Source: Callorhinchus milii (lineage: Eukaryota). Taken from it: a stretch of 64,000 bases of DNA. Every line of letters starts with the position of its first letter. The first letter of the stretch is position 1. Location of the stretch: positions 129,892,001 to 129,956,000 of the forward strand of contig NW_024704742.1 of NCBI RefSeq assembly GCF_018977255.1. The letters run 5' to 3'. A program made the position numbers and the translations under genes. This document shows positions 1-64,000 of the stretch, piece by piece. The notes beneath the pieces are model-generated. The model worked only from the letters and a program-made list of their open reading frames with translations. It was not told where the DNA came from and ran no database searches.

Positions 1-804
1 TCAGTCTGTTGCAGCAACGGGTCCCAGATATTATTTTCTATTTTAAATGTTAGGATGCTCAGCATCGGCCGCCGTAAGAGACAGGACCTTCTGTTACTTT
101 AACAATTTTATCTGATGTTGCCTAATGAATTTACAGTCTCAGAAGCCTGACATCGCTTAATACCAGTAAAAGTCACCCTGGGATCAGCAATGTACAAACT
201 AAATCACTAGCAGCTGCAACCATCTGCCAGGCCCTGTGATGTGGTGTGTGCCTGCCTCCACCCCACCATTGTATGTGATGGGACAATTGGATAATTGGTC
301 CAACTCCCTTTTCCAGAAAGTTTATTAATCCAATGGTATATGGTAAAATGTAATTTAATTATCTTTAATTAAATTACTCAGTATGGAAATAACTAAATTC
401 CCCATGTAGATTAACTTGCGGAATATAAGAAGTGTGTCCAAGTTCTACATGAATCTGAGATCCTGGGCATGCATGTGAGCTGGATTTTGTGGTTAGGACA
501 AAAGAATGGTCATTCACTGGGTTCTTGTCTCATCGCTATAATTTGATTAAGAAACAGGAGCATAAAATAGCAGAATCAGAAAAGCATCAAGTAAATCCGG
601 AACAACACTTTCTGAGAGCAGGAGAAGAAGACACAAGTTAAGGATTGTGAAGAACAGAAACCAAGACATATTTATTTACACAAAACTTAATCAACAGAAG
701 GAGTGGCTTAACTGGAAGGATGGCTGAGACTAGGATACATGTCGCATTTTAATAAGATGTTGAAATGGAAAATTGGTAAGGTTAGGATTTGGGAAAAAAG
801 AGAT

Positions 805-1785
805 CAACAACAACAAACAACAACAAATTACATTTTTATAGCACCTTTCATGTCAGGAGGATGTCCCAAGGTACTGAACAGTCAAGGATTTGCACCCAAG
901 CTGGGGTTTGGGATCAGGAAGGGTGGAGGGTAGGGAGGGTACAAGGGTGACCGAAAACATGGTAAAAGAGGAAGCTCTTGAGACAGGTCTTGAAGGAGGG
1001 AAGGGACAAGTTGACGGGTTTGTGGGATGGAGTTCCAAAGGAAGGGGACAAAGAAAATGAAGACCTGACCACCGATGGTGGGACTGGTCGGGCAGGGGAC
1101 ATGGAACAGCCAGAGTCCACTGAGCGGAGTGAGTGGACAGGTTGATATGGAGTTAGCAGGTCACAGAGGTAGGAAGGGGCAAAGCTGTGGAAGGCTTTGA
1201 AAGCAAGATTAAACTCTGTCCTCGGCGGGATGGGGAGCCAGTGGAGCCGGATTAGGATTGGGTGATCAATAGACCAAAGAATCAAGATCTTCCAAACCTC
1301 TTGTGATCTTGTAATATCTTGCACTAAAGGGGAGAAATTCCACCTGGGTCTCCAGATGTACTTCATGTAACATTTCAAAGCATTCAGATCTTGCCAAATT
1401 CTTAATTACAACCTTAGTTTTGAAACCAGTTTTCTGTAAGATCTTTCAAGAACTATAAAAAAAAGCTTCAAAGTTAATACTGAAAATCAACAATTTGCCA
1501 AATTCTGGAGAGTGGGGGAGATGGGGTCATGGAGTTTGGTGTGGGAGAGGACATGGGCTACAGAGTTCTGGATTATCTGTAGCCTGTGGAGGGAGGACTT
1601 TGGAAGGCCGACAAGCAGGGCGTTTGCATAGTCGAGCCTGGAGGTTATGAAGGCATGAACAAGAGTTTCAGTGGCCTGAAGGGTGAGGTAGTGGCGGAGT
1701 CGGGTGATGTTACGGAGGTGAGTGAAGGCAGAGCAGGTCATGGCTTGAATGTGGGGGAGAAAAGACAGTTGAGGGTTGAACATGC
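805..1785 (-). mobile_element. L2-clade LINE 3' fragments (two pieces, ~805-1265 and ~1490-1785) with a (GTT)n tail
   Basis: ORF remnants LHWLPI, ETLVHAFITSRLDYANALL typical of L2 ORF2 C-terminus; (CAA)n at 805-826. Confidence 0.85.
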
Positions 1786-2035
1786 GAGAGGGACTATATA
1801 AATATAAATTTGTATTCTATTGCATCGATAGAGAGGAATCAACCCAGCTTTGGTTGTGTGAAATGAAAGGGAACAGGGAATTAATTCTGTATCATTTAAA
1901 AAAATGAAAAAGTGGGATTTAAGCAGTTCTTGACGTACTGTATTAACAGAAGAACATGAAAGGTGCAGTCAGTTTACCAATTAACGGCTTATAGCTGGAA
2001 TTGACAAGGTTTTGCTTGCAGCAATAAAGCACAAC

Positions 2036-2440
2036 AGCTGGTAGCATTCTTGCCTCTGGGTCAGAAGGTTATGAGTCTGAGCCACTCGTCAGGACCTGAA
2101 CTCATAGTCTAAGATAACATTCCAATGGGATTGAACTGCATTGTCAGAGGTGCCTTCCTTTGAATGAGATGTTAAACTGAGGTCCCGTCTACATGTTCAG
2201 GTGGACGTTATGGATCCCATGGCACAATTCGAAAAGAGAACGTAGTTTCTCGCAGTGTCCTGGCCAACAATCAAATAATATTGGTCATTCACTTCATGCT
2301 TGTTTGTGGGACATTGCTTTGTGCAAATTAGTTGCCCCAGTCACTGTAAAGTGCTTCACAGTGTATCCTGTGAAGCACTTTGAGACATCCTCATGACATG
2401 AAACGCACTACACTAAATGTTAGGATTATTACTATTATAG
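2036..2440 (+). mobile_element. DeuSINE-like SINE
   Basis: Central GGTGCC..GATGAGATGTTAAAC.GAGG..CAGGTGGACG..GATCCCATGGCAC core, L2-like tail ending in (ATT)n. Confidence 0.75.
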
Positions 2441-2708
2441 CACTGGGGTGATGTGGAGAGTGATTTATGTTTCCTGCTTCTCATCACTTTGCTTCGGGGC
2501 TGTTACAAAACCAACATCCACTTTCGCTCTGAAGTTGAAGCCAGCTACACCCTTCTAAAAGTTAGCAGTAATAATTCAATTCACATTCAAGTTTGGCTTT
2601 AAGAGTTTCACAGCTCAGTGTGCATGACACCGGATCTGAAATTTCAGTCCTAATCCCAGCGTCTATCATGTGTTTTCCTAGCTCATCAAAGAATGCAGTG
2701 TTTACATC

Positions 2709-3430
2709 AATAATAATAATTCTTACATTTGATAAAGCGCCTGACACAAAGTCTCAAAATGCTTCACAGGATACAGTGTAGCAGTGATTGTGTATTTTGT
2801 TCTGAACATAGCAACCCATTTTCACCCAGAAATGTCCCACAAAACAGCCATGACATGAATGACCAATTTTATCTGGAGGATTGTTGGCCAGGACACTGGA
2901 AGAAACTCCCTTCTCTTTTCAAATAGCGGTGTGGGATCTTAATCGTCCACCTGAACAGACAGATAATAATATTAATAATTTGATGTAGCGCTGTTCACGT
3001 TTTCTAGATGTCTCAAAGCGCTTCACAGAATATACTGTAAAGTGAATTGACTGTATATTTGTGGGCGAAGCGCGGCAGCCAATTGTGCACAACAGTGTCC
3101 CACAGACAGTCGTGGATTGAAATGACCAATTTATTATTGGTTTTTTTTTCTTGAGGGATTATTATCAGGTGTGTGGAGTAAAGAAACTTGCCCAAGGTTT
3201 CACCCTACCAGGAATCAAACCCAGGTCTCTTGTTTGTGAGTCGAGTGCTCTAACCACTGAGCTATGGGACTCCACTTGATTTAGGATGTCAACTCCCAAC
3301 AAACTATCACACCCCCAGCACTGCACTGCAATGTCAGCCTAGACTATGAGTTCCAAGTCCACAAGTGCGGCTTGAACCCATTACCTTCTGACTCAGAGGC
3401 GAAAGTGAGATCAACTGAACCAATTTGACA
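2709..3430 (-). mobile_element. DeuSINE-like SINE split by a younger tRNA-SINE (2964-3273)
   Basis: Host 3' part at 2709-2963 and 5' part at 3275-3430 flank a complete GGAGTCC..TAGCTCAGTGG-headed SINE. Confidence 0.75.
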
Positions 3431-4519
3431 CGTACATGTGAACATCTCACCTGGGACTGGATATTAGATGCATGCTCTGCCACAAAATTGTCATTATGTA
3501 CACAAAAGCAGTTAAAATAAATGTGCTCAGTCATTCACCTTCCATTTTTTAATCAAAAGTGTTTTACTTTCTTCTTTGAGGTTGAGAAGAAACATCATAG
3601 CTATTTAAAGCAATGCACTCTCTCTTCAGGAAACCATAATCTGTTGGTTGCAGAGACCTATGATTCTGTAACAAAGGCTGTATTGAGTGAATTGTGCAGC
3701 TCATCTCTAACTAAACATTCCTTCCTGCCTCGATGTACAATAGTTTGACAACAGGAACAAATGTCTTCTTTATCAAAGTGAAATGTACTTGCCTACAAAT
3801 ACACAGTCGCTACACTTGGGTGGAATTACCTGTGAAACAGTTTGAGATGTTTTGACATTTTCGGCACTGGATCAAACAGCAGGGACTATTTTGCTTTTAT
3901 ATTATATTTATAGAGATACAATGAGGAGCTGAGCAGCTTTATTTTGACATGTGCTTCGCATTTTAACCTTGATGATGTCCTACACTGTAGAGACAGAGAA
4001 ATGGGAGAGGGTCATTCGTGCCATCGAGCCTCTGTTGACTAGGACCTTCATCTAGATTATCAATAAAAAAATAATTCAAGTTGCTGAGATTCTCCTGCTA
4101 CGCCATGACACAATGATACAGTAACATCACACTTCACACTTCATTTCACCTTGTGAGGTTGTTCACTGGTATTTCTTTGTAGGAATGGTGAGGCTCTTAT
4201 CTAAAAATGGATAGTTTTTTTTCAATAACATTAATCACATTTGCCAAATGAGACATTTACGTAATAATTTATTTTTAAAATTGTAGAGCATTTTGGTATT
4301 TTTTTTCCAAAGCAACCTCGATAAGATCAGTTTCCATTTGATCTTCCATTGTCCTAATTCATTTTTAATAAAGTCAATTTCCTCTATGATGTCCAATTTA
4401 GAAGCATGTTCAATTTAATGAAATTGTGGAAGATGTTCTATAGGGTCTGTTTAGAAACAGGGAGGCCTGCATCTTAGCAGAGGTTCACCAGCAACACTGA
4501 GTGCCATTTCAGTCATTTA

Positions 4520-4886
4520 ATGCACATCATTGGGTATAAAGAGGAGCACTTGCCTCGCAACCAAGAGAACCCAGGTTCAATTCCCGGCAGGATGAAACAC
4601 TTGGCAAGTTTCCTTACTTCACATGCCCCTCTTTACCTAGCAGTAAGTAGGAACACAGTTGTTAGTCGATTGGGGATCGCTTTCCGGGGGTAATAATCCC
4701 TTTTAAAAAAATGTGGTCACTCAATCCATGACTCTTTGTAGGATACTACTGAGTGCAATTGGCTGCCATGTTTTGCCCATAAAATATACACTGAATTCAC
4801 TTTACAATATATTCTCTGAAACACTTTGAGGTATCTAAACACTGTGAAAAGGCGCTATATCAAATGCAAGTATTATTGTTATTGTT
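4520..4886 (+). mobile_element. tRNA-derived SINE, long subfamily
   Basis: B-box GGTTCAATTCCC, internal TTTACCTAGCAGTAAGTAGGAAC segment, tail GGCGCTATATCAAATGCAAG(T/ATT)n. Confidence 0.8.
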
Positions 4887-5486
4887 ACTTAAGAGCAAGT
4901 TTTACACACTGCCTTATCTATTCACCGTTATCAAATTGGTCTGAAATGGGGGATCGAGTTAAATCTTGACGTCCTGAAAATTGACTGATTTAATATTAAT
5001 AACCGGGTTCAAAAGTGTATTAAACTTGTTTTAAACAAGTGCGCTGTGAATGTGGACTTAACATTGTGAAGTGTGTCTGCCTTATATAACTGGTTCTATA
5101 TATTTTTTTGCTCCTCAGTTTCCTCTTCAAATACAGTTAAACATTGACCAATGTCAGGTCACTAAACCTAAAAAGATCGCTGGGTTTGAACAGACCTGAG
5201 GTTAGGCCAGACCACAGCAGGGCCTTTAACCAGTCATTGAAAAAATACTGGTTTGTATATCTTATTTGACTATCTATATTTTATTTTCCTGACCTGTTTT
5301 GTCACACTGAACATGTTGGAAAGTCTGAAGAACATTAAATAAGATTCTATTCCTTTGGTAAACCAACAACACTAATTTATTGTTAAACATCGAATGGTAA
5401 AATATTTGATATCATTATTGATTTCCCAAATGTACTTTTGACCTGTACTATAAAGCCCAATGATAGAATGTATCATGACAGGATGT

Positions 5487-6024
5487 GTCAGCCTGGCGCA
5501 GTAGCTCTGTGAGTCAGAAGGTTGTGGGTTCAAGTCCCACATCGTGACTTTGAAACACATAGTCTAAGCTGACACTTCAATTCAGCGCTGGGGGATGTGT
5601 TGCATTGTCGGTAGTGCCATCCTTTGGATGAGTCGTTAGCTCAATTGGCAGCACTTTCGCCTCTGAGTCTGAATGGTCGTGAGTTCAAGACCCATGACAG
5701 GACTTTGAACTCAATGTGCAGGTTGACACTCTGGACTGGGGGAACCCTACAATTGTTGGAGGTGTTGTCTTTTTGTTGAGACATTAAATTGAGATCCCAT
5801 CTGCCTGTTCAGATGGACATTAAAGGTCTAATGCCACTATTCAAAAAGAGAAGGGAGTCTCTCCTGGTATCCTAGCCATCAATTTCCCAGATAAAATGGA
5901 TCATTTCACTTCATGGCTGCTTGAATTGGCTGCAGCGCTCGCCTTCAAAATGCACAGTGAAGTGATTTGAGCTGTCCTCCCAAAATGAAAGACACTACAT
6001 CTCATGCAAGGATTATTATTATTA
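5487..6024 (+). mobile_element. Two tandem or nested DeuSINE-like copies
   Basis: Two tRNA-like heads (~5487 and ~5634), each followed by the Deu-like core; a single (ATT)n tail. Confidence 0.7.
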
Positions 6025-7340
6025 TATAAATACACACGTAAATCTGTATGGAAAAGGTGACTCAAGGGAGAAGGGCTTTGAGTTGAAGGTACTTGGTGGG
6101 TTTAAATGTCAAGCACGGAGCCAAAAATGGTGTAAACTCGACAGCTGAACCAGATACCACAAACTGCTGTAACATAAGCTGTCAGATCAGTCCGCTCGAT
6201 CTACAGATCAGACGGCATTGACACACATGTTTTGAATTTAAATTACAGAGCCATGGCTTGGCACACTGCCGCATATTGGTTAAGATGATTGTAACTCAAG
6301 TCATCTTTACTTAAGCTGGGGATTTAAACTCTCCTGTTACACTGCAGTGAAGGGTAGCCAATACATTCACACATACACAGATGCCAATGTAGCAACATGA
6401 GAGTTCCTTATTGGCACCATCTGTAATGTAAAACCTGAGGAACATTGACGAGGGTCTTCTGATTGCCTCTGTCAGTCCACTTACATTCATATGATCCCAG
6501 AGAACCGACTGTCCAAATGTTTAGGGTAGTTTTCGTGTAGCCAGGCTCTCTCAATAGCCTATTGAGTAAAAGGATTTGACTTTAGCTCACGGACAGCTGA
6601 TGTGGAACTCTCAAGCTTGGCAGCCAGGTTCTGGAATGATCCTAAAGGAGAACAGAAGCGCTTGTACAGGCCAGCCAATCTGAAATACCAGCTAGTGGTT
6701 CTGAGGTTCCTTTGCAAGGTCAATGAATTATTTATTGCTTCCAACTTAGATTAATCATAAAATCACACAACAGGTTTAGACGAAGGGCCTTTAGCTCACT
6801 TGATCTCCAACACCATCCTTACCATCTTTCCATCAATTGTATTGGAGTTGAGGTACAGATCAGCCATGATCTAATAGAATGGCGGAACAGCCTCGAGAGG
6901 CTGAATGGCCTACTTCTATGTTTCCATCACAGCATCAAGCTTTTGAAATGAGGGTCCTGGCCTTGATTATGCTTGTTGGTAACCTGTCCCAGCTGTTGAT
7001 TAACTTCTGAGGTAAATAAATATTTCCTGGTTTCTGCCCAAAAATTGCTCTTCACAACCCTGAACCAATGTCATGGTGTCTGTGGCTTGGTATCCCTAAA
7101 ATATTGCTCTAGGTTTGCTTTGCCTATCCCATATACAAAGCTGAAGTGCATTTCTTGCTATTACTCAAAATTCATCCCTATTGATCCATAGTGACCAACT
7201 GAATGAATGCAGTACCCATCCATCATCAGAACTTGCTCCATAAACATATAATAGAATTTAATAATATCAAAAATTGTAAGTCAGAAAATGTAATTAATTT
7301 TGCCTAATAGCTAGGACCATTGGCACCAGTGAGTTAATAT

Positions 7341-7650
7341 ACAATAACAATAATCCTTTGGTATTCGGTATAGCATCTTTCACATCAGGAAAACGTCCCA
7401 AAGCACTTCACAGGATTTCACAACAATGTCTCACAAGCAGCCAGGAGGTGAACAGTCAGTTTATCTGGGAGGTCAATTGCAGGATCTGTGAGAAACTCCC
7501 TTCTCTTTTGAATTAGTACAATGGATTCTTGCAGTATTCACTTCAACAGGTAGATGGGATTTTGGATTAATGTCTCATCTAAAGAATGGCATTTCTTTCA
7601 AGCTCCCCTGGCACTGCACTGGAGTGTCAGTGTGAATTTATGCTTCATTG
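7341..7650 (-). mobile_element. Degenerate DeuSINE-like SINE
   Basis: Reverse-complement similarity to the copies at 2036 and 5634. Confidence 0.65.
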
Positions 7651-8063
7651 TTCACGTACTTTTCCCTTAAACTAAAGAATTCCTTAACTGTATCAGAAGT
7701 CAGTGACTTTGGAAATGACTCCATCCAGGCATTCCTCAGTGTACAATCATCAATTAATCCATATTATTGAGTCTTAATACTGAACATTTTCAAATTGAGT
7801 TACGTGGATTCAGAGAGGGACTGAGGGAACAATTTAGTTTTTTTACTAATTGAGTGAACTAGGCTCAAGCAGTGAAAGTCAATTTCTGAGCCCGAGGAGA
7901 AGTAAGTGCGGATTTTGCCCCTTTTCGACAGATCAAAAAAGAATGTGAAAAATGATTTACATTGAAAAGTATTTTTTTCACAAAATGGCAGCCAATTGAG
8001 TTCCAAAAACTTCAGTGAGGAGACACCACATTGTGGGACCGATGCTGCTACCTTGTGACCAGT

Positions 8064-8450
8064 TATAATAATAATAATCCTTGCATTTGATATAGTGCCT
8101 TATCACGTCTTCGAGACGTCTCAAAGCACTTCACAGAATATACTGTAAAGTGAATTAACTGTATATTTTGTGGGCGAAACAAGGCAGCCAATTGCACAAA
8201 GCAGTGTCCCATAAACAGTCGTGGATTGAAGTGACCAATTTATTATTATTATTTTCTTTTTGAAGGAATTATCATCCCTGGAAAAGCAATCCGCCAATCA
8301 ACTTATAACCGTGTTCCTACTTACTGCTAGGTAAACAGAGAGAGGCGTGTGGAGTAAGAGAACTTGCCTAACGTTTCGCCCTGCCGGGAACTAAACCCAG
8401 GTCTCTCGCTTGCGAGTCGAGTGCTCTAACCACTGAGCTACAGGACTCCA
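8064..8450 (-). mobile_element. tRNA-derived SINE, long subfamily, near full length
   Basis: Head GGAGTCCTGTAGCTCAGTGGTTAGAGCACTCG and (ATT)n tail. Confidence 0.85.
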
Positions 8451-9449
8451 CTTGGTGGTTAACATTAAATATCACAAATTCCATTCCAATTTTTTTCTGG
8501 GATAGCTTAATGCTGACAATAGTTTTAGAATGCTGCAAACTTTCTCCCACAGAAGTAGGCATAACCCCACATCCCCCACCACGCAGAGTCAGCGAGTCGA
8601 TCCCGCAGATGCATAATTTCTAATTGTGGCCATAAATATTATTTGGCCCTCAGACAAGCTTTCTGAATACATAACAAAATCTTTGAGTGTTAAAATGCGC
8701 ACAATTCCCACGCTGCCTTCACAGGAGTTGCTTTTTAATAATAATAGTAACAATGGTCAATCCTTCGATAATCTAGTAAGGTTGTTCCTCGGCTTTTAAA
8801 ACACAAAACAAAAACAAACAAAAACAGAAGAGAATTCAAGTTTTAGGATTGACCTCATCTTTGGTGGGTATTTAGGTGGCTTTGTAGACCAATCCATATG
8901 GAAGTATCTTTCTGTCTGATTGTTGCAGCGCTTACGACAAAATACATTTGCACAAAAGATTTCTGTGCCAGTGTGAAGTAATAGCATGTAGATGAACTGA
9001 GACTCATTCAGAGACAAAACGCTCGAATCTAAATAGAATTCTACAATACCTTTTGTACATAAAATGTAGCGAGCGACATTTCTACTGGGTTCTCGTGAAG
9101 TCATGCCAGCTTTGGGATTCATCGCAGTGCCCACACATACAAAGCAGCATTGTTAGTAAACACAGCTGGGCATGTCTTTCGTCAACCAACCACTTCTTCC
9201 TGAATTACCTTCTTCTCACTGCAGCTCCCAACATCTGAATGAGTATTTTGCATCTGTCTTCATAAAAGAATAGGATGCAACCAATACCACAGTATTAGAG
9301 GAGAGGGTAGAGAAATTGGATAAGATAAAATTAATTGAGAGGAGGTACTAAAAAGGTTGATGGTGCTCAAGGTAAATAAGTCACCCAGTCCGCATCGCAA
9401 GGAGGCCTCAAAGGATAAACTCCCAAAATGTAGTGGCTGTGTAATTTGC

Positions 9450-9760
9450 AGGGGAGGGGTTGGTGCATGAGGGGGACGGGATATTGTATGAGGGGGAGGG
9501 GTTATTGTATGAGGGGGAGGGGATGGTGCATGAGAGAGTGGGGTTACTGTGTGGGGGAAAGGGTTACTGTGTAAGGGGGTTGAGGTAGTGTATGGTGGAG
9601 TTAGTGCATGAGGGGGAGGGGTTAGTGTATGAAGGAGCAGGATTAGTATATGATGGAGAGGGGTTAGTGTATGAAGGGCCAGGGTTAGTGTAGGAAGGGG
9701 AGGGGTTAGTGTATGAGAGAAGGAGGCAGTGTACGAGAGGCAGATGTTGGTGTATGAGGA
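9450..9760 (+). repeat. G-rich minisatellite, ~20-21 nt unit (GGGGGAGGGGTTAGTGTATGA-like)
   Basis: About 15 degenerate tandem units visible. Confidence 0.85.
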
Positions 9761-9774
9761 ACTCTCACACCATC

Positions 9775-10365
9775 AACAACAACAAGATTCCATTTGTATA
9801 GCGCCTTTCACGTCGGGAGGACGTCCCAAGGCGCTGGACAGAGTACAGCATTTCAGACCCGAGCTGGGGTCAGGGAGTGAGAAGGGTGGGGAGGGGAAGG
9901 GGGGGCCAATGGCATGGTCGAAGAGGAGGGTCTTGAGGCGGGACTTGAAGGAGGATAAGGAGGGGGCGAGGTGGAGTGACTGGGGGATGGAATTCCAGAG
10001 TGTGTGGTGGAGTCTCCGTAACTCGTTGTTGAAAAAATGCGATGCCATTAAAGGAATAATAACGACAATATTACTCGCATTTGATACAGCACCTTATCAT
10101 GTCATTTAGACGTGTCAAAGCTCTTCACAGGATATACTGTAAAGTGTATTGACTGTGTATTTTGTGGGCTTAACGCGACAGCCAATTGCACACAGCAGTG
10201 TCCCACAAACAGTTGTGGATTAAGTAACTAATTTTTTGGGGGGCGAAGGGATTATTAGCCCAGGAAAACAATCTGCCAATTGACTAATCACCAGGTTCCT
10301 ACTTACTGCTAGGTAAGCAGAGGCGTGTTGAGTACGGAAACTTGCCTAAGGTATTGCCCCACCCG
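9775..10365 (-). mobile_element. L2 3' tail (9775-10005) adjacent to a tRNA-SINE (10055-10365)
   Basis: (CAA)n tail with WNSIPQSL..SLSSFKSRLKTLLF remnant, then SINE body. Confidence 0.8.
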
Positions 10366-13300
10366 GAAAAAAGAACTTATCATCAAATCATTATTGTAAT
10401 TGTTAGTGAAGTGGGGAAATAAGTAATCAACAACAACTTGCATTTATATAGTGCCCTTCACGAGGGGTAGCATCCAGGAACGCCTGATAGTGGCGGAGTC
10501 TAACAAGGAGCCTGGGGGAGAGTTTGACTTTCTGGGACCATTTTTTGATACTTTTTTACAGCAAGTTCCCCTGCCCTGCTCACGGAATTTTTTTTACTTT
10601 TACCAGAAATAAAGGCTGAATGTGAGACATGACATAGGGAAGCCTTGGACCTGCCATAGCAACAACAGCAGTTTAGTGCTGAAGGCTCCCCATTGTTCCA
10701 GGCTGCTGGCTGGGAAATCGCTAACACCATGCATCTCCCCATTGTGGACTGGCACGGCTTGGCCAAACACAGGCTGGCATTGTGAGCAGCGCACATCCAC
10801 TTGAGTCAATCGCGGACTGCTGTGAACTATCATCGGGCAGTGCGTTTTCTCACAGGCTGATTCGACTGTGAAATCCAAATTTCAATCTCATCTCCTGAAA
10901 TACACAGGGGACTGGGTGTGAAATTGTGCAATGCTTAATAATGCATTACAAAATACCACACATGTCAGCCTCAGAAGGCGTCCCGGAGACTTGCAGGCTG
11001 GAATTGCAAATAGCAGCATCTCTGTTCTTCTGAGGACCTTGATGTCAACCCAGTGGGAGACAAGAAACCAACGATGCCTGGCGAAGACTGGGGTGATGGG
11101 CGTGGGGAGTTTTGGTATGGATGCGGGCAGCTGAATTTTGGACATGCTGGAGTTTAGGGATGGTGAAACGAGGGAGACCATCGAGAAGGGCATTTCAAAA
11201 GACTAGGCAGGAGGTAACAAAGATGAAAATAAGGGTTTCGGTGGCATTTGGTATGAAATAGGAGTCAAAACAGGTGATGTGGCAGAGGTAAAGAAAAGCA
11301 GTCTTGGTCAGCGAGTGAGAAAGGAGAGGTTAGGTTCGAATTAAAGTTGTGCACTGGTTTAGAAGGTCTGAGCTGAAAAAGTGAGGAGACATTTGCTGGC
11401 ATTAAGTTTTCAGAAAACAATGATTCACACCTTACTAAAGAATCTCAGTTTTGTCTCGGGCTACTGTTGTAACAGCTGAAGATTACTAATAAAATGGGTT
11501 TTGCTTTAAACATATTTTGATTTTGTTTTTGTTAGCTGGATGTCTGACATCCATCACTATGCTTAATTAGCTGCCCCGTTTTTGCCCACAAATATACAGT
11601 AAATTCACTTTACAGTATATTCTGTGAAGCGCTTTGAGACGTCTCCAAGATGTGAAAAACGCTATATCAAATGCAAGGATTATTATTATTACACTTGGAA
11701 ATTCCAGAGATAAGATTGTTGGAATGGAATGCACACTCTCTCCCTGCAGGGATACCTCCTGCTTACCTAATGCTTACCTAATTCCGGAAGGTATTAGGCA
11801 CTAGTTGGCAAGAGCCAAGGTTTCGGGCCCCCAGTGTGTGCTGCTGAGGTCTAACCAGCTAAAACCTTACCATTGATATCACTGTCCGTCAAGCCTGCCC
11901 GCTGCTTGTCCAGCTAGGACCACTTGACCCATTAGGGCTTTGGCTTGGAGAATTAACAACAGCTGAGTGGGATGAGCCAAGTTAGCTGTATTGACATCAG
12001 CAGTGCACTGGAGTACTGTGGACCCACCTGGCTCAGGAACCGGACCACTGAGACTGCCACAGAGGGCTGGCTCAATTCCATTCTGTTGATAAACATGTCA
12101 TCTTGGAGTCGGCTTTTATGATTGAATGAAATCAAAAGTACATACTGAAATCAGGTTCTGTCCAGTACCTATTTGGTGCTGGCTGATTATAGCTAATTCA
12201 TAACAGCTAGGGACTAGCTTTTCAATAATTAATCAATATTCAACACAGAAACATTGCCCCCACAATTGGAAATGTGACAACCGCAACAAAATTACATTTA
12301 TACAGAGCCTTTCACATTAGAAAGACATCCCAAGGCGCTGGACAGTTAAGGGTTTGCACCCAAGCTGGGGGTTGGAATCAATAGGGGTGGATGGTGGGGG
12401 TGGGGTGGAAAATTGACCCTTAATTACTGACAAATACACATGTATATTATATGTATATGTATGTGTCGGAAACTTAGTCAATCAAAACGCTATTAAGTCA
12501 GGCGCATTTGATTGACAATATTCAAAGGTAAAACTTATTTAGCAAAAGAACAAAAACAATCATTGAACGGAGTCTGAATGTTTTTGGTATTTAGGATGAT
12601 ATTCCATTCCCTTGTACTGTGGAGTGACAGGATAAAGACATCCCAAGAGAGCTTGGCATCTGAACTGAGACATTGAGCTGAGCTGTAGGAAGGCACTTTC
12701 CTCATGGAGAGGGTCAGGAGGAAGGAGTGTAGGCTGCCTGTCAGTGTCAGAGTAACCATGTTAGAACAAGCAGAACCTTGCTAGACCATCATTTCAATCA
12801 AAGGACTCTATGGGAATGATTAGAAAAAATTGCTCAGGAAAGGAGCAGAAATCTGGGCTTAGACCCTAAGAATTAAATACAACTTTGCAGCACGGAAACA
12901 TGACTTTCAGCCCAACTGGTCCATACTGATGCTTATACTCCACATGAGCCTCCCCTTCCCCCCACCCACTCCCCGTTCTTCATGTTTAGGATTCCAGTGA
13001 AGCCGTTTCCCATTTCTAAAGTCTTTATCTTATTCATGTACATCATATACAAGTTTATACAATTATAAATACAGATTATATCATGTACATATAAATATTG
13101 ATAAATATATAATATATAAAAAATCAGATGAGCCATTAAACAGAGTCTGCCTGTCCAGGTGAACAATAACAATCCCACGGCACTATTCAAAAAGAAAAAT
13201 TGTCCTGGCTAACAATCGCCCAAATAAAACTGGTTGTTCTGTGTCTTTGTGGGACTTTGATTTGTGCAAATGGCTTCCATCCACAAAACACAGTCCCACT

Positions 13301-15609
13301 TTACAATACTGATAATAATAATCCTTGCTTTTGATATATCTATATCACCTTATCACATCTTCGAGATGTCTCAAAGCACTTCACAGAATACACTAAAAAG
13401 TGAATTGACTGTATGTTTTGTGGGCGAACCTGTGAAGAGGTTTGGGACATCTTCCTGATGTGAAAGGCGCTATACCATATGTAAGGATTATTGTTATTTA
13501 TATCTGGTTATGAATGGGATTGAATGCTGTAACAATAAATGTGTTTACTTTATAAATGAACAGCATTAGGAAAAAGATTACCTACCGCAGCCCGTGTCTT
13601 ACTTGCTCTTCAAATGTAGCTCATTGTCCACAAACAGATCTGGTTACTTGGTGCATGCACTATGCAGTTCTTAAAAGATTTTTCCTTTCCCCTGCCACCC
13701 GTCCCAACCCCATCCAACATGAAGAGATTATCATCTTCCCACATGAAGACTGACCCTTGCAAAGTACTTTATGGTTTCAGGCCTTGCTACAAGGGTGGAA
13801 ACGCTATCTGGGGAATCCAGTGAGAAGTCAGCAAAATGCAGAACACAAAAGGATTTCAGGGTTTCCGTTCTCGGGAGGTTGATTTGCTCATTTTTGCTCA
13901 CTTTCCCTTCAGAGACTGAATACACCAAGACACCATGTGACAGTGGCTTGTAGATGGTCTGTCTACTGATGGAACAATCAGGCTGAATGGAGGTGAACTG
14001 CTTTTCTTCATTCCGTACCTTTTGTACACTTTCTGCAACTCAAAAGCCCATCTGACAGCAGGTAGATTTCCTGTTATAAACGTACTTCACTTGTATTCAC
14101 CTAATGGACAGTCCTCGCCCAATTTCTCTTGATCAGACATATATCAAGACTGCTTATATGGAAAATCTAGCCCACACTTTAGAAATGTTCCTGGAAAGGC
14201 AACTACTAAAAATGAATATCCTAGTCCTACACTATACAACAGCATTTGGATTGCCTCCACATGTGATACACTGAATCTCTCTCTGATACACAGGATCATT
14301 TAAGGTTAATGTAACGGAGTGCTGTGCCACGCGGGGTGATTTCAGGTTAATGTGACAGGGCTTGGCTACATCAGGGATCATTTCAGAGTGACGTAGCCAA
14401 GATACACACCCAGGGACTCATTTGGTCCTTTTCAATTTATGGCTGCATCAGAAACCATGCCTAATCTCTGCAAGTGCATCTCCCTCATGGTGTGAAGCTC
14501 TTCACTGACCTGACCAGGAATCAGCCCACTGTAAACAGAAGAGTGGTACTGTAAACATACAGTAACAAACATCACTTGTTATTTTTAACCACTGGAGTTC
14601 CAGATTACACAGCTCTCATTTGTGGGTGAGCTCCAACTCCCATGGAGAGAAACCATCAAGGACTCAGCACTTTATACGCGAATAGTCACCATTCAGATTA
14701 AGCTGCATCTCTGGCCTTTCTCCCGGATTACTCCAATTGATGTGCAGTGACATGTTTACAATGATTAATTGCCACTATCATGGTTAAAAAAACAATCTAT
14801 ATAACATATTTTCCTCAGGTAGCGTCTCAGAACACATAACAGCTGTTCAGTGTCAGTCAAACAGATGTGATCCCAGGAGGTCAATATAGTGCAGTGATCA
14901 AACTGGTGTGTTGCATCCATCACAAAATAAATATGCAACAGATACTAATGCAACTGGGTACTGAACTATAATCTCTGGGCACATGTTTGAAATACGATTT
15001 GATAGTGGACTGCTCTCTAAATTAATAGGGGCTCTCACACACTTAACTGCCAATTCTAAAATTATGTGGGTTTGAAGATTTCAAATTTGAACCCACTTTC
15101 TGAATAGAATTTTTTTTAAAAAGATACCCACGGCACGTACTAGCAAGGAGTTACTTAAATGAAACTTAAAACACAGCCAAACATTTGAGTAGATGCGGAC
15201 AAGTTTGGATGAGAAATGCACAAATAACATGATGGTGACAAAATATGTGATGGATGAAAAGTACAGCACAACAATTTGAAATAAAGTTCAAAGGCATCTC
15301 CAGTCTTTAAAAACCGCAGGCGTTTTGAATGTGGATAGAGCATCAGAATCTCATTTAAACCCAACTTTCCATTACGTCCAGCAATTTCCTATATGGGAGC
15401 TGTATCCTAATCTCAGCCCATTAACCCAGACCAGATGTTGATTACTCTGTGTAGATACTTCCTCGTGTCAGTCTTAACACATGCATTTAACCACCTTGAA
15501 CTTGCGTTCTCTCTCCCTTCTGCGGTGTCAGTCTACACTCCAGCTTTCTCCCCTCCGCCCCTTACAAAAAAGGGCTGCGTTATTGCTGCCAACTGCACTT
15601 TGGCGAAAT

Positions 15610-15990
15610 CAATAATACTTGCATTTGATATACTGCTTTTCACATTGGGAGGATGCCTCAAAGTGCTTCAGAAGAGACTGTAAATTGTAGAGACTATTTT
15701 GTTGGCAAACGCAGCACCTAATTTGCACACAATGTCCCACAAACAGAGATGAAGTGAATAACCAATTTTAACTGGGGGATTGTTGGCCAAAACATCAGTG
15801 GAAACTGCTTTCTCTTTTAACAATAAGTGCCATGGGCTGTTTAACATCCACTAGAACACGCTGACAGGACCTCAATTTAACATCTCATCTGAAGGACGGC
15901 ACCTCCAACAGTGCAGCCCTGACATGGGGCTTGAACCCACAATCTTTTAATTCAAATAGGTGAGTGCTACCGACTGAGCCAGGCTGACGC
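15610..15990 (-). mobile_element. DeuSINE-like SINE just past the gene 3' end
   Basis: Head GTCAGCCTGGCTCAGTCGGTAGCAC, Deu-like core, (ATT)n tail. Confidence 0.75.
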
Positions 15991-16116
15991 TGATGAATTT
16001 GGTGCAAATGATGGGTGAATTGGAGATTAGGAACCATTTTAGTAGAGAAGATCTATGTAAAGGAATGTTACAGTGATTGAACAAAAATTCAAAAGAACTC
16101 CCACTCCAGATATAGT

Positions 16117-16122
16117 TTTATT
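16117..16122 (-). terminator. Candidate distal AATAAA for the exon 9d 3' UTR
   Basis: AATAAA followed on the minus strand by a U/GU-rich tract (gttcttttgaatttttgttc); SINE sequence begins soon after. Confidence 0.55.
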
Positions 16123-16405
16123 CCAAAGTTTAATAAACCGTACAAATAAAGAGCTTACATAGGTAATTGCATAGGATAAAGGGGAATTCCAAGGACATTC
16201 ATTGGAAGAAGGAACAGTGAGAAGGATAAATGGTTGTATGTTTTTTTTAAAAAAAACTCCCCAGTCTGTTCCAAAATCACACCCATGACAACTGTGCAGG
16301 TTTTCATAATTCAAAAGACTCTCATTTCGACAGGCTTCCAGATGTTACTCCCTCCAATGATAGAACTAGGCCAAGATTTCTGTTGAGAGATATCCTAGAG
16401 ACACT

Positions 16406-16411
16406 TTTATT
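16406..16411 (-). terminator. Candidate proximal AATAAA for the exon 9d 3' UTR
   Basis: tttatt on the + strand, ~755 nt past the 9d stop. Confidence 0.5.
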
Positions 16412-17165
16412 GAACACGTTATAAACTCAATACAGAATGATAGCACTGGGCCAGTCACGATACAATACACTCCCATTAAATGGTCCCACCAGGTCAGAAA
16501 AGCTGGCCTTCACCTCTTCCCTCCAAGCTTTGGATTTTGCCACCGCCAAGGTTAATTAAAAATTGAAACTGGACTAAATCTGGGAATTTTGAAGGCAAGA
16601 TGAATTGCTCATTTTCCTTTTGCACAGGTTATCTATCATCTGGTGCAAAGTCAGGCAGACTATTTCAGACATGCACTTTTGGCAGCTAGCTCTTCAAAAA
16701 TGTACAGGAAATATAAATTTTGTTTTAACCATGCAAGAGAGAGCGCGAGACAAAGAAAAAAAAGCTTGTTAGGAATGGAAGGCCACCCCCCCCCCCAAAA
16801 AAAAATTAAAAGCAAAAAAACTAAAAAGACAGAACAGAAACAGCTAACGTGTCTATGCCGTAAAAGGTCAAAAAGCCTAGCTAGTCAATGGAACAGAGAC
16901 GAGGGGAAAAAATATTCCAAACAAATAGACTTGATCCCACCCTGCAAGTTAAGGTTAGATTCCCCTCCCCCTTGGAAATTTACTTGTTTCAATACAATGA
17001 GCCTATATTAATGTGTTCTATATCCCCACCCTCCCTCCCCTCTCCCCCCAATGTGTCACACTTTGGCCGGTGGTTTGCAGTGCTTACACACAGACGCTGA
17101 AGCACCATGGGCACTTGTGGCATGTAAAGCTTTTCTGTTGGTTTTACCCCCCCGGTTTAGAATTA

Positions 17166-17248
17166 TTATAAATTGTTCAGCTCCGCCAGAGTCTGGTTAA
17201 GCATGTCATGAATGTTCAAGTTTTCTTCTTTAGCTCGGGCCAGTTTCT
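17166..17248 (-). CDS. TPM2: Exon 9d (cytoskeletal/smooth C-terminus): EKLARAKEENLNIHDMLNQTLAELNNL*
   Basis: 83 nt including TAA; acceptor ttccttgaaacaatag; AKEEN...QTL.ELNNL signature. Confidence 0.95.
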
Positions 17249-18399
17249 CTATTGTTTCAAGGAAAGAAATGGGGTGGGGGGGGGGGGGGGGGAGAGAAAA
17301 ACAAAAAGAACAAAGTCACATTTTAAACAGTCTTCTCAGCTGTTCACAAGACAAAAAACAGTAATAAGCACCATTCTGCTATACGGTTAATATACACAAA
17401 TTGCACAAAGAAATAACAGCAGGCGATTTGTTGCTAAGTAACAATTGTCCATTTACTTTGTTACCAAAGAAATTTACTTTGTTGGCAAAGAATATAAGTC
17501 AACATCTGTTACAACTATCATCATGATCGCATGGATTTGAAGACCTTTGTTTCAGCAACATTCTCCTCACAGCCGTAAAACACTTGATAGGTAATGGATA
17601 TCAAGAACCGGTACCCATTTGTAACTACTGTCCAACCCTCTCTTTCCCGGCTTAATGCACTGACCGAGACACACAAACCAGAAAAGCTTCAGCTGAATTC
17701 CCAGCCAGAGCTAACCAGCAGACTTGGTTGGATCTCCCACCTGGTGGTTGTTTCTCATATCAGTGCAGGGTGACAGTGTGGATTCAACCCAGCTCCACAG
17801 TCAGCTCACCATCCCATTACTGGTTGCCAACAGGGGACCCACATTACTCAGGTGCTTGCACTTTACTTCTGCAGGCTTTTGAGGCTATTTTTTAAAAAAA
17901 TAACACTGGGCTTTGAAATATATTTATATTTTTAAAAAATCAAAAAGCTCATTTAATAAAGATTTTGCAGTGTCAGAATTTTAGTGGAACCCTTTCTCTT
18001 TTCCAATAATTCCAAATTAATACAGAACAGAAGAACTTGTTAGCTTTTTGAGAACCACATTTAACACCCACAGAAGGTACAGAGATGATCCTGCCTCAAA
18101 ACAGTAGCTACTTTAATTTACTCCACATTTTATCTACATTTGTTTCGGTGAGAATATTCTTACTTTGGCTCAAGAGACAGAACGACAGAATGAAAAATTA
18201 TAACCCGCTGTTAAGTCGGCAACTCTTTAAATATCTGCAGATTATCTTTTTTTNAAATATTTACAAAACTAGACATGCAAAATAATGCTATGAATAGTTT
18301 CGAAAGGAAAGGAAGAAAAGTCGGAACAACATTCCTTGAAATTAAGAGCCAGGCAAGACCTGTAGAGTTGGCTCTTTGGAAAGTCCAAGGTAAAGCAAG

Positions 18400-18479
18400 T
18401 CAGTTGTTAAGTTCATTCAGGACAACCCTCAGCTCATTATTGAGCAGGCGGTTTCGGTCCACCTCCTGATGGAAGCGTC
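18400..18479 (-). CDS. TPM2: Exon 9c (brain-type C-terminus): GRFHQEVDRNRLLNNELRVVLNELNN*
   Basis: 80 nt including TGA; acceptor gtgtctatag, GACTAAC branch motif at 18531-18537 followed by a pyrimidine tract. In frame with exon 8, lies between 9a and 9d, and the RNRLL.NEL motif resembles TPM1/TPM3 9c. Confidence 0.88.
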
Positions 18480-21311
18480 CTATAGACACAGCAGCATCAG
18501 TGACAGCAGAGTGAAAGAAGAGAGAGCAGTGTTAGTCATATGTAAAAGGTCAGCTTGGAATACGCAGTACAGAAAAAGACACAGAAGGGAAAGTGCATCT
18601 CGGATGCAAAGAGCAGAATTTTAAGTGAGCGATTCTATTACAGAGAAGGTTTCAGTCTTGAATCTAACATGACTCCACACTCGAGATCGGCTGGCAGTGC
18701 AGTAGCATCTGGCCCGGTTTCTGAATCGCAAAGGGTTAAGTGCGGAGGCTTGTCTTAATGTGTGTGGTGGAGGGGGAAGTGGGGGGAGGAGGAAAGAAAG
18801 AGGATAAATAATGAAAGGAGTCAATCCAGCCAACCAATTTTAATTTAGCCAACCAACCCAGATGACAAAAGCAGACCATTCTTCTCAACGGAGGGCTGAA
18901 ATTATGTTGGTGTTTCACGTTGCAATTTTGGCAATGAACGATTAGAATGGGGTGGAGGGAGAGGAGAGAAATCCAATTGGTGGCCAACATGACTACACCA
19001 ATCAGAATTTCAGCCCACAGGTCACAGAGTCTTATCCCGCCCCTGTATTCTCATACAGAAAAACACACTCAGGACATAGACTTGCCAGATGGAAACAGCG
19101 ACATCCTCTCATGTTAATCCAACTCGCCACACTCAGAAATAGCACCTCTTTCAGCAGTACAAACCAATAGGCTAAGTAAACTGGCCATTACTAACTAAAT
19201 CACTCATTAATCTTCAACTAAACATGTTCCCAATCTACAATTGGCCTCAGTACCCTGGGATGGGAGCTGGTGGATGAACGACAATGGGTCAAGAGTTCTT
19301 GCTCCCAATCACTATCCAGCAACATATGACGGACGAAGCAAGGAATAGTCTTAAATGTGAAGCAAATGGAATATAGGAACAGGAATAGGCCATTCAGGCC
19401 ATCAAGCCTGTTTCGCCATTCTACTAGATCATCAATGCACTACACTTCCTGCAAACAGGGATCAACCATCGATGCTGCCCAGCCCAGGAACACTGAGAAC
19501 AATCTGCGCGTGGCAGCTAAAATATTTTTTAAATACAATTATGCAAACTGAGCAGGAATAGCAAGCCAAGCCACTAATTAAAGTAAGGTGAGTAACTAAA
19601 GAATAGCAAGTAATTAAAGAATAGCCAGTAAAGTATTGCAAGGAAGAACTGCCACTGAGATTTATCCCATTAAGCTTCCAGGACTTCAAAAGCACTCGTC
19701 ACAAAGTCAGGTATACCATTACAAACCTGGGCAGCTCATTGAACAAAACATGGGATTCTGTACAAGTTTCTCCCGCCCCCTCGCTACCTAGCAGTATGTT
19801 TAAGCTTTGACTATTTCCATGTGTTATAATGGGACAGCTTGTAATAGTTATAGAACACTGTTTGCTATATTACAGTAATGCTACTTTGGGCTGGAGTTTT
19901 GAAAACATGGCCTTTTTAAAGCTAGTTCTGAGATACACAATTGATAAGATTGTTCAGCTTTCAGCAACCAGGTGCCCAACACCACAAGATTGAAACAGGC
20001 CAAATATCCTACCATAACCCCGGTGCACCTGTTCCCCTTCACTTTTGAGACTGGACAATTCTGTCATGGTCAACAAACAATGGCCATAATTGGACCATAG
20101 CAGCAAATCAACCAGTGGAACCATCAAGCAAATTCTATCCAGCTAGAATTGAGATAAACCATAAATTGAAATGCTGACATAAATGTATCTTTTGTAATTA
20201 ATACGGAATGCAAAAGCATCTTCAACTCTAATGGAAAGCAAAGTAAACTTAAAAGTTGAGATTTTCATTGCAAAATAACATTCAACAATAAAATGTGTCG
20301 CAAAACCATATGAATTCAAGAAGAGCTTAAACAAAGAGAGAAAATGAGGCAAAATAAAGAGGAACTGAGTTTTATTTCATAAATGAAGATACAAGACAAA
20401 GGATGGAAACAGCAAAAAGAACAGAATGAAATTAAACTCAAACTCTACTGAAGCATAAAACATGTGGCGACTTTAAGGCAATGGTACAAGGTGCAGCATT
20501 AATGCAATAAGACCCAGCTTGCTTTAGTCAAGAAGCTGCAGAAAGTAACATAGATTTCTACCAAAGTTCATGCAGTCATTTACTATTCTGTCATGCCCCA
20601 CATTTCATTCTTTCCACTGACTAGCGTTACGTGTGGGTGTATTATCAGCCTGGCAAACTCAATGTACATCAGTGCTGATGCCTGCTGCAAGTCTTGAGGT
20701 GGAGGTTTTTTTTAAAAAAAGCCTCTTTTACCCGTTGCGTAGTAGAGGTGCTCTCCCACTTCTACAAAAAGCCCTTACAGAGGGAGGTAATTTATAATAA
20801 CCCGGATCCTCCAGTTTGTGAGGCAAACGCGCTAACCACTACGCAACGGGACTTTACGATTATTATTATTATTATTATAATAATAGACATGGGAAGTGGA
20901 GCAAGATGAATTAACCATAATGTTAGAGATTTGAATGGACTCCTGTCACAAATATACTGTTCAATTGCCGCACAACCATTAGGCGAATCAAGAATGTATG
21001 AGCACCATTTAGGTCCAATTATAATACTGCGCATTGTACCACAGCACTTTGGCCACTTTAAAATCAGCAAGGGAGAGATCAGCGAGAGAAAAGTCTATCT
21101 GGTCAGAGATCATTCTGTGTAAAGTTTCTCCAAGGCTAAGGAAAGAAAAACATACGAACAAACAAAGCTTGCAGAAGTTACTGATAAAGTTGAAGAATAA
21201 AACAAAATTGTTTTTCCTTTTTTTTAAATAAACAACTTGCATAAAATTGTTTCTTGAATCAACTGCAGCTTTGAAAGTTACAGTTTTGACTTTAATAACC
21301 ACCTTTTTCTA

Positions 21312-21317
21312 TTTATT
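21312..21317 (-). terminator. Candidate AATAAA for transcripts ending in the 9a/9b region
   Basis: tttatt on the + strand ~630 nt past the 9a stop; ATTAAA nearby at 21291-21296. Confidence 0.5.
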
Positions 21318-21943
21318 ACACATGTAAAACAATTCCTAAGTAGTGCCTTTTTGAAGCCTTATGGCACTGTGTAACTTGCTGTGAGGGGGTGGGGAAGGGA
21401 AGAAAGAGATGAAAGACAGAGAAATTACAACCTCAGATTTTATAAATATTGATACAGATCCAAGCTTTCCTTTCCCCTCCTTTTTCCAGATTTTTTTAAA
21501 AACCCAAACCATAATATTGAAGAGATTGTCCCGATCAATTTTTTTTTGCAAATTACAGAAACTTAATAATTCTGGAGATTGGGGCTAAATGGACAAACTG
21601 CTGAACTCAGGACAGTTCATTCAGCATTCAATCTTAAGAAATGAATGAACGTCAGCCATTAAGAGCTTAATTTAAACAAGTCACCGCAACCCCCATCCAA
21701 ACTCTTTGAAGCACAAAACAGCAAATTGATACACAAAAAAGGAGAGCTTAAGACCTGAAGCAGTACTCGAACCAGATTTCCTGGAATTATGACCTTTCTG
21801 CCCGATGCCATAATTGAATTGTTTAAAATGAGCAAAGATATAACTAAGGGAAATGCAGAAAGCTGAGGGGGGGGGGGGGGGATTGAGGGAGGCAAAGATG
21901 GCCCTTTAAGCACGCTGGTGAATTGTATCTTATACAGGGTGGT

Positions 21944-22026
21944 TTACATTGATGTGATATCATTGAGGGCATTGTCTAGCTCTTCACAGATTCCCTTGCA
22001 CTTCATTTTCTGAGTGTACACTTCAT
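21944..22026 (-). CDS. TPM2: Exon 9a (striated C-terminus): [27 protein letters not shown]
   Basis: 83 nt including TAA; acceptor ctccgctag; in frame with exon 8; resembles TPM2 9a [27 protein letters not shown]. Confidence 0.94.
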
Positions 22027-22028
22027 CT

Positions 22029-22321
22029 AGCGGAGGTCAAAGCCAGAGTACAGAGGTGAAGGAGCAGCAAGATAAAAGAGCGGACGGAAAGTCGAGTCCA
22101 AGGTGCAGATGGGGGGGAAAAAAAAGTCCAAATAATGTGGGAAGTCCAGAAAAGGATGGAAGACGGGAAGAAGAGTGGGAGCGTGGGATGGCGTGGTACA
22201 GATGGAAGTACGGAAGGAAAGAAAAAGAGAAAAGAAAATTAGTGAAAATAGACAGAAGTTTAAAATAAATCGCATATCAGATGACAACAACAACAACAAC
22301 AAGATTCCATTTATAAAGCGC
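22029..22321 (-). promoter_or_regulatory. AG-exclusion zone with a distant branch point (CACTAAT, 22238-22244) and long pyrimidine tract for exon 9a
   Basis: No AG on the minus strand for ~290 nt upstream of the 9a acceptor; branch consensus directly followed by ttcttttctctttttctttccttcc. Confidence 0.8.
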
Positions 22322-25010
22322 CTTTCACGTCAGGAGGACATGGTTTAAAGTCTGTTGTGACTAGTGGGCCATTGATATTTCTTAACTGTATCTGCTCTCG
22401 GGTGAACACTAGGCTACAATTGAAACACTGCTTGCCTTTGTGTTGGTAAACTGTGCTGTGCCTATTTACACTGCATTGCTAACTCCCAATGAACAAAGCA
22501 GATACCTATGCATTATTAGAACACTTAAACCCGCAAGCACTTCAAAACAGAGCAGCAAGAGAAATGGGGCCACAAGAGCCACCTATGCAGGTAATGCAAT
22601 ACATTTATGTAGTGCTTTTCACATCAATGCAACGTCTCAAAAGAGCCAAAGGCATGTAAAGGGCCAAATACTACAGCATAGCAAAATTAGGTTACTACCA
22701 GCAGAGGCAAAATATCCGCTTTTAAAGGCATGGACACAGTCTCGTTAATGTTGTTGAAAGCCTCCGTAGTAACCCAACAAAAACAAACATCATCTTAATA
22801 TACACGGCAAGCAAGTTAGCCAGGTAACCAAAATATTCTACAAAGTTAGCTTGCAGGCTGCAGGCAATCTCAAATGACAGAGACACACGAGAGGTTCTGA
22901 TGCACAGTCAAACAATTCAAGCTACAAAGGTGATCTGAAGCTTCAGTTAGTGCTGGACATGCTCCTACCCATGACTCAGGGCAAGCACTTCAAAGCAAGC
23001 ATCTCAAACACCAACATGCAACTTAACAACTTTCATCGTCTATTAAATCAACAATAGCTAGCTGCTGATTTAGGTCCAGCGCTATATCAAAATGCAAGTA
23101 TTATTATTATTATTTATTATTTGTTTCTTTAAGATAAAAGGGTAGATATTACAATATTTGGTCACCCTGTATAATACAACCCCATTATGATTCTCCCACC
23201 TCTCCAGTATAGCCTGGTGTCACCTGTTGACTAAGTGTAGTAGTTTTTCTGGTCTCTAACACTGGCTTGCTAACTTATTAGATTATTTCCACCCCCCCAC
23301 TCAGATCACTCACCTCCAACCCCTCCGGTCAACAGACATTTGAATCTCTCTCCCCCCCACAAAAGCACTGACTCATCTATAGGAACCCCCAAGCCCACAC
23401 CCAGCGCTAAGGTCATTTGTAGAATACCCCAGAAGCAATTAGCTGACTCACTGCACTGAAAGGATGGCAAACTTTCCCAGTCTTTTTGGCTCTGTTTTGC
23501 ATTGGGTGGTGAACTGAGTCAACTCAAGTGTTTATTTAAAATGCAAATTGGATTCACTTAGCTGGAAGATTCCTTTCATAAACACAATTACCTCCCAGGA
23601 TTATGCATTGCTGCTGAGCCTCGGGTCAGTTTTTCTTGGTTACTGTACTGGCCAATGAACAGTATACCCATCTAAGCAAGATTGCAAGACTCCAAATAGC
23701 AAGATAGCAACACATTTTTATAATGGTGAAATAAAATTCATAATCAAGCAAAACTATACAACCCAATGACTTAAAGCGGGATCCATGCAATCTACACTTT
23801 TTCCGCGAAATGCCATTAGGCTTTATACAAATCAAAGAGGATGTAGCTCAAAAAGCATTTATTGTCATGTTACGACAGTCTAGAAATCTGCTATAGTGCA
23901 AAGTCACAGAAGGCTTTAATCTATTTATAGTCAGTATTTATAATTCATTGTTCCAAAGTACAATGCTTCAAGTGTTTCGTTAAAAAAAAATCACTGTTTT
24001 GAAAGCTGGGTGAGGGAAGGGAAAAATTACCAGCACCTAAATATATATCACTATTTCCTTACACATTGGGCATTAATTCCCTATCATAAGCTTGGATTCA
24101 ATGCAACTTGTAATACTGTTTATCCCTGTGTCAAATTACTGAAACCTAGAGATACAGTTCTGGAATGATAAAAGCCACACCTGGCAATGTCACTGGACAT
24201 ATATTTTAGTGATTTCTCATTGCCCAGATAACATAAGCAGGAATTGTGATGAAGGCTAGGAGATAAAGTGCAGGCACACATTCCAGACTCCACTACAGTT
24301 ATTTGGGCATCAGGAAATACAAAAACAAATCTCTATATTATTCTGATGACATCAAGAGGCTTTGCACATTCCCAAAACATCAGAAGCATCCTTTGAAAGT
24401 CTGGAATATGACAATACCTTCAATTTGAAAGTACAATTCTCAAGTCGCAATGCAGACATCGTACCAGCAAACGACTAGTGAAAACTATCTTCCAGTTCAG
24501 AATATTTTCCTCCTTTTAGCATTGGGGATGCTGCTGGCGTTTTAACCAGTACAGTTCATACAGTCATTGCAAACAATGACTGGCAAGCTTCCCACTGCTT
24601 TTCCAGCTAAGACCACCCTTAAGGCTTTGGCTTGCAGGACAACAGGATCAGGGCGGGAAAAATCATCATTCCCCCTGAAAGTAATCTATCCTTACAAGTC
24701 CTGCTGATGAGTCAGGCTGGCTGGCCTATTGTCAACAGTGGCTTGGAGCAATGTAAATCTGCCTGGACTACAAGACCACCACAGAGGGGAGACTTGATTC
24801 TGACATTCCATTGCCAGATATGTCACTTTGAACCCAACTACATTCCAAAGTGACCCCGCTCACATCGCTCACCCGCCCTCCTCAAGCAACATAGTAATTC
24901 ATTAAACCTCAAACTGACCCTGCTCCTGAACCTATCAGGAAGGAATATCAGAAGCACACTCTGTAGACAAACAAGAACATCTCGGAGAACGTGTAAATAT
25001 GAAATATTAC

Positions 25011-25080
25011 CTTCCAAATCATCAATCGTCTTCTCCAGTTTCGCTACAGATCTTTCAGCAAACTCAGCTCTGGTTTCAGC
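25011..25080 (-). CDS. TPM2: Exon 8: [23 protein letters not shown]
   Basis: 70 nt (canonical); acceptor cgtttacag, donor AAG|gtaata, phase 1. Confidence 0.97.
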
Positions 25081-25536
25081 CTGTAAACGAGCAGGTCATT
25101 AAAAGGATTTATTACCTTGGATCAAATTTCATTTCACTCATTGACCAGGGAGATTTTCCCCGATTTCGCACTGCACAAATTGAGCTCAATGCTCCCTTGG
25201 TAACCACAGCCCCCAGCGAACACCTGGTCAGAACAGTCAAGCTTATAATAGGATTTTGTTTGAACTACCAGAGTCAAACATACTGAAAACATTTATGTTG
25301 TTGCAGGTGATTTCATTTTCCTTCCCCTCCCAAACATCTCGCTGTGACCCACATACTTCATTCAGTAGGCACATCAGGTGAAACTATGCTAACGAAGACT
25401 AACAATAAGAAACACCATTAAATTCAACAGGCTCGTATAATACTTGTTTTGAGTGATCTTCCAATGCTTAAACAGCCCCATCCCAGCATTAGTTCTGGGA
25501 TAAATCTTGTTAGTGCCAACAATTCCAGTCTCTCAC

Positions 25537-25599
25537 CTCTTTTAGTTTTTCTGCTAACAGCTTGATTTCTTCTTCATATTTGTCTTCTTTTACAGAGTA
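25537..25599 (-). CDS. TPM2: Exon 7: YSVKEDKYEEEIKLLAEKLKE
   Basis: 63 nt (canonical); acceptor ctcactggcag, donor GAG|gtgaga. Confidence 0.97.
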
Positions 25600-25939
25600 C
25601 TGCCAGTGAGAGAAACCAGCAATGTTGGTTAGGAATTAGGATCAAAACGCTCAACAAAAGTACAGATGATTTAGAGATTAAGAAAACAAAACAGCAGAGG
25701 ATCGTTCAGCAGCTAATGCTTTCTGAATCCTGCCGAACATGGGCCAAATTCAATTGGAAAAAATAACATCCCAAAGAGACATTAACGCTGGACTCTCTGG
25801 TAATAGTGGGGGTGGGGAGATAAAGAAAGAAATGCTGAACCAGTCCTGCTTAGACAATGCAACCCCCACACACCATCCCCCCCATCCACAAACACACACT
25901 CTCTTTCCAGTCATCAAGCTGCCTTTCAAAGTGAATCCA

Positions 25940-28730
25940 TAACAACAACAAAATTAAATTTATAGAGTGCCTTTCACTTCGGGAGGACACCCCAAGGCAC
26001 TAGACAGTCAGGGGTCAGGACCCGAGCATGGGGGAGGGGTGGAATAGGGGTGAGGGAAGGCAGAGAGGTGGGAGGGAGACCGAAGGCACGATCGAAGAGG
26101 AGGGTCTTGAGACCAGCCTTGAAGGAGGCAAGGGAGGAAGCGAGGTGAACAGACTGTGAGATGGAGCTCCAGAGTGTGGGGGCAGACAGGTTGAAAGAAC
26201 AGCCACCGATGGTAGGGCGGGAGACATGGAGCAGGCCAGAGCTCGCTGAACGGAGGGAGCAGGCAGGTTGGTAGGGAGTCAGCAGATCAGAAAGGTAGGA
26301 GGGGGCAAGGCCATGGATGTCCTTGAAAGTGAGGACAAGGATCTTGAACTCGATCCTCTGGAGGATAGGGAGCCAATGGAGTCGGGTGAGGGTGGGAGTG
26401 ATGGGGTCGCGGAGCCTGGTGCGTAAGAGTACACGAGCTGCAGAGTTTTGGATGATCTGCAGCTTGTGAAGGGAAGAGTTGGGAAAGTTGATGAGGAGGG
26501 AGTTTCCATAATCGAGCCTTGATGCGATGAATGCGTGGGTGAGGGTTTCGGCAGCCTGAGGGGTGAGGCAGTGGCAGAGTCTGGCAATGTTGCGGACAGT
26601 TCAGGGTCAAACAAGATACCCAGGTTCCTGACTGGCTTAGTGAGGTTGAGTGTGCAGCCGTGGAGGCTGATGCTGCCAGCGCCTGAGGTGCAAAGGCACT
26701 CGCCCGAGCCAATCAGGAGGGCCTCGGTCTTGCTGATATTGAGTTTGAGAAAGTTGGCCCTCGCCCAGGACTTGATGTCGGACAGGCAGTCGGCCAGGAC
26801 GCCAGTAGTCCTGGAGTTGAGGGTGGAGGCAGAAAGGTAGAGGTGGGTGTCATCCGCATACATGTAAAATTTATCCCATGTCTGCGGATGATGTCACCAA
26901 GGGGGAGCACGTAGAGGGTGAAAAGGAGGGGACCGAGGACTGAGCCCTGAGGAACACCGCACAAGATGGTGTGGGGGTTGGAGGAGAAGCTGTTTGCCGC
27001 GACAAAGTGGAGGCGGTGTGAAAGGTAGAACCTGAACCAGTCAAGGACAGAACCTTGAAAGTTGCGGTGGGAGGAGGCGGTGGAGGAGGATTGAGTGGTC
27101 CACAGTATCAAAGGCGGCAGAGAGGTTGAGGAGGACGAGGAGGCAGAGGGAGCCCTGGATACACATGGTCAGGATGTCATTTGTGACCTTGACCAGAGCA
27201 GTTTTCGTGCTATGGGCAGCACGGAAACCTGATTGGAGGGGCTCATGGAGGGAGTGAGAGGAGAGGAAAGAGTGAAGCTGGGAGGCAATGGCTCTCTCAA
27301 GGACCTTGGACAGAAAAGGGAGTTGGAGATGGGCCGGTAGCTGGATAGCTGTGTTGGATCAAGGGAAGGTTTCTTCAAGAGGGGGGGGGGTGGGGGGAGA
27401 TAATGGCTGTTTTGAAAAGGGTAGGAACAGTGCCAGATGATCGGGAAAGGTTGATGATGTCGGCGAGTAGTGGAGCAAGGAGATGGAGCTGGGATTTAAG
27501 GAGAGGGGTGGGGACAGGGTCCAGGGAGCAGGTGGTGAGCTTCATGGAGGATATGGTGGTGATGACAAAGGAGGGGGTGGCAGGTTCACAGGTGTGGAAG
27601 GAAGGATGGGTTGTGGTCAGAGAGTGGGTGGGGCTGGGAGGGAGTAGAAGTTTGGAGGGCAGTGGCAGCTGAGAGGATTCTCTCGATTTTGGATTCGAGG
27701 AAGTCCAGCATTTCCTCACAGTGGGAGACAGAGGAAAGAATCTGCAAGGTGCGGCGGGGAGGGCTGGAGGAGCCGGTTGGTGGGGGAGAACAGGAGTCTG
27801 GCGTTGCCCTTCACCTTCAGGATTAACCTGGAGTAGAAGGACGATTTGGCCGAGACGAGAGCGGAGCGGTAGGTTTTGATGAGGTCCAGCCGGACCGTTA
27901 GGCCGGATTTGAGCCAAGTGCATTTAACAGCCCACACCTGGCCCTTGAGCAAGCAGAGGTGGCTGGTGAACCAGGGTGAGGATCCTGAATAGGAGGCATT
28001 TCGGGAGGTGAGGGCGGCAAGGGCATTGAGCGTGGTGGAGAGGGTGCTGTGGAGGAGAGTAAACACAGAGGATGGCTTGGTGCAGGAGGTGGGCCAGACG
28101 GGGAGGAGTTCAGAGGACTCCAGGGCAGCGGAGAGGGATTGCTGGGAGATCTTCTTCCACGGGTGGTAGAAGATGGTGGTAGGTTTGGAGGCAGTGAGGA
28201 GATGGATATAGGAGTTGAGGGAGATGAAATGGTGGTCAGAGGTGGCCTTGTCCAGTGATGGTGACATCCGAGACACTGAGGCCCCCGTGAACCTGGGTAG
28301 CAGAGTGATTGTGGAGGGAGAGGTTGAGGGAGGAGGAGAGAGGAGAAGTCTGAGGAAGTGGAGCAAGAGGGAGTGAAGTGGAGGTTGAAGTTGCCTAGGA
28401 TGATGAGGCGGTTGGAGCAGAGGCAGAGGGAAGCTAGAAAGGTGGAGATGTCAGAGATGAAGGTGGGGGAAAATTTTGGGGGGCGGTAAATTAGGAGAAT
28501 TTTTAGTGAGAGATGGGAGGGATGGCAGAGGGTAAGGTGTTCAAAAGAGAGGAATGAGCCAGCATTGCAGAGATAGGCTACGGGGAGGGCGGAGAGAGAG
28601 GACAGAGCGGGAGAATTGCAGGGAGGGGGGCATTTTGAGGGAGGGCCAGCTTGGGTCAAGGGCGGCAGCCAAGATGCGCACGTTAAGACGAGAGGCGGCG
28701 GATTAGTGGGACATTGTCAGCCTGCAGGAG
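25940..28730 (-). mobile_element. Decayed L2-clade LINE, most of ORF2 (endonuclease + reverse transcriptase), frameshifted; in intron 6b-7
   Basis: APE motifs (LLIYRPPK, GNFNLH, SDHH), RT motifs ([22 protein letters not shown] at ~26850-26860), (GTT)n tail at 25940-25950. Confidence 0.92.
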
Positions 28731-28868
28731 GCTGTGAGGGCTAGAGGTGAAAGGTGAACATGTAGGTAAAGGGTGGAGGTGGTGGGGGGGGAAGATGATC
28801 ATAAAGTGAAAAAAAACTCTTCCACCCCCCAAAAAAAATAGATAATCCCAACAAATTGCCAGATTTGT

Positions 28869-29192
28869 GGAGTCCTGTAGCTCAGTGGTTAGAGCACTCG
28901 CTTTGCAAGTGAGAGACCTAAGTTCAATTCCAGGCAGGGCGAAACCTTGGGCAAGTTTCCTTACTCCACACAGAGCCTAATAATAATCCCTCCAAAACCA
29001 AAAACAATAATAAATTGGTCATTTTTAATCTACGACTGTTTGTGGGACATTGCTGTGCGCAATTGGCTGCCGCGTTTGCCCACAAATATACAGTCAATTC
29101 ACTTTACAGTGTGTTCTGTGAAGCGCTTTGGGATGTCCTCCTGACATGAAAAGCGTTATATCAAATACAAGGATTATTATTATTTATTATTA
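28869..29192 (+). mobile_element. tRNA-derived SINE, short subfamily, full length
   Basis: A box TAGCTCAGTGG, B box GTTCAATTC, L2-type tail, (ATT)n. Confidence 0.88.
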
Positions 29193-29942
29193 TAGATTTG
29201 GTAACACATTCCATGGCTCAGACAGACATGATAGGGTGGGCTGAAGACAAAACAAGCTGCTACAATAATCAATGGAAAGTTTTCAAGCAAAGTTTGCTTT
29301 AAAACTTTCTGTTTAGAAAAGAAAATTCACTGCAGCAAAGAAAGTTTTTTTTTAAAAAAGTTAAGAATAGAAAATGTGTTCGATGGGATGCAATTCACTT
29401 TGAAAAACTTCAGCAAAAGAAAAGACCCCTCAAAAAAATAAGGGGTCTCACACGGATCTGGATCAATGTTTTTAAAACAGCAGAACCAGGTGATGTTTAA
29501 AACATCTCAGAATGTCAAGAGATAAAACAAATGTTCCACATTTTACAATATAAAAAATTTAAACAGTTTCTTTTAAAAAGACAAGACATCGGTTCATTGC
29601 AACACAATGTACAGTATAACAAAAAAGTGGAAGATGGGAAATTAACATTTTAGCAAGGTGAGTGGTCTATATTAGCTCTGCAGGCAAATAAAGCAAAGGT
29701 ATCCCTATATTCAAACTCAGCCCATTGAGTCAAGTCACCAAATGGATTTTTTTTTTTAAATAAACTTACAGCCTTCGGAGCTGAACTCATTGCAACATGA
29801 TAGAGAGAAAGATTTCTGATGGACAAAAGCAAAAGTCCATGCTCAGTATTGATTTATAGACTTGACTTGGTTTGGTGAAGGGCCTCCTCAGGATACCATA
29901 GCTTTTAGAGAGCGGTTGTGTACAGAGTGGAAGCGCTCCTAC

Positions 29943-30018
29943 CTTTTCAGCCTGGGCTTCCAAAGACTTCAGGTTGTTGGTGACATTTTTCAATTCTTCC
30001 TCAAAGTCAGCGCACTTA
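29943..30018 (-). CDS. TPM2: Mutually exclusive exon 6b (striated type, contains Cys190): [25 protein letters not shown]
   Basis: 76 nt; acceptor cttctgtacag after a long pyrimidine tract, donor AAG|gtagga. Confidence 0.96.
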
Positions 30019-30595
30019 CTGTACAGAAGACAGTTTGGGGGTGGGAAAGAAGGAGGTTGAGAATATGTAGAAAGTGATTAGATAGTAGAAACCCATAGCA
30101 ACCTAGCAGGCCTACCTCTCTCAGAATTTAGGCCCAATGTGGCTCCACTGTTTAGGCATTAAGGCAGTTTCTCGCCTAAACAAGGATGTTTCTAGAACAT
30201 TGGGTGGTCCACTTACCTGGTCTTCCTTGCAAAATCTGGACAAATACTCGGTTAACTCAAGTTTGAATCATAGATCAATTGCTACACTGAAAACATTTGC
30301 TCAATTAGTGCATTTCAAGCAATGGAGAAGCCACCATCTCCTTACAAAAAGGAACTAGTAGGTCCAAGCCTACCTCAAGCATTGAAGTCATGCTCTTCTA
30401 CCTCAGGATTCAGCTGCTATGGGTCTCCATTGGAGGAAAAACAACACACAAAACTAGAAGCAAAGCAAAAAGCAGCGGCAGCAGTAAAGTTGCAAGGGAA
30501 TTAGCTTTGTATTTTTCTCAAAAAAACCACAGGGAAACAAAAGGTAATGGATAGAGGAAACAGGAAGTAGTTAGTGGATTGCTGAGGAGCAGTAC

Positions 30596-30671
30596 CTCTT
30601 CCTCTGAGGCCATTAGCGATTTCAAGGTCTGGTCCATTATTCTAAGCTCCTCTTCCAATTGTCGTGCCCGA
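30596..30671 (-). CDS. TPM2: Mutually exclusive exon 6a (non-muscle/smooth type): RARQLEEELRIMDQTLKSLMASEEE
   Basis: 76 nt; acceptor actaactcag, donor GAG|gtactg; closely matches recalled TPM2 6a (RARQLEEELRTMDQALKSLMASEEE). Confidence 0.95.
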
Positions 30672-33031
30672 CTGAGTTAGTCCACAGTAAGGGAGTAGAA
30701 CAGATACAAATCCCAAGGAGTATTCAGCATGCAATTCAAAAAGGGGAAAGAAAAACCATGTGCCCACTATCGTTAGTGTATTCACCAAATGGTATTTGTG
30801 CACAGAATTAAGTCAAGAGAATTGAAAGGTTTTACCCTAAACCAGATCCAGACTTGTGTACAAAATATACACAGGGTCTCTGCAATCCGCACAAGTTCAT
30901 TGTTCAATTCTATTTCATCTACCACCCACCCTACCTCCTTCATTTCATCTGACCTGTCCGTTCCCTCCATAACCTGTAAAGGTTATGTTTTTGGAAGGGA
31001 AACACAAAAATATTGCTTATGCAGCCCACAGATATTTCTCAAATACGGTATCTGACTCTCAGCAGCCAAAAGGTTGGACCCTGAAGGTTAAAGTAACCCA
31101 CATAGAAATAAGGGACATGATCTTGTCCAGATTGTTAAAAAAAAAGTTCTGCTCCTTTATTGGCAGCTTTGAGGAAAAACAATCTTTTAAAATACCTTGA
31201 ATAAAGGATTGGATTGCTAGCTTTTTTAAAAAGCACGCAAAAGCAGTTCATGGCTAGATACAAATTGGACTAAAAACTGGTGACTTTTGACCAGAATTTT
31301 ATGCAGCAAGCTTTTTTTAAAAAAAGAAAAAGATAGTAAAAGCAGTTGAACAGCCTCTATGCTGCAGTTGCTACAATCAGAGGCTATTGTAAATACTGTT
31401 CAAACAATGAGATGAAATAGACTTTGAACCCAATAAAAAAAACTTGGACTGTGCAGAATATTGTGTCTCAGGTTTGGTGTAAGAACGATTTCAATCCCTG
31501 TCCAGGAGTGTTAGATTAACACTCCCAACAGTCTCATAAACCATACATGCAGAACAGTCATATGTATGCGAGGCATATCCATTTCCCTGCAACATGCGTT
31601 CAAATCGATCAGCTCAGCTCCAATGTGGTGTATCGCCACGTCATTTGGGCTGGCATTGTTCAATCACAGGAGCTCACTGTAACCCAACAGGAAAGGCATA
31701 AAACCGGTGGTTGAATGGGTTTCGCTCCCACAAGCACTGGCTGCTTATATTTTACACAGATCAGTGACTGACTGGGAGCATGCTTCAAGGTCACAACTAA
31801 AAACAGACTGCAGATGATGCGAGAAACCACATAAACAAAGTTCAACTGGTTTAACCCATCTGCTCGACTCTGAAGCATTGCTCTTTTGCATCACACTCCA
31901 GCCTGTGCTTAATCCAATATAGGTTACGTACGCATTGAACAATCTCAGGTTAGAAAGAATAATGCTGGCAATGCCGCAAATGGTAAATAAATCAACAAAA
32001 TTAAAACATTTTAAGACTTTTTACTCTCATCAATTCAAAAACACTATTACAGTTTCTTGGCAGTCTTGGGCAGAGGAACTGGGGGAAGGGGAAGTTAATA
32101 ATAAATAAACCATTACAAAAGTTAGTAATTAAAAAAAATGGGCATGGGGGTGGGGCATGGGGGGGAGGAAGGGAAAGAGAAAGGCAGAAAGGAAAGGCAA
32201 TGTCAAGGTGAGAGCCACCTGAAATTGCAGCCCTCTCCCATCAGACTGCCCTTGCAAGAAGCCTGCCCCTGCACCTGGGCAAAGTTGACCAGTTGTAAGC
32301 CACATAATTTAGCACATCATTTTACAGTACCTTTTATCACATTGAAACACCATCACATTGTTATACCTCAAAGTGCTTCACATGCAATCCGTCAAGTGCT
32401 GTAACTGTGGTTAATGTGTAGGCAAACACTGCAGTCAAATGCAGCAGCCAACAACAGGCAAACAGGCAGGTAAGATTTTATTCTTTTTAATGTCTTGTTC
32501 ATCACATCCCTGCTGTGTATTGAGAGGGGCTCAGAGTTGACAGATTCCTGTGGCCGTGTCCAGCAACAGTTACCATAAAATAGTGAAGAGGTGGGGAAGA
32601 GTCAAGTGACATGGGGACATAGCATCAGATTGTTAGCAAGAAAAAAAGGTTTGTAGGAATATCACTTGGGTATGGAATTCCTCACAAGCACAAGAGTGTA
32701 TTGGAGTGGGATCATTAAAATCATTCAAAATGGGAATGCAGACACATTGAGCAGTAAATACTGTGCAACTTGCATTTATATAGCATCCTCCATGTAGAAT
32801 AGAGTCTGAGCGCTACATAGCAGCAGGGTTGGATGCCGAGCAAGGGAGAAGGGGCGTTCAGGGATATGGTGGAGGAACAAAAAGGTGGAAAATGGATTAC
32901 CTTTTAATTACAAAGAACAAGATTATTGCATTAATAATAAACACTGACAGATGTGGCATAGACACAAACGGGCTTAATGGCCTCCTGCAGGGTGAAAAGT
33001 TTCTCAGAAAAACAAAACGACAAAAACTTAC

Positions 33032-33102
33032 ACTTCTGACACCTCTGCACGATCCTCAGCTCGCTCCAGATCAGCTTCCAGAATGACCAGCTTACGCGCT
33101 AC
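33032..33102 (-). CDS. TPM2: Exon 5: VARKLVILEADLERAEDRAEVSE(V)
   Basis: 71 nt (canonical); acceptor ctcttacag, donor GT|gtaagt. Confidence 0.97.
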
Positions 33103-33323
33103 CTGTAAGAGAGCAACCAGGCGTAACTTTAAACCACATGTTCGACAACAACAACTTACATTTACACAAGGTAGCGTCCCAGAGCACTGGACAGTGGCAG
33201 AGCATCGAAGTTAAATATTAAATATTACTGATACAAGCACCAACGCAGCATGCACAGTAATGAATAACGTGGCACCCGACGTGAAATTAGAGCGGTCGGT
33301 GCGGCTGTAAGTAGGCAGGTCAC

Positions 33324-33441
33324 CTCTTCATATTTGCGGTCTGCTTCCTCAGCGATGTGTTTGGCCTCCTTCAGTTGCAGCTCTTGTAATTCCATCTTCT
33401 CTTCATCGCTGCGGGATCGGCTTTCAATAACCTTTATTCCT
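33324..33441 (-). CDS. TPM2: Exon 4: (R)[39 protein letters not shown]
   Basis: 118 nt (canonical); acceptor ttccttctgcag, donor GAG|gtgacc. Confidence 0.97.
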
Positions 33442-34118
33442 CTGCAGAAGGAAAGCCATGTCCATCAACAACTAAACTTGCATTTACATAGCGCCTCTCG
33501 TGCAGGGTAGTGTCTCAGATAACTTGACACATATGGGACCATTAAAGCAGGTTCCTGAAGCACTACTCCCCCCCCCACCCGGCCAACCCAGAGACAGAAC
33601 TGGGCTCACGGCAGCAATTTAACAAATTGTGTCTGAGAGACCAACAACCGGAGGCACAACTGCAAAATGGACACAGAGAGCCTTTCACTCGTATACACAC
33701 AGTACTGGGAAAGGGACAGCCATTAATACTGCCCCATCAATAGGCACTTGTGCGATCGTAGCCTCAAGTAGCCACAGATTGCTGGGTCTGAAGAACAAGG
33801 TCTCCATTTTGATTCATCTTTGATGAGCGCGGGAATCAGAACACCTTATTTATTCGCTCAATCTGCCCGCGCCAGACTGGCTCAGAGTGAGATTGGGGTG
33901 GGGGAGAAGAGAAGGAAGGGGCCACCCACTGGAACCCAACAGCATAAAATTGAATCCTGTAGATGTTGTGTAGGAAGAAGAGGGCGGGATATAAATAGTA
34001 AGGCTAAAAATAAGTTTAAAGACTTTCTAAAGCTTCTGGTTCCGTCAATTAACTCAGCGGAAAAAAAAATAAAAGTTCACACTAAGGTCATTGTTTTTCT
34101 TTTGCTCAGAACTAGCTA

Positions 34119-34385
<267 letters not shown>

Positions 34386-36679
34386 TCACAAGGTGGCCAA
34401 TTGCACCTGAGCGGTAACACAACCTGCCCTGCCACCAACACAGTAGGTCAGCACTGACATCCTGTCGGCTGCTGTTGTTAATGTCAAGGGTATTAATAAA
34501 GAGGTACTTCCCAACAAAAAAAACTTCTCTGTCTCCCCGTAATCTCTTTCTTCTTTATTTGAAGAGGGCCGCAGGCTAACACCTGTCCGACAAACTGGCA
34601 GATTGAACATCGGCTTTGCTCATTTCTGTCGAAGGACGGCACCTTCAGCAATGCAGCTTCCCCCCAGCACTGCACTGGACTGTCAGCCTACACTAACCAT
34701 GACGTTTCAACCTGGGTCTTGAAACCCAGAATTTTCTGATCCCAAAAGGGAAACTTGCTTACCAAGTGACACACTTCCCATTTTTGAAAAAAAANTTACA
34801 TTGCGCAAAATGAATTTTGTTCTAAAAGCTTTTTAAAAAAACCTTTCTAGTTCCACTAACGTTACACGTCTAGACTTTTTTTTAAAAAAACGAGCTGCCA
34901 GCAACCGCAAGCAACCTTTCTGATTCTCTCAGAGTGTAGGGCAAAGCTTGGTATTAACCTTGAGCACTTGACTAGGCTAAAAACTTAAGTACACAAGCCA
35001 TGTACAACAATGCAAAGCACGCTAAAGAGATTCAGGTGCAGACAAAATAATGGCTGCTCGGATTCAGAACCTGTCCTATCCCAGCTTCCCCCAGTAGCAC
35101 AACTTCTTCCAATCAGTGTGTTGGGTCCTCCCATTCCCATTCAATGAGAGCTGTTCAGTGTTTCCTTGCACCTCAAGGTGCAAGCGATAAATTCCTGTTG
35201 AAGGAATTCAGTGCTGACAATGTTCAGGCATGAAACAGAAGCAGACATGAGTGTATTGCACAAGCATATTAGAGGACGAACTGACAAAATGCTTTAAAGT
35301 GTTGGTTTACATCAGCAAACAGGCGGACATGGGCGAGGACAGGCTTTCCTTTATAAATGATGCCCCACCACAATCACCCACTCTCTCCCCCTCACAGATA
35401 TGAGGATAAGGCAATAGGAGGCAATTGGGTGCCAGGAAAACTAATCCAGTCGTGTGTGAATGGAGAGAAGAGAAAAGGAGTTCAAAGAAACTCAGTCGGA
35501 GAGAAGAGGTAGAGAATGCAAAAGCATAGAACAACAACATTTCATTTATAGAGCGCCTTTCACATCGGGAGGACGTCCAAAGGTGCTGGACAGTTGGGTC
35601 AGGACCCGAGCAGGTGGGAAATGGTCAGGGTGAGGAGAGAGGAGGGAACGAGGAGGGGGTAGAGAGTCGAGAAACAAACTTACTCCAAGTGAGACACAGT
35701 GAGTGATACAGCACAGAAACCAACTATTCAGCCCAACTAGCGTTTATACTCCACACAAACCTCCGCTCCTCTCACTCCGCTTTCCTATACCGTTCTCCCT
35801 CATGTCTTTACCAAGTTCTCTTCAATTCTATTTGCAATATCTGAGGCTATTTGCTTCAACCAGTGTTCAGCAGGGAGTTCCACAATCCCACCACCCAGTC
35901 ATTCCTCCTGAACTCCCTAATAGATCTATCACTGACTATCTTATATGCATGCCCTCGACTTGCAGACTCACCAAAAAGTGAAAACAGCCCATCAACATCC
36001 ACCTCATCAAATCCTTTCGATGACCTTAAATGCCTTAGTCAACCACCAGTCAGCACAAAGCAGCTGTTATCTGCAAGTTACAGAAATCTAGACGAGAGAG
36101 ACTGCTCGATAAGCCCACAGTCAAATCAATGGTGGTTTCACATAGGTAATGGAGTGGTTTAATTACATGGTAGGATGTTAGCAAGTGCTTTTGATCACGT
36201 TGTAGGATTCAAATTCCAGTCTAGAACTTGCCCACTCCCAGCAATCCCATCCTCAGAGCTTAACACTGTAAGATGCCCATCCAAGCTTTCAAAGATACCA
36301 CCCTGTACAGTGCTAAAAATCTAACAACAAGTTGCATTTATATTTATAAAATCCTTGGCGTGGGGTAGCATCAGGCAAAGCTTGACACCGAGCTGGTGAG
36401 AGAGGTCTTTGAATACGGGCTTTGGACCAGGATTAATGCCCATTTGGCATCCAAGCAAACTACATTGTTTCAATAATCACTTCCTTCATTGTGAAACACA
36501 TCCTTGTACAACACAATGCCCTTTGAGAAACAGTATTGGACAGAATCAGGTTTCTAGAGGTCGTGGATTTCAACAAGATTATAATATTTGCAGTCTGTAG
36601 TAACTTCAATATCAAGCTATTCCGCTGTTGGTTTGGTTCATTAACTACCCAGAGTAAACCCAAAGAGATAGAAATCAGG

Positions 36680-37618
36680 GAGGCTTCCAATCCGGCTTCC
36701 GCGCTGCCCACAGCACGGAAATAGCCCTGGTCAAAGTCACTGATGACATTCTGAACATCTGTGATCAGCGCTCCCTCTGCCTCCTTGTCCTCCTCGACAT
36801 CTCTGCTGCCTTCGACACTGTCGACCACTCCAACCTCATGCACCGCCTCTCCTTACTTAACCGTCGCAGACCTGCCCTTGCCTGGTTCGATTCCTATCCC
36901 TCTCACCGTCTCCACTTTGTTGCCTCTAACAGTTTCTCCTCCAGCCCCCGCACTGTCAAGTCTGGCGTCCCCCAGGGCTCTATGTTTGGCCCTCTTCTCT
37001 ATAATATCTACATGCTCCCCCTTGGTGACATCATCTGCAGACATGGGGTCAACTTCCACATGTATGCGGATGACACTCAATTCTATCTTTCTGCCTCCAA
37101 CCTCAACTCCAGGACCACTGCTGTCCTGACAGACTGCCTGTCGGACATCAATTCTTGGATGAGGGCAAACTTCCAACAGTTGAATGTCAACAAGACTGAG
37201 GCCCTCCTTATGGGCTCACGCCACAACCTTAGCACCTCAGGCTCTGGCAGCATCAACCTCATGGTTGCACACTACAACTCACCAAGCCAGTCAGGAACCC
37301 AGTGTCTTGTTCGATCCTCAACTGTCTTTTCTTCCCCACATCCAAGCCATGACCTGCTCTGCCTTCCCTCACCTCTGTAACGTGTCCTCTCCCGCACCAA
37401 ACTCCGTGACCCCGTCCTCCCCCATTCTCACCCGACTCCATTGGCTCCCTATCCTTCAGAGGATCCAGTTCAAAATCCTGGCCCTCACCTACAAAGCCCT
37501 TAATGGCCTTGTCCCACCCGATCTCTGTGACCTCCTAACCCCCTACCAACCTGCCCGCTCCCTCCATTCAGCCGGGTCCGGCCTGCTCCACGTCCCCCGA
37601 TCCACCCGGCTCTCCTAG
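36680..37618 (+). mobile_element. L2 reverse-transcriptase fragment, antisense to the gene
   Basis: GVPQGSMFGPLLY, YADD and LHWLPI motifs in ORF track 36838..37380 and 37184..37618. Confidence 0.9.
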
Positions 37619-40600
37619 TTTCAAATCAATACAGATTGCTTAATCCCGATTCCCTTCCTTTTTTCCATTTCCCTTCCACCTCATGGTTGTGTGCAAATTG
37701 GCTAAAATGTAGTCACTACACTTTACAGTAAATCCTGTGAAGTGCTACAAAATGTCCTCAAGACCTGGAAGGTGTTTTATCAAATGAAAAAATCATCTAT
37801 GAGATCGCGTGAAGGATTTGTACAAAGATAGCCTCATCTCCCATAACCTGCTTGGGCTATTTATTACTGATCTTATCCCATATATGTGAGGTACAAGAAA
37901 GTAAATTAGATCAAAGATACGAATTTCAGCATGGGAGTGGGGAGAGAGGAGAAAGTGTTAATAATGCCTCAAGCAACAGGTCGGATAAACATAGGAACCT
38001 CTCCAGTATAATGTGAGTGCTGGAAACCTGAGAAGCTCTAACTCAAGTAAATAAGGTCAAACAACAACAACAATTACATTCGTATAGCGCCTTTCACGTC
38101 GGGAGGACGTTTATGAATGGAAGACTTGGCACAAGCTCCAGGCAACGGGCACATTCCTTGTACATCCGCTGTGATAACGAGGCGTTTCTCAAGTCCGCAC
38201 AAATTGAGCAATGAACTGAAGGAGGGGGGAGTAATCCCAACAAACAAATCATATGGGTAGGACCACAGCAGAAGTACTGGTCAGCCAGACACCACATGGC
38301 ACTGTTTAAAGTAGCGTGAGACCAGCAACAGGAAACCCATCCCCTCCCCCAAACACTCCACAGGAATAAGGCTCCAGCCAGAGGCAAATACCATTTCCAG
38401 AGGCATCACATACCCCACCCATTTTCCTTGTAGCTCATTTCAGAGATTCCTTAGGACCATGAGATTATCATCAAAACAGGTGTGGTGTTGGAAGGCCCAA
38501 CAGAGGGGCAGAACAAAAGACAAACAGTCAGAGACGTGCGAACACCAAACACCCTCAAAACAGAATCTGAAGGCAACATGTGGTGTTTAACATATATTAA
38601 AAAAAATCAATGGAATCTGTAACACATGTAAATTGCCATCACACAAGAGATCTCTGAACTGGCGCCCCCCCCCCCTAAAAATACTCCCCTGGTATTTAGT
38701 GTGAAGCCCTCCACTTCCACCGAGCACTATCACTATAAGAAAATCACAACTAAAAGCCTCTTCGCTGCACCAGCCCCTTCCATTTTCTCGGTTTTAATTG
38801 GTTACTAAAATACAAACGATGCATTCACTGAAAATTAGAGTGCTCATGTCAAAATAATTTTAGGTCTCAAATTAGTTGATAGAACAACTCATCTGTAAAC
38901 TGCAGACTGAATTCCAGCTGGTTAGTTTCTTTCCCTCCCTCTCGAACTGTCCTCTTTCTACCCCAGAAGATCTACACTATCAAAGGCAGAGGAGAGAGAG
39001 ACAAAAAGGAGAAAATAGGGGAAAAGGAAAGATGCAGAAAATAAAGATATCACTGAATGCAAAATAAAAAGATTTGTCCACCTTCCACCCCCTGTCCCCA
39101 TTAAGTGTTTTTTCCTGTGGCATTTACTAAATACAGTACAAATGACCTCATTCAACACCAAAATGCTTTTAAAAAGGCTCGTGCAAGGCTAAAATATTAC
39201 TGGAATAGATTAGAAGCCTCAGGGTCAAAGTATGCAGCAGGGTTGTGAAGCACATTGTAGGGTCAGTTTACCAGAGTCAGTCTGTCCCCAAAATCCCCAC
39301 CCAATTCTCAATAATGTTATTTAATCATCCCTGCATTTAACATAACACCTTCCACATCAGGACGATGACTCAAAGCGATTCACAAGATTTCCCATAATCT
39401 ACAAATTTGGCACAGTAATGTCTCACAAACAGCCATAATGTAAATAACCATTTTTTTCTTGGATCTGGGGGGTTGGGGGAAGGCAATTTTTGGCCAGTAT
39501 ACCAGAGAAATCCTCTTCTATTTTCAAACATTGCCGCAGGATCTTTAACATCGCCTGAGCAGGACCTTGGTTTAATGTTCCACCCGAGGGACGGCACCTC
39601 TGACCACTTTGGTTTGCTTAGATTAAAAAAAATCCACAGGATATAAAAAAACTACCCAAAAAAATTCTAGAATTCAAACTTGATTCCACCTTCTAATGGA
39701 TATCTGTGAACCGACTGGTTCTAAACCAAACAAGAGCAGCTGGTGCTCTGTCAGCATTGCAGCAGGAGAAACATTCAATGATCTTTTTGAGTTCAAGTAA
39801 TAATGGCTGATGAGAAACACACAAGACAATCCCGAGCATTGATCAGCAGATTTGGGATTGCAAGCAACGTGCCCTTTGTTTGCTCGTGTGACTGCAGTCC
39901 AGTATTGTGCCATTATTTGGCTTGCGATCAGCATCAACTGGTTTCTTTTAAAGCAACTCACTTGAAACGTTTTTTAAAAAAACATATATTTCCACATGCT
40001 CCCAGCCACCATCTCCAAGGTCACTTTCCTGGCATGGATCTCGAGCGATTTCACAGGCCCAAGTGATTGATATTAGCAAATAAATCCTGCACTGTCTCAA
40101 AAGCCTTGTCAAGCCAGGATTTTTTCAATTCCAACGTACAATCGGGGGAAATGCGTAATTTTCCATTCCTTAGCTAGAACACGGGACCAATATTGTTGAC
40201 ATTGACCGATGTTTAAATTGCAGGTGCTGCAAAGTTTGGCTCTTCAGTGTTGAGAGGTGTTATAAAGCTGTATAAAGTTTTAAATGGGATTGAAAGAGTA
40301 AACCCCGAACAGTTTAGGATGTACCAAGACAGTATAACAAGAGGACATAGTTTAGGGTTGCAAAGAGTAATTTTAGGACAGACACCAGGGAGTTTCTCTT
40401 TATTTAGAGGGTAATTAACGACTAACAGTTTGCCAGGAAGGGTGGTTGAAGCCAGGACACTGCGGGTGGGTATTCGGGAGGGATGAGAGTATTCTGAAAT
40501 GGAAGGCCCTTCTTCTTCCAAACCAATATTGTGAAATAGTAATCTCTCTTGTCCCCAGTGCTGAGATAGTGGATTTCATTCATTATACATTGGAAAAGAA

Positions 40601-41240
40601 CCACAGAAGTGACACAATCTGGAAACACTTTGGGCTGTAAACGATTCCATTATATTCTGGCTGCACAGTTTCCATGCTTGAGGTGCATTCACCTCTCACT
40701 GGCATTAATTAACCCATTAGGAAATGCTGTTTCTTTAAAAGAATCAACCTTGAAAACAGTTTAAGTCAATGGCATTTGAACAAGAACCTTCCAGTTGGAC
40801 GTCCGGTCGATGTGCTGAACTAGCCGGGAAGTTTATTCCTCTTGCTCACAGCAACAGGAAGTCAGCTGTGGATTACAGCCAGTCAAGGAAGAGTACTTTG
40901 GACTGAGATGTTGGGGAATTTCACAGCTACTCAAGGATTACAGAAACAGACGGCATCAAGTGATTACGTGATTTGCAATCCTGCAACGTCTATTCCTGCA
41001 GGTGATATTCTGCTACTTCACAATACTAAAAGTCAGTAAAGTCCATAACAGTGCAAACAATGCTGGAAGTGATGCTCCATCACACTTGTGTCCTTCGTGC
41101 AAACTTCCCTCTGTACAAAATGGTGCATGGCATTTACCTAAGTCTTTGTAGAATGTTGACCCATCTATTGAGTAAAATTTTTCTTTCATTTTCCAGTGGG
41201 TATAGTGTAATCTGACCAACTCCAATTAAATATTTACACA

Positions 41241-41648
41241 TCAGCCTGGCTCAGTTGGTGAGCAGCACTCTGGCTCTGAGTCAGAAGGTCATGCGTGGGT
41301 TCAAGCCCCACATCAAGCACCTTGATATCACAATGTAAGAGCTAGAGAAGCAATGCACTGTTAAAAATTGCCATCCCTTCGAAGAAACGTGAAACTAGGG
41401 TCCTGTCTGCTTTAGGTGTCTATTCAGTTGGACGTTAAAGAGGGCATGGCACTAAAGAGAAGGGAGTTTCTCCCTGTGTCCTGGCCAACAATTCCCCAGG
41501 CAAAACTGGCCATTCATGGACTTTGTTGTGCACAAGTTGGCTGCCGGGTTAGTCTACATAATAGCCACTACACTTTACAGTAAATCGTGCGAAGAGCTTT
41601 GAAATATCCTCCAAACGTGAAACATATCAAATGCAAGGATCATTATTC
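41241..41648 (+). mobile_element. DeuSINE-like SINE
   Basis: Head TCAGCCTGGCTCAGTTGG..GGGTTCAAGCCCCAC, Deu-like core, ATCAAATGCAAGGAT tail. Confidence 0.75.
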
Positions 41649-43039
41649 AAAGAGAGAATAATGGCGATCCTTCTTGCCTCAGTAATAGCTGTTGGTAAAA
41701 CACATACACATTCGTTTGTTAGGTTGATTGAAAGTCAAGCAAATGACTCAGTAATAAAAGGTTTGTGAGGCAAATATAGGTTTGTTCACCGGGTACACCC
41801 TTAGGTGGAATTTGTTCCACTGATAAAACTAATATCCTGCTAGCACTGCTGCCCAGGTTCGACATATACAGATATCACGTGTCCAATAATCTATACAAGA
41901 TCTTGGTTCATTATACGTTATTCAATAGCGGAAAGCACCGGCAAAGCAGTTTTAGAAACTGCTGCTGCGGATTCTGCCTAATTTATAAATATCCTTGCAC
42001 TTGATATAGTGAGGATAATTTGCATTATTGCAAACTCCGAGAGTGCAAGGAATATGTCTAACTCTGGTTTACTCTCCACCAGTAGTCTGGAAACACCACC
42101 CAATCTGCTGGGCTGAAGACACAGGAAACAATGGCATCTCTGTGTTCTCTTTAGCTGCAACAAAACGTGCTGTCCAGCTAAATAAATCATCCAATTCCCT
42201 GTGGGTTTTGTCGAGTAAGCCATGGAATGCCAAATGTAGCAAATGTAACCTCCCTCATTTTATTAGTCTCCCTGTTCAGCTGGACGCAAAGGATCCCATA
42301 TCACTAAAAGAGAAGGGAATTTCCCTCTCCCAGTGACCTGGTCAACAATCCCCCAAATAAAATTGGTCATTCATTTCATGGCTGTTTGTGGGACACTGCT
42401 GTGTGCAAATTGGCTGCAGCATTCACCCACAAATAGTCACTCTGCTTCAAAGTAGATCCTGTGAAGCGCTTTGGGATGTCTTCCCAATGTGAAATGCTCT
42501 ACCAAATGCAAGTATTATTAATTATTGCTTATTTTTNCCTATTTGGACACCACGCAATTAAGAATTCAATACACCACGCATCTAAAATGTAAATCACTCC
42601 ATCATCACATCAAATCCTTTCAGCACCTTCCCCCTTGTTGAATGCCTCTTCTCTCTCCCCTCTCCCCCATCATAAAACTTCAGGTGCTGACTTACTCTAC
42701 AATCCCACTGGTGCAGTCAAGCAGAAGAATTCCAAAAAAGCCGTAATTAAATTTGCTGGAGGCAACCGATTAAACAAAAGAGACACTGATATTACAAACG
42801 AGGTCAAAGCTACTAAGCTAAGCAGTGACTTCACAAATAGAAAGCGGGTTTCTGTTAACATTCATACAGCGTACAGACAGACAGATAACTGCCATATTTT
42901 CAGCCCGGGGGGAAACCAAGACGGAAAAAGGTTAAGAGAGAATATTATGAGGGATGAACAGGATTTGTAAAAACAATAATTTTTTTCCGGCACAGAAAGC
43001 CATTCAGCCCATCGGACTTGTACCAATGGGTACAAGGCT

Positions 43040-43920
43040 GCGGCCCTCCTGATTGGCTCGCGCCAGCGCCTCTGCACCTCAGGCTCCGGCAGCATTAACC
43101 TCACCAAGCCAGTCAGGAACCCAGGTGTCTTGATCGACCCTCAACTGTCTTTTCTTCTCCACATCCAAGCCATGACCCGCTCTGCCTTCCTTCATAACAT
43201 CGCCCGACTCCGCCACTAACTTATCCCATAGGCCACTGAAACTCTTGTTCATGCCTTCATCACCTCCAGGCTCAACTTTGCTAACGCCCTGCTTGTCAGC
43301 CTTCCCAACTCCTCCCTCCACAGGCTGCAGGTAATCCAGAACTCTGCAGCCCGTGTCCTCTCCCGCACCAAACTCCTTGACCCCATCTCCCCCGACTCCA
43401 TTGGCTCCCTATCCTTCAGAGGATCCAGTTCAAGATCTTGGTCCTCACCTACAAAGCCCTCCATGGCCCCACCCCTGCGATCTCCTAACCCCCTACCAAC
43501 CCGCCTGCTCCCTCCGCTCAGCCGGCTCCAATTTGCTCCACATCCCGACCCACCAGCCCCATCATTGGCGGGAGAGCCTTCACTATGCCCCCAACCTCTG
43601 GAATTCCATCCCCTAATCACTCTGCCTCACCCGCTCCTTAATAATAATAATCCTTGCATTTGATATAGCGCTGTTCACGTCTTCTCAACGTCTCAAAGCA
43701 CTTCACAGAATAGACCGTAAAGTGAATTGACCATATATTTGTGGGCAAAACGCAGCAGCCAATTGCGCACAACAGTGTCCCACCAACAGTCGTGGATTGA
43801 AGTGATCAATTTATTATTTTTTTTCTTGAGGGACTATTATCAGGCGTGTGGAGTAAGGAAACTTGCCCAAGGTTTCGCCCTGTCTGGAATTGAACCCAGG
43901 TGTCTCGCACTTAAAGCAAG
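43040..43920. mobile_element. L2 3' fragment (+, 43040-43638) abutting a tRNA-SINE (-, 43639-43920)
   Basis: HAFITSRL and LHWLPI remnants, then an (AAT)n-led reverse SINE. Confidence 0.85.
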
Positions 43921-44209
43921 TCCACTATTGTCCTGGCAACCAGGACTGTCTCGGTAGAAGAATCCTCTGCAACAGGATACCTGGATGTAGGATTCCCAGG
44001 TAAGATAGCTATAGACTTTAGGAGTAAAATTACAATTTAAAAGGCAAGGCTCCAGTTTGCAGTCGCCGCTTCCAGGCTAAACACATCAGCAGCCACTTGG
44101 CCTCCTGTCAATCATAAGGGTGGCTCTATCTACATCCGTCATTACAATTTCAAATGGGAAAATAACTTCCTAACCAAAAAAAGAAACAAAGTGTTTGCTC
44201 TGAACAATC

Positions 44210-44755
44210 CTTAGCCTCCTTCAAGTCCTGCCTCAAGACCCTCCTCTTCGACCATGCCACCAGCCACCCTCCTTCCCCTCCTCTGACCCCAGCTCGGGTC
44301 TGAAGTGCTGTACACTGTCCAGCGCCTTGGGATGTCCTCAACAACAACAACTTGGATTTATGTAGCGCCCTCCATGACAGACGGCGTCTCAAGAGTGCTT
44401 CACGGTAACGGATCCCGGAGCCGAGCCAGGGGGAGGAGGAGGAAGGTGACCAAAGGCGCAGTCGAAAGAAAGGTCTTCAGCCGAGACCTGAAATAGGAAG
44501 AGAGGGAGCGAGGCAAAGGGAGTGAGTAAGGGAATTCCAGAGCCTCAAGGCGTAGTGGCTGAAGGCATGGCCGCCAAGGGTGGAGCGGAAGACTCGGGGG
44601 ACGAGGAGGAAGCCAGACACGGTGGAATGAAGGCAAAGGGCACTGTTTTGAGGAGAAAGGAGGTCAGAGAGGAAGGGGGGTGCAGAGGAGTGGAGGGATT
44701 TGGAGACAAGTCCTCCTGATGTGAAAGAGCTATACAAATGTAATCTTGTTGTTGT
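44210..44755. mobile_element. L2 tail (+) with a second L2-type 3' fragment (-, 44340-44709) inserted into it
   Basis: Host tail is cut at GTCCTC (44334-44339) and resumes at GTCCTC (44710-44715). Confidence 0.8.
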
Positions 44756-47700
44756 ACCAGATCACCAGACCAGCTATCAGTTTAGTCCTATGCCTGTCTT
44801 TCCCCCCTCCCCTTCACCCCATTACCACTTTATAGTTCTCAAATATTTGCTATATTCCAGTAATAAAAAAAGGTATTAGTTCAAGGCAAAGATCTAAAAA
44901 GACCACAAACTTCAGCGAACAGGAAAGAGTTGACAGAGAGAGAGAGAGAGAGAGAGAGAGGTGTGTGAAGAGCAGACATGATACAGCAACCAGAGAGAGA
45001 GCGAGAGAGAGAGACATACACACGTTCCATACATCATAGTGAACACTTTCAGGCATGTTTCACCATTGTAGTCAGAGCAAGTTTTCACAAATGAATTAAG
45101 TTAATGCAAGTTGATTGTCAGACCCTTGTTGACAAACTGGGCAGGTGAGATTCCTAGAGTTCCTCTTTCCTCCACCCACCAAAAAGGCGCTGACTCTTTG
45201 CTACACACATACAGTGAAGCCTGACTGTCTTCCTCCCTTCAAAATGGCAGAGAGAAAACAAATGATAGAGAAGTTCAGACTCCATTTTCATGGGACAAAT
45301 GACCGCATTGAAATCCTAGCCTTTCTTTGGATCTCACACCATGGACAAATAACTCCAGTACAAGGAGGAGAGAGATTCCAATGGGACAAAGTTATCCATG
45401 GGTTCCAGCATCTACTGCTAACACAAAAGCCAAAGAAACGACACAACCCTCAACAGTCACCCCAGGGTTTAAGAGAGGACACAAGGTCAATGCACAACCT
45501 TCGTGTCTTGGGTAAATGCACCGGGCTACCATTGCTGGGAAAAGGCAAGCGATGAGAACAATTAAGACAGGATTTTTTTAAAAAATCTTTCATGTAAGTG
45601 GATTTGATTTTATAAGCAGTTTATGAACACTCCCGACAAGAGAAAGCCATGCTACAGAAGTTTTTTTTCTAAAAAAAAGTAGCGGTAAGTAATTTGTAAC
45701 ACGATAAAGCAATCTAAGCACACACACACACACACACGTTTCTCCCCCTCTCATCTTCCCAGGGGTTGGGTAGGGGGAAGGCAAGAAGGAAGATAAAGGG
45801 GCCGGGGGGAAAAAGTATGGTCGAGAAAGAAATGCCAAACTGTTTCCGCAGAACCCTTCGCAGTGTGAACCTAAATATTTAATCAAGTTAGAGATGAGAT
45901 GACAAGGACAGAGAGACACACCCAGAGCCGTGAGACAATTTTTACGTCAGCTCAACACAGCCATTCAGCAGAAACTGGAAAGTACCCTGAAGCAATGTTC
46001 CAGTTTCATTAACAGCACAAAATGGTGTTATTCTGCATCTTTCAACATTACATCACGGATCACACCTTGCAGAAAAATGCACTCACTGCGCTCTTATTTG
46101 GCGCACACACACTTCCCTACTATCTCTATGAAATTTTAATTAGAAGGTTTAACAAGCTGTCCAATTAGAACGAGGCTGCAGTGTTCTCTCTACACGAGAG
46201 CTCATTACCCATTTCAAAAGACGTGAAGACTGGAGTTTCTATACATGCAAGTTGCTTCTTTTGTAGTGAGGAATTTGCAGCCCTGAAGAGGCTGGATTTC
46301 TTTGGATGGGGGGGTGGGGATGGGAAAAAGCTGCAATTCAACTCAAGCTGCATTCACTATTCCAGACATTACCGTTTCCTTCAGCAGGGCAATAGTGAAT
46401 AACAAACCCTCCATCAAATATAGTGCCTGCAACATATTGAAGCTCCTCAAAGAGTTGCAGAAATAATTGCTGTTAATTGCAGTATCTATTTTAGGCAAAT
46501 ATACAAATGGCGCCTGTCCACAACGTTTATTACTTTAGATTCTCAAGCATTCAGAATTTGCAATTTTTTTAATCCCCATCAAGGGATCAGTCAGTTATGT
46601 AGAGGTTTGGTGCCTAAAATGGTATCAGTTTTCAGACAGTGAGGGATCTTTCCTTTCTCAATAATAATTTTGCTGGTTAATTTAAAAAGATGGTCATAAT
46701 TTCCCAGAGTTCTACAAACCACGACGGTCTCAAGTCCTACAAAGTCTGAGTTAGCTGTTCTCAGCTGGGAATGAACACCACACTTGGTTTTATAGGCCGT
46801 CTACATCTTTTAACTCAATGGCTATGGCTGTTTGTGGGTGGGACATTGCTGTGCACAAATTGGCCTCTGAATCTCACCTGCAAAATACACAACCGCTGAT
46901 CTTTATCTACAGCATGTCATGTTAAACACTTAAGAGACATCCTCCTCCCGCTATGAATGGCGTTCCACCAAAATGTAAGAATTATCTAAAGTTGGATGAA
47001 TGAAGATCTGGAATCTGTACAGTAGCAACTCTGGTTACTAAAGCAACAAGTTAGGCAGTTATTACTGATTAATGGGGTGGGGGTGGGGAGACGAAGGAAG
47101 AGAGAAAAAGGCTAACCAGATCAAGTTGAAAATAAGATTTGCATTAAAGAAATCAGTGAGTTTGGAGCAAGGGTCACACTCAAAACCTTAACTTTGTTTT
47201 TTTTCCCCTTTTGGATGCCAAGGATTTAAAATATTTTCTGCCTTTATTCTATTTAAGAACCTCCACTTGCCTCCGAAGGAGAGCGAAGGCACTCAACTTT
47301 GTACAGCTGTGCTGGGTTGTCACACGTGTGCACACAGATGAGTCCCCACAGCCTGCACACAAGTATACAGGTATACTGTACTCGACCAGCCACGATGCTC
47401 ACCGCAATTTGAGTGTACTCCCTGCACTGGTAGCCATTTAGCCAGCACTGACACTATGCTATCCTATATCCAAGCAACAAGCAAACCACACGTAACCCAA
47501 ACAAATCAGTGTGGAAGACGCTGCAAAAATCCTTCCCCGAACTGGGGAATATAACAGCCCTAAATAGCTGTCCACGTGGCAGTATGAAGTCATACATTCT
47601 AATTGGAACCTGAAACTGCAATGGTGAGCAGCCACTGCCAAACCCAAACCACCAATTTAATAGAAATACCAGAACCACTTATTAAAGTGCGAAACTCTAG

Positions 47701-50700
47701 AAAGGCCCAAAAGAAATAACCGCCGCACACAATTGCTTTATTATTCAGCCCAGGCCGACGACAACAGGAGGCCCGAGGAAAGTGGCCTGCAAAGGCGATT
47801 GCACTCCCATCACAGAAGTTTGAAATTACAACTGAAGAGTCCCTCAACTCGTAGGGTAGGAAAGCCACAGCCACTCCCTGCAGCAGGAGATAAAAGAGAA
47901 GCAGGCTTATCATTGCAGCCCAGCATTTCCTGCCACAACCACACAAGACCATCTGTGTTCAAGCACTTCAAAAACAAGCCACTCAGGCAGATGACTCACT
48001 GCAGCTATTGATTACAGAAGGAGCTGCCATCACTGCAAGGGATGTAATGCAATATAATCATTCTTGAATTCATTTTTTTTGGTCTGCCGGATGTCTGACA
48101 CATGCAGAAAATCACCACCGTGCTTAAGAGTATCCCAACAAACCTGAGAATTCCAAGCATCCCACCTACACATGGAAATCCCAGAGATAAATTGTTGGAA
48201 TGGAATGCGCACTCTCTTCCTGGTGGGACACATCCCACTTACCTAATTCCAGAGAGTATAAGGCACAGGTTGGCAAGAGCCAAGGCGTGGGGAGAGTCGG
48301 GGTACTGCTGGAGTACTGCCATCGAGATATCTAAAGAATTTTGCTAAATTTTTACTGTACAATGCAGTGACTGTATTTTGTAGGGAAATGCAGCAGCCCA
48401 TTAGCAACCAGCAGTGTCTGACAAACAACCACAAGGTGAATAATCCATTTATGTAGGGGATTGTTGGCCAGAACAATTCCCATCTCTTTTCAAACATGCC
48501 ACAGCATCTTTAACATTCACTTTAACAGACAGCCGGAACTTCAATTAAACATCTCATCCAAAGGATAGAACTTCCAATAATGCAGCGTTCACTCCCCCCA
48601 TAATGTATAATACCAGCCCTAAAGATGGCGAAAAAAACCTGGTTACCATGGCAACACTATCTCCACTACCTAGAGTGCCCACACTGGAAGGCCCTTCAAA
48701 GTCAAAGAGACTGCAGCAAAAAGTCAAGTCCTCACATCAACACCACTTCACTAGATAGCAGACCCCTCATTTCCACCGTCACACTAAGCACACTATTCTC
48801 AACGGCAATTACTCCCAACAACACAACCCACTCACCAAGTGGAGAACACTTTAGATTGTACTCCAAAAAGCATCAGGTCTGTCCACAACACCCCCATTGC
48901 TCAGTCATTTAAATCACTGCATTGCACACCTCACCCTTCAATCCTCCACCACCATTTACTGATTGGAAGCCAATTAAGTTGAATGGGTTGTGCTGGGATA
49001 TTTCTCCTCCTCCCCCCCAACATCTTCAATCAGAAAAGCAAGGAGTATGAATACAAGTAGAGGAATGTAAAAGGGAATTAGATAAGCACATGTGGAGGAA
49101 GGGTATAATAGGATATGGGGGTATGAGCAGAGAATTGGGATTCAGACGGTTTCATTGGAAGAACAAACACTGACATGAATAAAACAGGGCTGGTTGGTCT
49201 CCTACGGAGTTTTAGATTCTGCAGAATACATGAAACAGCTCTGCACGAATGCTTGTTCACATGCAATGCCTGATCGACCCCTCAGGTTAATGAATTGCAG
49301 GTTAAAGCTGTCCTACCTCTAAGAACTATAACATTATATACCCTTCATTGTTTGCTTGCACGAATATTCTGAGAAAGAAAAAATATTTGAAAAAGCTGCT
49401 CCCAATTGGGCCAGATTTCACCTTCCACAGCAAGTAAAAGTTCTTGTAAGTCAAGTTAAACCTGTTACAGATAACACTGCTCAGCACGGAGCAGAGGCTT
49501 CTCAGGAAATTGCATTTGGGGTCTCTGGTTTTTGCTGAAATTAGGTTTTCTTCACAAAGACAAGAACTACATCAGGGAAGGCATACGGAAGGAAGAGAGG
49601 GGCTCGAAGGGGTGTGGGGAGAAGGTAGGGTGGTGGGACTTCAGTAATCTTGTTCTGTGAGTTGGTGCAGTCTCGATGGGCCAAATGGCCTCCTTCTGCG
49701 CTGTAGATTTCTACATTTCCATGTTTCTAACCAAATATATGCTATTGACCATTTCCCCCAGTAAATGGGTCCACACATCAAAGCGATTTCAGCCTCCAAA
49801 ACTCAGCCTGTGACTGAGGTCCCTTTCAATGACTATTATTAATAGGCAATTAAAGAGGCTAACTAGACAGGACTGGGGCCGCAAACAAACCTCAGAATAG
49901 CTTCTTCTCAAGTAGCATATTACCAAGTCTGCTTGATTTAAAGAAATGCAATATAGTCTATTTACGGGTGGAAGGTGGAGTGGAAGAGAGAAGGGTAGAG
50001 AGAAAAAAAACATATTGAGAAATATTAAATTAATTTTGAACTAAATAGTTCCGAAGGCAATACATCCAAAACCAGCAGTTACTCCACAGTTTCAACAGGA
50101 TTTCCAAAAAATAAGATAGAAACAGAAACGGAAGGAAATATCTTTGTGGAGTCAGAACTCACTCCACAATGATATGGGTCATCAGATTTGTCTGGCAATG
50201 CAACAGAGGATTGACAGCACTCTTGAGAATAAACACTGGTAACAATATCTCAGCCACAAAGTGCTAACACCTCCCTACTCTAGAACAAAAGTATCTAAGA
50301 TGTTACTGGTTCTATTACTTCACAATTAGAATTATAGGGAGCAGTAGAAATTCTTTCCCACAAATATAACGCCCTAGGAATGAAGGTATGTGCTCGTTCT
50401 AATAAGCATGCATATAATTCATTCCAAAATATGTACCTACTTTATTGCTAATTATTTAATCATCCGAGCATTTGAATGCCAACAAAAACTGCTCTATTTC
50501 CACACTGCACATCAAACTAGCAGAAACAAATCTTGGTGGATTTCTTGGTGGATTGAGGAAGAGTTCCAAAACTTCGGGGCATAGCGGCTGAAAGTGCAGC
50601 CACTGATGGTGGAGAGGGACGAGGTAAAAGCAGAAGGCCAGAGACTGGCAAAGCACCAGCCTCCAATGCCCCTTTCATAGTGCAACTTTGCGTTATTCAA

Positions 50701-53167
50701 TGCTACAACTGCAGTACAATCGATTTTGAGCCTCACATCAATAACTGCTGACTGCCGGATCCACTGCAGCAGATTCAAACCTATTTCAACATTAAGACAA
50801 CCAGATGCTCTTCTTGGTCCTGAAAAACAGTCGGCATGCATTCAGCTATCTGCACACATAGAGTGATTCGGAACAAGGTACATAAACCCAACTTGCTTAT
50901 CTACCAGAGACAAATCATAATCATCTTCCAATTTGGTAAAACGCATTTTACATCAGGAGGATGTCTCAAGGCACTTCACAGGATTTACTGTAAAGTGTAG
51001 TCACTATATTTGTAGGTAAACACAGCGGCCCATTTGCACACAGGAACGCCCCACAAACCACCATGAAATTACCAGTTTTACAGATTCAGTAATATCAAAG
51101 GCCCAAAATACATTGTACACAGCTCCTCCGATCGGCCAGTGAGCAGACATTGACCAAGTGCAGCAATACATCTCATGGAGACAGAAGGTTAAGGGCTCAA
51201 TTCGCAGTATGCATCAAATTAACTCTCAGCTGAGGTGTTACAATTGGTGTTGGAGCATCTAAATTGGGAGTGAGAAGGAATAGCTAGGGTTCTCACCAGC
51301 AATATATCAGTGTTAGGGAAGGAGTGGTAGGGATTATACTTTTAACCCATTAGGCCTTTATCATGCAGGATCAATAGGAGCCACAGTGCTCCCACTCACT
51401 GGTCTCTCTCTCCAAATCCTGACAACAAACCAGGCTGATTGGTTTATTATCAGGGTGCCTTGGACTACTGCTGACCCATCTGACTCAGGAACTGGATTAT
51501 CGAGGGCTGACTTGATCCTGGAACATTCCGTTGCTGGTCACGTCACCATGGAACCAGCTCAGCCCAAAGATCACCCTTTCCTCCTCCACCATCTATGGAG
51601 GAAAGGAGCGCTCACTCACCCCGATTTTGCAAGAAGAACTACAAAGGAATTTAAACTATTTTCTATGGCTCACTTCAGAGATGTGAAAGAGGCACCCCCT
51701 CCTTTCTTTCTGTTTCTGGCAATCAAATATAGCATTTTCCTACTAGCCAGGCTGATCTCGGCAGTCAGACAGCTTTCTATAATTATTAACCAAGCCACAC
51801 ATTCCTTACCCAGGCAGACAGGAAACCTAGCAAAAAAAAGAACCCAAGTCCTCAGGCTCCCATGGCTAAACTGTTTTACACTGAAACATTGAAAAAAATG
51901 GATATAGATCCTAGCATCTCACCTGGCTTAAAAGCTGTTCTGTTCACAATTTTAATATACTCAGGATCCCAGATGGTTTACTAAAGGAGAGGAAAGCGCG
52001 AATGAGCAGCTGTGGCTTCTGAAAACAGAGTCTCCGACCTTCTTACTCCATAACTCACTACCCACTGCTTCAGCTCGACTGGCTCTGGCCTCCTGCTTGT
52101 CCCTCGTGCCCTCCATTCCCCCATTGGTGGCCCCACTTTCAGCCACTACACCCCAAAACTATGGAATACTCTCCCTCAATTCCCGGATTGACCCCCTACC
52201 CTTCCCCATCTTCAGGTCACACCTAAAGATCTTCCTCTTCGACCGTGCTCACCCCCTGCATCGTGCTCCGCCATTGTCAAATGCTCTGGGAGCGTGGAGA
52301 ACGTTACATAAGTGTAAGTTGTTGTTGCAATGGACCTATCAATATTTATAATAATCCTAACATTTGTCACGTTGGGAAAGGACATCTGAAAGCACTTCAT
52401 GGGAATTACTTTAAAGTCTAGTGACAGTGTATTTTGTAGGCAAACTGAGATATTTGGAACTGTCCCACAAACAGCCTCTGAATTTCACTGAAGCAGATGT
52501 TCATTTACATTTGGTGAAATATTTGCGGGGGCACAACTCGATAGCGCAAAAAAAATCAAGTGCTAAAAACATTGATGGCTTCACATCAAACGCCAGTCTA
52601 TAACACCTAGTTGTATTGGCCAAGGGGACAAACTATTGTCCTTCATCCCCAGGAACTGGTTTGTTGCCAGAATACCAATTACCATAGCAACAAGACTCAC
52701 TTCACTAAGTTTGAATTATGCTTTTTAATTGATCACTACCAATGGGACACTGCCTCTTCGAAACAGTGTTCACTTCACAGGCACTGTACATTAAGTAATA
52801 GTCAATTCACTTTACAGTATATTCTGTGACGAGCTTTGAAATGTCTCAACCATGCGATAAGGCACTATATCAAACGCAAGGACTATTATTATGGTTCCCT
52901 TACTGGTCACTATTCAGACACCCCTGCTGGAAAGTGTGTTTATTTGGAGCAATGACTGGATTGGTTTCTGTGCAGTAATCCCAACCCATTTGCAGACCCT
53001 AAGAGGTGCTTCAACTCCTGGCACATGAAAGGCATCTACAGGCTCTTGCAACGTTAAGCCAGTGGAAACCTTCAATCCCTTAGGGCTAAACAAACCAAAC
53101 TTGAGGTACAGCAGAACACAGCCTCATATTTAAACAAACTGCTTGCAACAGACTGGGAGATATATAG

Positions 53168-53450
53168 CAACAAGAACAACGTTACATTTGTATAGCACCT
53201 TTCAAGTTGGGAGGACGTTCCAAGGCACTGGACAGTCAAAGAGTTTCGGACCCGAGCTGGGGGTTGGGATTGGGGAGGGTGGAAGGTGGTGGGGGGGGGG
53301 AAGGGAAGCAGGGAGACTGAAAGCACGGTTGAAGAGAGGTCTTAAGATGAGTTTTGAAGGTGGCAAGGGAGGGGGCAAGGCAGAGGGACTGGGGGATGGA
53401 GTTCCAGATGGTGGGGGCAAAGTGGCAGAAGGCCCATCTGTGAGAGTGGC
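53168..53450 (-). mobile_element. L2 3' tail fragment
   Basis: Same tail sequence as the copies at 805, 9775 and 25940. Confidence 0.8.
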
Positions 53451-56242
53451 AGAATGCCCACCCTCCTTTAATAGTGGGGCAGACCTAAAAGATGGGACAT
53501 AAATTGACACATACTCTGTATCTACTTGGTCAAATAAATGCCACAGACCCAGATGAATGTCAATAATAAAAATCTACATGACATTCCAATTAAAACACCA
53601 CATTAGCCAAGAGCCACAGCACCAAAGGGTGTCTCCAAACTCCTTTAATAGTGGGACAGACAGTAACTGCGGCTACAACCTAGTCTTTTGGTCTCTATTG
53701 GGTTCATTTCCGACAATCTAAACACCCAAAGCAGTTATTTCTTTCTCTGCCAAGTACTGAAAACCCACCAGAAAGGCGCGTTTCATTGAAGATGGATTTT
53801 ACGGAATGATGCAGTTCAGTGGCAAATGGAAGCCAATTTCCTTTTTGTAAAGTTGGCAGCTGTGCTGGCGATAAAGGAATACAGCATAAACCTCAGAAAT
53901 TCAATGACGGAAGAAAAAAAATCAGAAGGTCAGTGACTAGAACCAACCTCAGAAAATAGCTTGCTTTGGCAAGGATTTTAGTTTTGTGAATGATTTTGTA
54001 AATCCTGCTTCACAATACTTTCGGTTGAAGTCCATTCTTGTGACAAATGACTCGCACAGACTTATGACTTGGGTGCTCCACCATCGGCGGTCAAGTTTTC
54101 AAGCGCAATTTCTGCCCCCGCTGTCTGGAACTTCAAGTCACCCCTTTCCTTGCTTCCTTCAACGTCCACTTCAAGACCTTCCTCTTTGACCTCGCTTTCA
54201 GATACTTTCCCCCTCACCTCAACTGCAAACCTAGACTGTCCAGTGCCTTAAGAAGTCCTCCCAATGTGAAATCTGTTATACAAATATACAAACACCTTTC
54301 ACCTTGGAAGAATGTCCCAAAAATGCTTCACAAGATTAACCCCAAAGATAGTGCCTATTTTGTAGGCGAACACAGCACCCAACAGCCATTGCACACAATG
54401 TCCCACAAACAGTCATGAAGGGAATGGGTAATTTTATCTAGGGGATTTTTGGGCAGAACACCAGGAGAAAGTTGGGTCAATCAAGCCCTACATCTGGACT
54501 CGAACTCAGAGCCCAAAGCTAAGAGTGCAGGACTCAGCTCATACCACACTGTCAAGACTGACCATATTTGGATCAAACGAGTCTCTCTGGTGGGGTCATT
54601 ACTGTAATTTTAGTTTTAGTGTTTAGAAACGTGGACAATGAAGTCAGCGGGTGAACCTGATGGCATCAATAAACCAAGGCCCTCCCTGCCTGTACAGGTG
54701 GATGTTTAAACGTTTAAACATAGCGCTGTTTGAAATGAAAAGGATTGTGTTCCAGTCAACAATTCTTTTTATAAATTGGTCGATGACTTTATGGCTGTTT
54801 GTGTGACTTGGTACATTCTGTTAAGATTAGCTATGATCTAATAGAATGTCGGAACAGGCTCGTAGGGCTGAATGGCCTATTCCTATTCCTATGCAGTGCA
54901 CAAAATGGCAGCTACATTTGCATATAAATTCAAATTTCTACACTTGACAGCAATTCCCTGTGAAGCACCTTGAGATGCTTCAGTGTTAAGTGCTACATCA
55001 AATAAAAGCCAGAAAGATGCAGCTTTTTTGGTGGGAGTTGGGGGGGAGGGAGGGGGAGTCTGAAACATACAGAAACCCACTGTTATGCTTAAAGGTATAT
55101 ATCCAGAGTTTCACATATCCATGCCACTAATGCATAGAAATTATCTGCAAATTAATGCATGCTCTGCCCAGAGGTCTGCCCTGTAGTCCCAGAAAGTATT
55201 AAGTGCAAATTGGTACAGTGAAGGATCCCAGACTTTGTGTTGGGGCGCTGCTGGAGCTAAACCAGCTAAAACTGCATAGCTTACCATTGAGAACATTGCC
55301 TGCCCAGCTAGGACCATCATCAGAACCTTGACTTGCTTGGTTAACATGACAGGGAACACATTAGATTAAAAGAGGCAACAATGGATAGTTTCCTGGCTTG
55401 TCAGCGCTGGGCTCTGATCCATGAAATAAAACGTATACCTCTATTTTATAATGAAAGCAATGGGAATTGAATTTACCCTAAAACTAGAGAGAGGCATCTG
55501 TCTGTCAGTCAATCAGTGACTGAAACGCACAAGGGGGAGAGAAGCTATAGCCAGCTGCATTGATAGAACCACAGTTGGCAAGCACGACCTCCTCCACTTA
55601 AACAGAGTATTCTCTGGCTGTTTTATGGTGAGCCAGAAGAACTCTGTGCTTCCTCAACTTCACTCTGGAAGCACAAATTCTTTTCTGGCACTCTTAACTC
55701 TTTCAATCTTATCCCCTGCTACGCAGTTCTACTTCAGAGAACCACGCTCAAAACACAGCGTGGGTTGAAACCACTCCGGAACAGGTCTATCAGTGATTGC
55801 ATCTCCAGAGAAACTAGTGAGCCCAGTCTGAGGTCTCCACAAGAAAACCCTGGACCTGATCATTTGTGCCTCATGATGACACAAGCAAGTACAGTACTTT
55901 ATGGAGCTTGCCAGCTATTAGTTTTCACATTACTGTCTCCATCGCATCTGAACAGAAGTCAATTAAGTCAACTGATACAAAGTAAGAGACTGTTGCACTG
56001 TAACTGATTCAGGCTTCCTATACTAATTCTCATTCTGTCTCTTAAACCTGTCCCTTCAGCTCACTGAGGTTACACTGTCCACAAACACATGTAATCAAAA
56101 TGCTATTGGGTGCTCGATGGGAGCATTAAACGCCAAGATAAAACACAATGGACTGAATGCCTCTCACCACACTGTTCTCACTAAAGCTAACTGGCCCCTT
56201 TCCCCAATTCAAAATGCACCTTTAATCTTACAAACAGGGTAA

Positions 56243-56530
56243 AATAATAATAATCCTTGCATTTGATATAGCACCTTTCACATTGCTGAGACGTCTCAAA
56301 GCGTTTCACAGGACATACTATAAAGTTGATTGACTGTATTTTGTGAGCAAAATGCGGTAGTGTCCCACAAACAAGCATAGAGTGAGTGACCAATTTTATT
56401 TGGGGTATTTGTTGGCCAGGACAACAGAAGAAACGTCCTTGTCTTTTCAAAAAGTGCCATGGGATCTTTACGGTCCACCTGAACAGACTGATTGGACCTT
56501 GGTTTAAAGTCTCAACCAACGGACAATCCA
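56243..56530 (-). mobile_element. DeuSINE-like SINE, 5'-truncated
   Basis: CAGGTGGAC.GTAAAGATCCCATGGCAC core on the minus strand; (ATT)n tail. Confidence 0.75.
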
Positions 56531-57563
56531 GAATGAAGGGCAGTCACCTTCTCTTGACTACTAGAAATCTGAATGAATATGCAGAGTTCTATATATTAAC
56601 TAAAAAAATCAGCTTTACAAAGATCATAGTTATGCTGACCAACAAACTAGAAGCGCAAAACCATTGCTTCTAGGTGGTCATGCTACAGAACCAAATGGAG
56701 CATTACACTACATTTATTAGAATCAGTGCAAAAAGTCACACATCGATACTCAACAAGTACAAAGAGAAAACAGTCACTGGTTAGAACAGAAGGCTAGTAG
56801 GATAACCCATTCACTAACTTTTAGTATCAACCAAACTGAAAAGATGACTTTTGATCCCGCTGAATATTTCTTATGCAACGCTGTATATACTGAACATCAG
56901 AATGGTCATAAATAAACTTTACCAAAGCAAAAAAGTCCTGTGAAACCAAATCAATTTGTTTATTAAATGTAGGAGGCATCAGTAAATTTGACACGTGCAC
57001 ATAAACATGCAGCTTTTCCCAGGACAAGGAACAGTAAATAATTATGCTCACTCAGCAACAGCTGGAAGAGTATGGAACAGCAAAGCTAGACTCTAGTACA
57101 CAGTACCTCAAAGCCACTCTCACTACAAAAAAAGGGGTGGAAAAGCGATTACACTTAGATTCAGTAATAACTTTCAAAAAGGAATTTATATTTATCTGAA
57201 AAGAAAAATTTGCAAGGCTATGGATAAAGAGCAGGGGAGTGGGACAAGTTGGATAGCCCTTTCAAAGGGTCAAATGACCTCCATCTGTGCTGTAGGATGA
57301 GATAACAAGCTTATAGCTCTTCAATGGTTTGGTTTGTTAAGTCAATGTCTTGCATGAAAAGGAGCAGTGTACAAGATCCAAGGTTCAATCCTCAGTTTAC
57401 ATTACATCAACTCAGTGCCAGTTATCTTATCGCAGCAGTGGAGCAGCAGTAAAGGTACTACCTTGCTTAAGGAAAAAAGGATTACAACATTCTATTCCCC
57501 AATGTTAGTAATCTGGTAGAAAGTGCCTTGTAGGAGAAAGACAAACTAATGTGTGAAGCAACT

Positions 57564-57871
57564 AATAATAATAATCCTTGCATTTGATATAGTGCTTTTC
57601 ACGTCGGGAGGACGTCCCAAAGCGCTTCACAGAACACACTGTAAAGTGAATTGACTATATTTGTGGGCGAACGCGGCAGCCAATTGCGCACAGCAATGTC
57701 CCACAAACAGTCGTAGATTGAAAATGACCAATTTATTATTGGTTTTGGAGAGATTATTATTAGGCGTGTGGAGTAAGGAAACTTGCCCAAGATTTCGCCC
57801 TCTGCCTGGAATTGAACTCGGGTCTCTCGCTTGCAAAGCGAGTGCTCTCACCACTGAGCTACAGGACTCCA
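57564..57871 (-). mobile_element. tRNA-derived SINE, short subfamily, full length
   Basis: Close reverse complement of 28869-29192. Confidence 0.88.
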
Positions 57872-59334
57872 GTCTCCAGTCCTGTAGCTCAGTGTCTTGG
57901 CATTCTGCTTACTATCAGAAATGGTTGAGCTTGGTTATCCAACACGTGGTCAACTAGATTCACAAGTCTGTGTAATTACTTCTCCCATTCAATGACTTCC
58001 TAAGTGTACTGTACAATGGAAAGAATCATCCCAAGCCAGTCAGTACACAATGATTTGTGGTTTGGAAGGTGCAGCATCCCATATCCTAATTACATATTTG
58101 TAAACTGCAACCTCTTCTACCCATACAGGAATCAAGTGAATCCTCTCAAAGTCCGTCTCCCCCCCCACCCCTTTAACCCAGAAACGTAGTGAGCAGTTAA
58201 TGCCCTCAACGCTGCCCCAGCTGGGATCAGACAACTTAAGTTTGTGTTAATGTGACAGACCGAGGAATGAATTTTGGATCTTGTATACTGTTCTTCTCAC
58301 ACAAGTACTTGAACTCACATATTCTACGATTACACTCCAATGCAGTGTGCATGGATGTGTGTGTGGGTGGAGTGGGGGGAACTCGATGCCAGACAAGCAA
58401 TCAGATAGGACAGAAAGTAATGGAATCCTCATCCAAGGAATCCTAGCTTTCGGTGCTCTTTGCAACATCAAGAACAGTTTTCAAATTCCTCAACTCTACG
58501 GCTCATTATTTGCTTTGCTGTCCTTCCCCACTTTAAAAACCCATCTCTCTGATCCTCTCTAAATTCCTTCCACTTCTTGCTTGGTGCCAACCACTCAATT
58601 TCTTCAGTTATCCCCAGATAAATAGTATAATAGAAATGTAACATGTTGCCTTTGCAGTTGGGATAACAAGCTTCCTTTAGCAATGCACTGGAGTGTGACA
58701 ACGGACCACAGATAGGGAATTCTTTTGGGTGAATTTACCTCATCTCAGGTGGGGCAGCAATTGAGATATTGTAAATGGCCCAAATACCCCTGGGCTTGCA
58801 AGTGGAGGTGAGAATTTTTTTTAAAAAAATGCTGCTCACCATCCTGGAGCACACCATCTGCAGCAATGAATGCCTTGGTTGACATTCCCATGTTAAGGAT
58901 GAAAACTCTCACAGGTAGGACTTGCGTGAAATATTAAATAGGATGAACTTTCAACACCATTGAAACTTTGCCAAGCCCAGGTCGTCACCATGCCAGGGGT
59001 GGAAAAAAAGTTATTGGCGATGAAGTTATGAAGAGATGGCCCTCACCTCGGTGTCAGCCTGCCTCGGTTAGCAGCCTCAGAGTCTAGATTGACACTCCAG
59101 TGCATTGGCAGAAGAGTACTGCATTGTTAGAGGTGTTGTCCTTCAGATGAGACCTTAAAGTGAGGCCCTGACCACCTGTTCAGGTAGATGTTAAAAGACC
59201 CCATAGCACGAATCAAATAGAGAAAGAGTTTCTTCCAATCCCATGGCAAACAATCCGCAGATAACATTGGTCACTGACTTCATGGCTATTTGTGGGACGA
59301 TTCAATAAGGCACACTGAATATATGGCATAACAT

Positions 59335-60143
59335 AACATGTAGGAGCAGAAGTAGGCCGTTCGGCCCTTCGAGCTTGCCCTACCATTCAATCATGGCTGA
59401 TCTTCTAATCTAACTCCAGCTAATAACCTAAGCTGCCTTATCCCCATATCCCTTAATCACTTTTGCAATAAGAAATCTATCTATCTCAGTCTTGAATATG
59501 TTCAAGGACTGAGCGTCAACAGCCCTTTGGGGTAGCGAGTTCCATACATTCACCGCCCTTTGAGTGAAGAAGTTCTTCCTCAACTCAGTGCGAAAGGGCT
59601 GGCCTCTGATGTTAAGGTTGTGACCCCTGGTTTTAGTTTCTCCAACCAGGGAGAAACAATCTCCCACTATCTACTCTATCATGCCCTTTGATGATCTTAT
59701 CTTATAGGTTTCTATAAGATCCCCTCTAATTCTTCTATATTCTAGAGAATATAGGCCCAAATTGGTCAGCCTATCCTCGTAACTCACCCCCTTCATCCCT
59801 GGTACTAACCTAGTAAATCTACGCTGCACCCCCTCCAAGGCAAGTACATCCTTCCTTAAATAAGGAGACCAAAACTGCACACAGTATTCCAGGTGTGGTC
59901 TATACAGCTGCAGCAAGATTTCCCAACTCCTATACTCTAATCCTTTCATAATGAATGCTAACATACCGTTCGCCTTCCTAATTGCTGCTGCATCTGCAGA
60001 CTAACTTTCTGTGATTGGTGTACAAGACACCCAAGTCCCTCTGGACGCTAACACATTCCAATCTCTCCCATCTAAAAAATAACCCGCTCTACTGCTTTTG
60101 CTACCAAGGTGGATGACTTCGCACTTCTCTACATTATACTTCA
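59335..60143 (-). mobile_element. CR1-clade LINE 3' fragment, inserted within a DeuSINE-like element (~59052-60170, +)
   Basis: RPHLEYCVQFWSP..VQRRFTR..RGDLIETYKI and TRGH..FFTQR..VWNSLP motifs; the SINE tail resumes at ~60143. Confidence 0.9.
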
Positions 60144-60299
60144 AATATCAAATGCAAAGATTATTATTATCCATCTTAATCAATTTTCAGTCTTTTTCTA
60201 AAAAAAAGTTTTGATTTCAGCAAGTAAATACATTGTCTAAATCAGTTATGTCTAATGATAAACCTCTGATCTGTGCTGAGCCACATGAACTCAAAGTGC

Positions 60300-60592
60300 A
60301 ATCCCAGTGTAGTGGTCAGCAAGCTCGCAAATGAGAGGACACGGGTTCAATTCCCGGGCAAGGCGAAACCTCAGACAAGTTTCCTTACTCCACTCGTCTC
60401 TGTTTACCTAGCAGTAAGTTGTCAACTAGTGGATCGCTTTCTAGGGTAATAATTACTCAAAAAATATTGTTCACTCAACCCACAATTGTTTGTGGAGCAC
60501 TGCTGAGCGCAATTGAATTTACGATATATTCTGTGAAACGCTTTGAGATGTCTCAATGACGTGATAAGGCGCTATATCAAATGCAAGGATTA
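60300..60592 (+). mobile_element. tRNA-derived SINE, long subfamily, degenerate
   Basis: B box GGGTTCAATTCCC, TTTACCTAGCAGTAAG segment, GGCGCTATATCAAATGCAAGGATT tail. Confidence 0.8.
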
Positions 60593-62269
60593 AAGACTAC
60601 AGTAAAGCCCCGACAGATGTCTCCAACCAGTCTGTGTAGTTTCTCCTGCAGCACAAACCGGCCAAGGTAAGCTATGTATCCGTCAGTGACCCCTCCCAAT
60701 CAGTTCAGTGCAAGTGGGGGTAGACCTCAGGTGAGCAGGATGTGACGTTATTCGCAGGACGCCTCTGCATAAATGACTCGCATATGAAGGCAAGGCATTA
60801 GGGCGAGGTACTGGGAGTCTTGCCAAACCTGGGGAGCTGCACCCCTAACCAACAGCCACCAGATCTACAACTAAAACTTGGGATGGTGGTGGTGGGGCAG
60901 GTAGGAGGAAAGGAGATACAAAGAGGCGACAAACGCAGAACAGACTCAAAACATACAATTTTCTCCACAAGAATCAGGGACAAGCTCAATATTTCGTACA
61001 ATGGGGTGTTTCAATTGGAAAGTATTCCAGACAGGAATTAAGCTGAGTACAGACCGACAGATAGATAAGAGCGAAAAAGAAAGCTACCTTCCTAACAGAA
61101 AGTAGCACTGGATGAAAAAAAATTGAATTTTCTGGTAAGCAAAGCAGATTTCTCTAGACCAAGCCCAACCTTCAAAACAGTCTCTGGGTCACTGGCCACA
61201 CAAGGTAATCCTCATCAGCCATCTGTGAGCAGCCAAGGTGGGGGCTCAGGAAGAGATCAGACACCCCAGGACTATCAGGCAGGATTCTGCCTCCTGTGCA
61301 GCACAAAGCAAACCACTGAGAGAACCAAAATAATTCATAAGATCTCTAAACAAACTTTGTCCATTTTCTTTTTGTACAAAAAAGGAGAGGGGGAGGTGTG
61401 GAGGGGCAGCCTCAGGTCACTAATCTTTCAACAGTTCCCCTTTTAAGGGCCCCCAGAGTGGGATGTTTTTTTATATATGCATATATATATATAAAAAAAA
61501 CAAGTTAAGCCAAGAAGGTTTGGTTATTAATTACAAAAGAAAATTCCTTCTCAGCACAAAAAACCCAGTCACGTTCCAGATTGCTTCTCCTTCCAATCTT
61601 ATATTTTTTTGGTGGGGGGGGGGAAAAAAAAACACTAAATAATTTGGATTCCCCACCTATTCAAAAGGGACCCAAGAGAGAGAGAGAGAAGGGGGGAGGG
61701 TGAGAGAGATCATGTTAACTGTGGATGAAACTGACTGAGGTTTGGGAGGATTGGCATAGGAACTTCCATTCACTCAGCAAGAACCCTGGGCCAACACCCA
61801 TCCTCCACCATTTTGAATTGGAACAATAGTCCCCCCCCCAAAGAAACTCCATCAATCTCCTGTCCCCCCCCCCTCTCCCTCCCTCTCTCTCTCTCTCTCT
61901 CTTTTCTTCCTCTTGTGAAGGAAATGTGACAGAATTTTTCCTCTCTCTTTCTCTCTCAGGGAGAAGGAGAGGCGGATGTAACACAAGGAAGGCAGCTCGA
62001 CATGCAACTTCTCTCCCCCATCCACACCGTACCTGAGTCACAACCCAACAACACATGGGGAGGGAGGGGGGGGGAGAGGAAGAAATGGTCAAATTCAAAC
62101 TGACAACAGTTGTAAATTGCAAAAAAAGGGGTAAAATGCAATAAAAGGGGTAAAATGCAATAAAAGGGGGTAAAACGCCAAAATAAAAAGGTAAAACGCC
62201 CCCCACACCCCCCCCCCCAAAAAAACTTTTTTAAAATTAAAAAAAAATCGAGTTTTGAGAGAGAGAAAG

Positions 62270-62925
62270 GTGGGATGTGGGGGGTGGGGGGTAGGGGTGA
62301 GGGGCGTGAGGGGGTGGTGGGGGGTGAGGGGGTAGTAGTGGGGGTGAGGGGGGTAGTAGTGGGGGGTGAGGGGGTAGGAGTGGGGGTGAGGGGTAGGAGT
62401 GAGGGGGTAGGAGTGGGGGTGAGGGGGTAGGAGTGAGGGGGTAGGAGTGGGGGGTGAGGGGGTAGGAGTGAGGGGGGGTAGGGGTGGCGGGGTAGGACTG
62501 GGGGTGAGGGGGGTAGGGGGGTGAGAGGGGACTGGGGGTGAGGGGGTAGGACTGGGGTGAGGGGATGGGGTGAGGGGGGTGTACGGGTGGCGGGGTAGGA
62601 CTGGGGGTGAGGGGGGGGTGGTGGGGGGTGAGGGGGTAGGAGTGAGGGGGTGGGGGTGAGGGGGGTGTAGGGGTGGCGGGGTAGGACTGGGGGTGAGGGG
62701 GGGTGGTGGGGGTGAGGGGGTAGGAGTGAGGGGGTGTAGGGTGGCGGGGTAGGACTGGGGGTGAGGGGGGGGTGGGGGTGAGGGGGAGGTGGGGGTGGGG
62801 GGGGGGTGGGGGGGGTGTTGGTGAGAGGGGGTGGGGGTGAGGGGGTGGCGGGGTAGGACTGGGGTTGAGGGGGAGTAGGACTGGGGGTGAGGGGGGTGGG
62901 TGGGGGTGAGAGGGTGGGGGGGGGT
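62270..62925 (+). repeat. Very G-rich compound minisatellite (GGGGGTGAGGGGGTAGGA(G/C)T-type units)
   Basis: Dozens of runs of 4 or more G separated by TGA, TAGGAGT or TAGGACT spacers. Confidence 0.92.
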
Positions 62926-62966
62926 GTTGGTTGTTATATTAAATGCAGATAAAACATGTCCCTCAC

Positions 62967-63110
62967 TCTCTCTCTCGCCTGTCGCTCCTCATCCAACTCC
63001 CTCTGCAGATGCTCGGCTTTCTCCTCGGCATCGTCCGCCTGCTGCTGCAGAGCCTGGATCTTCCTCTTCACCCCCTCGATCGAGGAGCCCGACACGTTTC
63101 TTTGTTCCAT
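62967..63110 (-). CDS. TPM2: Exon 1b (short-isoform first exon): [48 protein letters not shown]
   Basis: 144 nt, 48 codons. ATG in gaaATGG context, in-frame upstream TAA at 63144-63146, phase-0 donor AGA|gtgagg. [13 protein letters not shown] is the 1b signature. Confidence 0.93.
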
Positions 63111-63185
63111 TTCTTTTGGAGGGGTTTTTTTTTTGGCGTATGTTTATATATAATTTATCTACAATATTTTTTTAAAAAAAAAACA

Positions 63186-63530
63186 ACACACACACACACA
63201 CACACACACACAAAGAGCCCCGGAGATCCGAAACCGCCTCCAGACGCCCGGCAGGAGGTTGAGTGGATGCGGCTGTGGGGTGCGGTGTGTGTGGGTGTGT
63301 GGGAGGGGTGGGGTGGGGTTGTGGGTGGGTGGGGGGGTGTGTGCAGTGTAGTGACTGGTTAACTGGATGCAATCGGTTGCAATAAAGCAGCAATAAAATG
63401 ATCCCCTGTGTGTGTCTCTCTCTCTCTCTGAGACACTGCGCACCTCTCTTAACCTCTCAGGTAATAGCTCTGCAACCACTCTCTCTCTCTCTCTCTCCTC
63501 TTCTTCTTCTCTCTCTCTCTCTCTCTGGTT
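63186..63530. repeat. (CA)n and (CT)n microsatellites upstream of the exon 1b start codon
   Basis: (CA)n at ~63186-63212; (CT)n at ~63415-63430 and ~63479-63526. Confidence 0.85.
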
Positions 63531-64000
63531 CTGCCTCTCACTCCTGAATGGCTTAAATCGCCGGAAATTGCTACGCGATCTCAGAATAGGCGGAGATCTC
63601 AGGATGGATGGAGATGGATTGGATGGGAATAGATCTATGAATCCAGGAAGGCTTTTTTTTTGGGGGGGGGGTGTGATCTGACAGCCCTAAGACGCAGCCT
63701 GAGTTCTTTCCAACCATCCCCCCCATCTCCTCCCCACCCCCCATCTCCCCCCCTCCCTCCCCCATCTCCCCCCCCCACACACACACATTTTCCAAATATT
63801 TCCAGATGAATGGGAGGAAATGATGCCAGAAACACCCTTTCCTCCCCACGATCCCTGCTCCTCCCCTCTTTAAATAAATGATCTCATTTCAGGAGGTGTG
63901 TGTGTGTGTGTGTTGGGGGGTGGGGGGTGGGGGGGGAGGAGGAGGTGGTGGTGGTGGGTGGATGCAATGCTGCAAAGACCGGAGAGAGAACAAGATACGT

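Follow-up and report, generated by a model that had tools for sequence, protein, structure and literature searches.

An intact 9c-type last exon in a probable TPM2 gene of the cartilaginous fish Callorhinchus milii

The window, the whole stretch of 64,000 nt of Callorhinchus milii DNA that was analysed (contig NW_024704742.1), contains one identifiable gene, a tropomyosin gene on the minus strand. Its short-isoform first exon 1b is located at 62967..63110 (-) and encodes 48 aa. It is followed on the same strand by exons 3 (34219..34352), 4 (33324..33441), 5 (33032..33102), 6a (30596..30671), 6b (29943..30018), 7 (25537..25599) and 8 (25011..25080), and all internal exons listed have AG/GT ends. 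Exons 1a and 2 would be placed past the right end of the window. The phase-1 donor of exon 8 is available to three last exons, which are all in phase 1, compete with one another and have separate poly(A) hexamers: 9a of the striated-muscle type (21944..22026, -), 9c (coding part 18400..18479, -) and 9d (coding part 17166..17248, -, with an AATAAA at 16411).

The ORF list and the scans covered positions 47001-57999. No neighbouring gene was found within the window, where none of 25 open frames outside the exons matched Pfam; TPM2 is flanked by TLN1 and CA9 in human. Decayed LINE retroelements are present in the introns at 25980-28740 (-), 36658-37618 (+) and 59428-60000 (-), and a LINE frame matches Pfam RVT_1 with an E-value of 7.7e-23. 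Four Rfam tRNA matches (3200-3271, 8376-8447, 28871-28942 and 57802-57864) have flanking repeat sequence in common and are most likely the heads of a tRNA-derived SINE, not tRNA genes. Retroelements and tRNA-SINEs of this kind are in keeping with the genome of a cartilaginous fish. A long low-complexity, C-rich tract is found after exon 1b at about 62920-62290.

Exon 9a contains a possible internal donor, AT/GTAAAC, after 79 nt, which is the length of the internal 9a of TPM3. A possible 9b-like terminal exon was placed at 21291..21378 (-). Its acceptor at 21378 is 565 nt past the 9a stop codon, with no AATAAA or ATTAAA in between; this acceptor is strong, with a pyrimidine fraction of 0.89, and AATAAA and ATTAAA are found at 21317 and 21296, respectively. 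Splicing from 9a to the candidate exon would add 14 residues in place of the stop, and direct splicing from exon 8 would give a 6-residue tail.

In a first-pass annotation of this DNA, an 80-nt terminal coding exon in phase 1 had been proposed between 9a and 9d, together with its 26-residue peptide, a GACTAAC branch motif with a pyrimidine tract and two candidate ATTAAA signals; all of these were recovered. The exon is located at 18479-18400 (-) and consists of 77 coding nt plus a TGA that ends at 18400, and the exon, when joined to the final G of exon 8 (position 25011), reproduces the 26 residues, counting the junction codon. The 3' splice site (18480..18555, -) reads tctatag/GAC at 18480/18479 and comprises the branch motif at 18537-18531, a pyrimidine tract (pyrimidine fraction of 0.70 at -40 to -3) and a TAG acceptor. 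The branch A is about 53 nt 5' of the exon, which is more distant than usual, yet it is still within the AG-free zone of 72 nt; CACTGAT at 18502 is another candidate branch point. In the predicted 3' UTR (17952..18399, -) the signals are found at 18117-18112 and 17957-17952, i.e. 282 and 442 nt past the stop codon, and both are of the weaker form ATTAAA. The acceptor had also been called UGC-rich. Three TGC triplets are indeed present in its final 40 nt, compared to 0-1 at 11 other exon starts examined; since 4.5% of the 40-nt windows in the interval from exon 8 to 9d also contain three, the cluster is a weak feature. The UGC cluster and the single TGCATG of the predicted UTR (at 18279) are both near chance level. 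Inverted repeats near the exon were limited to short A/T-rich pairs, which were judged to be chance.

The peptide was compared with the other last exons of the gene and with published 9c sequences. All AG-anchored phase-1 frames open for at least 24 codons on the gene's strand between 62966 and 16000 were ranked by how closely they resemble 9a and 9d of this gene. Among these 920 frames, 9c ranked third, directly after 9a and 9d themselves, with a z-score of 5.2 against 873 background frames; of 20,000 shuffles of the peptide, 0.025% equalled its score. Against the TPM3 9c immunogen (PMC5743921 Table 1, excerpt), 11 of 24 residues were identical; a match of this size has an expected count of 1.8e-5 for the 443 AG sites from exon 8 to 9d. 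The GC content by codon position is 0.69/0.19/0.65 versus 0.34-0.46 in the flanks and is thus coding-like.

Identities to human exons were counted by eye (sequences from the PMC8373072 supplement, excerpt). The fish peptide is identical to human TPM3 9c at 11 of 26 residues and to human TPM1 9c at 10 of 24, and shares just 4 and 7 residues with the 9a and 9d of its own gene. Human TPM3 9c (Tpm3.4 and Tpm3.7; ENST00000368531) likewise lies between 9a and 9d and agrees with the fish exon in phase (1), coding length (77 nt, 26 residues), heptad register and an RNRLL-x-NEL core. It differs from the fish exon at 15 of 26 residues, starts with an acidic residue where the fish exon starts with Gly, and is not located in a TPM2-type gene. 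Human TPM1 9c (Tpm1.10/TMBr-1 and Tpm1.12/TMBr-3) agrees in position, phase, core Asn and Leu positions, whereas the fish exon is two residues longer and resides in a different paralogue. The coiled-coil register runs on from exon 8, with F, N, L and L at the a positions and E, L and V at the d positions, and the a-position Asn is common to both human 9c exons; most differences from these are conservative (D/E, R/K, V/L). The two human exons share 14 of 24 residues with each other, which is above the share of either with the fish exon; this is expected when the fish exon is a third paralogue's copy or has changed faster. Judged by its sequence, the 80-nt exon is a true 9c homologue with respect to position, phase, length (24-26 residues), register and a likeness to 9c above that to 9a or 9d.

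Database searches with the peptide used a query of 26-30 aa, and for such a short query a blank is weak evidence. A homologue search gave one candidate, which did not score, and no match was obtained among 1.84 billion representative sequences, in the PDB or in Pfam. The best scores in the ESM Atlas, 0.78 and 0.76, are leads only. A degenerate 9c motif matched two metagenome contigs (L001 and L002), both of prokaryote-like DNA, and these matches were judged to be chance. An orthologous 9c from another species was thus not found by the peptide and metagenome-motif searches. Of 12 sequencing runs listed for 17930-18500, nine contain this interval wholly or in part, and none of them is recorded as RNA; the share covered is 1.00, 0.94, 0.90, 0.50 and 0.36 in five runs guessed to be RNA, 0.00 in three others of that guess and 0.86-0.92 in four unlabelled runs, values that count neither for nor against expression of 9c.

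We favour, with moderate confidence, the explanation that the gene, likely TPM2, carries an intact 9c whose splicing has likely persisted, probably for the most part in neurons, and which as an alternative last exon would exchange the final 26 residues of the protein. The exon 8 donor at 25011 would choose among 9a, 9c and 9d. Use of the 9c acceptor at 18479, with cleavage after the ATTAAA at 18117 or 17957, would leave 9d absent from the message. Together with 1b this would give a short isoform of 251 aa (1b+3+4+5+6+7+8+9c), the size announced in the first-pass annotation, and with exons 1a and 2 from upstream of the window a long form. The new tail would supply the C-terminal side of the head-to-tail overlap. 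Repression outside neurons might be exerted by PTB- or QKI-type proteins, whose motif preferences are met by the UC-rich tract and the overlapping ACTAAC at the distant branch point, although this step is speculative. The 9c isoforms of mammals are specific to the brain (PMC5743921; PMC10629095, excerpts). For Tpm1.12, a weak head-to-tail contact is reported, and a very low actin affinity is attributed to 9c in some studies, while it was normal in one (PMC8152229, excerpt). By analogy with this mammalian isoform, the fish product may be a looser-bound tropomyosin for dynamic neuronal actin. Deletion of TPM3 9c is not lethal in mice (PMC3843815, excerpt).

Two alternatives accept TPM2 as the host but differ in how the exon would be used. 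According to the first, 9c is used non-neurally, as a minor last exon or as that of another tissue. We consider this unlikely: neural use is indeed borrowed from mammalian TPM1 and TPM3, and the divergence of the fish exon is greater than that between the two human 9c exons, but both mammalian 9c exons are of the brain type, and by parsimony neural use is ancestral for at least that branch. According to the second, the exon is a recently silenced relic, intact yet unspliced, following the course of mammalian TPM2. A precedent is human TPM4, which retains a little-used 9a (PMC4426136), and the presence of ATTAAA signals only as well as the identity of 42% to human 9c fit this idea. Such a relic appears improbable, as the exon has neither a stop codon nor an indel, has the exact length of the TPM3 type and differs mostly conservatively, and its base composition is coding-like and its splice signals are intact although the lineages have been separate for several hundred million years.

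The host gene is, with considerable confidence, TPM2, based on exons 6a, 9a and 7 and on chromosome-scale synteny that is unverified. For this assignment, the human exons were again compared by eye with the sequences of the PMC8373072 supplement (excerpt), and counts for TPM4 were obtained by script from mammalian TPM4 only. Exon 6a is identical to human TPM2 (beta-tropomyosin; Tpm2.1-2.4) at 23 of 25 residues, to TPM1 at 18 and to TPM3 at 13. For exon 9a, the values are 22/27 for TPM2, 18/26 for TPM1, 18/27 for TPM3 and 17/27 for TPM4 (lemur), and at all four 9a positions where human TPM2 departs from TPM1, TPM3 and TPM4 together the fish gene has the TPM2 residue. Exon 7 matches TPM2 at 19 of 21 residues (TPM1, 16; TPM3, 17; TPM4, 18), and exon 8 is identical to that of human TPM2 (23/23). 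Published TPM2-specific peptides match at 11 of 12 residues for the 6a/7 junction and at 12 of 13 for the 8/9a junction (bioRxiv 2024.11.04.621980, excerpt), and a TPM2-specific peptide of the 9a tail matches at 13 of 16 (PMC10444689, excerpt). The gene had been called TPM2-like in the first-pass annotation, and TPM2 is indeed the most likely assignment. Human TPM2 lacks 1b as well as 9c (PMC4426136), whereas the fish gene carries both; in chicken and zebrafish, TPM2 is known to have a 1b (PMC4426136). Exons 4, 5 and 9d of the fish gene are no nearer to human TPM2 than to TPM1.

The remaining exons leave room for another paralogue. The constitutive exons 3, 4, 5, 7 and 8 (150 aa) show 20, 17, 19 and 18 differences to human TPM1, TPM2 and TPM3 and mammalian TPM4, respectively, and do not separate the paralogues. 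A lineage that evolves slowly and retains ancestral residues would be expected to show such ties. If the gene were TPM1 (or TPM3), 9c would be expected and the exon ordinary. In the PDB, TPM1 chains slightly outscore the TPM2 chain of equal length for all four exons compared: 71.8 versus 68.4 bits for exon 3, 54.1 versus 51.9 for exon 4, 25.2 versus 22.7 for exon 5 and 26.7 versus 25.5 for 6b. Exon 4 carries the TPM1-type Ser at the VIES/VIEN marker (bioRxiv 2024.11.04.621980, excerpt). Exon 9d ties for human TPM1 and TPM2 (19/27 each; TPM4, 17/27; TPM3, 13/27) and is identical to a TPM1 9d in the PDB at 20 of 27 residues, and the best PDB score of 1b is to a TPM3 chain. The possible 79-nt donor of 9a and the 9b-like exon would be retained TPM1/TPM3-like features. 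Nevertheless, TPM1 or TPM3 is very unlikely in view of the numbers for exon 6a, of exon 7, which is closest to TPM2, of the four TPM2-type residues in 9a and of the fish 9c, whose identity to each of the human 9c exons is just about 42%.

Also very unlikely is that the gene is TPM4, the sister of TPM2, which would then have retained 6a, 9a and 9c, exons lost or silenced in mammalian TPM4; exon 5 is nearest to TPM4 (20/23), the constitutive exons differ from it about as little as from TPM2 (18 versus 17 differences), and the chromosome of TPM4 carries MAST3, PIK3R2 and PTBP1, ohnologues of markers of the TPM2 segment (PMC8040251 supplement, excerpt), but 9a and 9d are further from TPM4 than from TPM2 (17/27 in both cases versus 22/27 and 19/27), 6a is nearly that of human TPM2, and mammalian TPM4 isoforms use only 6b (PMC4426136). 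Exon 3 agrees with TPM4 at 40 of 44 residues; like the values for 9a and 9d, this applies to mammalian TPM4, from which a basal TPM4 may differ. The protein search with 1b, in which 37 of 77 candidates matched, gave nearly exclusively mammalian proteins of the TPM4 type, and its cluster look-up was without another paralogue; this outcome is due to exact sequence words in common, and human TPM2, which lacks 1b, could not have appeared. A search with 6a gave 26 candidates, none of which scored. A TPM4 identity would leave unchanged the conclusion drawn below that 9c existed before the first duplication.

Regarding synteny, TPM2 of the gar is located on LG2 at 44.6 Mb, 2.3 Mb from MAST4 (42.2 Mb) and 37 Mb from PTBP3 (7.3 Mb), and all of these correspond to chicken Z, while TPM1, TPM3 and TPM4 are found on chicken 10, 25 and 28 (PMC8040251 supplement, excerpt). 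Since holocephalan chromosomes include fusions (PMC10620051, excerpt), the synteny argument for TPM2 is weakened. In the ((A,B),(C,D)) pairing of Lamb, TPM2 and TPM4 together are sister to TPM3 and TPM1 (PMC8040251, excerpt). With 9c in TPM2, this pairing puts the exon on both sides of the first duplication. If the gene is TPM2, the origin of 9c therefore likely precedes the first genome duplication of vertebrates; the exon would have been ancestral, retained in TPM1, TPM3 and fish TPM2, and lost from mammalian TPM2. A wider account, which we consider evenly balanced, is that a third neuronal tropomyosin, from TPM2, has survived in cartilaginous fishes but was lost in mammals, and that this TPM2 locus retains the full ancestral cassette of 1b, 6a/6b, 9a with its internal donor, 9b, 9c and 9d. 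The neuron-specific tail would then have been present already in the single gene before the first duplication, and would have been pruned afterwards paralogue by paralogue.

The statement of the first-pass annotation that mammalian TPM2 lacks 9c agrees with the literature, since neither mammalian TPM2 nor TPM4 has a listed 9c isoform (PMC4426136 Table 3). The annotation also placed the origin of 9c before the duplications, which is likely correct although not as new as supposed: the C-terminal 9c/9d events of TPM1 and TPM3 are already dated to Chordata in a 2021 catalogue (PMC8373072 supplement sheet 1, excerpt). In the excerpted part of this human catalogue, three 3' exons are given just for TPM1 and TPM3 among the tropomyosins (PMC8373072). 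A 9c of TPM2 was not found in topic and peptide searches of open-licence papers, and RefSeq or Ensembl isoform models of fish may already show the exon. Thus, the old age of 9c is not new; the copy in TPM2 is the new piece. Reviews list 9c just for TPM1 and TPM3, which are second-duplication sisters in Lamb's pairing. If the gene is TPM2, its copy is direct evidence, coming from the other branch, that 9c existed before the first duplication. In that case, mammalian TPM2 would have lost both 1b and 9c. A 9c in TPM2 changes no mechanism. As a third and more divergent natural 9c tail, it marks residues which may be important for the neuronal overlap junction, namely the core Asn, NEL and the Leu positions.

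Several further features were noted. Exon 1b has 48 codons, four more than 1b of human TPM1 and TPM3 (44; PMC8373072 supplement, excerpt). The mammalian proteins P0023 and P0033 combine TPM4 exons 1b-8 with a Rab8-like GTPase and are probably read-through products or fused gene models. Exon 4 reads Arg/Ser-rich SRSRS where the human paralogues have RAQK, RAMK or RALK, which may be a kinase site. In exon 9a, two Cys occupy sites that are Tyr and Ser in human TPM1-3; one of them is at a core a position and might form an inter-chain disulfide.

What the first reader, a model, noticed from the sequence alone, without database searches (positions are those of the whole stretch)
62967..63146. Exon 1b with a non-canonical, 4-residue-longer N-terminus ([14 protein letters not shown]...)
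Seen: 48 codons, and the only in-frame ATG after an upstream stop gives M-E-Q-R-N. Known: 1b exons are typically 44 codons starting MAG, giving 248-aa isoforms whose N-terminus forms the head-to-tail overlap. Met-Ala termini lose Met and are acetylated by NatA, whereas Met-Glu termini keep Met and use NatB. Inference: 252-aa isoforms with altered overlap geometry and acetylation route. GTG TCG GGC (VSG) may be the relic of an ancestral ATG GCN GGC start replaced by an upstream ATG.
Basis: partly seen in the sequence, partly recalled or inferred. Interest (0 to 1): 0.7.

Follow-up and report, generated by a model that had tools for sequence, protein, structure and literature searches.

The report
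Tropomyosin-2 short isoform, lengthened tip
A vertebrate tropomyosin gene starts its short, non-muscle form a few codons earlier than usual, adding a small floppy tail in front of an otherwise normal actin-binding rod; the tail is real but probably a tolerated quirk rather than a new mechanism.

Summary
Minus strand 63110-62967 is a 48-codon tropomyosin exon 1b with one in-frame ATG. RNA contigs from two studies match it with no other letter, GTG at codon 6 included, and splice it to exon 3. The exon model gives 252-aa isoforms. The gene is TPM2 by elimination: the other talin-linked copy carries the TPM1 exon 9a.

None of 105 distinct 1b tips examined has this start, but tip length already varies from -2 to +2. 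The added residues lie before the first heptad, in a tip that is disordered in a Tpm3.1 crystal (PMC6677793) and non-helical in a single-sequence model. Register and rod length are unchanged, so altered overlap geometry is unlikely. NatB acetylation follows from the Met-Glu rule and was not tested. Most likely an upstream ATG in the A-rich leader took over and the old ATG became GTG. No identified shark, ray or chimaera orthologue was found, so conservation is open. New variant of a known kind; low interest.

The parts
62967..63110 (-). TPM2 exon 1b coding part, 48 codons
   Evidence: spliced RNA contigs; PDB matches to Tpm3.1 and Tpm1.9
63096..63110 (-). Codons 1-5 (MEQRN), A-rich like the leader; probably captured 5' UTR
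   Evidence: composition; origin is inference
63093..63095 (-). GTG codon 6, candidate relic of the old start codon
   Evidence: no other letter in X1 or X3 contigs; relic reading is inference
62967..63080 (-). Coiled-coil part of 1b, Ile11 onward, 38 codons, in canonical register
63144..63146 (-). In-frame TAA that closes the frame upstream of the ATG
63111..63160 (-). 5' leader carried on the same contig as the 1b-3 splice; A-run with +1 and -1 length variants at 63124-63125 in X3
   Evidence: tables 4, 8
62965..62966 (-). GT splice donor of exon 1b; intron of about 28.6 kb to exon 3
34219..34352 (-). exon 3
   Evidence: loose end
33324..33441 (-). exon 4
33032..33102 (-). exon 5
30596..30671 (-). 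exon 6a
29943..30018 (-). exon 6b
25537..25599 (-). exon 7
25011..25080 (-). exon 8
21944..22026 (-). exon 9a coding part with stop
17166..17248 (-). exon 9d coding part with stop

Best explanation
This is the internal first exon (1b) of TPM2, making short cytoskeletal isoforms of 252 aa. An in-frame ATG arose about five codons upstream in the A-rich leader. As the first AUG, in good context, it took over initiation, and the old start was then free to decay, most simply ATG to GTG at codon 6. The protein keeps Met1 and is acetylated by NatB instead of MetAP plus NatA. The coiled coil begins at Ile11 in the usual register, so rod length and overlap core are those of an ordinary 1b tropomyosin. 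Only the non-helical overhang in front of the overlap grows, from about 5 to 10 residues in the mature chain. The change is tolerated, with at most a modest shift in actin or tropomodulin affinity. Shown: sequence, splicing, length, register, first-AUG position. Inferred: use of this ATG, NatB route, order of events, near-neutrality.
For: Spliced contigs of two studies carry ATG and GTG unchanged. No other ATG between 63717 and 63110 or in frame within the exon. Length variants in the A-run just upstream of the ATG and none inside the frame fit a UTR/CDS border there (table 4; one contig each, could be slippage). Ile11 aligns with the Leu that opens the coiled coil in TM1bZip. PMC6677793 (passages) says the first six residues of its Tpm3.1 construct are not visible and may be disordered in all 1b tropomyosins, and that 1b residues 6-34 superpose on 1a residues 1-29. 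AlphaFold2 on the single sequence gives helix 10-47, with mean pLDDT 60 for residues 1-10. The residues just before the helix are kept: Ser/Thr at -1 in 97 of 102 and Glu/Asp at +1 in 104 of 105 distinct 1b sequences, as here. Tips vary naturally: spacing 4 (1), 5 (14), 6 (78), 7 (4), 8 (2), no such start (6) of 105. Five rows carry an extra in-frame Met upstream of an intact start, the expected intermediate, and P0046 has lost the canonical start independently. A Met-Ala-Ser extension left bacterial Tpm3.1 actin affinity nearly unchanged (PMC8463859, passages). The gene is somewhat more diverged than its paralogues (exon 4: 32-33 of 39 identical to four reference proteins against 35-39 of 39), and TPM2 1b is absent from human, mouse and rat (PMC4426136, passages).
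Against: No identified chondrichthyan orthologue was obtained, so neither the age of the extension nor its neutrality was measured. This is the longest tip seen and the only long one with Met-Glu (0 of 105). Tip chemistry can matter for 1b isoforms: natively acetylated Tpm3.1 bound F-actin more tightly than bacterial protein with or without an extension (PMC8463859), and acetylation changed cofilament thermal stability more for short isoforms (PMC9204724, passages). The tropomodulin/leiomodin site lies in the first 19 residues of 1b (PMC4985258, passages). Gly13 replaces a near-invariant Ala in the first heptad (Gly in 1 of 105, Ala in 97). The model is a monomer without alignment, not an overlap complex. 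The NMR paper on the 1b overlap (PMC4410877) was not held.
Confidence: 0.7

Rival explanations
1. The extension is a selected, lineage-conserved feature: a 10-residue acetylated arm that retunes head-to-tail polymerisation or pointed-end capping of this short TPM2 isoform.
For: The nearest row in the tree, P0055 (support 85/84, not starred, 38 columns), also has a lengthened tip (+2), so lengthening may be a lineage trend. The termini set isoform behaviour (PMC9204724, PMC7109190, passages). Gly13 and other departures in this gene could be co-adapted. The exon is expressed and spliced in two studies.
Against: P0055's tip shares none of the five added residues, and its organism is not on record. 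The added codons look like leader sequence in composition. They lie outside the helix. No second sequence with this tip in 105 distinct tips.
Confidence: 0.13
2. Same outcome, different history: the old ATG was codon 5 (now AAC) in a canonical 44-codon exon, and four codons were added. Val-Ser-Gly is then not the relic start.
For: Ungapped alignment puts Asn5 on Met1 and Val6 on Ala2. Val from Ala is one transition. Met-Ala-Ser starts occur in 13 of 99, among them P0038, the most similar core (33 of 38), and P0066 reads Met-Ala-Ser-Gly. No indel is needed.
Against: Needs at least three substitutions (two in the start codon), against one substitution on a 43-codon background. The composition break falls after codon 5, not before it. 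P0055 begins Met-Ser-Gly-Ser.
Confidence: 0.3
3. The 252-aa form is minor or absent in vivo: most transcripts start close to or past the ATG (a TATA-like word lies at 63152-63143), and ribosomes start at the GTG or fail to make a short isoform.
For: TATA-like word about 40 nt upstream of the ATG. Contig depth is lower beyond the CA repeat than over the exon (the tool warns that contig depth cannot show starts or levels). The GTG has A at -3.
Against: The contig that carries the 1b-3 splice runs unbroken through the ATG to 63160, past the TATA-like word (table 8). TA-rich runs also precede both paralogous 1b starts. The ATG has purine at -3 and G at +4.
Confidence: 0.07
4. Assembly error or private allele at codon 6.
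For: None found. Contigs drop rare variants, so polymorphism is not excluded.
Against: 0 other letters in contigs from two studies nine years apart.
Confidence: 0.01

Closest known systems
Low-molecular-weight (exon 1b) vertebrate tropomyosins Tpm3.1, Tpm1.8/1.9, Tpm4.2 (248 aa)
   Same: Internal first exon 1b spliced to exon 3; ungapped match from residue 8-9 onward to Tpm3.1 and Tpm1.9 chains; same 204 residues after 1b (252 minus 48).
   Different: 48 codons rather than 44; Met-Glu start predicted to keep Met and use NatB, where the human short isoforms lose Met and are acetylated on Ala2 (PMC8463859, passages); overhang about 10 rather than 5 residues.
TPM2 exon 1b of non-mammalian vertebrates (noted for chicken and zebrafish in PMC4426136)
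   Same: Paralogue by elimination. Twelve other held cores share the exon ending Arg-Glu-Arg, including a named Albula tropomyosin.
   Different: Ten of those twelve have a Met-Ala start at canonical spacing, P0055 has a +2 tip and P0046 has lost the start; none has the five added residues.
Long (exon 1a) tropomyosins, Met-Asp start
   Same: NatB route with Met retained (PMC8463859, passages).
   Different: In 1a the acetyl-Met is the first core position and acetylation is critical; here it would sit ten residues before the core.
Engineered N-terminal extensions (Ala-Ser, Met-Ala-Ser, Gly) on recombinant tropomyosin
   Same: A few extra residues before the coiled coil; tolerated, and used as acetylation mimics (PMC9204724, PMC7109190, passages).
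   Different: Natural, longer, charged, and on a 1b isoform.

Membership tests
Vertebrate tropomyosin exon 1b (short isoforms) | Lies between exon 2b and exon 3 of a tropomyosin gene | tested here: met
   exon 1a at G000:C1:129977053 and 2b about 1.8 kb below it (L006), 1b about 20 kb further, exon 3 at 34352
Vertebrate tropomyosin exon 1b (short isoforms) | Spliced directly to exon 3 in RNA | tested here: met
   loose ends at 62966 in X1 and X3 equal the start of exon 3
Vertebrate tropomyosin exon 1b (short isoforms) | Sequence and heptad register of the 1b coiled coil | tested here: met
   E 6e-13 to Tpm3 chain 6otn_A, ungapped; 33 of 38 identical to P0038; helix 10-47
Vertebrate tropomyosin exon 1b (short isoforms) | Usual (not defining) 44 codons with Met-Ala/Ser/Thr start, Met removed, NatA | tested here: not met
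   48 codons, Met-Glu; the usual form holds in 78 of 105 distinct tips, so it is a majority trait
Vertebrate tropomyosin exon 1b (short isoforms) | Own promoter and first-exon status (start site mapped) | tested here: inconclusive
   no upstream joint listed and no acceptor-like site printed; contigs cannot show starts
Vertebrate tropomyosin exon 1b (short isoforms) | Head-to-tail polymer on F-actin | not testable with these tools
   needs biochemistry
TPM2 (beta-tropomyosin) orthologue | Talin-linked, and not the TPM1 copy | tested here: met
   talin exon about 13 kb upstream of exon 1a; the second talin-linked gene (C26) has a 9a identical over 26 residues to TPM1 chains; that TPM1 and TPM2 are the two talin-linked paralogues is recalled, not from a call
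TPM2 (beta-tropomyosin) orthologue | Direct match to a named TPM2 sequence, or a supported tree | tested here: inconclusive
   no named TPM2 among held proteins or PDB hits; the 38-column tree has no starred clade holding the window row
NatB substrate | Met followed by Asp, Asn, Glu or Gln | tested here: met
   Met-Glu; rule from PMC11735805 passages
NatB substrate | Acetyl-Met1 observed and NAA20/25-dependent | not testable with these tools
   needs N-terminal proteomics

The most novel reading that the evidence does not exclude
The tip is conserved across this fish lineage and is functional: a short tropomyosin that has moved from the MetAP/NatA route to NatB and doubled its N-terminal overhang, giving a cytoskeletal Tpm2 with different end-to-end strength or tropomodulin capping. 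It would be a natural test of what the 1b overhang and its acetylation route are for.
Probability: 0.13. Interest if true: 0.45.

Novelty: new variant of a known kind. Interest (0 to 1): 0.2.

Why it matters
Tropomyosin ends are usually treated as length-critical. A natural, expressed 1b isoform with five leader-derived residues and a different acetyltransferase class suggests that the overhang of short isoforms tolerates change, unlike the 1a start. It offers a ready construct pair (with and without residues 1-5) for asking whether that overhang matters for actin or tropomodulin binding. It does not point to a new mechanism unless conservation or a binding effect is shown.

Tried and rejected
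Search for chondrichthyan orthologues: three protein searches gave 37, 8 and 1 hits, none named as a cartilaginous fish. The representative search listed the best 150 of 250 hits without names. Three cluster look-ups named only Albula, Hymenochirus, Oryzias and Sphaerodactylus. The window's own 48-aa and 58-aa frames are not in the collection. The metagenome scan gave one locus, TPM4-like with a canonical start. Runs of organisms B and C touched only a simple repeat. No holder was on record as RNA; the splice shows that X1 and X3 hold RNA. An alignment of separate exons on a scaffold misaligned and was not used. A tandem duplication of the start region as origin of the new ATG was rejected: the 7-nt repeat is matched by 178 of 1000 shuffles. 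The first exon 9a/9d borders were off by two bases and were corrected. The bacterial promoter scan does not apply to this genome. The Atlas search only confirmed tropomyosin-like features, with recognition below its threshold. Earlier findings: nothing returned. No complex prediction was sent, since a textbook overlap would pass by likeness. Three papers were not held: PMC4410877, PMC3169316, PMC1302047. Preprint 10.1101/2024.11.14.623419 (passages) was irrelevant. No supplements were opened; alignments in supplements or in subscription papers on tropomyosin evolution could already show this tip.

Full report
Observation. On the minus strand the frame reads stop (63146-63144), 11 leader codons, ATG at 63110, and 48 codons to a GT donor after 62967. 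The ATG is the only in-frame ATG of the exon, the 11 leader codons hold no CTG, GTG or ACG, and no ATG occurs in any frame between 63717 and 63110. Of four runs laid, X1 and X3 (organism A, two studies, 2013 and 2022) each gave a contig with 0 other letters over the whole coding part, reaching 63160 and 63133, with a loose end equal to the start of exon 3. X10 and X12 touched only a simple repeat. GTG at codon 6 is therefore real, and the ATG lies on spliced transcripts. Contigs cannot show start sites or rare alleles. X3 shows +1 and -1 variants in the A-run at 63124-63125, upstream of the ATG, and none in the frame (table 4; one contig each).

The gene. The window is G000:C1:129892001-129956000 of a 991.5 Mb genome. 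Exons 3, 4, 5, 6a, 6b, 7, 8, 9a and 9d lie in the window with AG/GT borders. Exons 1a and 2b lie about 20-22 kb upstream. All four 1b-to-9 paths give 759 nt, 252 residues and one stop. A talin exon lies upstream. A second talin-linked tropomyosin on C26 has an exon 9a identical over 26 residues to TPM1 chains in the PDB, and a third on C21 groups with TPM4-like rows (93/95, not starred). The window gene is thus TPM2 by elimination; the TPM1/TPM2-talin linkage is recalled, and no named TPM2 was available for a direct match. PMC4426136 (passages) notes that TPM2 1b is absent from human, mouse and rat and present in chicken and zebrafish. Both paralogous 1b exons in this genome have 44 codons and start Met-Ala-Gly, so the long tip is specific to this gene.

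How unusual is the tip. I pooled the hits, the best 150 of 250, and cluster members: 190 proteins, 188 with a 1b core, 105 distinct tip-plus-core sequences. Spacing from a Met-Ala/Ser/Thr start to the first heptad residue was 4 in 1, 5 in 14, 6 in 78, 7 in 4, 8 in 2, and 6 had no such start; the window's spacing is 10. Of 99 with such a start, 57 begin Met-Ala-Gly, 13 Met-Ala-Ser, 5 Met-Ser-Gly. None of the 105 resembles the five added residues. Two rows have predicted Met-Asp or Met-Glu starts at the core itself (P0044, P0166), unverified. Five rows carry an extra in-frame Met above an intact start, and P0046 has lost the canonical start. Limits: these are machine-called frames, mostly unnamed genomic read-throughs, chosen for likeness to the query, and none is identified as a shark, ray or chimaera. 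The sister row in a 97-row, 38-column tree is P0055 (85/84, not starred, bootstrap unsettled), an unnamed sequence with a +2 tip starting Met-Ser-Gly-Ser.

Origin. Without gaps, Asn5 sits on canonical Met1 and Val6 on Ala2. In its favour: one transition turns ATG into GTG; P0055 has Met-Ser-Gly-Ser at the matching place; and codons 1-5 are 60% A and 33% GC like the 30 nt of leader (57% A, 37% GC), while codons 6-10 are 0% A and 73% GC (9 of 15 against 0 of 15, p 0.0007; 8 of 12 against 0 of 12 without the two start-like codons, p 0.0013; a post hoc test on few bases). The in-register history (old start at codon 5) needs no indel but at least three substitutions. I put the two histories at about 2 to 1. 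A local duplication is not supported (178 of 1000 shuffles).

Mechanism. Ile11 aligns with the Leu that opens the coiled coil in the TM1bZip peptide. PMC6677793 (passages) superposes 1b residues 6-34 on 1a residues 1-29, and reports the first six residues of its Tpm3.1 construct as invisible and probably disordered in 1b tropomyosins generally. So canonical 1b already has about five residues hanging in front of the overlap (my reading of that numbering), and this protein would have ten. A single-sequence AlphaFold2 model gives helix from residue 10 to 47, with pLDDT 60 for the first ten residues. The residues flanking the helix start are conserved (Ser/Thr at -1 in 97 of 102, Glu/Asp at +1 in 104 of 105). 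Rod length and heptad phase are unchanged, which argues against altered overlap geometry. Met-Glu is a NatB-type start (PMC11735805, passages), while human short isoforms lose Met and are acetylated on Ala2, probably by NatA (PMC8463859, passages). The switch is a sound prediction but was not tested, and long tropomyosins already use NatB. Published effects on short isoforms are mixed. A Met-Ala-Ser extension did not change bacterial Tpm3.1 affinity, but native acetylated protein bound more tightly (PMC8463859). Acetylation gave minor affinity changes but larger thermal-stability effects for short isoforms (PMC9204724, passages). A methods review states that acetylation affects actin and Tmod binding of long but not short isoforms (PMC12353072, passages). 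The Tmod/Lmod site is within the first 19 residues of 1b (PMC4985258, passages), so a modest effect on capping is the most likely functional consequence, if there is one. Against plain neutrality: Gly13 replaces an Ala found in 97 of 105. The gene is modestly more diverged than its paralogues (132 and 130 of 151 identical to them over exons 3, 4, 5, 7, 8, against 136 of 151 between them), which fits relaxed constraint or lineage tuning.

Novelty. Ten full-text searches listed no paper whose title or abstract start concerns a lengthened 1b tip in a cartilaginous fish. I saw only listings for most hits, subscription papers and supplements were not seen, and automatic annotation may well already hold the 252-aa form. 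For PMC7109190 I saw passages; for PMC4410877, PMC3169316 and PMC1302047 only reference-list entries. Earlier findings of this scan returned nothing.

Verdict. A real, expressed, gene-specific variant of a known exon: start-codon turnover that lengthens a flexible tip. New variant of a known kind; interest 0.2. The bolder reading, a conserved functional arm with a switched acetylation route, is not excluded (0.13).

Noticed in passing
window 21947-22027 (-), exon 9a: Two cysteines replace Tyr267 and Ser271 of TPM1 numbering. By heptad arithmetic from Met1 (recalled convention) 267 is a core 'a' position like Cys190, so the striated isoform could form an extra interchain disulfide near its C-terminal end.
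   Followed up: no
window 33324-33441 (-), exon 4; L006:1181-1306 and 2940-3053 (-), exons 2b and 1a: These exons look more diverged than in the paralogues; exon 4 is 32-33 of 39 identical to four reference proteins against 35-39 of 39.
   Followed up: partly
window 63072-63074 (-), codon 13 of exon 1b: Gly in the first heptad where 97 of 105 distinct 1b sequences have Ala and 1 has Gly.
   Followed up: partly
G000: Only three tropomyosin loci were found (C1, C21, C26); no TPM3-like locus turned up. The searches give lower bounds only.
   Followed up: no
L007:6288-6665 (-), L007-L009; L015: A talin gene ends just upstream of exon 1a on the same strand; the C26 tropomyosin has a talin exon about 28 kb upstream of its exon 1a.
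   Followed up: yes
window 34353-62966: The 1b-to-3 intron is about 28.6 kb, against about 4.5 kb (C26) and 13.5 kb (C21) in the paralogues. It opens with a G-rich simple repeat of about 670 nt at 62260-62930.
   Followed up: no
window 63143-63152 (-): TATA-like word about 40 nt upstream of the ATG; spliced contigs run through it, and TA-rich runs also precede both paralogous 1b starts.
   Followed up: partly
P0046, P0058, P0054: A 1b with the same core as P0054 but with the canonical start lost and an internal Met three residues before the core; a second, independent start turnover. Organism not on record.
   Followed up: no
P0055, P0180, P0181: Unnamed 1b with a +2 tip starting Met-Ser-Gly-Ser; sister row to the window in the tree.
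   Followed up: partly
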